Shown here: positions 1 to 64,000 of the stretch, piece by piece
Layout: each line of letters begins with the position of its first letter
How positions within the stretch are numbered: the first letter of the stretch is position 1
Made by a program: the position numbers and the translations under genes
Origin: Chrysomallon squamiferum
Taxonomy: Eukaryota; Animalia; Mollusca
DNA length: 64,000 bases
NCBI GenBank assembly: GCA_012295275.1
Contig: CM022671.1
Location: forward strand, 32,736,001-32,800,000
Direction: 5' to 3'
The notes under the pieces: generated by a model
What the model was told of the DNA's origin: nothing
Databases searched by the model: none
The model's input: only the letters and a program-made list of their open reading frames with translations

Positions 1-290
1 AATGAATAGTTATTTGTAAGGCCTGCATTTAAAATGTACAAACCAATATCTATATATAAAAATGTCTTACTGCAAATCATAAAATTGTGCATTCAACTGA
101 TCCATTATAAACTGCACAGTAAAAATAAACACTGCTGAAATTTCTGTTTTCTACCAAAATGTCTTTCCTTCACAATTATTTGTATGTAGTTTTCTTTTTA
201 AATAAATAAGCTTTTCAGCTGGTTACATTCATTTATAATTATATCTATATACATATTATAATTTTTTTGAGTTGATAAAAATAAATAAGA

Positions 291-2330
291 GCTTTACAAT
301 TGTGCATTCAAATCCTTTGACCTATTATAAATGGTGACATGGTTCAGACAAAACAAATCAGGTAACAACTACACTTTACATCTGATACTCCTCATACTGA
401 GGACAGACACACATTTGTAACCTTGACCTACGTTTTATTAAAGACCATCAAGGTGAAAAGATTTTCTGCGCTGCTAGAAACAGTGCTATGGAGAAAAGAG
501 AATATCCTGACGTGTTATCCACAAACTACATACAACTTCATGTTTTATATAAGATTTTTAAAACGTTTTTTTGATTAAACTATATCAGAATTTAATTCTA
601 ATGAAAGATATTAAAAAACAATGTTAGCTAATAAAATCAATTTTGAAAATGATTCTCTCTAAATAATAAGTATATTATTTGAAGTTTTTATTTATTTTGA
701 AATACTTTATTTAAAACTTGAAAATTTACAGATTTAGAATTTCAGAAAATATAGTTTCTTGTTCTTTGATTATTTAGTAATATTACATATCTTTCTTTAT
801 TAAATCATGTAAGACTTCATATTTATTGATTATCAGAAAATTAACATGATTTATTACACTTTTATTAAAACATGAAATAGTTCATTATTGACTTTGTAAC
901 TAGAACCACTAACAAATCTTGATGTGTTGATTTTTTCCATTTTCCATTATTATTATTATTAGAACATTTATCATTATTGTTATTATTATCATCATCATCA
1001 TCAGCAGCAGCATTATTATTATATAATAGATGCACCTAGAGTGAGTATTATACCAAAGAATCATTCCAGAGTTGAGCTGGGAAAACGTTTGGTATTACGC
1101 TATACTGCTGACAGTAATCCTGACAATGTAACATTTGAATGGCTATTTGGTTCAAAACACCTGACCAGTGGTTCCATGGTTCAGATCTCCTCATTTAGTC
1201 AGTTGGACCAAGGAAAGTATACCTGTTTATCGGACAGTTATTGTTACTGGTAAAATCATAGATATACAATATTTTTGTATTTGTTTAGACATTTGAAATA
1301 CTGTTATATTTATTTAGATGTTTGAAATACTTTTACATTTATTTAGATATATAAAATACTGTTATATTTATTTAGATGTATGAAATACTGTTAGTGGTAA
1401 ATAATACAGAGATAATAGTGTTATATTTATTTAGATGTTTGAAATACTGTTATATTTATTTAGAAATACTGTTAATGGTAAATAATACATATATAATATA
1501 TTTATTTAGATGTATGAAATACTGTTACTGGTAAATTATACATTATATGACATTTTTTATACAGTATTATATTTATTTAGATGTATAAAATACTATTATA
1601 ATTAGATGAATGAAATAATGTTATATTTATTTATAAGTACGAAACAAATGCACAAATATTTAATATAAAAATATGCACAATGCTAATCTGAATAATTGAT
1701 GTATATTGCTTTCTACTTTTTTTGGAAAGAAATATGAAATTTATATGAAAATGAATATTTTTGTAAAACAATTATTTTGGTGTGTTATGTTATTATAATT
1801 TATTCTTCAACATTACAGTTCCATTGTCATTTTACACATTCCAACAAACAAGCAAAAAATATAAACACACCCCAAAACTACAACAAACAAACAAAAAACA
1901 ACATTATACAATAAAATTCAAAAATCGTTATAGGAATATGATATATTTCATAATTATTTTAAAAAAATCAAAGCTAAGTAATTCATATATTATAAAATGT
2001 GGAATAAATAGCTGACAAATTGCTTTTTGTTGTTTTAGTTCTGGAATCAGCCCCTGAATGGTGCTACTGCAGAAATGAGTCACAAACTTCAGTGAATCTG
2101 AGATGGAAGCACAAATCAAATAAGGTGTCTAAATTTACAGTGGAGCAATGCTTGTCTGCCGAACACCATTTTATAACAGTCCAAGAATCAGTCATTAAAA
2201 GCGATGAAACAACATTTTTCTCATCTGAAATCAGATTCTACATATTATTTGAAAGTTTACTGCTCAGCAAATAAAGGTTACAGCAATTTCTGTTTAACTG
2301 TCTGCAATACTTTGCCTGCCTCGATTGATA
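291..2330 (+). pseudogene. Degenerate Ig-Ig-FN3 cell-adhesion gene fragment (nephrin/kirre/sidestep-like exons)
   Basis: About 291-549 reads ..SNPLTYYKW*..DHQGEKIFCAARNS..IQLHVLY, an Ig-like exon with an in-frame stop and frameshift. 1030-1250 follows an AG acceptor and reads APRVSIIPK..LVLRYTADSNP..FEW..DQGKYTC, an Ig domain whose first Cys position is Tyr. About 2039-2330 reads ..ESQTSVNLRW..FTVEQC.., FN3-like, ending at a GTAAGT donor. Confidence 0.6.
1270..1640. repeat. Degenerate ~29-bp tandem repeat (tgaaatactgttatatttatttagatgt)
   Basis: The motif recurs about 10 times with indels. Confidence 0.7.
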
Positions 2331-2540
2331 GTAAGTAAGATGTTTGTTTTCTCAATCTGAAGACTGATGAAAAATTTTGTTTTTATTGTTTATAAAACAA
2401 TATTATAATTTTTTTTTTTTTCAAAGGTAAATCCTAAAGTGACCATATTATTTTCTTCATTTTTAAATTAACAATATAAATAAAGGATGTAAAAGTTATT
2501 TTCTATTTGTTGTTACTTTCTGTATTATTTGGATTTTACT

Positions 2541-2626
2541 TAGGAATATTCATATAATCAAGATTTAGGAATATTCATATCATTAAGTTTTAGGAATATT
2601 CATATAATTAAATTGTAGGAATATTT
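2541..2626. repeat. 25-bp tandem repeat (taggaatattcatataatcaagatt), ~3.5 copies
   Basis: Directly visible in the sequence. Confidence 0.75.
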
Positions 2627-2699
2627 TCGAATATATTAGGCAAGACTGGTATGTATGAATTATTCCATCATTCTTCTTTGTGATAAAATTATACATGAA

Positions 2700-3111
2700 A
2701 GGCTATGATCGTGTTTTTTAGGTAAAACGTCCCTGCATGCAAACCACGTTTCCAGTGCATCACATGCAGCACATCAAACTTGAATACGAGGGTTATAAAA
2801 ATGCAAGGTTTTGGAATACTTCTGTTCGTTATTTTTGTTCTGACCCTACACCAAACAAATGCGACGACTGAGTGAACCGCAACGAAACAACGCCATCAGC
2901 CATCAGCCGTTTACAAGCTGGCGAATCACCTGTAGCCCGGGTGTTCCATGTATCCCCAAGCACCATCTTGAGATTGTGGTATCGGTTCCAGCAACACCAA
3001 ACAACACGTGACCGTCCCAGATCAGGTAGACCACGTGTAACCACCACGGCCCAAGACCGCTACATACGGGTACTTCATCTACGGGAAAGAACCACCACGG
3101 CACCATGTTAG
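2700..3111 (+). mobile_element. Tc1-like transposon relic, N-terminal HTH region of the transposase
   Basis: AISRLQAGES..VARVFHVSPSTILRLWYRFQQHQTTRDRPRSGRPRVTTTAQDRYI carries the Tc1 paired-like HTH and GRPR motif; it is truncated. Confidence 0.85.
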
Positions 3112-3739
3112 AGTATATATTAACATATTTTTAAAAAATTAATTAATAGTATGTTTTTTGTTTTTTTTTAGTTCTGGTAAATGTTTCATGCATGAAGCCT
3201 AAACAATCTTTATTCATATTATCTGTAATTTTAAGAACAGTTTACTTACATAAAAGTACTCACTGTTACCGTCTACGAATAATACCTCATTAATATGTCA
3301 TTTTACTTTTCTATAGTTCTTCAAATTGTCCTCCTTCTTCCAAAACAGTTATCTTCGCTGACGTCATATTTCCGAGTAGCAAAATATTCCGAATGATCAC
3401 AGACATTACCAATTCACATAGTCGTTACCCTGCTTTTGCGATGTGTTCTTAAAATAACTCTGCTTTAGACTGTTTATATTAACTATACTGTCATTACTTT
3501 GTTATAAATGTTTTCAAAACTGTTAGCAAAATTAAAAATTTGCTGTACGACACTGTATTTACATTCGCAGTTATGGCGGAAATTTCATGCAGGGAAAATT
3601 CAGTGATCTGTGTTTATTCTTTAAACTCATAATTTTGAGGTATTATTCTTGCTTAGTAGTTTGTGACTTTTTCTTTTCATCATGAAACAGAACATTTAAA
3701 ATAACAAATTTTCGTATACATATTTCAATAAAAAATGAT

Positions 3740-3773
<34 letters not shown>

Positions 3774-4250
3774 GCAACTACAACATTTTCATGTATAAAT
3801 CGATGATTTCTTTTATTACAGATAGAAAGATATTCCTTTTCTAATGATTCCCCAATTGTACAATCAACTGGACAGCTTAAGCGTTTTTGATAATTAGTTT
3901 CTTAATGTTGTTTCAGTCATCTAGTTCAGTTTTTGCTGTCATCACCAGAAGTGATTCCTGTTTGATTCGGAGATTATGCGCTGTCTAATTTATATTCTAC
4001 GTCACTGCAGGAATCTTACTGGTGTAGCTTTCGCTTCATTTCTAATTTCCACTATACTGAGGTAAATTCATCATATAACCGTTATTCAAGTTATAGCGAT
4101 TATAATGATGATAATAATAATATTTATGACAATAATAATTATTGTTATTATCATCATCATCATTATCGAAACAACTGTATGCCAAATGTCAAATACAGAA
4201 TAACGTGAATCGAAATTAAAATGACCCAAAATAATGATAAATAAGAAGGC

Positions 4251-4285
<35 letters not shown>

Positions 4286-4868
4286 CATCGCATAAAAATG
4301 TATATACAATATACCGCTTGTTATGTATTGATTCCATGTTTACTAATATTAATGACATGACAAATAACAACAAGGTTCAGATCTCAGTAATTTTACTACT
4401 AAATGTAATGGTTGAGGATGTTTTTGATTATCACTACGCTCAACAACATACAGCACGCCACGTCGCCTATTACGCGAGATCCAGAATACTTTAATACCCA
4501 GAGAGATTTATCATCTCTGTCTTTCCACTGGTCTGTCAGTCTGTGCCTGTCTGTCTCTCTTTCTGTCTTTCTGTATGTGTGCATTTATATGTATAAATAT
4601 AATTATATTCGTTTAGTTTGTTGTCAGAACTGGAAGATGATTTTGAAGACGGTATAAATTTAGGTAAGTATTTGTTTGATTTTGATTTTATCTACATGAA
4701 AACGTCTTTGAAATTTAACTCCGTTTGAAAATCCACTTTGTATTTATTTTATTATGTTTCTTTGCAGAAAACCACTTTGAAATGGAAAGCAAAGTAAACT
4801 GCTCAACCGCAAGTTTATATAATGACTTACAGGTAAAATAAAAATTGTATACGTTAGTTTTTATTATT

Positions 4869-4988
<120 letters not shown>

Positions 4989-5777
4989 ATATATATGCAT
5001 GGGTATGTATATGTGTATGTGTAGTATTGGTGTTTATGTTTATGTATGGTTATATAATTGTGTAACTATGTTTGTATCTATGTATATGTGATATGTGTGC
5101 GTGTGCTTATCTATATATATCGATAAACTAAGTGTTATGCTTTCTTAAAAATCGAACGTTATAATATATCGTTTGGTTTACTATTCAAATAACAGTTTAG
5201 AAATCACAGTTATGGCATAGCGTGAACAATTATTGATTTATTTAGGTCAGACAATAAGATCATGGCAGTCGGATGCAACAATAAAATCATAACTCGAAAA
5301 TAATCTTCAAAACATACATACGATTTACTAACCTAAATGGAAAACCAATATAAACAGAAGTAAAAAGCTTTAGGGAGCGGTTAGCTAGTTCTGCTGTGTA
5401 AACCAATCATTTGAAAAATAATGTAAAAGGTGTTAATGGTATTTAGCTAACAATTTAAGCATGTAGAAAGCACATTAAGCCAACAATGAACTTTGTAGCT
5501 TCAGTTACAGTTAAATAGGTAAACATTAAGGATTTCGGTCCATAAAATCATTAGTGGGAGAAAAGAATAAAGCGAACTGAAAAACATATTTTCAGTACAT
5601 ATTCGAAGAGTCGAGCAGAAAAAGGCTTTTAGAACGAAACTTTAATGTTCTGGACTTTACAGTGTATTTTTAAAAAACATAAATAAATAAACTATTTCCA
5701 AAATATAAATAAAAATTTAGCGGTAAATAAAAAATATTCTACACTAATAGTGAGAAAAAGTGAAATTAACTATCAAA

Positions 5778-6884
5778 ATGAGAATAAAATTAAATATTGC
5801 GTTTTGGGTCTTTTTAATTCCTTTTCTAAATGTGGAGAAATCAAAATGCAGCGACCGAGAATCGATGATGAAATTGAAGGATTATATTCTTCAAAATCGA
5901 ACACGACACATCATTCCTCTTTCGTCAGATGGAAAATTAACAGTTACTGTAATGCTGTTACTCCTATCAATTTTAGAGCTGGACCAAACTCGACAAACCC
6001 TTTCAACAAGCTTAGTAATAGTCTTTAAATGGAATGACAGAAATTTTTCTTGGAAACCAAGTGATTTCGGAGGACATAGAATCTTGTCCGTGAGACCCGA
6101 AGATATATGGGTGCCGCCTTTGATACTAAGTAATTCTGCTGAAAAATCGACAAAGCCTCATGTTATTTCACTGTCAGTGCTTTATGACGGTGAGGTGACC
6201 ATGTCTGTTACTGATGTCTACCAAACGAGCTGTCCAGTTGATATTTCGGACTATCCTTTTGATGAGCAAAACTGCGCGATTTCTTTCGCTTCGGACTATG
6301 ATTACAAAATATTAGCTTCAAATGACACATCCTTTATAACTAATCACAGTTTCTACACCAAAAGCAACGAATGGCGTATTACAGACGTCTTTGTGAACAC
6401 CACGTACGTTCCGCTTTACAGCGGCAGCATGGCTCATTTTCACTTCAAACTGAAGCGTGAGTGGAAGTTTTATGTTTTAAGCGTCATATTTCCCATGGTG
6501 CTTTTATCTTTGCTGAACGCTCTAGTATTTCTTCTGCCGGTGGAATCAGGGGAAAAGATGTCTTTCTTGATTTCCATTCTTGTTTCGTACTTCGTGTTTG
6601 TGAACTACATCAACGAAGCAATGCCCAAATCGAAGACGCCTTCGAGGATGGCTATATATTTGGTGTCGGTTCTCTGTCAGAGTTGTTTGTCGATTGCAAT
6701 AAATCTGTGGATGATCGGGAAACACTTTAATAAAAGAGCCAAAGTTGCTCCTTGTGATGTTTCTCGTGCACCCGATGCCAAAGACGCAGATATCAATCAC
6801 AGAAAACGACCTAGATCCGAAGGAATAATATTTCTAGTTTTTCTTTTCCTCGCTGTATTTAGTCTGTCAATTTTCGCATTATAA
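5778..6884 (+). CDS. Intronless atypical nicotinic acetylcholine receptor-like Cys-loop channel subunit (cephalopod chemotactile receptor-like), 368 aa
   Basis: ATG at 5778 and an N-terminal signal peptide. It has WxD..W/IWVP motifs, the Cys-loop CPVDISDYPFDEQNC, four TM helices, a GEK cation-selectivity motif before M2 and a very short M3-M4 loop. Loop A Tyr, loop B Trp and the loop C vicinal Cys pair are absent. Single coding exon. Confidence 0.92.
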   Translation: MRIKLNIAFWVFLIPFLNVEKSKCSDRESMMKLKDYILQNRTRHIIPLSSDGKLTVTVMLLLLSILELDQTRQTLSTSLVIVFKWNDRNFSWKPSDFGGHRILSVRPEDIWVPPLILSNSAEKSTKPHVISLSVLYDGEVTMSVTDVYQTSCPVDISDYPFDEQNCAISFASDYDYKILASNDTSFITNHSFYTKSNEWRITDVFVNTTYVPLYSGSMAHFHFKLKREWKFYVLSVIFPMVLLSLLNALVFLLPVESGEKMSFLISILVSYFVFVNYINEAMPKSKTPSRMAIYLVSVLCQSCLSIAINLWMIGKHFNKRAKVAPCDVSRAPDAKDADINHRKRPRSEGIIFLVFLFLAVFSLSIFAL

Positions 6885-7224
6885 ATTTTAGATATGTCCG
6901 TCATTATTTAATTTTAAAATTTAGCACTTATTTCTTTTTTGTATACTTTAAAAAAAAAATATATATATATATATTTTTTTCCCCTCTGTTATGTAAATTT
7001 ACTACTGCTCTATCGGATTTTAAATTACCACATATCTATCATTCTCCATACTTCAGTTTATCACAAGTCTGTCAGTTTTAGTATTCTAATTTACAGTTTT
7101 CGCATTACTGTAATGTTTATTTATATTGTTTACAAATCTGTGTTAATATATGTGTAAGCCTCTCACCAATGTTCTGCTAGAATTTATATATTTATTCAAC
7201 TATAAACATATTCCCTAGACAGTT

Positions 7225-8320
7225 CTCTGTGAGAATTTATCTACAATTTGCTACAGACGTTGATACTACACAGTTGTTTGATAAGTTATTTACAGTTTAC
7301 TACAGACGTACACAGTCCAGAGGTATGTGAGAATTTATCTACACTTTACTAGAAACGCTTATAATACAGAGTTGTGTGAGGATGTATCTACACTTTACTA
7401 GAAACGCTTATAATACAGAGTTGTGTGAGGATGTATCTACACTTTACTAGAAACGCTTATAATAGAGAGTTGTGTGAAGATGTATCTACACTTTACTAGA
7501 AACGCTTATAATACAGAGTTGTGTGAGGATGTATCTACACTTTACTAGAAACGTTTATAATACAGAGTTGTGTGAGGATGTATCTACACTTTACTAGGAA
7601 CGTTTATAATACAGAGTTGTGTGAGGATGTATCTACACTTTACTAGAAACGTTTATAATACAGAGTTGTGTGAGGATGTATCTACACTTTACTAGAAACG
7701 TTTATAATACAGAGTTGTGTGAGGATTTATCTACACTTTACTACAGAGGTGTCTGATAATGTATCCACACTTTACTGGAAAATATACAGTACAGAGTTGT
7801 GTGAGGATTTATCTGCACTTTGCTATAGGCATATACAATATAGAGTTGTGTGACAATTTGTCTATACTTTACTAGTAACGTATGCAATACAGTGTTATAT
7901 GATAATTTATCTACACTTTACCAGAAACGCATACAATACAGAGTTGTGTGATAATTTATCTACACTTTACTAGAAACGTACAAAATACAGAGGTTTGTGA
8001 GGATTTATCTACACTTTACTACAGACATATACAATACAGTTATGTGAGAATTTATCTACACTTTACTAGAAACGTATACAATATAGAGTTGTATGAGGAT
8101 TTATCTACACTTTACTACAGACATATAAAATACAGTTATGTGAGAATTTATCTACACTTTACTACAGGCATATACAATACAGTTATGTGAGAATTTATCT
8201 ACACTTTACTACAGACATATACAATACAGTTATGTGAGAATTTATCTACACTTTACTACAGGCATATACAATACAAAGTTGTGTGAGGATTTATCTACAC
8301 TTTACTACAGACTTATACAC
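7225..8320. repeat. 47-49 bp minisatellite, ~22 copies (tctacactttactagaaacgcttataatacagagttgtgtgaggatgta)
   Basis: Unit starts at 7387, 7436 and 7485 (49 bp). 47-bp variants start at 8008, 8104, 8151 and 8198. No spacers. Confidence 0.95.
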
Positions 8321-9628
8321 TACAACATTCTTTATTTGAGAAGGTACCTTCACCGGAATTTTAACAACTACATTTCCCGCTTCTTTGAAAGGTTTTATAA
8401 CCTTAATTGAGATACTTACATTATATATTTGGTTTTTAAATTTATTTTTCGGAAGACACCCCCCCCCACATACGCACATAAAAATTAAAAATAAAAATAA
8501 AATAAGATAAAGCACTGAAGAAATCTTAAGATATACCATCATGTTGTTAAAGAATAACACTGGTTAATATTTTACACTTTTATTTAGACCTGATTTAGCC
8601 TCTTTTTTTTTTTTTTTTTTTTTTTTTTGAAGTCAAGAGATGTAAATTTTATTCACAGTCTTGGTTTATTTAACATTTTATTCATGGCCTTGGATTACTC
8701 AATATTTTACTCAGGGCCTTGAATTACTCAATGTTTTATTTAAAAGCTACAATTATTTTTCAACTTTATACAGAGATCACTGTGCTGTGAGGTATCAGAA
8801 TATGAAAGGAAGGGGTCAGACGATGAGGAGAAAGAATTTGAACTCGATCAAAAAGGTGACCTATTTGTCTATTTAGTTATTTTGTTTCTTTACGTTTTGT
8901 GTATTTGTTTACAAAATAAAATAAATTTACAAGAAGGGTCCAGGCATCGATAAATACGCATATTTTTATTCCTTTTTTACCCTTTTTAACCTGTTCTGTC
9001 GGTCTGTCTCTCTGTCAGGTTGCCTGTATGTATGTGTATATGCATATATATTATATCAATGTAGATGTGTGTAAATATATATATATATATAATGTGTGTG
9101 TGTATATTTATATAAAGCTGTTGGATATTTAAGGAAGGATCAGTACAATGCTGGAGGTTTTGTTTTGTTCGAACCTTTGAACACTGTTAAAAACATAAAG
9201 AGTTTAGTCACACTGTATACCTATCAAAGAAATTATCAGTGATATGCATATTACCTGTCACAAATGAAAATAAAAATTGTCATAGGTTTCTTCATATCAT
9301 CAATGCACAGTATGTACTCAAAGCGACTGTAATAGGTTTTAGTATACACCAATAAACAAGAGAAAAAAAACCCAGAATTAGTCGAGCAGTGATTAGTGTG
9401 TAAATAACAGTAAATTCAGTAAATAGTGGTAGTACAAAGGAACAGAAATTTCAGTAAGAAAAAATGTAATAAACGAGCGCGACAGCTGGATAAAAAAAGC
9501 AACCATAAGCTAACGCCAGCTTGTAACAGCAAAAAGAAAGAAACAATTAAATATTAAATACTTTTTGCATATAATGGTGGTAGGGATACATCTGGGTTTA
9601 TTTGACTGTCATTTACTTTTCTTTCTAG

Positions 9629-10262
<634 letters not shown>

Positions 10263-10264
10263 GT

Positions 10265-10480
10265 AGGTTTAATGCTTATAGTAATACCTTTAATGTTTAC
10301 ACTGACAGATTTAACGTTCACAGCGCTAGTTTTACGTTGGCAGTGCTACATGCTGCATTCACAGTGTTTAACGTTCATGGAGCTAGGTTTAACGTTGACA
10401 GTGCTAGGTTTATCGTTGACAGTGCTAGGTTTAACGTTGACAGTGCTAGGTTAACGTTCACAGAGGTAGGCCTAATGTTA
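10265..10480. repeat. 21-bp tandem repeat (ggtttaacgttgacagtgcta) with degenerate flanks
   Basis: Near-perfect copies at about 10387-10460; decayed copies on both sides. Confidence 0.8.
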
Positions 10481-11536
10481 TGAATATTACATTTAAAGTT
10501 CGAATTTAATGTGGATTTTCATTCAGGGAAATATTAAATATTCACATTTGTAGGTTTTATATTTCGAAATGGTACATTTAATATTTTTAATGTTTAATGT
10601 TTAGTTGCAAATTTTTGATATTTACAGTTGTAATTTTAATATGGTAACGTTAACAAGATGTTCGTGGTCTAATATTTTCAATAGGTGATAGTGTTAATTG
10701 TTTTCTGAAATTCTTCTAAAAAAAATGAATATTGTTTTTTTCTATCTGGGACGTTTTGCAGAGGCATGCTGGCCATTTTTCTTCACGTGCCCAAAAGGAA
10801 ACTGCGTGGATATCATGTTGTGTGCGGCAGACAAAAAGAAAATAGACTGATTTCTTGTCAGTATGTAACAGCATTTGTCAGTGCGTGTTTTCTGAAAATA
10901 TAATTATTGTTTTACGAACCTATAATATCTAAATATATTTGGTTAGATGTGAACTGCTGAATTATAATTATATGACCTCCAAACATCTAGTGAAATTGTT
11001 CTGAAGTCAAACGTTCCGAAATATGGGCGCCCGAAATCCTTTTTTGTATTTTATTAATTTAGGTAAGTAAGCCTTTGGAACAAATTAATAGAAACATACA
11101 TCAGTATAAAATCCAGCATGTTCAGAAAAACTGACTGATAGCTGTTTATGACGGATCATATATATCTTTGTTTATCTATCTATCTATGAATATATTATGA
11201 ATATATTATATCTTCGTAACTAAAATAGATCAGAAACAAGGAAACATTTGATGATTACGCGAATCATTTACTCAGTACATTACATTTCATCCAGCATATC
11301 TCTCTCTCTGCCCTATCCCTCTCTCTATCTCACTGTCTCTGACTATATGTCTTTCTATCTATTTCATTTTTACAAAAAAAAACAAAAAAAAAACAAGAAA
11401 AACAAAAAAAAACAACAACAAAAAACAACAAAAACAAACAAACAAGACAAAGTCCTAAAAATCCGGAATTCTTATGAAGTAGATTGAACTTTTTCTTTTT
11501 TCTTTTTAATGTTCTTTTTTATTTTTCATTATTATT

Positions 11537-13180
<1,644 letters not shown>

Positions 13181-13542
13181 GTCAGATATCCTCGTTTCGG
13201 AGACTGTTATAAATAAATAAATAAATATTAAATAAATAACAACCAAATCCCTCCTCACTTAAAAAAATAAAAATAATAAAAGAATAAAAAAATAAAAATA
13301 CCGAGAATAGGCGAAACAGATCCTGAACAAAAAATCCAAAAGCCAAATCCAGAATAAGACCGATATTCAACAAAAATAAAAACATCAGCATCAGCACCAT
13401 CATCGCCACTATCATCCCGTATGCAATCAATCTTGCAGTAAACAAGTTGTTTCTCATTTGATTCGATCAGACATTTGACTCACAGTTGTTATAATGAATA
13501 CAATAAACTTCAATAATTAATTAGTTCTTATTTACGTTTTCG

Positions 13543-13548
13543 TTTATA
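13543..13548 (-). promoter_or_regulatory. Candidate TATA box of copy A
   Basis: TATAAA on the minus strand about 60 nt before a GTGAGT donor (~13477-13482), the same layout as the other copies. Confidence 0.5.
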
Positions 13549-13848
13549 CTTTGGATGACAATATGTATATAGTGCATATATGGTATTTTATTGGGAAGAT
13601 CATACCGCATTTAATTCTTCAAGCCTTCAAGAACTTTAATTTATGATTCGGTCTTACCCAGTTACGAATATAAAAGGTAAATAGATGGCGGCCATCTTGG
13701 ATTTAGCGTCAAGGGTGAAAATATTTCGTCCAGCAGTTTCTAAATGTATATGCCTTAAAGAGCAATAAATATCAATTAAAAAAATGAAACTAAAAAATGA
13801 AGTCCATTGTACTACTGTCGGACTGTATCGATTTGCAGTAGTCTGTTT

Positions 13849-13924
<76 letters not shown>

Positions 13925-15743
13925 TAATTAATTAATTAATTTATTTATGTTTGTTTGCTTGGTTTTTTATGGAGAAACGTCAAATACTGACGAATCTATC
14001 AGACACACACAGAATTCTACGACGTATCTGTTTCACTATTCTAAATATTTTGTTTTATAAAACAAGCTATGAAAACGATTTGACAGACACTGATTAGGAA
14101 TCGTTTAGAAGGACTATATCTCGTTACCTGTTATCCTGAAGATCAGATGTATTTTTTTTTTTGCAAACCCCACTTCAGAGAATGGAGAATAAAAGTGCTA
14201 TTGCCAACGAATAACACTGATGGTCATGAATTGATAATTTCTGTTAATTAATTCATAAACAAATGGTGGTGTAGCAATAAACACTTTTATTTAAATTATT
14301 TATTTATCTACAGCTGGTATTTCAATGCTTTTGTTTATTGCGTTCAAATGAGTTGTTTATATTCAAAGCATTTCGGAGCAGACATTACGTAAACAGGATC
14401 AATATAAACAACAACTTGAATAGAAACAAACCGATAACAATCACAGTAGTTTGATGTTTAGTATCGTTGATTTTATATAAAAATAACAGAAATAATCATT
14501 AAAAAAATCACAAAAAATGCGAATAACAACAACGACAATAATAATCATAAAAATAATAAATTGACAAGTATCATTCATTTGCGTTCAGTCTGAAAACAAA
14601 TCAGTCATGCTAAATGATTAACAAAAAGGAAATTATATGTTTGTACAACAGACGTTGAAATGTTTATACGATGTGGAGATTTATAATTAATATTAATACG
14701 CTGTTCACAGAACTATAACAATCATTCTAACAGATGATGACACAGACACTTTTACTCACACGAGAAGAATAACAATTGTAATAGCGTATGGTGATAAAAT
14801 AATAATTATTTAATAAATTTATTCTCTCATGTAATTTGAACATTTCTCGGTTTGCAGTAAATATCATTTCCAAAAGATTTGTAGTTTTCCATTAATGTAT
14901 TCTTTCTTATATAAACATAACACTAAATAGCGCTAATACTGTCGTCTGTTTCTATGCATGATAATAGTTACGACATATGACATTTTAGATCACTGTTTTT
15001 CATACAAATGTTCAGTACTAAATAAAACAATTTATTACTTTCTTTTTAATTATTACTTTAAAAGATGGATTTAGTGACCAATGATAAAGTAAATTTGGGT
15101 CTTGTGGTTTGAATTGTTTTCTAGTTCGTTTTTTTAAAGGTGTTTTTATAATGCACCACATATTCACTGTAACTCTTTCTAAACATGTAATAATTCATTA
15201 TTTGTATGTAACGAGCAGAAATTCCTCCATATGTTTGATCAATTAACTGCTCTGATTAATAAAAAGCAAATTATTAAAATGCGACAAAATCAGGCATGTG
15301 GTTTATAACATAGAAACTAAACATACATTTCCTGGCTTTTAAAAAGGAAAAAACTAAATAGCTGCCAGACTGAATTCAGTTGTTCACTACAGCTCTTTCT
15401 AAACATGTACGAATAATAAATGTACGAATTAATAAATCCTTGATATGTTTGGTATGAAACGTTCAACCACATGCTTGATCACTTAACTAACTGACTCTGC
15501 TTAATAGAGAATTTTCATCGCAAATTACTCAGTTTTGTCAATTTCAGCCACCAAGATTATCGCAAAATGTTTTGTTGTTTTTTACAAAAAAAAAGATTAA
15601 TATAGGATGATCATTTATTCTCTGATAATTGTAAACTTATCTTGAGAAATATATATATATATATGTGTGTGTGTGTGTATTAACCAAAGTAAAGAAAAAA
15701 CAAAGATACTTATAAAGCAGATTAAAATGTTTATTTCAAAACC

Positions 15744-18368
<2,625 letters not shown>

Positions 18369-18409
18369 TTCAGATTTCCTGGTTTCGGAGACTGCAACGG
18401 AACAAAAAA

Positions 18410-18447
<38 letters not shown>

Positions 18448-18722
18448 AACAAGATTAATAATAATAATAATAAAACAATAAATCGAAGCAAAAACAAAAC
18501 GAAAAGTGCGCATAAAACAGAGTCAGAAATAGGACAAAAGGATACCGGGAAAAAACAAAGAAAAAGATGACAACAGGAACAAAAACAACACCAACAATAA
18601 CTGTAACATTAGCAAAAACAGCAACAACAATAATAATGATAATAAATAAATAAATAATTTAATTAATTAATGAATCAGTACATTCTAAGCTATAAAGAAA
18701 ATAACGTAGCACTGAAATGTAC

Positions 18723-18788
18723 CTGATGAAATCTTTGTCTTGTCAGGAGTAGTTGTAGATAGTGCTGCTAAGAACACGGTGTTTTATA
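18723..18788 (-). promoter_or_regulatory. TATA box and non-coding exon 1 of copy B
   Basis: TATAAAA at 18788-18782, then a short exon ending in CAG|GTAC at about 18723. Confidence 0.6.
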
Positions 18789-19093
18789 GCATTTTCTAAA
18801 CAGTACCCTTTCTTCTGATCATAAAACAGTCAGTAGTGCATGGTTAGAGCAAAAAAAAAAAAAAAAAAAAAAAATGAAAAGAAACTTTACAGAAACAGGT
18901 ATTGTGAATGAGACAAAAGTATCAGACAATTACAGCATATACGAAAAGAAATAACTGTGCTCTGAAGAACCATATGTTACTGAATAAATCAGAATGATAA
19001 AGGTTCGTTACAAGCGTGGTAATTTGTGTCTTTTCAGCTTTGAAATCATTATGAATTTAATTAAATAAAGAATAGACTATTATGTCTTTCACG

Positions 19094-19158
<65 letters not shown>

Positions 19159-21580
19159 TTGGTAAGTTTCATTCATTTGTGTCCGATCTAAAGAACAAAT
19201 CAGTCATGGTAAGTGATTAACAAAAATAAAATTGTAAATTCCAGCCACAGATATAGATGAAGATATTAACTACAAGAAAATGTGTATATAGCATGGAGAT
19301 TTGTAATTAATATTAATGCTCTGGTATTCACAGAACTATAACAGTCATTCTAACAGATGGTGACACAGGCATTGTTAATCGTCCACGCATTTTACTTTTG
19401 TTTTGTAACCCGTAATCAGATCTCGATTTAGCAGTAATACATTTCTTTATATGTAGGTACAATATGTGCTGCAACAGAAGTTATTAGATCATTCTTTCTT
19501 TTTTGGACGTTTTATCATACATACATAATTGAGTGTAGATCTAATGGTGTGCTGTTTTAGGATGTATTATAACTGTTACAATATAATATTATGATTGATG
19601 TTTTCAAACCAGTGTTGAAGAACTATTCTTGATTCAAACCAGTGAGTCTATTGATGCCTCACTAACAGAATAAGCTGTAATAAAATGTTTGTATTAAAAA
19701 TGTATTGAAAGTGTTTAATGTAATGCGCTTAGAAATAGATTAGTTGAATAAATTAAATTAATTAGTCTTTACCTTTTTAAATTAAAATTAAAAACTGTAA
19801 ATCTGTCATCGATATAAACTTGTGTCGTCCGACATTTTGGTTTTGTTTCTACTTTGTCTTTTTTGAAGACAGTTTGTTCTTGATTTTACGTAAGTACGGC
19901 TATAGTGAATAACAATAGTTAAGTAAATAGTTGTGTTACAGATACAGACAAAGCACTTTACAGCGGAAATACTTACAAAATAAACAGATATCTTTAATTG
20001 TATGCAGGTACACAAAGTTCACATCTTAGTTTAAAAAAGAGATGAATGATCATTTTCTTTCAGTAATTAAATTCATCTTTCATTTTGGAAATAATAAACT
20101 TTTCACGCATCAAAAAAGGCCATCCTTGCTTGTATAATCAGAATTATATATTCTCAGATGATATGTGTTGAGGTGTTAATTATTGATTTACTGATCAGTT
20201 AATTCAATCACACACACACACACACACATATATATAAGCACATACATACATACATACATACATATACATATATATATATATATCTTTAACATGTGTGTGT
20301 GCATATATATATCTGTGTGTGTGCGTATATATACACACATATGGAAGTGTTAAAACCTACTTCAATCAAAATAAAAGTATGGCTGTATACAAGGTTCATT
20401 TTCGGGATAAATTTCATACTGAAGGTATTACATGGCTTTGGCGAGTAAAGATATTTTTTCTCTGATAATAAGGAATCATCAACAACAATATATTATCATA
20501 TTATAGTGCTTAAATCTGCTGAATGGTCCACAACATCATCTCTCCTCATTTCCCAGTAGAAATTATGTAATAAACCAGAAATAACAAGAGCAAGATTTAC
20601 TTTATTTTGAACGTGAAACACGTTGATAAAAGTTTGAAATATACTTAAAGAATAATAATATTGCCAATAGTGTTGGATTTGCTTTTGTAAGTCATTCAAA
20701 TTGTTTAACTAACTGAAAATTAACACCAGTTAATGTATGCAGCATGAAATAAGTTATCATTTTTAGAAGAAAAAAAAAAGATCAGAAATAAAGTGGATTT
20801 ATATTACATCAACGACAGAAGAAGAACAATATATATATATATATATATTTTTTTTAATAGTGAAATTTAAGTTTTGTATTTTGTTTTTTTACGAAAGGTT
20901 GCAAAGTTGCAATTTATAATCCTAGTCTTAAATTAGCTCAGAAATGTTAAATGAAGTCATCTAAAATTTTCCAAATCGAACTAAATTAAAAAAAAAAAAA
21001 AAAAAAATAATCAGGTAACCAGAATCCACTGTGAACTGTCTAAGCAGTATAAATTCGATAAATAAATAAATAAATAAACAAAGACATGAAACAAACAGAA
21101 ACAGTTTTATTATTTTCCTTTTCTTAATATATATCTTTGTGGAATTCAGGGCTTTTGGCCAAAATTTAATTACAATAGTCATTTCACTTTGCTTCGCTCG
21201 ACAATTTCTTTTCTTTTTCTTTTTGTCAAAACTGTAAACCGATCTCATCTGCATAGGTTTTTATTTTTGATATTGTTTTGGTAATGGATCACTTAAATAT
21301 TTATATTACTTTTAGAACGTGTGCAACGTTATAATATTGAAAATGCAAGGGCGACAACTCCGTTCGTCATACGGAAAAGAGAGTTCACAATAAACTATAG
21401 TGATGCATTACCATTCACAATAACAACAACAACAACAATAACAACAGCAATAATAATAACAATAATAAACTGTACATTGATTAATTTGATTCTGAATAAC
21501 GTGTGTGTGTGTGTGTGTCTGTGTGTATGTTAGTTTATATATGTAGATTAAATTATTTGATTTCAACACAAATATACGTT

Positions 21581-21640
<60 letters not shown>

Positions 21641-22329
21641 TAGTATTAGTATTAGTAGTACTATTATGTTACCTTTCGTTTCTGGTAGGAGATGAAAATA
21701 AAAATGCATCGTAGTCAGATGGGACATTTATTTATAATAATATAAATATTTATTTTTAAAAGTACTGTAATTATTATTAAATGTTGTTTTTTTTTATTAG
21801 TAAATTTTAAGTAGAGGAAATGATTTTATTTTATTATTAAATGCACGTTTTTGAAAAATTCTAAATATTGTCAGGTGTTTCATTTTTTCTTATTTATGTA
21901 TTATTTATTTATTTTCAACGGGAGTGTAAATAAAAATATTTCTGTATCATAATACTAATTTTTCTCGAACATGACACATAATACAGATTATTCCCAAATG
22001 TTTGCTTAATTTTTGTTACATTGTGTAACTGAAAAAAAATATTTTAGTTGATAAAAATAGATATTCATTACACCTGTCTTTATTTTAATAAGTTACTGAT
22101 TCCTTTTGTACATGATCAGTGCACCTAGGCTTAGTATGGCTATGAAACTGATCATGTTACGATAAAAAATATAAGATGAAATGACTTTTAAAAGCAATTA
22201 AAACAAAATTATTTTAAAAATTTTAACGATAGGAGTTGACCCCAGTAGATTATCAACATTCTGGTTTTCATGACCTTCAACGCTTCAGTGATGAAATATG
22301 GATATTTTATAAGACTGCTAATCGCATTA

Positions 22330-22510
22330 GATGATGATTCTGTGCTGCCGATTTGGCTATGACGCACTCAGAATTGTTCATCCACTCTGAGGGGAATGTT
22401 TGGTTAAACATTTTGTGGGATACTGTTGGTGTGATCCACTTTGAGCTGCTAAACATTAAAGACGTGTCGTTATCAGACACAAAGGGTTTGCGTTTCACGA
22501 GAATAATGTA
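22330..22510 (+). mobile_element. Mariner-like transposase relic (also at ~51110-51245 and ~62700-62870)
   Basis: LWDTVGVIHFELL resembles the mariner/SETMAR (V/W)WD..G(V/I)(I/V)(H/Y).ELL motif; co-duplicated with array units. Confidence 0.6.
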
Positions 22511-23017
22511 CGGACCGATATTTACATCTACAAAGGCTGGTAGAACTTCCTGGTTCTTGTTATTCTGCAGAACTTGTCTCAACTGATTAAGATCTATTCA
22601 GAACTTTGCACCAAATTCTAAAACAGCATAAGACATTGTAAGAGATCAAAACTAAATCGTGTTTTGGCAAAGCCGAATTTTAAAAACGACATAGCCCAAA
22701 TTCAAACATCTTATTACCGAGTTTGAAATGGTCAAGAACATTTTGATATATATCATTTCTTTATAATTAAGCATTATCGATCATCTTAGTAGAAAAAAGA
22801 AAGAAAAACACTTTTTGAATTGCTGAACTTAGTATTACACTTTTCATTTGTGAAATTAAAACGAAGAAAATAAAAAAGAACAGTATGAAGCAGTTTGAGA
22901 TCTTTATTTACGTTTCAAAGTGATATTTGTCTTTATTTCCTGTAGAAGTATCTATGCAGCTGTTTTCTCTATGGTTAGTGTACCGGAACACTAAAACATA
23001 CTTTATCATTTTTTTCA

Positions 23018-24080
23018 TCAGTGGTGATAATTTCTGTAAATAAATGGAATGATGAGTATTTAATTATTTTATTAAATCCTTGTTATAATTAAACACAAAC
23101 AATGTCCAAGACTTTCTCTCTGTTACTCAGTTGTCTCTGTGTATCCATCATTCCTATCTATCTACTTTCTTACTATTTACATTCTATTTTTGTCAGTATC
23201 GCCACCTCTCTCCATGTCTCTAAGTCAGGCTGCAATAGTGGGATGACAATGAAATATTAAATGTGTATTTATTACATTTGACGTATTTAATAATTATAAC
23301 ATGTATTGCAACGTTCATAACATAAATAAATGCTCAGAAACAAAACAATAAAAGAAATGAAGGCAACAATATTAGTAAAATAATTTTAAGACATCAGAGA
23401 AGAAAAACAAGATTAAGAAAAAAGGAAAAAAATAACTTACTTCTTGTGGAATCTACGCCAGTCGTCATCTCTATCATGATGATTGTCTTCGATCAATACG
23501 TCCCGGTCTTCTCCTAAATGGGCGGCCACGTTTCTCTCTGTAGTAATCTTAAAGTAATATAAATTTAAATGGGTCAATTCAGAGACAAACAAATTACATA
23601 TGACTAAATAAATAAATAAATAAATATACTTCTATAGATACATACATATTCATTAATGTATGCAGACACACACATACATAAGTACATACATACAATCAAA
23701 CGGATACACAAACATAGATACATACAAACATACACACATATAGATGTACACACACATATATATATATAGTTACGTACAATAAACCTATCATATTTTTATA
23801 ACTACTTTCATATGAACAAATGGTACTATTTTACTATTGTGGTACCATCATCGTGTCTTTTTTGATCTTCTGAACGCGTTTCCCTATCTATAATTTCATT
23901 TTCTACTTCATCTTCGTCACCATCCTCTCCAGCATCACGTTTCTCAAAGACTTTGTCATCATCGTCAACACCAGCAGGGTACGCGTATTTCTCAGTTAGG
24001 GACCGTTCGCTATCGTCTTCCTTAGCGTTAGTGAAAACAACAGCTACAGTTAACACAACCACGAGGAACAGTAGCTTCAT
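23018..24080 (-). CDS. Array copy C, His/Asp-rich subfamily; exon 3 is frame-ambiguous
   Basis: Exons 24080-23846, 23547-23441 (107 nt) and 23033-23018. The paralogous acceptor gives RETR|SEDQKRHDDDYYREKRGRPFRRRPGRIDRRQSS* with an early stop. A CAG 10 nt downstream gives ..ERNVAAHLGEDRDVLIEDNHHDRDDDWRRFHKKNYHH*. Confidence 0.7.
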
Positions 24081-24223
24081 TTTCAGCTTTCTGGCTAAAA
24101 AATGCTGAGTGTGGTAGACAAATGTTCAAATAAATAAATAAATAAAAAAAAAAAAAAAAAAAACGGACATCTGGGCTAGAGTATTTCGAGGTCAATTAAA
24201 TACCGTGATAATAATCATAATAA

Positions 24224-24274
<51 letters not shown>

Positions 24275-24521
24275 AGCTACTGCTGCTGCTGCTACTACTA
24301 GTACTACTACTAAAAATAATAATACGAAGAAGAAGAAGAAGGAGGTTCACGAAGTAACGGTACAGTTTTCTAATAGTATCGCAACGGACAATACATCAAA
24401 TCAACATGTAAAAAACAGTGTAAACTAAAACAAAAACACTATCAGAACACCACTCTCCTGTGAAAGAAAGAAATGAAAACAGATGTAAAGCTGCGAGACG
24501 CAGAATAAAAACCACACTTAC

Positions 24522-24596
24522 TTTATCACGACAATGTCGTTCTGGGATGTGGATGTGGAATTTCTAGCATAGAATGTAGAGATGATTAACTTTATA
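24522..24596 (-). promoter_or_regulatory. TATA box and non-coding exon 1 of copy C (equivalent TATA boxes at 28575-80, 31424-29, 35577-82, 40737-42, 46339-44, 56930-35)
   Basis: Conserved (g/a)acTATAAA followed by a short exon ending in a GTAAGT donor, upstream of each of copies C-I. Confidence 0.75.
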
Positions 24597-25689
24597 GTCT
24601 TACACTACAATACGAAATTTCTATTACAGTTGAAGAATTAATCGACCAAAACAGCTAGATGAAAGCATATCATGCTCCAAACTAAATAGTAAATGATTGC
24701 TTTTATCGAAATATAAAATTGTACACAAAAGATGGTTAAAAACATTGTTTTCAGAAATAAAGTATTCTGTTTTTCACATAATTAATATGTTTGTCTCTCT
24801 GAAGCTAAACTGATAGCACCACAGATGGCAATGAGATCATTCCTTTTCTAAATTTCTACTGAAAGCTTTTTGTTGCAAATAATGAATAGATTTTGAAATG
24901 GTAGTAAAAAATCGAATCTATGTTGTTACTGATTTATTTTCATTTTCATACTATTAATTACTTCATAATGATCTGTAATTAAAAATTATAACAGCCGACT
25001 GGACAGAATATATATATATATATAATTTTTTAAAAACAAACTTAAATCCTTAATGATTCATCTCTATTTCACCATGTATATAAAACATGTTTTCCGAACA
25101 TTGGGCTGTAAACGCTTTTACAATTCATTAAAGATGTATAGATTTATAATAATCATAAGAAATAGAACTCATTAGCATCTGTTTCTATAGGTTACTAAAT
25201 ACATTTAAAAAGCATTTTCGCCTGAATGGTTCTTTAAATTTGTACATTAAATACTCGACATCGAATACTGAAATGTAAGCCAGAATCGGCTACCAGCTAA
25301 TTCATACCTACGCCCAAGCATCACGATGCAAAGACTCTTTTGTGAGAGAAAAATAAAACAGATACTGAATAAATGATAGACGAATTCTGAACTGCAATAT
25401 TCGTTGTTTCTTCAACTTTGATATTTATTTATTTGTTTATTTTAGTTGTAAACTGTTTTATTTGTTTATGTTAGAAACCTAGATCTTTGAACATTGACCA
25501 AAACCTGTTTCCCTCTTCACATTTATTCCTTGTACTTCTTTTCACGTCTTCCTTCTATTTCATTGTTATTTCCCTTGACCAAACACTTTCTACTATATAC
25601 TTAACCAAAAAGTTTAGCAAATTTTGTAAATGACTGTTGCTTCGAAACAAATTAAAATAGGAGTGATAAAATTTGGTAATATGTTAGTT

Positions 25690-25950
25690 GCATATGCTAT
25701 TTGTCATATCGCACGCCGCTATGTCTACTGCACGTGCAAACGCGGTGCGCTCGTGCTGTCCGCAGAAGCAACGGGACGGCTTAACGCCGGCCAACACGTA
25801 CAAGATATCGATCAATACTTTAGTGTTCGTGTCAGCACCATATCAAGATTCCGTTAACGGGTACACCAAACTGGGCAAGTGCAAGATCGACCATGTTCTT
25901 CCAAGGGAAGATAGGCATCTAGTGACGTCATCTCGGATTAATTGGATAGC
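25690..25950 (+). mobile_element. Tc1-like N-terminal transposase relic, co-duplicated (also ~32560-32935 and ~36745-37120)
   Basis: Frameshifted ..GRLNAGQHVQDIxQYFSVRVSTISRFR..PREDRHLVTSS resembles the Tc1 HTH region and sits at the same position in three duplicated units. Confidence 0.7.
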
Positions 25951-26969
25951 ACAATATCTCATCTCTTTATATTTGGCTTGATGGACGCAACTCAAGTAAA
26001 TAAGAATGTATTGTCTTGGAGAAGATAGGGTTTCTTTAATAATACGATGAGACTGAAAGAATAAAATTCTTGTCAAGTAAAATCAGAAAAGATTATCAGT
26101 GGATAGAATTACTAAATTAAAAATCCTGAATTAAAGTGAGGAGAAAATTGAATAAAATGCCTTCTACTGAGAGGAAACAGACAATTACTTGTCTAAGACT
26201 GTATTTTGTAATGAAGGGGAAAATATGTCCAGTCATACTATGAGCATGTCTCTCAAATAATTTGATATTTCCGATAGGTTTGTGGAAGAAAGTTCAGTGT
26301 CAAAGAAGAATACTGCAGATGGAAAGAAATGTACTGACGTCAAGGTCAAGGACCCTTATATTTTGATGATTAACGGAATGAAATGAATTATAGATTATCG
26401 AGGAAACTGTAATGGTTATTAATTTTTATTTATTATTTTATTTGTTTTATTAAACTTTAAGGACTGTAAATTATTTAATTTGATTACTAAATGTACATTT
26501 TTGAAAAATTTGCAACAAGTAAGTATTAATAACAATGAAACCGTTATTATCTGATTAAATCAAATGATACACATAATTTGAGAAGCAACAGCCTTTTGGC
26601 AAGGCGTTTCGAATTTTAGAAATGTCAAAATTCAACGGTTACATTCATTAAATGTTATTATCTAGTTAAAAAAGGTCAAGAACATCTTATTTCTATGTCT
26701 TTTCCTTAGTATTAAGCATTATCGATCATCTTAGTAGGAAAAAACAAGAAAACAAAATTAAACTATTTGATTTGCTCAACTTTGTCTTACATTTTTCATC
26801 AATGAAATTAAAACGAGGGAATAACAATACAACAGTATGAAGCAGTTTCAGATATTTATTTACGTTTCAAAGTGATACTTGTCTTTATGACTTGTAGAAG
26901 TATCTATGCAGTTGTTTTCTCTATGGTTAGTGTACCGGAACACTAAAACATACTTTATCCTTTTCTTCA

Positions 26970-27664
26970 TCAGTGGTGATAATTTCTGAAAATAAATGGA
27001 ATGATGACTGTTTAATTATTTTTAAAATCCTTGTTATAATTAAACACAAACAATATCCAAGACTTACTCTCTGTTACTCAGTTGTCTGTGTGTATCTATC
27101 ATTCCTATCTATCTACTTTCTTACTATCTAGTTTGTATGTTTGTCAATATCGTCACCTGTCTCCATACCTGTAATTTAGGCTGCAATAATGAGATGACAG
27201 TGGAGTACTAAATATCTGTATTTATAACGTAGACATTATATTTGAGTATTTAATAATTATAACATGTATTGGAACGTTGATAACATAAATAAATGCTCAG
27301 AAACAAAACAATAAAAGAAATGAAGGCAACAATATTAGTAAAATAATTTTAAAACATAACCGAAGAAAGAAAAATTAAGAAAAAAGGAAAGAAAAATAAC
27401 TTACTTCTTGTGGAATCTACGCCAGTCGTCATCTTTGTCATGATAATAGTCACGATCGCCATGTCTTCGATCATCATGTCCATGTTCCCTTCTGTAGTAA
27501 TCTTAAAGTAATATAAATTTAAATGGGTCAATTCAGAGACAAACACATTACATATGACTAAATAAATAAATAAATATATTTTTATAGATACATATATATT
27601 CATTAATGCATGCAGACACACACGCACACACACATACATATACATGTACAAACATACATAAGTG

Positions 27665-27746
<82 letters not shown>

Positions 27747-28050
27747 GTTACATACAATAAACCTATCATATTTTTATAACTACTTTCATATGAACAAATG
27801 GTACTATTTTACTATTGTGGTACCATCATCGTGTCTGTTGTGATCTTCTGAACGCGTTTCCCTGTCTATAATTTCATTTTCTACTTCATCTTCGTCACCA
27901 TCCTCTCCAGCATCACGTTTCTCAGTGACTTTTCGTCATCATCCATCAACATCGTCTTTCTCAGTTATAGACCGTCTTTCTATCGTCTTCCTTAGCGTTA
28001 GTGAAAACAACAGCTACAGTTAACACAACCACGAGGAACAGTAGCTTCAT
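26970..28050 (-). pseudogene. Array copy D, His/Asp-rich subfamily; exon 2 frameshifted as assembled
   Basis: Exon 2 (28050-27824, 227 nt) reads ..NAKEDDRKTVYN*. Exon 3 (27501-27405) is intact, DYYRREHGHDDRRHGDRDYYHDKDDDWRRFHKK, and exon 4 (26985-26970) reads NYHH*. The frameshift may be an assembly error. Confidence 0.65.
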
Positions 28051-30305
28051 TTTCAGCTTTCTGGATAAAAAATACTGAGTGTGGTAGACAAATGTTCAAA
28101 TAAATAAATAAATAAATAAATATACAGCCTCTTCATTAGAATACACACATAAAACAAAATAAAAATATACACATAAACAGATATCAAGGCTAGAGTAGTT
28201 GGTGGTCAATTAAATATCGTGATAATAATCATAACAACACTACTACTACTACTACTACTACAGCTGATGCTGCTGCTACTACTACTACTACTACTAAAAA
28301 TAATAATACGAAGAAGAAGAACAAGGAGGTTGACAAAGTAACGGTACAGTTTTCTAATAGTATCGCAACGGACAATACATCAAATCAACATGTAAAAAAA
28401 CAGTGTAAACTAAAAGAAAAACACTATCAGAACACCACTCTCCTGTGGAAGAAAGAAATGAAAACAGATGTAAGCTGCGAGACGCAGAATAAAAACCACA
28501 CTTACTTTATCACGACAATGTCGTTCTGGGATCTGGATGTGGAATTTCTAGCATAGAATGTAGAGATGATTAACTTTATAGTCTTACACTACAATACGAA
28601 ATTTCTATTACAGTTGAAGAATTAATCGACCAAAACAGCTATTTCATATAATGCTATCATGCTTATCACGCTCCAAACTAAATAGTAAATTACATTTATC
28701 GAAATATAAAATTGTACACAAAAAATGGTTAAAAGCATTGTTTTCGGAAATAAAGTATTCTGTTTTTCACATAATTATTATATTATGTTCGTCTCTCTGA
28801 AGCTAAACTGATAGCACCACAGACGGCAATGAGATCATTTCTAAATTTCTACATTGAAAGTTTTTGTTGCAAATAATGAATTTATTTTTGAAATAGCAGT
28901 TTTTACTGATTTAGTTTCATTTTCATAATTAATTCTTCATAAAAAAATCATAACATCTCTCCAAACAGAAATAATATATATAAATGAAATATATTTTATC
29001 GAAATCCTTAATGATTCAAAACCATGTATATAAAAATTTTTTGGAAATTTGTATATGCATTTTCGAACATTGGGCTGTAAACGCTTTTACAATTCATTTT
29101 TTTAAAAAAATAGAACATTTTCGCTTGATTATGCATCTGTTTCTATAGGTTACTAAATACATTTGAAAAGCATTTTCGCCTGAATGGTTCTTTAAATTTG
29201 TACATTAAATACTGACATCGAATACTTAAGCCAGAATTTTTTCGCCCAAACATCACGATGCAAAGACTCTTTTGTGAGACGAAAACAGATTCTGAAAAAT
29301 GATAGACGAATTCTGAACTGCAAATTCGTTGTTTCTTCAACTTTTAGCAGGCTGTAACGTTCTGAAAAAACCTAAATCACAGCAGCCATTGGATGATACG
29401 AGAAAGTTAGTAGATGTGATTTCAGGAATGTGGAATATGTTTCTCGCTCATGAACATAGTACAGATTACTGCGAAATGTTTGCTTAATTTTTGATGCACT
29501 GTCCAATGTGAAAACAAATTTTAATTGATCAATATACATACTCGTTGTATCTGTATTTTAATGAATTACTGACCATTTTGTACGTAATTACTCCATTTAG
29601 GCTCAATATTCTATAAAATGTATCAAATTACACAAAAAGTAATAATTGGAATGACTTTTAAAAGCAATTATATCATTCACAAGGTTTATTTCTCTAAATG
29701 TTTCACGTTCAAAATACTCTAAATATTTCTTAATCAAAAATTTATTAAAAGTAGTTCAGTATTTTTGAAAATGTATTATTATTATTATTATTATTATCAT
29801 TATTATTATTATAGTTGTCGCTCTAGTTTCCATTGCTACTGACAACAATAACAATAATAATTGTCTAGTTGGAGAAAGTCAAGAACATCTTGTTTCTATG
29901 TCTTTTCCTTAGAATTAATCACTATCGATCATCTTAGTAGAAAAAAACAACAACAAAAAAAACTGTTGGATTTGCTCAACTTTGTATTACATTTTTCATC
30001 AATGAAATTGAAACGAGGGAATAACAATAGAACAGTATGAAGCAGTTTCAGATATTTATTTACGTTTCAAAGTGGTACTTGTCTTTATGACTTGTAGAAG
30101 CATCTATGGAGTTGTTTTATCTATGGTTAGTGTACTGCAATAATGAGATGAGAACGAAGTACTAAATATGTGTATTTATAACGTAGAAATTATTTTGAAG
30201 TATGTAATAATTATAACATGTATTGAACTTTCATAACATAAATGGAGTTGTTTTATCTATGGTTAGTGTACCGGAACACTAAAACATACTTTATCCTTGT
30301 CTTCA

Positions 30306-30870
30306 TCAGTGGTGAAATCCTCGGGGGCCACGCTTCTCTCTGTAGTAATCTTAAAGTAATATAAATTTAAATGGGTCAGTTCAGAGACAAACACATTACA
30401 TATGACTAAATAAATAAATAAATAAATATAATTTTATAGATACATACATATTCATTAATGTATGCAGACACACACATACATAAGTACATACATACAATCA
30501 AACGGATACATAAACATGGATACATACAAACATACATACATATAGATGAACATATATATATATATATACATAAAATAAACATATCATATTTTTATAACTA
30601 CTTTCATATGAACGAATGGTACTATTTTACTATCGTGGTACCATCATCATCTCTTTTGTGAACTTCTGAACGCGTTTCCCTGTCTATAATTTCATTTTCT
30701 ACTTCATCTTCGTCACCATCCTCTCCAGCATCACGTTTGTCTGTGACTTTGCCAGGATCAATTGCATGGACCAAGTCTTTCTCAGTTAGGGTCCGTTCGC
30801 TATCGTCTTCCTTAGCGTTAGTGAAAACAACAGCTACAGTTAACACCACCACGAGGAACAGTAGCTTCAT
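30306..30870 (-). CDS. Array copy E (90 aa), exons 3 and 4 fused by an in-frame deletion
   Basis: Exons 30870-30642 and 30349-30306. Mature part: RETR|SEVHKRDDDDYYREKRGPRGFHH*. Confidence 0.82.
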
Positions 30871-31062
30871 GTTCAGCTTTCTGTCTAAAAAATACTGAGT
30901 GTGGTAGACAAATGTTCAAATAACAAAAATAAGTAAATAAATAAATATACAGGCTCTTTGTTAGAATACACACATAAAACAATATAAAAATATACACATA
31001 AACAGATATCTAGGCTAGAGTAGTTCATGGTCAATTAAATATCGTGATAATAATCATAATAA

Positions 31063-31113
<51 letters not shown>

Positions 31114-33955
31114 AGCTGCTGCTGCTGCTGCTACTACTAGTACTAAAAATAATAATACGAAGAAGAAGAAGAAGGAGGTTGACGAAGTAACGGTACAGTT
31201 TTCTAATAGTATCGCAACGGACAATACATCAAATCAACATGTAAACAACAGTGTAAACTAAAAGAAAAACACTATCAGAACACCACTCTCCTGTGGAAGA
31301 AAGAAATGAAAACAGATGTAAAGCTGCGAGACGCAGAATAAAAACCACACTTACTTTATCACGACAATGTCGTTCTGGGATGTGGATGTGGAATTTCTAG
31401 CATAGAATGTAGAGATGATTAACTTTATAGTCTTACACTACAATACGAAATTTCTATTACATCTGAAGAATTAATCGACCAAAACAGCTATTTCATATAA
31501 TGCTATCATGCTTATCATGCTCCAAATCGAATAGTAAATTACATTTATGGAAATATAAAATTGTACACAAAAGATGGTTAAAAAATTGTTTTCAGAAATA
31601 AGGTATTCTGTTTATGACATAATTATTACTATTGTGTTTGTCTATCTGAAGCTAAACTGACAGCACCACAGATGGCAATGAGATTATTCTTTTTCTAAAT
31701 TTCTACTGAAAGCTTTTTGTTGCAAATAATGAATAGATTTTGAAATGGTAGTAAAAAATCGAATCTATGTTGTTACTGATTTAGTTTCATTTTCATACTA
31801 TTAATTACTTCATAATGATCTGTAATTAAAAATCATAACAGCCGACTTGACAGAATATATATATATAATTTTTTAAAAACAAACTTGAATTCTTAATGAT
31901 TCATCTCTATTGCACCAAGTAAATAAAAATAATTTTTTGAAATTTGTATATGCATGTTTTCCGAACATTGGGCTGTAAACGCTTTTACATTTCATTAAAG
32001 ATGTAGAGATTTATAATAAGTATAAAAAATAGAACTCATTAGCATCTGTTTCTATTGGTTACTAAATACATTTGAAACGCATTTTCGCCTGAATGGGTAA
32101 TTAAATTTGTACATTAAATACTCGACATCGAATACTGAAATGTAAGCCAGAATCAGCTACCAGCTAATTCATACCTACGCCCAAACATCATGATGCAAAG
32201 ACACTTTTGTGAGAGAAAAATAAAACAGATAATGAATAAATGATAGACGAATTCTGAACTGTAATATTCGTTGTTTCTTCTACTTTGATATTTATTTATT
32301 TGTTTATTTTATTTGTAAACTGGTTTATCTGTTTATGTTAGAAACCTAGATCTTTGAACATTGACCAAAACCTGTTTTCCTCTTGACATTTATTCCTTGT
32401 ACTTCTTTTCACGTCATCCTTCTATTTCATTGTTATTTCCCTTGACCAAACATTTTCTACTATATACTTAAGCAAAAAGTTTTTGTAAATCACTGTTGCT
32501 TCGAAACAAATTAAAATAGGAGTGATAAAATTTGGTAATATGTTAGCTGCATCTGCTATTTGTCACATCGCACGCCGCTATGTCTACTGCACGTGCAAAC
32601 GCGGTGCGCTCGTGCTGTCCCCAGAAGCGCGTGCAATACGGACGTATTGAAATCACATTCTGATGCACTGACCCAACATTACCCAAAAACAAAAGTAAGA
32701 ATTTATCCTGTTATAATAGGTCGCTGTCCAGGCTTAATGGAAAATTAACGTCATGAAGCACTGGGACGGCTTAACGCCGGCCAACACGTACAAGATATCG
32801 CTCAATACTTTAGTGTTCGTGTCAGCACCATATGAAGATTCCGTCAACGGGTACCCCAAACTGGGCAAGTGCAAGATCGACCATGTTCTTCCAAGGGATG
32901 ATAGCTATCTAGTGACGTCGTCTTGGATTAATTGGATAGCACAATATCTCATCTCTTTATATTTGGCTTGATGGACGCAACTCAAGTAAATAAGAATTTA
33001 TGCTCTTGGAGAAGGTAGGGTTTCTTTAATAATACGATGAGACTGAAAGAATAAAATTCTTGTCAAGTAGAATCAGAAAAGATTATCAGTGGATAGAATT
33101 ACTGAATTAAAGATCCCGAATTAAAGTGAGGAGAAAATTGAATAAAATGCCTTCTACTGAGAGGAAACAGACAATTACTTATCTAAGACTGTATTTGTGA
33201 TGAAGGGGAAAATATGTCCAGTCTTACTATGAGCAGGTCTCTCAAATAATTTGATATTTCCGATAGGTTTGTGGAAGAAAGTTCAGTGTCAAAAAAGAAT
33301 ACTGCAGATGGAAAGAAATGTACTGACGTCAAGGGCAAGGACCCTTAGTTTTTTCATGATTAACGGAATGAAATGAATTATAGATTATCGAGGAAACTAC
33401 TGGTTATTAATTTTTATTTATTTTTTTATTTGTTTTATTAAACTTTAAGGACTGTAAATTATTTAATTTGATTACTAAAGGTACATTTTTGAAAAATTTG
33501 CAGCATTAAGTATTAATAACAATGAAACCGTTATTATCTGATTAAATCAAATGATACACATAATTTGAGAAGAAACAGCCTTTTGGCAAGGAGTTTCGAA
33601 TTTTAGAAATGACAAAATTCAACGGTTACATTCATTAAATGTTATTATCTAGTTAAAAAAGGTCAAGAACATCTTGTTTCTATGTCTTTTCCTTAGTATT
33701 AAGCATTATCGATCATCTTAGTAGCAAACAAAACAACAAAAAGATAAACTATTTGATTTGCTCAACTTTGTCTTACATTTTTCATCAATGAAATTAAAAC
33801 GAGGAAATAACAATAGAACAGTATGAAGCAGTTTCAGATATTTATTTACGTTTCAAAGTGATACTTGTCTTTATGACTTGTAGAAGTATCTATGCAGTTC
33901 TTTTTTCTATGGTTAGTGTACCGGAACACTAAAACATACTTGATCCTTTTTTTCA

Positions 33956-34644
33956 TCAGTGGTGATAATTTCTGAAAATAAATGGAATGATGACTGTTTA
34001 ATTATTTTTTAAATCCTTGTTGTAATTAAACACAAACAATGTCCAAAAATTTCTGTCTGTTACTCAGTTGTCTCTGTGAATCTATCATTCCTATCTATCT
34101 ACTTTGTATTTTTGTCAGTATCGTCACCTGTCTCCATACCTGTAATTCAGGCTGCAATAATGAGATGACAAGGAAGTACTAAATATGTGTATTTATAACG
34201 TAGAAATTATTTTTGAAGTATGTAATAATTATAACATGTATTGGAACGTTCGTAACATAAATAAATGCTCAGAAACAAAACAATAAAAGAAATGAAGGCA
34301 ACAATATTAGTAAAATAAATTTAAAACATCACAGATGTAAAACCAAATTAAGAAAAAAGGAAATAAAAATAACTTACTTCTTGTGGAATCTACGCCAGCC
34401 GTCATCTCTGTCATGATAATAGTCACGATCGTCATGTCTTCGATCATCATGTCCATGTTCCCTTCTGTAGTAATCTTAAAGTAATATAAATTTAAATTCA
34501 GAGACAAACACATTACATATGAGTAAATAAATAAATATAATTTTATAGATACATACATATTCATTAATGCATGCAGACACACACGCACACACACATAAAT
34601 ATACATGTACAAACACACATAAGTGCATACATACATATAGATGT

Positions 34645-34685
<41 letters not shown>

Positions 34686-34997
34686 GTTACATACAATAAA
34701 CCTATCATATTTTTATAACTACTTTCATATGAACGAATAGTACTATTTTACTATTGTAGTACCATCATCGTGTCTTTTGTGAACTTCTGAACGCGTTTCC
34801 CTGTCTATAATTTCATTTTCTACTTCATCTTCGTCACCATCCTCTCCAGCATCACGTTTCTCAGTGACTTTGTCGTCATCATCAACATCAGCAAGGTACG
34901 CGTCTTTCTCAGTTATAGACCGTTCGCTATCGTCTTCCTTAGCGTTAGTGAAAACAACAGCTACAGTTAACACAACCACGAGGAACAGTAGCTTCAT
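33956..34997 (-). CDS. Array copy F (115 aa), His/Asp/Arg/Tyr-rich peptide precursor
   Basis: Exons 34997-34763, 34474-34378 and 33971-33956. Mature part: RETR|SEVHKRHDDDYYRREHGHDDRRHDDRDYYHDRDDGWRRFHKKNYHH*. Confidence 0.88.
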
Positions 34998-37900
34998 GTT
35001 CAGCTTTCTGGCTAAAAAATACTGAGTGTGGTAGACAAATGTTCAAATAAATAAATAAATAAATAAATAAACAGCCTCTTCATTAGAATACACACATAAA
35101 ACAAAATACAAAAAATACATATAAACAGATATATAGGCTAGAGTAGTTCGTGGTCAATTAAATATCGTGATAATAATCATAATAACATTACTACTACTAC
35201 TACTACAGCTGATGCTGCTGCTACTACTACTACTACTACTAGTACTACTACTAGTACTACTACTACAGCTGGTGCTGCTGCTACTACTACTACTACTAAA
35301 AATAATAATACGAAGAAGAAGAAGAAGGAGGTTGACAAAGTAACGGTACAGTTTTCTAATAGTATCGCAACGGACAATACATCAAATCAACATGTAAAAA
35401 ACAGTGTAAACTAAAACAAAAACACTATCAGAACACCACTCTCCTGTGGAAGAAAGAAATGAAAACAGATGTAAAGCTGCGAGACGCAGAATAAAAACCA
35501 CACTTACTTTATCACGACAATGTCGTTCTGGGATGTGGATGTGGAATTTCTAGCATAGAATGTAGAGATGATTAACTTTATAGTCTTACACTACAATACG
35601 AAATTTCTATTACAGTTGAAGAATTAATCGACCAAAACAGCTAGATGAAAGCATATCATGCTCCAAACTAAATAGTAAATGATTGCTTTTATCGAAATAT
35701 AAAATTGTACACAAAAGATGGTTAAAAACATTGTTTTCAGAAATAAAGTATTCTGTTTTTCACATAATTATTACTATTGTGTTTGTCTCTCTGAAGCTAA
35801 ACTGATAGCACCACAGATGGCAATGAGATCATTCTTTTTCTAAATTTCTACTGAAAGCTTTTTGTTGCACATAATGAATAGATTTTGAAATGGTAGTAAA
35901 AAATCGAATCTATGTTGTTACTGATTTAGTTTCATTTTCATACTATTAATTACTTCATAATGATCTGTAATTAAAAATCATAACGGCCGACTTGACAGAA
36001 TATATATATATATATATATATATATAAGAATATATATATATATATATAATTTTTAAAAACAAACTTGAATCCTTAATGATTCATCTCTATTTCACCATGT
36101 ATATAAAAAATGTTTTTGGAAATTTGTATATGCATGTGTTCCGAACACTGGGCTGTAAACGCTTTTACATTTCATTAAAGATGTATAGATTTATAATAAT
36201 TATAAAAAATAGAACTCATTAGCATCTGTTTCTATTGGTTACTAAATACATTTGAAAAGCATTTTCGCCTGAATGGGTCTTTAAATTTGTACATTAAATA
36301 CTCGACATCGAATACTGAAATGTAAGCCAGAATCAGCTACCAGCTAATTCATACCTACGCCCAAACATCATGATGCAAAGACACTTTTGTGAGAGAAAAA
36401 TAAAACAGATAATGAATAAATGATAGACGAATTCTGAACTGTAATATTCGTTCTTACTTCTACTTTGATATTTATTTATTTGTTCATTTTATTTGTAAAC
36501 TGTTTTATTTGTTTGTTAGAAACCTAGATCTTTGAACATTGACCAAAACCTGTTTTCCTCTTGACATTTATTCATTATACTTCTTTTCACGTCATCCTAC
36601 TATTTCATTGTTATTTCCCTTGACCAAACACTTTCTACTATATACTTAAGCAAAAAGTTTAGCAAGTTTTTGTAAATGACTGTTGCTTCGAAACAAATTA
36701 AAATAGGAGTGATAAAATTTGGTAATATGTTAGCTGCATCTGCTATTTGTCATATCGCACGCCGCTATGTCTACTGCACGTGCAATCGCGGTGCGCTCGT
36801 GCTGTCCGCAGAAGCGCGTGCAATACGGACGTACTGAAATCACATTCTGATGCACTGACCGAACACTATCCAAAAACAAATGTAAGAATTTATCCTGTTA
36901 TAATAGGTCGCTGTCCAGGCTTAATGGAAAATTAACGTCATGAAGCACTGGGACGGCTTAACGCCGGCCAACACGTACAAGATATCGCTCAGTACTTTAG
37001 TGTTCGTGTCAGCACCATATCAAGATTCCGTCAAAGTACATCAAACTGGGCAAGTGCAAGATCAACCATGTTCTTCCAAGGGATGATAGCTATCTAGTGA
37101 CGTCATCTCGGATTAATTGGATAGCACAATATCTCATCTCTATATTTGGCTTGATGGACGCAACTCAAGTAAATAAGAATTTATGCTCTTGGAGAAGGTA
37201 GGGTTTCTTTAATAATACGATGAAACTGAAAGAATAAAATTCTTATCAAGTACAATCAGGAAAGATTATCAGTGGTCAGAAATACTGAATTAAAGATCTT
37301 GAATTAAAGGAAGGAGAAATTTGAATAAAATGCCTTCTAGTGAGAGGAAACAGACAATTACTTTTCTAAGACTGTATTTGTGATGAAGGGGAAAATATGT
37401 CCAGTCATACTAGGAGCAGGTCTCTCAAATAATTTGATATTTCCGATGGGTTTGTGGAAGAAAGTTCAGTGTCAAAGAAGAATACTGCAGATTGAAAGAA
37501 ACGTACTGACGTCAAGGTCAAGGACCCTTATTGTTTCATGATTAACGGAATGAAATGAATTATAGATTATCGAGAAAACTGTAATGGTTATTAATTTTTA
37601 TTAATTTTTGTATTTGTTTTATTAAACTTTAAGGACTGTAAATTATTTAATTTGATTACTAAATGTACATTTTTGAAAAATTCTGAACTTTGTCAGGCCT
37701 TTCATTTCTTCCTATTTACTTATTTATTTTCATTGTGAGTGTGAAAAAAAAAGTATCTCTGTTTCATATGTTTTTAAGAAATACTTTATTATTAAATTAG
37801 TCCAATACTTTGTTGCTTTTTTTTTTTTCTTGATCAGTATTACGAGTGTACGAATCCGATTCAAAATATTTTTCTCGCTCATGAAAATAGTACAGATTAC

Positions 37901-38908
37901 TGCCAAATGTTTCCTTAATTGTTGATGCACTGTCCAATGTGAAAACAAATTTTAATTGATCAATATACATATTCGTTGTATCTGTATTTTAATGAGTTAC
38001 TGACACAGTTTGTACGTAATCACTCCATTTAGGCTCAGTATTCTATAAAATGTATCAAGTTACACAAAAAGTAATAATTGGAATGACTTTTAAAAGCAAT
38101 TATATCATTCACAAGATTGATTTCTCTAAATGTTTCACGTTCAAAATACTCAAAATATTTCTTAATCAAAACTTTATTAAAAGTAGTTCAGTATTCTTCA
38201 AAATGTATTATTATTATTATTATAGTTGTCGCTCAGGTTTTCATTGCTACTGACAACAATAATTTATTATGAACACTGTTTAAAATAAGACGATAGGATT
38301 TGTCCTCCTAATGTACGGACATATTCATCAACATTTACGTCTTCGAAGGCTGAAATACTGGGAGAACTTCCACATATTCTCCAAAACTTGCCTCATCTAA
38401 TTAAGATCTATTCAAAACTTACTCGAAGAATAAAACAGCATAAGAAATTGTAAAAGACAAAATTAAATTATCTGTATTTTTTTCTTCAAACACCAAACAG
38501 ATTTGTAGATTGAGTATTAAAAAACATGTAAATAATTTGCAGCAAGTAAATATTAATAACTACGAAACCGTTATTATCTGATTAAATCAAATGATACACA
38601 TAATTTGAGAAGAAATCGCGTTTTGGCAAGGCGTTTCGAATTTTGGAAATGACAAACTTCAACGGTTACATTCATTAAATGTTATTATCTAGTTGGAAAA
38701 GGTTAAGAACATCTTGTTTCTATGTATTTTCCTTAGTATTAAGCATTATCGATCATCTTAGCAGAAAAAAAAAAAAAAAAAAAAAACTATTAGATTTGCT
38801 CAACATTGTATTACATTTTTCATCAATGAAACTAAAACGAGGGAAGAACAATAGAACAGCATGAAGCAGTTTCAAATCTTTATTTTCTTTTCAAGGTGAT
38901 ACTTGTAT

Positions 38909-39752
38909 TTATTTCCTGTAGAAGTATCTATGCACGTATATTGTTCCTCGACTTCTTTTGTAATGCGAATACACATAGTGTCTTCGACCTTTTTTCAGTG
39001 TTGCCATTCGATGACGTGGTAGATAAGCTCTGAAAATAAAATTAGAATGATCACTGTTTAATTATTTATTAAATCCTTGTTATAATTAAACACAAACAAT
39101 ATCCAAGAATTTCTGTCTGTTACTCAATTGTCTCTGTGAATCTATCATACCTATCTATCTACTTTGTATTTTTGTCAGTATCGTCACCTGTCTCCATACC
39201 TGTAATTCAGGCTGCAATAATGAGATGACAACGAAGTATTGAATATGTGTATTTATAACGTAAAAATTATTTTTGAAGTATGTAATAATTATAACACATA
39301 TTGCAATGTTTATATCATAAATAAATGCCAATAAAACCAGCAAGAACACAATAATAAAAGAAATGAAACCAATAATAATAGTAAAATAATACTAAAATAT
39401 CAGAGAAGCAACAAACACACACGCACGTGCGCACACACGCACACAAACACGTCGAAAAAAAAGATAAAGAAAAGAAAAAAGAAAGAACTTACCGCATTCC
39501 ATGTCCCCTATAAGCAGGAATAATCTTGAGGAAGTGGTGCCTACTGAATTGCTTCAGTGCAGCACAGTAACCTCCCGCTTTATTCCTTTGTATCACCACA
39601 TACCTGATTCGGTGGCCATGTAGCAATCTGTAGAAAACTTAAAACAAAACAGATTAACATTATTAAATAAATTTAGAAATAAACAATAATTAAATACGTT
39701 ATTTCAAGATATTCACACATTATGCAGATTGCGGCACACACACAGAGACATA

Positions 39753-39788
<36 letters not shown>

Positions 39789-40238
39789 TGTGAGTGTACA
39801 TATATATAATATACATTAATTGATGCAAACATATTAAAAACATACATGTCTACATGCATATATACATAAGTACATACCAACAATGAGACATACACACACA
39901 CACACACACACATATACATACATACATACACACTTACACACACAGAAACATACATACAATAAACCTATTATATTTTTATAACTATTTTCATATGAACGAA
40001 GTTAGACTATTTTATTATTTATGGTACCTTTTCTGTTGGAGTTTGATCGCGTTTCCCTGTCTATAATTTCATTTTCACCATCCTCTCCAGCATCACGTTT
40101 CTCAGTGACTTTGTCATCATCATCAACATCAGCAGGGTACGCGTCTTTCTCAGTCAGGAAGCTTTCTGTATCGTCTTCCTTAGCGTTAGTGAAAACAACA
40201 GCTACAGTTAACACCACCACGAGGAACAGTAGCTTCAT
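38909..40238 (-). CDS. Array copy G (158 aa), strongly cationic secreted protein precursor
   Basis: Exons 40238-40028, 39637-39493 and 39029-38909. Mature part: RETR|SNSNRKVFYRLLHGHRIRYVVIQRNKAGGYCAALKQFSRHHFLKIIPAYRGHGMRAYLPRHRMATLKKGRRHYVYSHYKRSRGTIYVHRYFYRK*. Confidence 0.9.
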
Positions 40239-43200
40239 GTTCAGCTTTCTGGCTAAATGAGACGAAAGTAATGAGCGTAGTAGACAGATGTTCAAATAAA
40301 TAAATAAGTAAATATATAGCTACGTCATTAGAATATGTATATTAAATAAAAATATACACGTAAACAGATACCACAGCAGTTGGTGGTCAATAGAACATCG
40401 TTATTTATAATAATAATAATAATGATGATGATGATGATGATGATGATGATAATAATAATAATAATAATGATGATGATAATAATAATAAGAAGAAGAAGAA
40501 GAAGAAAAAGAAACAGTACAGATTTCTAATAGTACAAAAAAAAATGGACAATATATCAAATCAGTATATGTATATATGAACTAACCATCAGAACACCAAT
40601 CTCCTCGCAAGAAAAGAAACTAAAAAATGTGAAAAGTTGCGAGACGCAGAATACAAACCTAACTTACGTTATCACGATAATGTCGTTTTGAGATTTAGAT
40701 CTGGAATTTCTGGGATACCATGCAGAGATTATGATTTTTATAGTTTAGACTACAATACAAATTCTATAACATTTGAAGAATTAAATCGACCAAAACAGCT
40801 ACATGAAAACATATTATGCTCTAAACTAAATAGTAAATTACATTTAGCGAGATGTAAAATTGTACACAAAAGATGGTTAAAAACAATACTTTCACAAATA
40901 AAGTATTCTGTTTCTCACATAATTATTAACACTATGTTTGTCTCTCTGAAGGTAAACTTACAACACCACAGATGGACTAAGATTATTGTTTTTCTAAATT
41001 TCTTCTAAATACATTTTGTTTCAAATAATGAATAGATTTTGAAATAGTAGCAAAAAATCGAATCTATGTTGTTTCCGCCAGTTCATTGTCTATTGTGAAT
41101 CTGTTTTCAGTTCAATTTATTTTCTGTTTGTTTATTGTGATCTGGAAAATACTAAATGAACTTATATGAATTAAACTATTTGATCATAAACTCTTTTTAG
41201 ATACACTGTAATTGTAGATGTCTTTCGTGGCTTGATCAAACATCCGTTTAATGAAATATTATCTGATTATTTCCGTTTTCATTCCATTAATTACTTTCTA
41301 ATAATCTGTAATTAAACATTTGAACAGTAGACCCGACAGGAAATAAATATATAATCTTCTTCAAAGAAACTTGAAATATGATTCTTCTCTATTGTACCAT
41401 GTTAATAAAATTTTGTATATGCATGATTTGATAATGTGAAAAATGGTTTTGCATATACTGGGCTTTACAGTTCATTAAATTTGTATACATTCATACTATA
41501 CATAAATCAGAATAGTACTAATTAACATCTGTTTTATGCAGATTACTAAATACATTTGAGCAGCACTTCGCCTGAATGGTTCTTTAAATTTGTAAATTAA
41601 ATATTCGACATCGAATACTGCATACTTGAACCAAACATCATAATGCAAAAACTCTTTTGTGAGAGAAAAATAAAACAGATAATGAATAACTGATAGTCGA
41701 ATTCTGAACTGTAATATTCGTTGTTTCTTCTACTTTGATATTTATTTATTTGTTTATTTTAATTCAAAAGTTTGTGATATGTTTTGGCGAGAAACCTAGA
41801 TATTCGAACATTGAACCTGTTTTCCTCTTGACATTTATTCCTTGTACTTCTTTTCACGTCTTCCTTCTATTTCATTGTTATTTCCCTTGAGAAAACACTT
41901 TGAACTGTTTCTATTTATGGTGTATCCGATTTATCAAAAATGACGATCAGGAAAAACACGAAATCGAAAAATACCAAATCTCATGGTTAGCGTCGTGTGT
42001 GTTTAATTCGTAATCTCTGAACTCAGTTCACGTCAGAAATAAATTTATATTTTTTACTGGAAATAATGAAAACATGTCTAAATAGTTAAAGAGATTCAGA
42101 GACATCAGTGACAAGTGTATGTACGCGTGCATGTATAATATAGAGAGACACCCGTAGTCGCACACACTGAGACACACACTGAGTTAAGAGACAACGAGAC
42201 AGACACGTGTAGAACAGAGACACTATGAGACACAAATAGCCAAATATCGACATATAAAATAGAGAATCGTACATAGACAATTTGGCAATACATGTAAACG
42301 GAATTAGCGAACGTTAAATTTTTGACATAAACGTTTAGAGATTTGTGAACTTACCACATTTTACTTTTCTAAAATTAGTGCCGTTCTTGCAGTAATGTTC
42401 TGGTTTGTAATAAACTTAGTTTTGTTGTCGCTTTTCTATCAGGTGAAAACAATAGTACCAATTATAAAAAATTATGTAGGAGAGACTCAACGACATCTGC
42501 TATTGCCATACACTAGTATTTTTTTTTTTTAAATAGCTCTCCTGATTGATTCTTCAAATTAGTAAAACTAATACTTGTCATTGAATACTCAAATATTTAC
42601 GAATTAATTCATTCGAATGTTTGAAACAATAACTAAAACAACAATGGCAGAAATATTTTATACCTTTCATAATCTGTCAGCATGGAAATACTTGTATTAC
42701 TCTCTGTGTCTATCTCTGTGTGCGTGCGTGTGTGTGTGTGTGTGTGTGTCTGCAAGAGAAACATATATACAAAATACCAACACACACACATAACAGCTTA
42801 CCTACGAAACTACCCGCCTACTTGCTTGCACACCTACATACATACTTACAAACATATATGTGATGAAGGGGAAAATATCTCCAGTCATACTATGAGCAAG
42901 TCTCTCGGATAATTTGAAATTTCCGATAGGTTTGTGGAAGAAAGTTCAATGTCAAAGAAGAATACTGAAGATGGAGAGAAATGTTCTGATGTCAAGGTCA
43001 AGGACCCTTATATTTTCATGATTAACGGAATGAAGTGAATTATAGATTATCGAGGAAACTGTACTGGTTATTAATTTTTGTTTTATTATTAAACTTTAGA
43101 TACTGTAAATTATTTAATTTCATTACTAAACGCACCTTTTTGAAAAGTCTTAACTGTCAGGCGCTTCATTTTATTTATTGATTTATTTTATTTTATTTAA

Positions 43201-44670
43201 TCATTTATTTATTTTATTGTTTTTATTTATTTATTTATTTTATTTTATTTATTTATTTTCAATGTGAGTGTGAATAAAACCGTCTCTGTTTCATACGTGT
43301 TCAAGAAATACTTTATTATTAAATTAGTCCAATACTTTGTTGCTTTTTTTTTTTCTTGATCAGTATTACGAGTGTACGAATCCGATACAAAATTTGCACC
43401 TTCACCGGCAAAATCTTTAGCAGGCTGTAACGTTCTGAAAAAACCTAAATCACAGCAGCCATTGGATGATTCGAGAAAGTTAGTAGATGTGATTTCAGGA
43501 ATGTGGAATATTTTTCTCGAACATTACAGATAGTACAGATTATTCCCAAATGTTTGCTTAATTTTTGTTACATTGTGTAGTCAGAAAAACATTTTAATTG
43601 ATAAAAACAGATATTCATTGCACCTGTCTTTATTTTAATAAGTTACTGATTCAGTTTGTACACGATCAGTACACCTAGGCTCAGTATGGCTATGAAAATT
43701 ATCACGTTACGAAAAAAGAAATAAATGGAATGACTTTTAAAAGCAGTTAAAATAATGCTGCCAGTATCATTGTTAACGTTTATTTCAAAATATTCTAAAT
43801 TTTCCTTTATTTAAAACTTTATTTACTCTATCTATTCAGAAGAACTTGTCACAAAAATCGTTTAGTATTCTTCTAAATATATTATTATTATTATTATTAT
43901 TATAGTTGTTGCTCTATTTTTCATTCGTACCGACAACAATAATATATTATGAACACGCTTTAAAATAATAAGTCAGGAATTGACTCCCTAATTCAGGGAC
44001 CCATCCATCAGTATTTACATGTACAAAGGCTGAACTACTGGGAGAATTTCCGCATCTTACTTATTCTATAGAACTTTCCTCAAATGTATAAGATCTGGTC
44101 AGAACTAGCACCAAGAATTGAAACAGCATAAGACATTGTAAGAGGTCGAAACTAAATTCGCTGTATTCTTTTTATTCAGACACCAAATAATTTTCTAGAC
44201 GCGACTTTTAAAAACTTGTGAACGTTTGCAGGAAATAATAAATAATAGTAATGCAACCGCTATCATCTGATTAAATAAAAATTAAGTCGTTTGAAAGTCA
44301 GTCAAAGTTTTATAACGTAGTTATGCGACAGCAGCATTGGCACAGGAAAGACGATTCACACAATTTGAGAAGAAACAGTGTCTAGCCAACGCGTTTTGAA
44401 TTTTAAATTTGACAGTCAAAATTCATACATTATTTTCAATAAATGTATTACCGAGTTGGAAATGGTCAAGAACATCATGTTTCTATTATCGTTTCTTTAT
44501 AATTAAGCATTATCGATCATCTTAGTAGAAAAAGATGAAAAAAAGAAACTTTTTGATTTGCTCAACTTGGTATTACACTTTTCATTCATTAAATTAAAAC
44601 GAAGGAAATAAAAAAGAACAGTATGAAGCAGTTTCAGATCTTTATTTACGTTTCAAAGCGATACTTGTCT

Positions 44671-45813
44671 CTATTTCCTGTAGAAGTATCTATGCGCGTA
44701 CACTGTTCCCAGTCTTCTGTTGTAATACAAATACACTACCAGATAGTGTCTTCGACCTTTTATCAGCATTGCAACTCGATGACGTGGTAGATAAGCTCTG
44801 AAAATAAAATTAGAATGATCACTCTTTAATTATTTTATTAAATCCTTGTTATAATTAAACACAAACAATGTCAAAAAATTTCTCTCTGTTACTCAGTTGT
44901 CTCTGTGTATCCATCATTCCTATCTATCTACTTTCTTACTATTTACATTCTATTTTTCTCAGTATCGCCACCTCTCTCCATGTCTCTAAGTCAGGCTGCA
45001 ATAGTGAGATGATAATGAAATATTAAATATTAGTATATTTATAACGTACAAATTATATCTGACATATTTAATAGAATAAATGAAAGCAATAACAATTGTA
45101 AAAATAATAATAATAAAATAATAAAAAAGAAAAGAAAAAGAACTTACTTCATTCCGTGTTTCTTATACGGATGAACTGAGTGGAAGCGGTACCCATAGAA
45201 CTGTTTCAGTGCAGCACACGAACCTCCCCTTCTGTGACTCGTTGTCACAACATACTTGATTCGGTGGCCACTTCTCACTTTGTAGAAAACTTAAAACAAA
45301 TAGAAACGTGATTAAACAAACTGACAGAAGAATTAAATGCATTAATTCAAGATTCTCACACATTTATATATATATATATATATTTATTTATTTATATATA
45401 TACTTTAATGGATGCACATATAGATAGTACATGTCTACATATACACATATATATATAAACAATAAAACATATATCCATCCATACATACATACATACATAC
45501 ATATATAAATATACGATAAACCTATCATATTTTTATAACTATTTTCATGTGAACGAACTGGTACAATTTTACAATTTACGATACCACGTCTTCTGTCGGA
45601 CGTTGAACGCGTTTCCCTGTCTATAATTTCATTTGCTTCTTCATCGTCGTCACCATCCTCTCCAGCATCACGTTTCTCAGTGACTTTTCCAGAATAATCA
45701 TCATCACCTAGGTCCAAGTCTTTCTCAGTCAGGATGCTTTCTGTATCGTCTTCCTTAGCGTTAGTGAAAACAATAGCTACAGTTAACACCACCACGAGGA
45801 ACAGTAGCTTCAT
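44671..45813 (-). CDS. Array copy H (165 aa), strongly cationic secreted protein precursor
   Basis: Exons 45813-45585, 45289-45148 and 44797-44671. Mature part: RETR|STSDRRRVFYKVRSGHRIKYVVTTSHRRGGSCAALKQFYGYRFHSVHPYKKHGMKAYLPRHRVAMLIKGRRHYLVVYLYYNRRLGTVYAHRYFYRK*. Confidence 0.9.
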
Positions 45814-45970
45814 GTTCAGCTTTCTGTAATGAGTATAGTAGAAAGATGTTCAAATAAATAATAAATAAATAAATGTACAGCCACGTCATTAGAATATGTA
45901 TATTAAATAAAATACATACGTAAACGGGTATCAGGCTACAGGAGTTGGTGTGGAATAGAACATCGTCATT

Positions 45971-46016
<46 letters not shown>

Positions 46017-48689
46017 GTAATACGAAGAAGAAGATGACGAAGAAGAAAGAACAATAAGGAGAAGGAGGAGGCTGAAGACATAACAGTAGAATTTCTAATA
46101 GTATCAAAATGAACAATATAATCAAGTCAATATATATATATATATATATAAGATATATATAAGATATGAACTAGATGTGAACTAACCATCAGAACACCAG
46201 CCTCCTCTCGAAAAAAAGAAACTAAAAAATGTGAAAAGTTGCGAGACGCAGAATACAAACCTAACTTACGTTATGACGATAATGTCGTTTTGAGATCTGG
46301 ATGTGGAATTTCTGGGATACCATGTAGAGATGATGATCTTTATAGTTTAGACTACAATACGAATTGTATAACTTTTGAAGAATTAATCGTCCGAAACAGC
46401 TAGATAAAAGCATATTATGCTCCAAAATAAATAGTAAATTACATTTAGCGAAATATTAAATTGTACACAAAAGATGGTTAAAACCATTGTTTTCACAAAT
46501 AAAGTATTCTGTTTTTCACATAATTATTAACACTATGTTTGTCTCTCTGAAGGTAAACTGACAACACCACATATGGACTAAGATTATTGTTTTTCTAAAT
46601 TTCTTCTAAATACATTTTGTTGCAAATAATGAATAGATTTTGAAACAGTAGTAAAAAATCGAATCTATGTTGTTTCCATCACTTCACTGTTGATTGTCAA
46701 ACTGTTTTCAGTTCAATTTGTTTTCTGTTTGTTAACTGTGATCTGGAAAATACTAAATGAAATTATATGAATTAAACTATTTGATCATAAACTCTTTTTA
46801 GATACACTGTAATTGTAGATGTCTTGTGTGGCTTGATCAAACATCCGTTTAATGAAATATTATCTGATTTATTTTGGTTTTGCATTCCATTAATTATTTT
46901 GTAGTAATCTGTAATAAAAAAATTATAACAGTCGACTTGACAGGAAATATATATTATCTTTTTAAAAGAAATTCGATTCCTCTGTATTGCATCATGTAAA
47001 TAAAAATAATTTTTAGAACTTTGTATATGCATGATTTGATAATGTGAAAAATTGTTTTCCGTACATTGGGCTGTAAAAGCCTTTACATTTCATAAAAAGA
47101 TGTATACATTTATACTAATCAAAAACAAAATGGAACTAGGTAACATGTGTTTCTGTAGGTTACTTAAATACATTTCAAAAACACTTCGCCTGAATGGGTC
47201 TTTAAATTTGAAATACTGAAATGTAAGACAGAATCGGCTACCAGCTAGTTCATACATACACACCCAAACATCATGATGCAAAAACTCTTTTGTGAGAGAA
47301 AAATAAAACAGATAATGAATAACTGATAGACGAATTCTGAACCGTTATATTCATTGTTTCTTCTATTTTGATATTTATTTATTTGTTTATATTAATTCAA
47401 AAGTTTGTGATATGTTTTGGCGAGAAACCTAGATATTTGAACATTGAACAAAACCTGTTTTCGTGTTGACATTTATTTCGTTTTAAAGTCTTCCTTCTAT
47501 TTCATTCTTTTTTCCCTTAACCAAACACTTTCTAGTGTTTCTGTTTCCGGTGTGTCCGAGTTAACGTCCAGGGAAGACACGAAGTTGGGAAGTAACAGAT
47601 GGTTAGTATGTTGTTTGTTTAATTCACTATATCTGAAATCAGTTCACGATAGAAACAACTTTATTAATCGTCTACTGGAAATAATGATAACGTCCAAATA
47701 GTTAAAGAGACTCAGATACATCAGGGACACGTGTATGTATATATATAATATAGACACCGATAGTTGCCAAAATACAACAGATTTACATGCTGAGTACAGA
47801 GACAACGAGACACACGTGCAGCACAGACACACTATGATACTCAGTTAGCCAAGAATCAACATATAAAATAGAAAATCGTACATAGACAATTTGGCCATAC
47901 ATGGAAACAATATTCACAGTTAAATGAAATGATAATAGAAGAGGGAAACTAATAAACTATTATATATCTAAAGGAGTGAAGATCAGGTATTTTGACAATA
48001 GTGTATTCATGTACGCCTAGTTCAGAAGTTCGATTATACCTATGCAAATTCATAGGACAAATAACATTATTAAACCGATCTAGTTCTGTGTACATTTTAT
48101 TTATTTGGAAGGAGGCTTTTATTGTTGTTTTCTTTTATAAACATATGAAGCTCATATGAAGTTCGCCAAAACTGTTTGATGTTGATTTCTTACAAATATA
48201 AGTGAACAGACTCTACTATCGTATTTAAATTACTCACACGTTCTTATTCCTGGAAATTATTAATATGCAAAGCTCCCTTTTATCTATTTGTTCTTTCCGT
48301 TATATGAATGTTAATTAATTAGAAATACTAGCTGGGGACTGAACTGAAAACCGAAATACATTTTCAGTATTAATCTTTAGAGATTTGTGAATTTACAATA
48401 TTTTACTGTTCTTTTAATGTGTGCAGTTCTTACTATATTTTACTTTCATTTTAATGCGTGCAGAATTTACTATACTTTACTTTTTATTTAATTGGTGCAG
48501 TTCTTCCTGTAATGATCTGGTTTGTAATAAACTTGGTTTTGTTGTTGCTTTCATATCTTAATAAAGTGAAAACAACAGTACCAATTATAAAAAAAATAAT
48601 GTAGGCAACATGTCGTCGACATCTGGTATTTTCATGCACAAGTTGTTTTTGTGAAATAGTTCGCCTGCCAAATTAGCAAAATTAAACCT

Positions 48690-48990
48690 GTCATTCAACA
48701 TGACAACGCTAGACCTTATACCGCTAGGCCAACAACCAATTTTCTTGAGTGGAACCACATCCAAGTGTTGAACTGGCCACCAAAGTCCCCTGACTTGTCC
48801 CCAACTGAGCATGCATGGGTCCTACTGGGCTGTAGGGTTCGCAAAAACCATCCTCATATCCTTAATGTCCATGACCTACAAACTGCTCTGAACCGGAAAT
48901 CACTGTTCCTGACATCAAAGATCTCGTTAGAAGCACGAGACGACGATGTACTGCTGTCAGCAATGCCGCTGGTGCAAACACACATATTGT
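48690..48990 (+). mobile_element. Tc1-like transposase C-terminal (DDE) relic
   Basis: QHDNARPYTAR..FL..NHIQVLNWPPKSPDLSPTEHAWVLLG matches the Tc1 QDNA..WP..SPDLNPIE.W motifs. Confidence 0.88.
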
Positions 48991-49146
48991 TGAGCCTCCC
49001 TCACCATTTTGTTAGATGTACATTAAAGTGACGACGTGACAATATTCTGAAATGTTGTATCAGTCAAATAATTTGTACAAATAAATTCAACATCCGATCA
49101 GGTTGTCTGTATTTTATATCTTGTACGTAATTGCTAAACTTATTTG

Positions 49147-49197
<51 letters not shown>

Positions 49198-51639
49198 ATC
49201 AACAGACATACATAACTACCTACCTACCTGTCGTCCTACTTATCTACTTACCTACCAAACCACCTGTCACTGTGCTTCCTTGCTTACCTATATATATATA
49301 TATATAATTATAAATAAAAAATGTAATGATACATAAATTCATAATTAAAGATGCATGCATATACACATAGAAGCATACCTACAAACATATATACATAAAT
49401 ACATACATACATACATACATGGATTAGGAGATAAGTACGAACGTATACTTACGCATCTATACCTTTATCAGTACCTGAATATATGTTCCATCAATGACAT
49501 AAGATACCAGTTCAGTTAGTTGTACTCGGATTTGTTGAGATTAGCAAGTCTTAAAGTATTTTCAGTAAGAATGTCGACTTTTCAAGGAGAACGACTCCTA
49601 CCGTAATAGTCGAATCTGTTTTCTACAACTGCAACAAGTACAACAGCTACAAAAGCAACAATAATAATAATAAATACAGAAAAATACTAAAATACTTTTA
49701 CGATACGTAATTCTAAATATGTTCAGATCATAAAGTTTAATATAATATGAGAAAATTCATTTTAGAGAATTCATTTCTCATATGATGATTACATACTAAA
49801 TTATTCTGACAGCTTAATTTAAACCAGAAGTAAAAAATAGGAAATTTAACTTATTCCTGTTACTACTCAATTGCAATTTCTTGATTATTGATTGATTTAG
49901 TTTTAGGAAGAGTTAGAGAGTACAACATCTCATCTGTTTATGTTTAGCTTGAAGAACGCAACTCAAGGAAACAAAAATTTAAGTTCTTGGAGAAGGTTGG
50001 GTTTCTTTAATATTACTATGAAAACGAACGAATAAAATTTCGATAAAAGCTTCCTGTGATGCAGAATCAGGGAAGATTATCAGTAGTCAGAAAAATTAAA
50101 TCTAGAAGGAAAAATGATCCTGAATTAAAATCAGGAGAAGATTGAATAAAATACCTTCAACGGAGAGGAAACAGACAATTACGTGTTTGTCTAAGAATGT
50201 ATTTGTGATGAAGCGGAAAATTTGTCCAGTCTTACTATGAGCAGGTCTCTCAAATGATTTGCCGTTTCCGATAGGTTTGTGCAAGAAAGTTCAATGTCAT
50301 GAAAGAATATTGCCGACGTAAAATTCAAGAATTCTAATTAGTCGAATGAAATGATTTGTAGATGCTCGAGGAAATTATGTTCATTATTAAAAAAAAAAAA
50401 AAACATTTTACTTATTAAACTTTAAGTGTAGTAAATTATTTTATTTAATTATGAAATGTACATTTTAGAAAAATTCGAAAGATTGACAGATTTTTAAAAA
50501 AATGTCCTTTTGTTTATTTATTTATTTTCATCGGGAGTGTAAATAAAAATATCTCTTTCATATGTTTTCTAGAAATACCAATTTAGTGATAACGACATCT
50601 TCATACATAAGTTAGTCGAATAATTTGTTGCTTTTTTCTTCTTCTTGATTAGTATAACGAGTGTAAGATTCAGTTTCAGAATTTGCTCCTTAAATTTAAT
50701 GGCAAAATCTTTAGCAGGCTGTAACGTTCTGAAATGAACTAAATCATAGCACTGGATGATTCTAGAAAGTTGGTAGATGTAATTTCATTGATGTGGAATG
50801 TTTTTCTCGCTCAAGACACATAGTGCAGATTACTGCCAAATGTTTGCTGAATTTTTGTTACATTGTGTAATGTGAAACAACATTTTATAGATATTATGGT
50901 GTACCTGTCTTTATCAAACTGCTTTCAAAGTATGTCTTTAATTTTTTGTTTTGTTTAGTTTGTTTGCAAAATAATTTATTATGAAGACGTTTTAAAATAT
51001 TACAATAGGAGTTGTCCCCCTTAGATTATTAGCATTCTTATTTTCATGGTCTTAAACACTTTAATGATGAAATATGGATATTTTATAAGATTGCTAATCG
51101 CAACAGATAAGGTTCAGTGATCAGGATTGGTTATGATGCACCCAGAAATGTTCATCCACTCATACTGTTGATGTGATCCACTTTGAGCTGGTAAAAAGTA
51201 AAGACTTGTTATCAGTCACAAAGGGTTAGCGTTTCACAAGAATAATGTACGGACCAATATTTACATCTACAAAGGCTGGTAGAACTTCCTGGTCCTTGTT
51301 ATTCTGCAGAACTTGCCTTAACTGATTAAGATCTATTCAGAACTTTGCACCAAATTCTAAAACAGCATAAGACATTGTAAGCTGTCAAAACTAAAGTCTC
51401 TGTATTCTTTTTATTCAAACAGTAAATAATTTTATACGACATTCGAAAGCTTGTGAACCATTTACTGGAAGGAATTAATAATAATAATGAAACCCTTACT
51501 ATTTGATTAAATAAAAAAACAAGTCTGCTTTTTTAATGATCATTTTTAAATTAAATTTTAAAATCCTTGAATTACAGGTATAGAAAGAGGTGACGATATT
51601 AAGAAAAATACAAAGTAGATAGATAGGAATGATAGATAC

Positions 51640-52050
51640 AAAAACAATGTCCAATACTTTCTCTTTGTTACTCAGTTGTCTCTGTGTATCCATCATTCCT
51701 ATCTATCTACTTTCTTACTATCTACTTTGTGTTTTTCTTAATATCGTCACCTCTCTCTATCCCTGTAATTCAGGCTGCAATAATGGGATGACAATGAAAT
51801 ATTAAATATTAGTATATTTATAACATACAAATTATATTTGACGTATTTAATAATTATAACATGTATTACAATGTTTATTTTATTAATAAATGCTAAAAAA
51901 AAAATAAAAAATAAGAATAAGACATAAAAGAAATAATAATAGTAAAATAATTTTTAAATATCGTAGAAGAAACAAACAAAAAAGAAAGAAATAAAAGGAA
52001 AAGAAAGAGAACTTACTTCATTGCGTTTCTCCTATAAGGACCGATCGTCT
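51640..52050 (-). pseudogene. Array remnant: 3' end of exon 3 plus intron 3 only
   Basis: ..TIGPYRRNAMK|GTAAGT at about 52017-52050 matches PYKKHGMK|GT of copy H. It is followed by paralogous intron-3 sequence; exons 1, 2 and 4 are absent. Confidence 0.7.
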
Positions 52051-52679
52051 TGCTCTTCTTGTTGCTGCTACTGTTGTTGTAGTTTTTGTCGTTGGTTAAA
52101 CATAATTATTAATTCATTATGAACAAATATTAGATAATAACAATGGGAGTTGTTCCCCTTGAATAGTCAACATTCTTATGTTAAGGACTGGAAATATTTA
52201 ATGATGAAATATGGATGCTTTATAATTTGCTAATCATCATAGATAATTCTTGAGTGTTGGCGAAATGTATTCTGTAATAGTTTTGTTACACGAACTTTAC
52301 ACCAAGACGTAAAAGTTAATAATACATTCTAAGAGGTGAAAACTAAATTCCTGTATTCTTTTCTTTCAGACAGCTGAAGGTGTTTTACTGTCTAACAAAC
52401 TTTTATGAGACAATCCTAGGGATCCGCTTCTTCAACATTACGAAGTTTTCCACTGATTTTATCTTAAGTAGCTGCATGCGTCAGATCTTTCCTAGCAATG
52501 GACCATCATCAGTTTCTGGTGTCTTGTCATTAGCAAAAAGAACAACCACTCTCTTCAAAATCAAGAGAGAAAATAATTTTTAAAAAAAGAACAAAAAAAG
52601 AAAGAAAGAAAGAAGAGAGAAACAAATAATCAAAGAAAACAACTAAATAGTAACAAATATGTAATAATAATAATAATAA

Positions 52680-52710
<31 letters not shown>

Positions 52711-52859
52711 AAAAATATAATAATAATAATAATAATAAAAATAGTAATAATAATAATGAGTATGTTTTGTACATTTGCAAAATAATTAACAAAAAGAAAA
52801 CTGTATATTTACATAATAGTTATTTTAGATAAGTAATATTAATGCTCTGACGTTCACTG

Positions 52860-53910
52860 AACTATAACAATTCATAGTGAAACTTTCTTTTAATGTAAAT
52901 AATGACTTCATTTATAAATAGCTGTGAATGACTTGAATAGCTTTTAGAAACTGTTGTGAATAACGTTGAATTGATTATTCTGTACTGTATCGAAACAAAA
53001 TTCATAACTGTGTAACTCTGCACAATAAATTGATTATGTGCAGTATTTTCGATTGTTTTCTCTTTCGTTTTCCAAAATCGACTGTTACTGTCGCTTTGAC
53101 ATAAATTCAACAGCGAATGATACTGTCTGCCTGCATATTTTTGGTACAGATTCAGACATAATTCTCCAGAGTTAAAAGCAACTGACTAGATGTCTATAGT
53201 GGTCTGTTGATGTATACAGGTTAGATTTAGAACTTTTAGAAACGAAAGAAAATAAATTTTGGTTTTAATAGGTAATGTTTATGCACCGCAAGGCTTTCAC
53301 TCGTTAACAACTCTGACGTTTCGGGGGACTTGGTAAAGACATTAGAAGATGAGTCATTTCGGGTATTATTAATGTTTTAAGAATTGTTACGTTACCTAAT
53401 ACTGTAAACTTCCTGAATGACCAAATGTTAATCACCTTCTTAATTTGCTGGAATTTAGAATGAAAACTAGATTCTATTATCTCATTTAAATTTAAAGTAA
53501 AATTGATACGAAGCAAACTAAACTGGTTTAAACCCCATTCTGACATCCAACGAGTATGGTGACAAATATCATTAGAATATTTTCACTGCCTATCCAAAAG
53601 ACTTTAGACTTAATATAGTTAATTTTTAGGCTTTCAAATGTCGGCTTAAAAATCAAGTTTTCTCGTTGTATTGTTCAGGGATTTAGGAGATCTATCAAGA
53701 ATGGTGTCATCAGCATAGTGTGATACTAAATATTCGGTACCATCAATGGTGATCCATTTAATATCCTTTTTGTTTCTCATTAAAATACTTGAAGTTTCGG
53801 CGCATCAAAAACATAGGGTTACAGAGAGCATTCTTGTCTGCCTAATCTTTGCAGCTTAAACGTTTCTGAAATATAACCATTTGCTATCACTCTGGAAAAT
53901 GAATATTTTA
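52860..53910 (-). mobile_element. Degenerate LINE (L1/Tx1-like) reverse transcriptase fragment
   Basis: GTEYLVSHYADDT (YADD at ~53706-53717), followed by KSKVFWIGS..IKKVINIWSFRKFTVLGNVTILKTLIIPEMTHLLMSLPSPP; multiple frameshifts. Confidence 0.85.
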
Positions 53911-54309
53911 AAAGTTGAAAATATTTGTTGTTTATTTTGTAAATAATCATTTAAATAATCTTTTGTAATAGTTTGACCTAGTTTTTGATATGCTACACAC
54001 ATTGTTTTCACAAATAAAGTATTCTGCTTTTCACATAATTATTAAAACTATATTTGTTTCTCTGAAGCTAAACTGACAGCATCACAGATGGCAATGAGAT
54101 GATTGTTTTTATAAATTTCTACTGAAAACTTTAGGTTACAAATAACGAACAGATTTTGAAATGGTAGTAAAAAATCGAATCCATGTTGTTTCCGCAACTT
54201 CACACTCAAAATCCTCTAAATTTACTTTAATGAAAACTTTATTCACTGTTAATATTCTTAATAACTTGTCATAAAAGTAGTTTAATATTCTTGTTAAAGT
54301 TATTATTAC

Positions 54310-54397
<88 letters not shown>

Positions 54398-55017
54398 GGT
54401 GTTGCTCTAGTTTTCATTGCTACTGACAACAATAATTTATTATGAACACTGTTTAAAATAAGACGATAGGATTTGTCCCCTAATGTCCGGACCCATGCAT
54501 ACATATTTACATCTACGAAGGCTGAAACAGTGGGAGAAATTCCAGATCTTCTTTCTTCTCCAGAACCTGCCTCAACTGATTAAGATCTATCAGAACTTGC
54601 ACCAAGTTGTAAAACCGCATAAAACAATGTATAATTACCGAAATTAAATTTTCTGTATTTTTTTTCTTCAAACACCAAGTAATTTTCTGGATGTGACATT
54701 AAAAAACTTGTGAATGATTTGCAGCAAGTACGTATTAATAATAAAAAAACCTCGTTATTATCTGATTAAATAAAACGATACACACAATTTGTGAATGAAC
54801 AGTGTTTTTGGCAAGGCGTTTCGAATTTTAAAAATGACAGTCAAAATCCAAAGGTTATATTCCGTAAATGTTATTAACCAGTCGGAAATGGTCAAGAACA
54901 TCATGTTTCTATGTCTTTTCTTTAGTATTCAGCATTATCGATCATCTTAGTAGAAACAAAAAAAAAAAAATAATAATAATAAATAAAATAAAAAAAAATA
55001 ATAATAATAAAAAAAAA

Positions 55018-55082
<65 letters not shown>

Positions 55083-55217
55083 CAATAATAATCTGTTGGA
55101 TCTGCTGAATTTAGTATTACATTTTTCAATTTTTAAAATTAAATGAAGATAAACAAAAATTAAGAACAGTATGAGCAGTTTCAAATCTTTATTTGCTTTT
55201 CAAGGCGATACTTGTCT

Positions 55218-56020
55218 TTAGCTCTTGTAGAAGTATCTGTGCAGGAGTACTGCTCGACTTTTTCTGTCATAAGACTGACTCGTTACAATGTAGTATGTTT
55301 TCCATTTCTGCAGAGCTACTGATCGATGACCTTTTAGGCGACCTCTGAAAATAAAATTAGAATGATCACTGTTTAATTATTTTATTAAATCCTGGTTATA
55401 GTTAAACACAAACAATGTCCAAGACTTTGTCTCTGTCACTCAGCTGTTTCTGTGTATCCATCATCCCTATCTGTCTACTTTCTTACTATCTACTTTGTAT
55501 TTGTCTGAATATCGTCTAATTGAGGCTGCAATAATGGGTTGATAATAAAGTATTAAATGTTTATTGATAACACACAAATTATTTTTGACGTATTATTTAA
55601 TAAATATAACACGTTATTGCTATGTTTATATATTTTAAAAATGCTAAAAAAACAGTAAAATAATTTTAAAATATGAGATAACAAAAAAACAAATAAACAA
55701 AACAAAAAAAAAAAAAACCTGAAAAAAAAAATAAGAAAAAGAACTTACATCATTCCGATTTTCTTATACGGATAAATATAGAGGAAACGGTAACCATAGA
55801 ATCGCTTTAGTGCAGCACATTGACCTCCTTTTTCATGCCTCGTTATCAAAACAACCTTGATTCGGTAACCATTTATTGTTTTGTAGAAAACTTAAAACAA
55901 AACAGAATAACATTATTAAATAAACTAATTAAAAAAAAAAAAAAACACTAGAATTAAATACCATAATTCAAGATATTTAGACATTATATATATGTGTACA
56001 CACACAGGCACACAAGCGCG

Positions 56021-56070
<50 letters not shown>

Positions 56071-56370
56071 TGCACACAATAAACCTATTATATTTTTATA
56101 ACTATTTTCATATGAACGAAGTAGTACTATTTTACTATTTATGGTACCTCTTTTGCCTTCTTCTGAACGCGTTTCCCTGTTTAGAATTTCATCTGTTATT
56201 TCGTCACCATTCTCTTCAGCATCACGTTTTTCAGAGATTTTATCATCACTAATAGCACGGGCCAACAATTTCTCAGTTAGGGAGCCTTCGCTATCGTCTT
56301 TTTCACCTTCCTTAGCGTTAGTGAAAACAATAGCTACAGATAACACCACCACGAGGAACAGTAGCTTCAT
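55218..56370 (-). CDS. Array copy I (163 aa), cationic secreted protein precursor
   Basis: Exons 56370-56148, 55890-55749 and 55344-55218. Mature part: RETR|SEEGKRVFYKTINGYRIKVVLITRHEKGGQCAALKRFYGYRFLYIYPYKKIGMIGRLKGHRSVALQKWKTYYIVTSQSYDRKSRAVLLHRYFYKS*. Confidence 0.9.
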
Positions 56371-56545
56371 GTTCAGCTTTCTGGCTAAAAAATACTGAGT
56401 GTGGTAGACAAATGTTCCAATAAACAAATAAACAAATAAATAAATAATTATACAGCCTCTTCAATAGCATATGTATATTAAATAAAATACACACGTAAAC
56501 AGATATCAGGCTGCAGTGATTGGTGATGAATAGAGCATCGTCATT

Positions 56546-56589
<44 letters not shown>

Positions 56590-56702
56590 GAAGAAAAAGA
56601 TGATGAAGAAGAAAGAACAATAAGGAGAAAAAGAGGAAAAAGGAGGCTGAAGACGTAACAGTAGAGATTTCTAACAGTATCAAAATGAACAATATATCAA
56701 AT

Positions 56703-56763
<61 letters not shown>

Positions 56764-59241
56764 ATATGAACCAGATGTGAACTAACCATCAGAACACCAA
56801 TCTCCTTTCGAAAAAAGAAACTAAAAAATGTGAAAAGCTGCGAGACGCAGAATACAAACCTAACTTACGTTATGACGATAATGTCGTTTTAAGATCTGGA
56901 TGAGGAATTTCTGGGATGCCATGTAGATCTTTATAGTTTAGATTACAATACGAATTTATTATCCAAAACATCTAGATAAAAACATATTATGCTCCAAACT
57001 AAATAGTAAATTACATTTAGCGACATGTAAAATTGTACACAAAAGATGGTTAAAAACATTGTTTTCAGAAATAAATTATTCTGTTTTTCACATAATTATT
57101 ACTATTATGTTTGTCTTTCTGAAGCTAAACTGATAGCATCACAGATGGCAATGAGATGATTGTTTTTATAAATTCTACTGAAAATGTTTTGTTACAAATA
57201 ATGAATGGGTTTCCGCCACTTCATTGTCTATTGTAAATCTGTTTTCAGTTCGATTGGTTTTCTGTTTGTGTATTGTGATTCGAAAAATATTAAACGAATT
57301 TATATCAATTTAATAATTTCATTATAAACCCTTCTTAGATGCAATGTAATTGTAGACGTTTTTCGTTCCTTGGTCAAACCATCCGTTTTATGAAATACTA
57401 TCTGATTTATTTCCGTTTTCATTCCATTAATTACTTTCTTATAATCTGCAATTAAACATTTTATATAATCCTTTGGAAAGAAATCTGAGATATAAATGAT
57501 TCCTCTCTTTTGTACGATGTAAGAAAAATAATTTTTAGAAATTTGTATTTGTATGATTTGGACATTTGAAAAATGATTTTCCGTACATTGGGCTGTAAAA
57601 AACCTTTATAATTCATTAAAGTTGTATTGATGTATATTAATTATAAAAGCAAATAGAATTAATTAACATCTGTTTTTGTAGGTTACTAAACACATTTGAA
57701 AAGCACCTCGCTTGTATGAGTCTTTAAATTTGTATATTAAATACTCGAATACTGAAATGTAAGCCAGAATCGGCTACCAGCTAATTCAGATCCACCTCAT
57801 GATGCAAAGACTCTTTTGTGAGAGAGAAATAAAACAAATAATGAATAACTGATAGACGAATTCTGAGCTGTAATATTTATTGTTTCTTCTACTTTGATAT
57901 TTGTTTATTTGCTTATTTTTATTTTAGTTTTTTGAAAAAGTAGAACAAAACGATAATAAAAAAAAGACTTTCCGAAGTCGTGAAATAACAATCTCATGGT
58001 TAGCATGCTGTTTGTTTAATTCGTAATATCTGAAATCAGTTCACGTCAGAAACAAATTTATAGTTTTTACTGGAAATAATGGAAACGTGTCTAAATAGTT
58101 AAAGAGACATCAGTGACAAGTGTATGTACACGTGCGTGTATAATATAGAGAGACACCCGTAGTCGCCAAAATACAGCTGAGACACACACTGAGTACAGAG
58201 ACAACGAGACAGACACGTGTAGAACAGAGACACTATGAGACTCAGTTAGCCAAACATCAACATATCAAATACAGAATTGCTCACAGACGTAAACACTTTG
58301 CGATACATGTAAATGGATTTCATAAACGAAAATGAAAACATATTAACTGAAATCATTATAATCATAGTGCACAATTTAATAATCGTTCGGTGATACCTAT
58401 GCAAATTCACAGGACAAAATTACATTATTAAACCCGTCTACTTCTGTGTACATTTTATTTGTATGGAAGCAAGCTTTTCTTTTATAATTATTTGAAGCTG
58501 ATATGACGTTCGCCAAAATCGTTTCATGAAATTTCTTACAAAAAGAAGCTGAACACAGACCAAGACTGAATTTAAATGACTCGTTCTTATTCCTGAAAAT
58601 TATTAATATTAAAGTTCCTTTTATCTGTTTTTTTTTTCCGTTGTTTGTAGGTTTATTAATTAAATAATTATTTATTTATTTATTTCATTATTATTATTAT
58701 TATTATTATTTTATTATTATTATTATTAAAATGTGTAACAGAGCAGTCGAATTTTAAATAAGAAATATAATACAGGGACTGAATTGAAAACCAAAATACA
58801 TTTGTAATAAAAATATTTTGAGATTTGTGAATTTACTATATTTTACTTTTCTGAATTAGTGCAGTTCTTCCTATAATGATCTGGTTTGAATTAAACTTTG
58901 TTTTGTTGTTGCTTTCATATCTCAATAAAGTGAAAACAACAGAATCAATTACAAACATTAATGTAGGCAAACGTCGACATCTGCTATTTTCATGCACCAG
59001 TTGTTTTTGTGAAATAGTTTGCCTGGCAAATTAGTAAAATTAACAGCTCTCATTAATTACTTAAATATTTACGAACTAATCCATTCGGATGTTTGAAACA
59101 ATTAATAAAACAATAATGGCAGAAATATTCTATACCTTTTAATCTTTGTAATCTTTCATTATGGAAATACTTCCATCTGTTTCTTTATCCATATGTCTAT
59201 CTATCTCTGTCTCTATAACTATCTATCTATTTGTGTGTGAG

Positions 59242-59242
59242 T

Positions 59243-59275
<33 letters not shown>

Positions 59276-59278
59276 AAT

Positions 59279-59347
<69 letters not shown>

Positions 59348-59500
59348 TGTACAAAATACAAACACATATACATAACTATCTACCAATCTATTGTCCTACC
59401 TCTCTACTTACCTGCCAGTCTGCTTGCTTTCTTACGTACATACATTCATACATACATACAGACGTACATTCATACATTCATACATACATACATACATACA

Positions 59501-59534
<34 letters not shown>

Positions 59535-59630
59535 ACTACATACATATATACATACATACATACATATAAACATTCAAACATATAAACCATATACATACAT
59601 ACATATACATACATTCATACATTCATAGAT
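59242..59630. repeat. (GA)n and (ACAT)n microsatellites
   Basis: Directly visible. Confidence 0.9.
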
Positions 59631-60666
59631 ACATACGTCCATGGATGCGTAGATGGATTAGTAGATATGTACATCTATGCATACATACCTATATAAGTAC
59701 AGATATGCCAGTAGGTACATAAGATACGACTTGCATCAGTTGTCCTCTGATATATTTATAAAATGTGCAACAACCTTTGACAATCCACTATTGTTTTATT
59801 TGTTGGTTTTGTCGTGTTCTTAATGTATTATTTATTTCTCAGGCTTATAAATTGTTTAAATATATTTATTTTAGTGTTTTTATTTTTTTTTGTTACGCTT
59901 TGGGTTTGTTTTGATAAATAATATGAAATCATTAGTGTATCCATTTCATTCATAAATGTATTTTTATATTTCCATAAATTGTATCAGAAGGTTAGAATTT
60001 GATGCTTACAAACTCCATCACTTATACAACATGTAAAAGAAAAATGAGAATAGCCGCCATTTCCTTGTGCTTGTTGGTGTATTCGAGACATCTAAAACAT
60101 AGCAAGGAGTTTTTAGTTCAGACGGCCAAATACTCACCTAACTGCTTGTAGAACCGAACTTACGTGTATAAATAAATGAAATCATAAAAAGTACTTTATT
60201 AAAATACGCGAACTGCGTATTTTCATGCTGACGAATATTTTCCCTTTGGTTCTGTAGCGAAGATGTTTTCTTTTTCTTTTAATATTTTAATTTTGTTTTT
60301 ACAAAACTGATATATTCAATAATATTTTAGCATTGTTATGAGGATAAAAAATAATTTCATGTGTGGACCAGCACGATTTCTTTTTAATGATATAATTTAA
60401 AATTATAAATATCCACAAGATATAAAGACAACAGTTTATGGAAAGATGGTCAAAAACTGCTGAAGAAAATATCTATTTTGCTACCATTTCAAAATATATT
60501 TATTTCTGGCAACAAAACGTTTCCAGTGGAAATTTAAGAAACCATCATCCCAATGCTATTTGTGGTGCTATCAATTTAGTTCCAATATTATAAACAAATT
60601 ATTAATAATAATATGGGAAAAAATAGAACATTTTGTATTTTTTCTCATTTAGCCAGAAAGCTGAAC

Positions 60667-61344
<678 letters not shown>

Positions 61345-61345
<1 letters not shown>

Positions 61346-61422
61346 TCAAGACTATGGCGTTGTTTGTGTTTAGATATCCTCTGAAAATATTAATGTAGTC
61401 ATATATTTAATTATTGCTTTTG

Positions 61423-61517
<95 letters not shown>

Positions 61518-63528
61518 TCGACAGAGGCGCTGAAAGAAAGAGATATAATAAACATGGCAAAACATACTATTTTAATAATTATTAAATAAGTTAGACGCAA
61601 TTTTTACGTTATAAATATTTAATATTTTACTGTCAGCCATTAATGCATCCTCAGTTACTGATATGGCGAAAGATGAATAAATAAAGAAAAAAATAGAGAA
61701 AGTAGATAGGTACAGCCATTTACTTGTTTTTCTTTTATGATAATTTTTGTTTATTTTACGATTATTTTTCTTTTCATTTCTTTTATTTAATAGCTGTTAG
61801 TGCTGGGTTTTGAATTATTTATTTTTAATATAATCATTGCAACAGATATTATAACATCAAATGTAATTTGTACATTATATATACGCGTATATTTAGTATT
61901 TCATTGTCATCCCATTATTGTATTCTGAATTAGTGATGTGAAAAGAGGTGAATAAATAAAGAAAAATATATAAATAGATAGCAAGATAGCAGAGAGACAA
62001 CTCGCTTACGCTATTTTCATAGTTCGCGCGCACTGGTGTTGTCCTCACCAGACCGGAGCTACTCACTCGCCGCATTGTTTACGTGTCGAGTAGCCACTTG
62101 TGTATCGTCAGTTTTCTTTATGTTTTAAATTTTAAAATGTTTATGCCTAATTATTTACGTATTTAGATGCCTTGGTACCAGAAAATCGGAAAATCAAGAA
62201 ATCGGAATGCCTCAGGCCCCAATGAGTCTGGTTAATCGGTCCTGTACCCGTACTACTACGAATAATAGTGAATTTTGAACAATACTGAACTAATTATGAG
62301 TGCTAAGTCTAAATACGTACAGTTAATACAGTTTCAAATAAGCGAATGTTTATTTATTATTAACATTTTCTGATCTCGAGAGATAAACAAGAAATTCGTA
62401 TTATTCTTAATATTTATTTCAAAATTTTGTGTCACGTTTCATGTTTATTATATGTATCCATTCAGAATAACTTGTCATAAAAGTGTGTTCTTCTTCTAAA
62501 AAAATATTATTATTATTATTATTATTATAGTGGTAGTGCCGGCAGTTGCTGTTGTTGATGTCGTTGGTAATGCATCATTATTATTACGAACACATCTTAG
62601 AATATGACGAAAGCAGATTCCCCATTGAATTATCAACATTCTTACGTTACGGTTACAAATGTGGATACTATATTAGATCGCTCATCTCAGCAGATCATGA
62701 TTCAATGCTGGCGAACCCAGAAATGTTCATCCATTCCGAGGAATGTTTGGTTAAACATTTTGTGGGATACTGTTGACGTGATTCATTTTAAGCTGCTAAA
62801 AAAAAAAAAAAAAAAAAAAAAGAAAGACTTATCGTTATCAGTAACAAATGGTTTGCGTTTCACGAGAATAAATTACGGATCCCACACATCGCTATTCAGT
62901 CTTCAAAGACTGAAAAACTGCAAAACATTCTTCAGCATCCTACTCATTTTCCGGATCTTGCCTTATCTGATTACGAACTATTCCGAAGTTTTCACCACGA
63001 TATAAAACAGCATAAGAGATCAAAAGTAAATTCTCTGTATTCTTTTTATTCACCAAATAATTTCATAGCTTGAAAGGGTCGGTGTATGATTAAATAAAAA
63101 TTAATACATTTGACTCACACTGCTTTATTTAAACCTAATTTTGACACGTCAGTTGCCGCATTAAATATTTATAATGTACAAATTGCATTAGACTTATTTA
63201 ATAATTAACTATTAAAAATAAATATTTCAAAACATAACACTACCTCATACTAAAAAAACCAGTAAAATAACTTACTCTATTTCAGGTGTTTTATGGTTTC
63301 GATAAGGAACAATCGTACGGAACTTCAAGCTTATGAATTCCTTTATGGCAGCAGAGCAACGTCTCGATTTATCCACTGTTGTGAACATTTCTGAATGGGA
63401 CGACATATCTCAGTCCACAGAAAAATAAAATAAAATAAAACAAATAAATAAAAATAAGACAAGAATTAATTGGGCTATTTCAAGACACTCACACATTACA
63501 TACATATATATTACATGAATTTGTTCAC

Positions 63529-63559
<31 letters not shown>

Positions 63560-63730
63560 AATGCATATACCTTTCCTGTAAGGTTTTGAACGCGTTTTCC
63601 TATCTAAAAGTTCGTTTATCAGTTCATCTTCGTCACCATTCTCTCCAGGATGTCGTTTTTCACCAACTCTGTCATCACTAATTGCACGGGCCAACTTTCG
63701 CTGTCGTCTTAATCAGCGTTCTCAGCGTTA
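61345..63730 (-). pseudogene. Array copy K, decayed
   Basis: The exon-2 remnant (~63730-63571) has no signal peptide and contains a stop and frameshift, ending ..ELLDRKTRSKPYRK G|GT. Exon 3 (~63420-63276) reads ..RRCSAAIKEFISLKFRTIVPYRNHKTPEI GA|GT. Exon 4 starts at 61380 (GYLNTNNAIVLR) and is cut by the junction with copy J. Confidence 0.75.
62005..62252 (+). mobile_element. MITE-like element, same family as 17046-17705
   Basis: Shares gctattttcatagttcgcg..cactcgccgcattgtttacgtgtcgagt..ggaatgcctcaggcccc and ends in TAATCGGTCCTGTACCCGTA. Confidence 0.8.
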
Positions 63731-63784
63731 GAATTTATAATTATTTTCGAATGAACTAAAAGAGTTATAATAATGAAAACATAC

Positions 63785-63862
63785 CTGTTGACGAAGGTTT
63801 TTAAACGCTTTTTCCTCTCTAGAAATTCATTTTTCACTTCGTCCTCGTCACCATCCTCATCG
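63785..63862 (-). pseudogene. Additional exon-2 remnant of the array family
   Basis: DEDGDEDEVKNEFLERKKRLKTFVN followed by a GTATGT donor; homologous to the propeptide end. Confidence 0.7.
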
Positions 63863-64000
63863 ATAATGTTAAAAATATTTGTTCACGATAGTAAACTGAA
63901 GTCAAGCGAATTAATATTACTTAATCCGACATTGACGGTTTCATTGTTTTTCATTAATTACTTCCTACCAATGATTTATAAACTTTTGAATGTTGAATCT

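What the first reader, a model, noticed from the sequence alone, without database searches (positions are those of the whole stretch)
23018..34997. Young subfamily C-F swapped cargo for histatin-like His/Asp/Arg/Tyr peptides
Seen: under an almost identical signal and pro exon, exon 3 is replaced by low-complexity sequence built from internal repeats (HDDRR/HDDRD, DYY twice). Mature F is 46 aa with 9 His, 11 Asp, 9 Arg, several KR/RR/KK sites and a C-terminal HH. Its net charge is near neutral at pH 7 and becomes positive as His protonates. Established: histatins and other His-rich peptides bind Zn/Cu and act in a pH-dependent way. Inference: a metal-binding, pH-switchable or mineral-interacting peptide, possibly cut further at the dibasic sites, and a recent functional innovation inside the array.
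Basis: partly seen in the sequence, partly recalled or inferred. Interest (0 to 1): 0.8.

Follow-up and report, generated by a model that had tools for sequence, protein, structure and literature searches.

The report
Vent snail's new histidine-aspartate secreted peptide
In a cluster of look-alike secreted-protein genes of what is likely the scaly-foot vent snail, one young copy is spliced into RNA that encodes a short histidine- and aspartate-rich peptide in place of the family's long positively charged one; it would likely bind metal ions, while its three sister copies here are frameshifted, shortened or of uncertain reading.

Summary
Real gene, but the claim is too wide. RNA contigs from two studies use exactly these splice sites. 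Its repeat at residues 87-96 matches the published unannotated scaly-foot snail model CsqKR_Scaf268_9.8.

Only D/F-type exons give this peptide. D is frameshifted in this window, though D-type exons are expressed in an open frame elsewhere. E gives 23 aa. C gives an Arg-rich 33-mer unless a second acceptor is used.

The cargo was remodelled in place, not swapped. Exon borders, phases and the first ~35 nt are kept, ~70 nt are new, and an exon-4 frameshift makes the terminal HH. It is not a histatin: it is neutral, lacks HEXXH and has no N-terminal ATCUN.

Best reading: a secreted metal-chelating peptide derived from a cationic defence-type family (about 40%). Decay of spare copies is the main rival (about 25%). 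No binding or activity was tested, and 9.8 is in none of the published tissue-high lists.

The parts
35508..35538 (-). F non-coding exon 1, 3' end (start not fixed), followed by a GT donor
   Evidence: RNA contigs X3 and X4 run from exon 2 into exon-1-like letters (loose ends); donor read
34763..35007 (-). F exon 2: ATG at 34997, 19-aa predicted signal peptide, 50-aa acidic pro region ending in RETR, first 9 mature residues; phase-1 donor
   Evidence: splice joint in X1, X2, X3
34378..34474 (-). F exon 3 (97 nt): His/Asp/Arg/Tyr core with a 15-nt internal repeat (HDDRR/HDDRD, precursor residues 87-96)
   Evidence: both joints in RNA; repeat matches CsqKR_Scaf268_9.8
33956..33971 (-). F exon 4 coding part: a deletion shifts the frame against G/H and gives NYHH-stop; the old C-terminal codons follow as 3' UTR
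   Evidence: joint in X2 and X3
27824..28050 (-). D exon 2, frameshifted here (+1 near 27976, then -6, -2, -1); stop at 27963-27961
   Evidence: these indels are not listed for any contig
27405..27501 (-). D exon 3 (97 nt), 3 differences from F, all amino-acid changing
   Evidence: D-type bases in RNA contigs of X1 and X3
26970..26985 (-). D exon 4 coding part (NYHH-stop)
23846..24080 (-). C exon 2 (signal, pro, RETR), intact
23441..23547 (-). C exon 3 (107 nt): Arg-rich with a stop ending at 23474 from the first acceptor; 97 nt, in frame and His/Asp-rich from a second acceptor (exon start 23537)
   Evidence: no C-type RNA seen
23018..23033 (-). C exon 4 coding part, reached in frame only through the second acceptor
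30642..30870 (-). E exon 2 (signal, pro, RETR), intact
   Evidence: E-type exon in X9
30306..30349 (-). E fused exon 3/4 (intron 3 deleted with its flanks): 23-aa mature peptide ending in HH
   Evidence: junction present in X9 at depth 46
38909..40238 (-). G: older-type member, 158 aa, 94-aa cationic cargo (pI 11.5)
44671..45813 (-). H: older-type member, 165 aa, 96-aa cationic cargo (pI 11.1); by gene order probably the mantle-abundant model Scaf268_9.24
   Evidence: mapping inferred
55218..56370 (-). J: older-type member, 163 aa, 95-aa cationic cargo
15744..18368 (-). B: divergent member, 164 aa, 98-aa cationic cargo
11537..13180 (-). A: most divergent member, 165 aa, cationic C-terminal part, no RETR
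60667..61400 (+). K: inverted copy, intact exon 2, exon 3 hits a stop

Best explanation
F is a transcribed, spliced member of an orphan tandem gene family, likely of the scaly-foot snail, whose precursor is predicted to be secreted and cut at RETR, releasing a 46-residue His/Asp/Arg/Tyr peptide that would likely chelate transition-metal ions outside the cell. Shown: the gene, its splicing, its composition, and that G, H, J and B carry a ~95-aa cationic cargo under the same prepro exon. Inferred history: the C-F ancestor kept the exon frame but gained HDD at the end of exon 2, rebuilt most of exon 3 from a short His/Asp repeat, and cut exon 4 short by a frameshift that ends in HH; C, D and E then diverged or decayed. 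Inferred working: a furin-type cut after RETR, then probably cuts at some of five dibasic pairs, which would expose N-terminal His sites including one XXH (ATCUN-type) tetrapeptide. His and Asp side chains would bind Cu, Zn, Ni or Fe near neutral pH and let go as His protonates below about pH 6.5. The likely role is metal buffering or withholding at body surfaces of an animal living in metal-rich vent water, grown out of a surface-defence family.
For: Open frame with exact splicing in 5 of 5 RNA runs laid (of 8 listed), from two studies. Contigs of X2, X3 and X4 carry a 21-nt pro-region deletion that keeps the frame. The pro region shows dN/dS 0.34 (F-C), 0.46 (F-E) and 0.27 (F-G), on 10-18 changes each. 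HDD was added on both sides of intron 2. The RHDD(R)DYY motif occurs once across the splice junction and once inside exon 3, with 5 of 7 shared residues on different synonymous codons, which a plain DNA duplication would not give (read). 20 of 46 residues are His or Asp. Host context: the neighbouring receptor gene's best hit is Gigantopelta aegis at 60%, next 36%; the repeat table matches a Chrysomallon model; the snail lives in an iron-enriched environment (PMC7142155, section 9). Metal binding by His-rich peptides is established for histatins and microplusin.
Against: No binding, peptide or activity data. Signal and furin cleavage are predicted from motifs only. The mature D-F comparison has 5 replacement and 0 silent changes, too few to show selection either way. 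The pro region of C-E has dN/dS near 1. In this window D is broken, E is truncated and C is frameshifted, and X9 lacks most of C's exon-3 middle (depth 2.6): the pattern of a decaying array. Model 9.8 is in no tissue-high list and not in the Kairei-versus-Solitaire list. His content alone is not new: G and H already carry 8-9 His; the real change is loss of charge and gain of Asp. Intact F lacks HEXXH and an N-terminal XXH.
Confidence: 0.4

Rival explanations
1. C-F are spare duplicates in birth-and-death decay. Slippage and deletions scrambled the cargo, the inherited promoter still drives some transcription, and the His/Asp peptide does nothing.
For: 3 of 4 copies are broken, truncated or frameshifted here. 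Further remnants exist (K; fragments near 52.0 kb and 63.3-63.9 kb). Copies differ between X9 and the window. 9.8 has no published tissue enrichment. Mature dN/dS among G, H and J is 0.84-1.23, so even intact members look unconstrained in the cargo.
Against: D/F-type transcripts are open in both studies, the one indel seen in RNA is in frame, and the pro region looks constrained in pairs with F. The same motif was built twice from different codons. The composition lies far outside shuffles, although repeats alone can cause that.
Confidence: 0.25
2. F is an acid-switched antimicrobial or symbiont-controlling peptide, working like histatin, clavanin or hebraein: it turns cationic in acidic compartments or vent fluid and attacks microbes, with metal binding secondary.
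For: Charge rises from -1.9 at pH 8 to +8.7 at pH 5. The family has the layout of defence-peptide families: conserved signal, anionic pro, variable cargo, pseudogenes. Four of the five runs laid are labelled metatranscriptomic; this is only a faint hint of host-microbe tissue.
Against: Eleven Asp, almost no hydrophobic face, net neutral at seawater pH. The review passages read describe such peptides as membrane-active helices rich in Phe/Gly or cationic. No activity data.
Confidence: 0.17
3. F is a low-complexity matrix peptide for the shell or the iron-sulfide scales, binding Ca or Fe and steering mineral growth.
For: Secreted, repetitive and Asp/His-rich. The genome paper lists it among repeat-bearing proteins and links such repeats to mantle genes. 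A neighbouring model (9.24) has a mantle mean of 180,311 against 30,479 elsewhere, the highest of 61 rows seen.
Against: 9.8 itself is not in the scale, mantle or iron-versus-no-iron lists. By gene order 9.24 is more likely the cationic H than a C-F copy. Motif searches of the scleritome-proteome supplements found nothing, but the sheets seen list accessions, not sequences, so this is uninformative.
Confidence: 0.1
4. F is a new signalling-peptide precursor: dibasic cuts release short acidic Tyr-bearing peptides, possibly sulfated on DYY.
For: Signal peptide, five dibasic pairs, repeated units, and Tyr pairs next to Asp (sulfation preference recalled, not tested).
Against: No Gly-dibasic amidation signal, no family match, origin from a long cationic cargo, no neural expression data.
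Confidence: 0.08

Closest known systems
CsqKR_Scaf268_9.8, gene model of Chrysomallon squamiferum (PMC7142155; supplement rows seen, not the sequence)
   Same: Repeat at residues 87-96, period 5, two copies, unit HDDRD, exactly as in F. Listed as a novel gene on chr7 within a run of 12 models of which 11 are listed as novel and lack Pomacea and scallop partners.
   Different: No annotation, family or function is given in the parts read.
Histatins (HTN1/HTN3; PMC12155162, passages)
   Same: Short, secreted, His-rich, with Arg, Lys and Tyr; proteolytic fragments; pH-dependent charge.
   Different: Histatins are cationic, with N-terminal XXH and HEXXH. F is neutral with 11 Asp, lacks HEXXH, has His at position 4, follows an acidic pro region and shows no homology. 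Convergent composition at most.
Myticalins and modiocalins (mussel linear cationic peptides; PMC5577615, passages)
   Same: Molluscan multigene family, non-coding exon 1, conserved signal, anionic pro region, hypervariable cargo, pseudogenes, differences between individuals.
   Different: There the anionic part follows the mature peptide; here it precedes it. The older cargo here is ~95 aa over two exons. No sequence match found.
His-rich invertebrate peptides hebraein, microplusin, clavanins (PMC5198042, passages)
   Same: His-dependent charge switch; Cu chelation proposed for microplusin.
   Different: Hebraein and clavanins are described as helical. F is an Asp-rich low-complexity polyampholyte without Cys.
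Conserved-prepro, variable-cargo families such as cathelicidins, frog skin peptides and conotoxins (recalled)
   Same: Invariant signal exon, acidic spacer, convertase site, fast-changing cargo exons.
   Different: No homology; the only Pfam echo is Conotoxin at E 0.31, below its cut-off.

Membership tests
Histatins | Homology to HTN1/HTN3 (statherin gene family) | tested here: not met
   No Pfam family for F exon 3 and none above cut-off for exon 2; no database homologue of exon 2; host is a gastropod
Histatins | His-rich short secreted peptide | tested here: met
   9 of 46 residues are His; signal peptide predicted by eye
Histatins | Net cationic at neutral pH | tested here: not met
   -0.7 at pH 7, pI 6.73
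Histatins | N-terminal ATCUN (XXH) | tested here: not met
   First His is residue 4 after RETR; XXH appears only in the last four residues if the KK pair is cut (motif defined)
Histatins | HEXXH zinc motif | tested here: not met
   No match in mature F
Histatins | Cu/Zn binding and antifungal activity | not testable with these tools
   Needs synthetic peptide
Myticalin-type linear cationic peptides | Order signal, mature, dibasic site, C-terminal anionic extension | tested here: not met
   Acidic region lies before the cargo
Myticalin-type linear cationic peptides | Multigene, conserved signal, hypervariable cargo, pseudogenes | tested here: met
   0-2 codon differences in the signal; cargo dN 0.26-0.52 among G, H, J; D and K broken
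Molluscan shell-matrix low-complexity proteins | Signal peptide plus repetitive low-complexity domain | tested here: met
Molluscan shell-matrix low-complexity proteins | Enriched in mantle or scale-secreting tissue | tested here: not met
   9.8 appears only in the novel-gene, gene-order and repeat tables among 13 supplement files searched; this rests on F being 9.8
Molluscan shell-matrix low-complexity proteins | Found in shell or sclerite proteome | tested here: inconclusive
   Motif searches empty; tables use other identifiers, the spreadsheet was cut and two PDFs could not be read
Neuropeptide precursors | Repeated peptides flanked by dibasic sites | tested here: met
   Five dibasic pairs split F into six pieces
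Neuropeptide precursors | Amidation signal or known family motif; neural expression | tested here: inconclusive
   No Gly before a dibasic pair, no family match; tissue of the runs unknown

The most novel reading that the evidence does not exclude
The iron-armoured scaly-foot snail has recently turned a cationic defence-type secreted protein into a metal-chelating His/Asp polyampholyte, by rebuilding one exon in place and frameshifting the next. The peptide is part of how the animal handles vent metals, and copy C can switch between an Arg-rich and a His/Asp cargo through two splice acceptors 10 nt apart.
Probability: 0.2. Interest if true: 0.8.

Novelty: new variant of a known kind. Interest (0 to 1): 0.52.

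Why it matters
The genome paper lists these genes only as unannotated novel models, and the passages read name a transporter (MTP9), not a secreted chelator, as the metal-related candidate. If F binds metals, it is a cheap-to-synthesise, lineage-specific candidate for metal handling in a well-known vent animal. It would also be a traceable case of a charge-reversed peptide arising under an unchanged secretion cassette, with the intermediate copies still present. Separately, the array holds one very abundant mantle transcript (9.24), probably a cationic member, for which my searches found no description. If F proves inert, the locus is an ordinary birth-and-death array.

Tried and rejected
Splicing alternatives. 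The downstream CAG acceptor for F, which would give a Met/Ile-rich frame, and a 12-nt micro-exon were rejected by the RNA joints.

Taxon. My first guess was a cephalopod, from the microsatellites; it was dropped. No whole genome is held for the window.

Homologue searches, all empty:
- F exon 2 against 42-137-aa proteins, and against 138-2000-aa proteins (230 candidates, none at E<=0.01).
- Profile of five older-type exon-3 peptides against 1.84 billion representatives: 9 hits; 8 show many short stretches and 1 shows none scored. The one fetched was a simple repeat.
- Pfam for 12 array exon peptides: nothing above cut-off.
- ESM Atlas: best 0.80 for F exon 2, nothing for H exon 3.
- Exon-2 alignment in metagenome contigs: 40 pattern matches, none confirmed.
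- Earlier scan notes: nothing.
All protein queries were single exons, which limits sensitivity.

Structure. AlphaFold on the exon-3 alignment gave pLDDT 47.7 and pTM 0.18, unusable.

Source of the new 73 nt. Eight regions were tested (F, G and H pro; G, H and J exon 3; G and H exon 4). The best was G exon 4 at 24 of 500 shuffles, not convincing after eight tests.

Literature. The 'histidine-rich' model Scaf59_23.2 is a different gene. The search returned nothing because of the match mode and was repeated. The term 'Scaf268' found three silkworm papers only.

Absence of C- and E-type RNA and low contig depth are not used as evidence: the runs were picked with F's words, and contigs cannot show absence or level.
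Full report
THE LOCUS. The window (30.3% GC) holds a tandem array of related genes. Nine lie on the minus strand or inverted with ATGs at 13180 (A), 18368 (B), 24080 (C), 28050 (D), 30870 (E), 34997 (F), 40238 (G), 45813 (H) and 56370 (J); K at 60667 is on the plus strand. Each has a coding exon for a signal peptide and an acidic pro region, ending in RETR in all but A, then a phase-1 intron, exon 3, a phase-2 intron and exon 4. B, G, H and J release a 94-98-aa cargo with pI 10.3-11.5, and A has a similar basic C-terminal part. A/B and G/H/J cargoes align weakly (18-24% to G) and were not linked by tblastn, so their homology rests on exon 2, position, phase and length. That the long cationic cargo is ancestral is an inference from its presence in both groups.

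OBSERVATION. The model depended on choosing an AAG acceptor over a CAG 10 nt downstream and on skipping a possible micro-exon. Public RNA settles both. Of 9 runs listed, 8 are RNA or guessed RNA, and I laid five of these plus X9. On F, X1, X2 and X3 skip exactly 34475-34762, and X2 and X3 skip 33972-34377; X9 shows neither joint. On C, X4 and X8 carry the same 97-nt exon and X8 joins exon 4. These runs belong to two studies. Contigs of X2, X3 and X4 have an in-frame 21-nt deletion in the pro region. X1 and X3 hold D-type exon-3 bases, in X3 on one contig with an open exon 2; contigs can be chimeric. The composition is beyond chance.

D is frameshifted in exon 2. Its indels are not listed among X9's contigs although D-type intron 3 is there, so they may be private or an assembly error. 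E lost intron 3 with its flanks and gives 23 aa; the junction stands in X9 at depth 46. C, read from the acceptor that D/F use, gives an Arg-rich 33-mer whose stop ends 33 nt before the donor; the last 47 nt of its exon are 43/47 identical to F but out of frame. From the second acceptor C would give a 97-nt exon and a 46-aa His/Asp peptide ending in HH, which is untested. X9 barely covers the middle of C's exon 3. It has a loose end at 34448 that reads, by eye, as a C-like start in frame with the DDRR unit, hinting at further hybrid copies.

HOW THE CARGO CHANGED. C-F are set apart from G/H/J with support 1.0 in an unrooted tree, and differ by 2.7-10% in exon 2 against 10-18% to G/H/J. D's upstream kilobase is an exception at 14-19%. 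Intron 3 differs from G/H/J by 11-23%, but exon 3 by over 50% and the last 60 nt of intron 2 by 39-51%; that intron end also differs by 23-35% among G, H and J. The start of C's exon 3 aligns with G and H (1 and 3 of 300 shuffles as good), whereas F's barely does (15 of 300 for G). The last 73 nt of F's exon 3 match nothing in the window outside C, D and F except one 17-nt stretch at E 0.049, and contain a 15-nt repeat. Exon 4 is 20-26 nt shorter up to the old C-terminal codons than in G and H, which shifts the frame to NYHH-stop. Exon 2 gained HDD codons before its donor. The exon was therefore rebuilt in place: more than point change, less than a swap for a foreign exon.

WHOSE GENE. The intronless receptor ORF at 5754-6884 is 60% identical to a Gigantopelta aegis protein, with the other 14 hits at 28-36%, pointing to a peltospirid vent snail. 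[quoted passage not shown] F's repeat occupies residues 87-96. 9.8 is a 'novel gene' on chr7 within a run of mostly novel models. The genome-wide GC of that species is 34.5% (PMC7736800), higher than this window. I did not see the model's sequence.

EXPRESSION IN THE PUBLISHED TABLES. 9.8 is absent from the scale, mantle, gill, oesophageal-gland and Kairei-versus-Solitaire lists. Model 9.24 has a mantle mean of 180,311 against 30,479, the highest of the 61 rows I saw; the next is 23,408. Reading the order 23, 28*, 24, 7, 8, 25, 12, 10_53, 10_4 backwards along the window gives J, a transposase-like frame (48660-49031), H, G, F, E, C, B, A, which accounts for every model in that run. The opposite direction would make 9.24 C or D but needs extra novel models where the window has a PR/SET gene and the receptor. 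I put 9.24 = H at about 70%.

SELECTION. The signal region has 0-2 differences in all eight pairs tested. Pro dN/dS is 0.27-0.46 for F against C, E and G, 0.80 against H, and about 1 for C-E and among G, H and J. Cargo dN/dS among G, H and J is 0.84-1.23. D against F has 5 replacement and 0 silent changes in 46 codons. None of this is statistically decisive. One hint of selection on composition, read from the sequence: the motif RHDD(R)DYY occurs across the exon 2/3 junction and again inside exon 3, with five of seven shared residues on different synonymous codons.

MECHANISM. Shown: gene, splicing, composition, computed charge (-1.9 at pH 8, +0.9 at 6.5, +8.7 at 5). Inferred: secretion, a cut after RETR, further cuts at dibasic pairs, metal binding through His and Asp, release in acid. 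I commit to extracellular metal chelation (0.40), against decay (0.25), acid-switched antimicrobial action (0.17), mineral matrix (0.10) and signalling (0.08). It works like His-rich metal-binding peptides at most; it is not a histatin or a myticalin.

NOVELTY AND SOURCES. No homologue was found, all with single-exon queries. Nine paper searches showed no description of this family, but subscription papers are outside the library. What I saw of each paper: PMC7142155, sections 7, 8 (part 1 of 2), 9 and 23, passages and supplement rows, with one text file too large to read; PMC11871041, abstract, sections 6 and 7, passages and supplement searches, with the spreadsheet cut and two PDFs unread, which could bear on the matrix question; PMC7736800, PMC5577615, PMC5198042 and PMC12155162, passages only; all others, search listings only.

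VERDICT. A real, expressed, undescribed peptide variant of a familiar kind of gene family, in an unusually interesting animal, with function untested. Interest 0.52.

Noticed in passing
window 44671-45813 (H), or C/D if the order runs the other way: One array member appears to be model Scaf268_9.24, an unannotated gene with a mantle mean of 180,311 against 30,479 in other tissues. The cationic ~95-aa type may deserve study in its own right.
   Followed up: partly
window 23537-23547: Two acceptors 10 nt apart in C give either an Arg-rich 33-mer or a 46-aa His/Asp peptide of the same length as F's.
   Followed up: partly
window 34448 (loose end in run X9): A C-like exon-3 start joined in frame to the DDRR unit, not present in the window; suggests further hybrid copies or alleles.
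   Followed up: partly
window 5754-6884: Open 376-codon frame for a nicotinic-receptor-like channel (PF02931, PF02932), 60% identical to a Gigantopelta protein; small upstream exons may lie near 4620-4835.
   Followed up: partly
window 9630-10900: Multi-exon PR/SET-domain gene (PF21549, PF00856).
   Followed up: no
window 1030-3400: Exon-like stretches that read by eye like immunoglobulin or fibronectin domains, at the window's left end.
   Followed up: no
window 7160-8330: Tandem array of 47-49-nt units downstream of the receptor gene.
   Followed up: no
window 52000-52120, 60667-61400 and 63290-63860: Further family remnants: an isolated exon-3 end with donor, the inverted broken copy K, and pieces of exons 2 and 3 near the right end.
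   Followed up: partly
window 48660-49031, 22200-22500, 17100-17720, 53300-53900: Transposon remnants by eye: a Tc1/mariner-like frame, a mariner-like fragment, an inverted-repeat element in intron 3 of B, and a LINE-like piece (labels recalled).
   Followed up: no
Scaf268_9.26 in PMC7142155 (probably beyond the window's right end): Another novel model of this run is enriched 36-fold in the symbiont-bearing oesophageal gland, at low level (10 against 0.1).
   Followed up: no

Follow-up and report, generated by a model that had tools for sequence, protein, structure and literature searches.

Gene organization of the locus

Three intact genes, G, H and I, each with three coding exons, are located on the minus strand of the window, i.e., the whole analysed stretch of 64,000 nucleotides (Table 1). 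They occupy the interval 38909..56370, in which position 38909 is the final base of the G stop codon and position 56370 belongs to the ATG of I. All six modelled coding introns are of the GT-AG type, and they lie in phase 1 and then in phase 2. The predicted precursors of G, H and I consist of 158, 165 and 163 amino acids, respectively, in the order of signal peptide, acidic pro-piece, RETR and cationic cargo; the signal peptide of G was assigned by eye to residues 1–19. A TATA box and an inferred 5' non-coding exon are found at corresponding positions in the three genes. The Rfam search gave no match, and no canonical kappa-B site was found within the window, against 0.47 expected.

G, H and I are three neighbours within a fast-changing tandem array of about ten copies, in which we counted eight open copies, two broken copies and two relics. 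A typical signal peptide, judged by eye, is present in all 10 copies that have a start codon, in contrast to protamine-like sperm nuclear proteins, which lack one. The earlier note had formed a long-cargo class of G, H and I. These genes do belong to such a class, but it consists of A, B, G, H and I, because copies A and B, outside the interval, carry the same long cargo (0 of 1000 shuffles). From this distribution, the long form is probably ancestral. Copy A encodes 162 amino acids with a cargo of +21, without Cys and without RETR, and copy B encodes 164 amino acids with a cargo of +25 containing four Cys. In each of the five long genes, AATAAA is located at most 24 nt from the stop codon (24 nt after it in G). 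A neighbouring receptor gene had a single strong match, from the vent snail Gigantopelta aegis. An octopus host, suggested at first by the repeat content, was rejected.

Table 1. Positions of the genes, gene parts and relics of the array in the window
Feature	Position	Strand	Basis or exons
G coding exon 1: signal peptide, acidic pro-piece containing a KR, then RETR and a linker with RK at its end	40028..40238	-	sequence
G coding exon 2: cargo, first half, including the VFY motif and GGxCAALKxF, which holds the only Cys	39493..39637	-	
G coding exon 3: cargo, second half, and stop codon	38909..39029	-	
G TATA box at 40742, with an inferred 5' non-coding exon whose GT donor is at 40667	40668..40742	-	conservation in C-I
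H coding exon 1: signal, pro-piece, RETR, RRR	45585..45813	-	
H coding exon 2: first half of cargo	45148..45289	-	
H coding exon 3: second half of cargo, stop	44671..44797	-	
H TATA box and inferred 5' non-coding exon	46270..46344	-	
I coding exon 1: signal, pro-piece, RETR, KR	56148..56370	-	
I coding exon 2: first half of cargo	55749..55890	-	
I coding exon 3: second half of cargo, stop	55218..55344	-	
I TATA box and inferred 5' non-coding exon	56869..56935	-	
Copy A, intact long-cargo gene	11537..13180	-	exons 13180-13000, 12544-12388, 11687-11537
Copy B, intact long-cargo gene	15744..18368	-	exons 18368-18161, 17919-17763, 15873-15744
Copy C, precursor of 102 aa with a short Arg-rich cargo	23474..24080	-	
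Copy D, first coding exon broken (frame stops at 29 aa)	26860..28050	-	
Copy E, short cargo, 90 aa precursor	30306..30870	-	
Copy F, precursor of 115 aa with a short His/Asp/Arg/Tyr cargo of zero net charge	33956..34997	-	
Relic: cargo-exon 3' end plus donor; matching first coding exon not found	51994..52038	-	
Copy J, inverted; first coding exon intact, cargo exon stopped in all three frames	60667..61373	+	
Copy K, relic: decayed first coding exon and cargo exon	63293..63677	-	

The donors of exon 2 are weak (GTACCA in G and I, GTATCG in H). Reads from four runs over the last intron of H gave coverage from X1 only, which spans intron and exon with no junctions, so these reads are DNA-like. 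The weak donors, the broken copies nearby and an omega near 1 (see below) would fit an explanation in which the long frames are not produced as modelled, either because the intron at the weak first donor is retained or because the duplicates are silent, and the cargo is functionless. However, five copies share open frames, intron phases and high charge across up to 83% amino-acid divergence. When random substitution was simulated at the observed paralogue distances (5000 runs per setting), the frame stayed open in 2–8% of the runs and a net charge of at least +18 was retained in 4–20%. In addition, a second data set contains last exons resembling those of G and H, and the H-like one carries four non-synonymous and two synonymous codon changes, with no stop among the listed differences. 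We regard a functionless cargo as very unlikely.

Composition of the cargo

The composition reported for G in the earlier note was reproduced: the 94 residues after RETR include 16 Arg, 8 Lys, 9 His and 11 Tyr but no Asp or Glu (pI 11.5), and a recount of the 45-residue pro-piece gave 19 acidic residues. The three conserved motifs (VFY[KR]xxxG[HY]RI[KR]xV, GGxCAALKxF and C-terminal HRYFY[RK]) are present in all of G, H and I. The complete lack of acidic residues is confined to G, as H has one and I has four after RETR. The long cargoes are 88–102 amino acids over two exons with pI of 10.3–11.5, and their net charge is conserved at +18 to +25 at 17–61% identity, while random substitution in the simulation gave means of +11 to +15. 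By contrast, the counts of Tyr (3–13) and His (3–9) vary among the long cargoes. The numbers of Cys in G, H, I, A and B are 1, 1, 1, 0 and 4, and columns of Gly, Ala and Phe are conserved in all five copies.

A structural or adhesive matrix protein (of operculum, periostracum, scale, radula or egg capsule), binding chitin or mineral and cross-linked via DOPA, His and Lys, was considered from this composition. G, H and I contain 11–13 Tyr, G and H contain 8–9 His, and the His/Asp/Tyr-rich copy F could bind metal. Uncharacterised lineage-restricted proteins and tyrosinase domains occur in peltospirid shell and scale proteomes (PMC11871041, in part). On the other hand, Tyr drops to 8 in A and 3 in B, His is 3 in A and I, Gly is only 7–8 in G, H and I, and no repeats were seen in the cargo alignment. 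In DOPA-type adhesive and matrix proteins, Tyr richness is shared by the whole family and lies in repeats or low-complexity stretches, and the cargoes do not have this trait. Short family motifs were found in none of the searchable supplementary files of two peltospirid papers (three of PMC11871041 and 12 of PMC7142155), which is weak evidence because these files may list accessions without sequences. With Tyr at 3 in B and no repeats, the DOPA/quinone cross-linking proposed earlier is weakened, and we judge a matrix function to be unlikely.

Pro-piece and cleavage sites

The pro-pieces of the long copies are 41–50 amino acids with net charges of −5 to −15, and four of the five end in RETR. 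The earlier note held that the pro-piece neutralises the cargo. Partial screening is possible, but neutralisation is partial at most, because the uncleaved pro-proteins retain +8 to +16 (pI 9.5–10.1). Pro-piece acidity also does not track cargo charge among the five long copies (rho −0.41, p 0.49), and the most acidic pro-regions (−13 to −16) precede short-copy cargoes of 0 to +7. A complex prediction of the pro-piece with the two cargo halves scored 0.00 and weighs neither way.

Furin cleavage at RETR was also proposed. The R-X-X-R pattern is present, but in its minimal form only, whereas the cut site of oyster big defensins has the R-X-K/R-R form (PMC3182236, in part). Since KR within the pro-piece and a second dibasic site immediately before VFY are further basic sites, furin as the protease and the start of the 94-residue form are both tentative; the second dibasic site suggests a mature cargo of 88–89 residues. 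Neuropeptide- and venom-type precursors typically contain acidic spacers and dibasic sites, and each cargo contains 1–3 internal KR/RR sites at which it could be cut further into short active peptides. However, these sites lie at differing positions in the five copies (G64/H63 is the one match), no repeated peptide is present, and the shared Gly/Ala/Phe columns indicate a folded unit. We consider such a precursor highly improbable.

Predicted structure and amphipathicity

In low-confidence models, the exon-2 half of the cargo forms a hairpin plus a helix (pLDDT 48.5) and the exon-3 half a three-strand meander (pLDDT 65.5), and on these models the cargo is likely beta-rich. The hairpins around one helix suggested earlier thus find a counterpart in the modelled hairpin-helix-sheet layout, but the hydrophobic/basic alternation cited for them was no better than in shuffles: the beta moments of G, H and I were equalled by 244, 260 and 287 of 300 shuffles, and the helical moments were under most shuffles (233–300 of 300). 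Membrane lysis through amphipathicity is accordingly disfavoured. A fold search, suggested with the earlier claims and run with the 39-residue last-exon model, returned generic meanders (best E 0.87, best Z 4.2), a result that rules out no family.

Homologue searches

All homologue queries were single exons of 39–70 amino acids, which limits the search power. Word searches of 5.8 billion proteins yielded 0 of 356 candidates with the cargo exon alignment and 0 of 89 with the signal/pro exon, each covering longer proteins only. HMMER over 1.84 billion representatives gave nine matches, eight with 5–11 matched stretches and one with none; the two inspected, P0004 and P0006, were both unrelated repeat proteins. 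With single-exon profiles the best E in the PDB was 0.24–0.31, none of the 11 exon queries matched a Pfam family, and exon queries of the ESM Atlas gave a best value of 0.82 in one search and nothing in another. Exact look-up found none of seven sequences. Metagenome contigs yielded 0 of 594 and 1 of 463 candidates, and the latter (L001) was rejected as a 16-residue chance match on a contig of 61% GC with no DNA likeness to the window.

Divergence of the cargo

The signal peptides of G, H and I are 89–95% identical, while the cargoes are 41–61% identical. In three comparisons, differences were more frequent in the cargo exons than in non-coding DNA (56/263 vs 172/1223, p 0.005; 92/263 vs 238/1234, p 1e-7; 85/269 vs 211/1213, p 5e-7), where gapped intron alignments underestimate the non-coding divergence and gene conversion of the flanks could also produce the excess. 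The cargo omega was 1.27–1.36, not different from 1 (p 0.25–0.37), and that of the last exon was 2.2–2.6 (p 0.06–0.11). Since these values are not significantly above 1 and those of the pro-piece are similar to the cargo, positive selection is not established.

Comparison with known systems and proposed function

Alvinellacin is short and disulfide-bonded and has a pro-domain of the BRICHOS type, whereas no Pfam domain was found in the array pro-piece by exon query. As an antimicrobial peptide of the vent worm Alvinella pompejana that also shapes the symbiont community (PMC4002450, in part), it sets a precedent among vent animals. Big defensins share a signal, a pro-piece, a furin-like site and a cationic mature part of 87–94 residues on two exons (PMC3182236, in part), and a cationic mature part of about 90 residues on two exons is found here. 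They differ in a cationic 13-residue pro-piece and a mature part with a hydrophobic domain and six Cys, while the array cargoes have 0–4 Cys and no short cationic pro-piece. Mussel myticalins are alike in being molluscan and in combining a conserved signal with a cationic, hypervariable cargo, a dibasic cut and an anionic pro-region; they too have a non-coding first exon and pseudogenes (PMC5577615, in part). Their anionic part is C-terminal and their cargo is unstructured, 23–42 residues long and of pI above 11; in the array, an N-terminal anionic part precedes a cargo of 88–102 residues on two exons.

The closest system in possible mode of action is proMBP-1, which, like G, H and I, has a signal, an acidic N-terminal pro-piece and a highly basic cargo. 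The cargo of eosinophil MBP is 117 amino acids (pI 11.4, +15), and its pro-piece is believed to shield the cell during transit (PMC11483036, in part). MBP consists of a C-type lectin domain, and its pro-piece has 90 residues, whereas G, H and I have one Cys, which argues against a lectin, and a shorter pro-piece that leaves a positive charge; single exons gave no Pfam or PDB match.

We give an even chance to the reading, drawn from sequence, that the cargo of G, H and I is a secreted polyanion-binding host-defence protein whose pro-piece assists packaging. The prepro architecture in all five long copies, the conserved charge, the fast divergence of the cargo behind a conserved signal, and the birth and death of copies support it. 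Conserved signals, hypervariable cationic cargoes and pseudogenes are given as marks of antimicrobial or toxin families in the myticalin paper (PMC5577615, in part), and acidic partners have precedents in proMBP-1 (PMC11483036, in part) and in abalone FITZAP, where partners of −8 and −10 package proteins of +12 and +22 in a salt-dependent manner (PMC6952181, in part). The precursor would enter the secretory path through its signal peptide, and the disordered acidic pro-piece would partially screen the cargo and pack it into granules with its charge not cancelled. Proprotein convertases would cleave at KR, at RETR and at the dibasic site preceding VFY, and release into high-salt fluid would loosen the remaining salt bridges. 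The folded cargo could then bind LPS, teichoic acid, sulfated glycan or DNA, and agglutinate or damage microbes other than by a simple amphipathic helix. Against this reading stand the omega values not different from 1, the lack of a canonical kappa-B site in the window and the low helical moments; killing by highly cationic proteins is also often salt-sensitive in seawater.

All the sequence features listed are also compatible with reproductive proteins. If these are secretions of the acrosome, seminal fluid or egg coat, or pheromones, the pro-piece would act as an internal FITZAP for dense packing and seawater release. In abalone, also a gastropod, as the host likely is, the cationic, fast-evolving, secreted lysin (+12) and sp18 (+22) are packaged by an acidic, disordered, furin-processed FITZAP and released by salt (PMC6952181, in part); the smaller opposite charge of FITZAP is an imbalance as in these pro-proteins, and the cargoes here diverge rapidly as well. 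FITZAP is a separate gene product, whereas the pro-piece here is within the precursor. The lysin fold is helical, in contrast to the beta-rich, low-confidence prediction for these exons, and exon-level queries found no lysin or sp18 match in PDB or Pfam. The many broken copies and the change to short neutral cargoes may fit defence families at least equally, and we consider a reproductive role to be unlikely.

Described molluscan antimicrobial families are mostly disulfide-bonded, or short and linear. A bolder form of the host-defence reading, which we hold to be quite doubtful, is a cysteine-poor, beta-rich cationic family of undescribed fold with which a chemosymbiotic vent snail polices its bacterial partners, and in which loss of the cargo frame yielded short His/Asp/Tyr metal-binding peptides. 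No peltospirid antimicrobial peptides were described in the literature searched, and if the host is a vent snail, the array would be a concrete candidate for microbe control in such animals. If the host-defence reading is true, a strongly cationic, cysteine-poor domain of about 90 residues without a detected relative would be a new scaffold. In the array, the signal and pro-piece were kept while the long cationic cargo was swapped for short neutral ones, and this swap is a natural control for the role of acidic pro-pieces.

Gene models and membership of the array

Three neighbouring minus-strand genes, G, H and I, were predicted as intact models. In each, GT-AG introns, the first in phase 1 and the second in phase 2, divide the coding sequence into three exons; the products run to 158, 165 and 163 residues, respectively. 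By eye, each product starts with a signal peptide; it continues with an acidic pro-piece (45–50 residues, 17–22 of them acidic), the site RETR and a cationic cargo of 94–96 residues. The residue counts given for G in the earlier note were correct, and its three motifs are present in G, H and I. All three genes have a TATA box, a first exon inferred to be non-coding, and AATAAA 24 nt past the stop. When substitutions were placed at random at the observed distances, only 2–8% of 5000 runs kept an open frame, and the mean cargo charge dropped to +11 to +15. Reads over H from one run of a second data set showed DNA-like cover. The same run carries a G-like last exon, which has G's letter at 14 of the 17 positions listed as differing from H, and an H-like last exon whose six listed coding differences make four non-synonymous and two synonymous codon changes.

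A common signal sequence opens ten array copies, A to J, and RETR is present in nine of them. Long cargo had been assigned to G, H and I; these are indeed members, but the class is not restricted to them, since A and B also carry long cargo (102 and 95 residues) with the same exon phases. The homology of the A and B cargoes goes beyond composition, as 5/5 cross-profile tests each scored above 1000/1000 shuffles. The five long cargoes have net charges of +18 to +25, and the short ones +7 (C), +2 (E) and 0 (F); D and J are broken. Remnants of the long last exon persist downstream of the stops in C, D, E and F, and these copies cluster with G, H, I and J to the exclusion of the A and B copies (89/95, not starred) in a first-coding-exon tree with a midpoint root and two long outer branches. 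Together these suggest that long cargo was probably the ancestral state. The short cargoes of C, D, E and F derive from the same precursor. The 37-residue cargo of F (7 His, 10 acidic, 5 Tyr) is a candidate metal binder.

Features of the window and their positions
Feature	Position	Strand	Remarks
Nicotinic-receptor-like gene	5778-6884	+	intronless, 368 aa
Tandem repeat region	7171-8324		adjoins PR/SET frames
PRDM-type PR/SET domain	9635-10483	+	two open frames; Pfam PF21549, E 2e-9 and 6e-18
Copies A and B	11.5-18.4 kb		long cargo
Shared element	17194-17648 and 62021-62254		internal inverted repeat at 17194-17489; first within copy B's long intron, second close to copy J
Mariner-type transposase fragments, decayed	22359-22586 and 62604-63005	+	Pfam PF01359, below cut-off
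Copy F	33956-34997	-	short cargo
Two relics	52 kb and 63.3-63.7 kb

Setting of the array

The window is AT-rich (GC 24–36% in 2-kb bins), with spliced genes and abundant microsatellites, which mark it as eukaryotic. The shared element is likely a small non-autonomous transposon. The mariner-type fragments sit between array copies and have look-alikes near 51 kb. Among 3487 candidates, the receptor-like protein had one match at E 1e-60 or better, a Gigantopelta aegis protein with 60% identity. This one gene makes a gastropod host likely, possibly one related to that vent snail. A Cys loop and a very short intracellular loop are present and the vicinal Cys pair was not seen in this protein, which is possibly a divergent chemosensory-type channel.

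Divergence and predicted structure of the cargo

Identity among G, H and I was 89–95% in the signal, 59–78% in the pro-piece and 41–61% in the cargo. Aligned bases differed by 21–35% in the cargo exons versus 14–19% in pooled non-coding sequence omitting the short, microsatellite-rich first coding intron, itself at 14–27% (p 0.005, 1e-7 and 5e-7). The cargo thus diverges fast. Positive selection was not significantly supported, since maximum-likelihood omega did not differ from 1 in the cargo (1.27–1.36) or the pro-piece (1.9–2.0).

In the first cargo exon, three Gly columns, one Ala column and one Phe column are invariant. Tyr (3–13), His (3–9) and Cys (0–4) vary among the five long cargoes. 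The Tyr/His/Lys richness had suggested a DOPA cross-linked structural or adhesive secretion; this variation and the lack of repeats weaken that proposal, and we consider such a role unlikely. The single unpaired Cys in the GGxC motif of G, H and I may permit disulfide-linked dimers; A has none, and B has four, with the counterpart shifted one column.

Folding of single exons gave a hairpin and helix for the first cargo exon (pLDDT 48.5) and a three-strand meander for the last (pLDDT 65.5). The proposed hairpins around one helix are thus partly borne out by these low-confidence models, but the hydrophobic/basic alternation offered for them is not above shuffles. Hydrophobic moments did not exceed shuffles, and helical moments were under most of them. 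From these models and moments, the cargo appears to consist of hydrophobic strands between basic, Gly-rich turns; such a layout would suit a small domain that folds and presents a basic surface better than it would a lytic amphipathic peptide. Fold searches, run with the last-exon model, returned generic matches only.

Proposed role and processing of the pro-piece

Uncleaved long pro-proteins remain at +8 to +16 (pI 9.5–10.1), so the proposed neutralisation could be a partial offset, not full cancellation. Among long copies, acidity of the pro-piece did not track cargo charge (rho -0.41, p 0.49). The most acidic pro-pieces precede short, near-neutral cargoes, which inheritance could explain as the short copies are young. 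In PMC6952181, abalone FITZAP, the acidic partner of lysin and sp18, likewise offsets their charge only in part and forms salt-dependent packed complexes. By this analogy, packaging would fit the pro-piece better than simple neutralisation. KR occurs inside the pro-piece, and a further dibasic site follows RETR in G, H, I, C, E and F; a cut there would yield G, H and I cargoes of 88–89 residues starting from VFY.

Relatives and proposed function

With queries of 39–70 residues, no relative was found in Pfam, PDB and ESM Atlas (single exons), by word search of 5.8 billion proteins, by HMMER against 1.84 billion representatives, or among metagenome contigs. One contig match (L001, 5700-7820) was rejected as chance, the contig being bacterial-looking, 61% GC and unrelated to the window; by eye, the match is on the other strand from a long frame that resembles a helicase. 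Genes that are small and narrowly expressed frequently go unannotated. For this reason, and with such short queries, the searches indicate that an annotated close relative is lacking; they do not indicate that the fold is new. In the mainly open-access literature covered, no title or abstract opening described this protein family, and six defence terms had no match in PMC7895826.

We infer, at about even confidence, a secreted host-defence protein. Convertase cleavage would free the cationic cargo, which would bind anionic microbial surfaces, and the pro-piece would aid packaging and mask the cargo in part. So read, it would work as proMBP-1 does in PMC11483036. The array shares an evolutionary pattern with myticalins, as outlined in PMC5577615, but, by tests of membership, its proteins fall outside both that family and the big defensins (PMC3182236). 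The same sequence features are compatible with a reproductive role, which we regard as improbable. No kappa-B consensus was found in the window; a looser 11-base pattern had nine matches versus four expected (reached by 5/100 shuffles), four of them being two palindromes each counted on both strands. The array is a real, well-formed orphan gene family whose precursor logic is already known and whose cargo is unrecognised.
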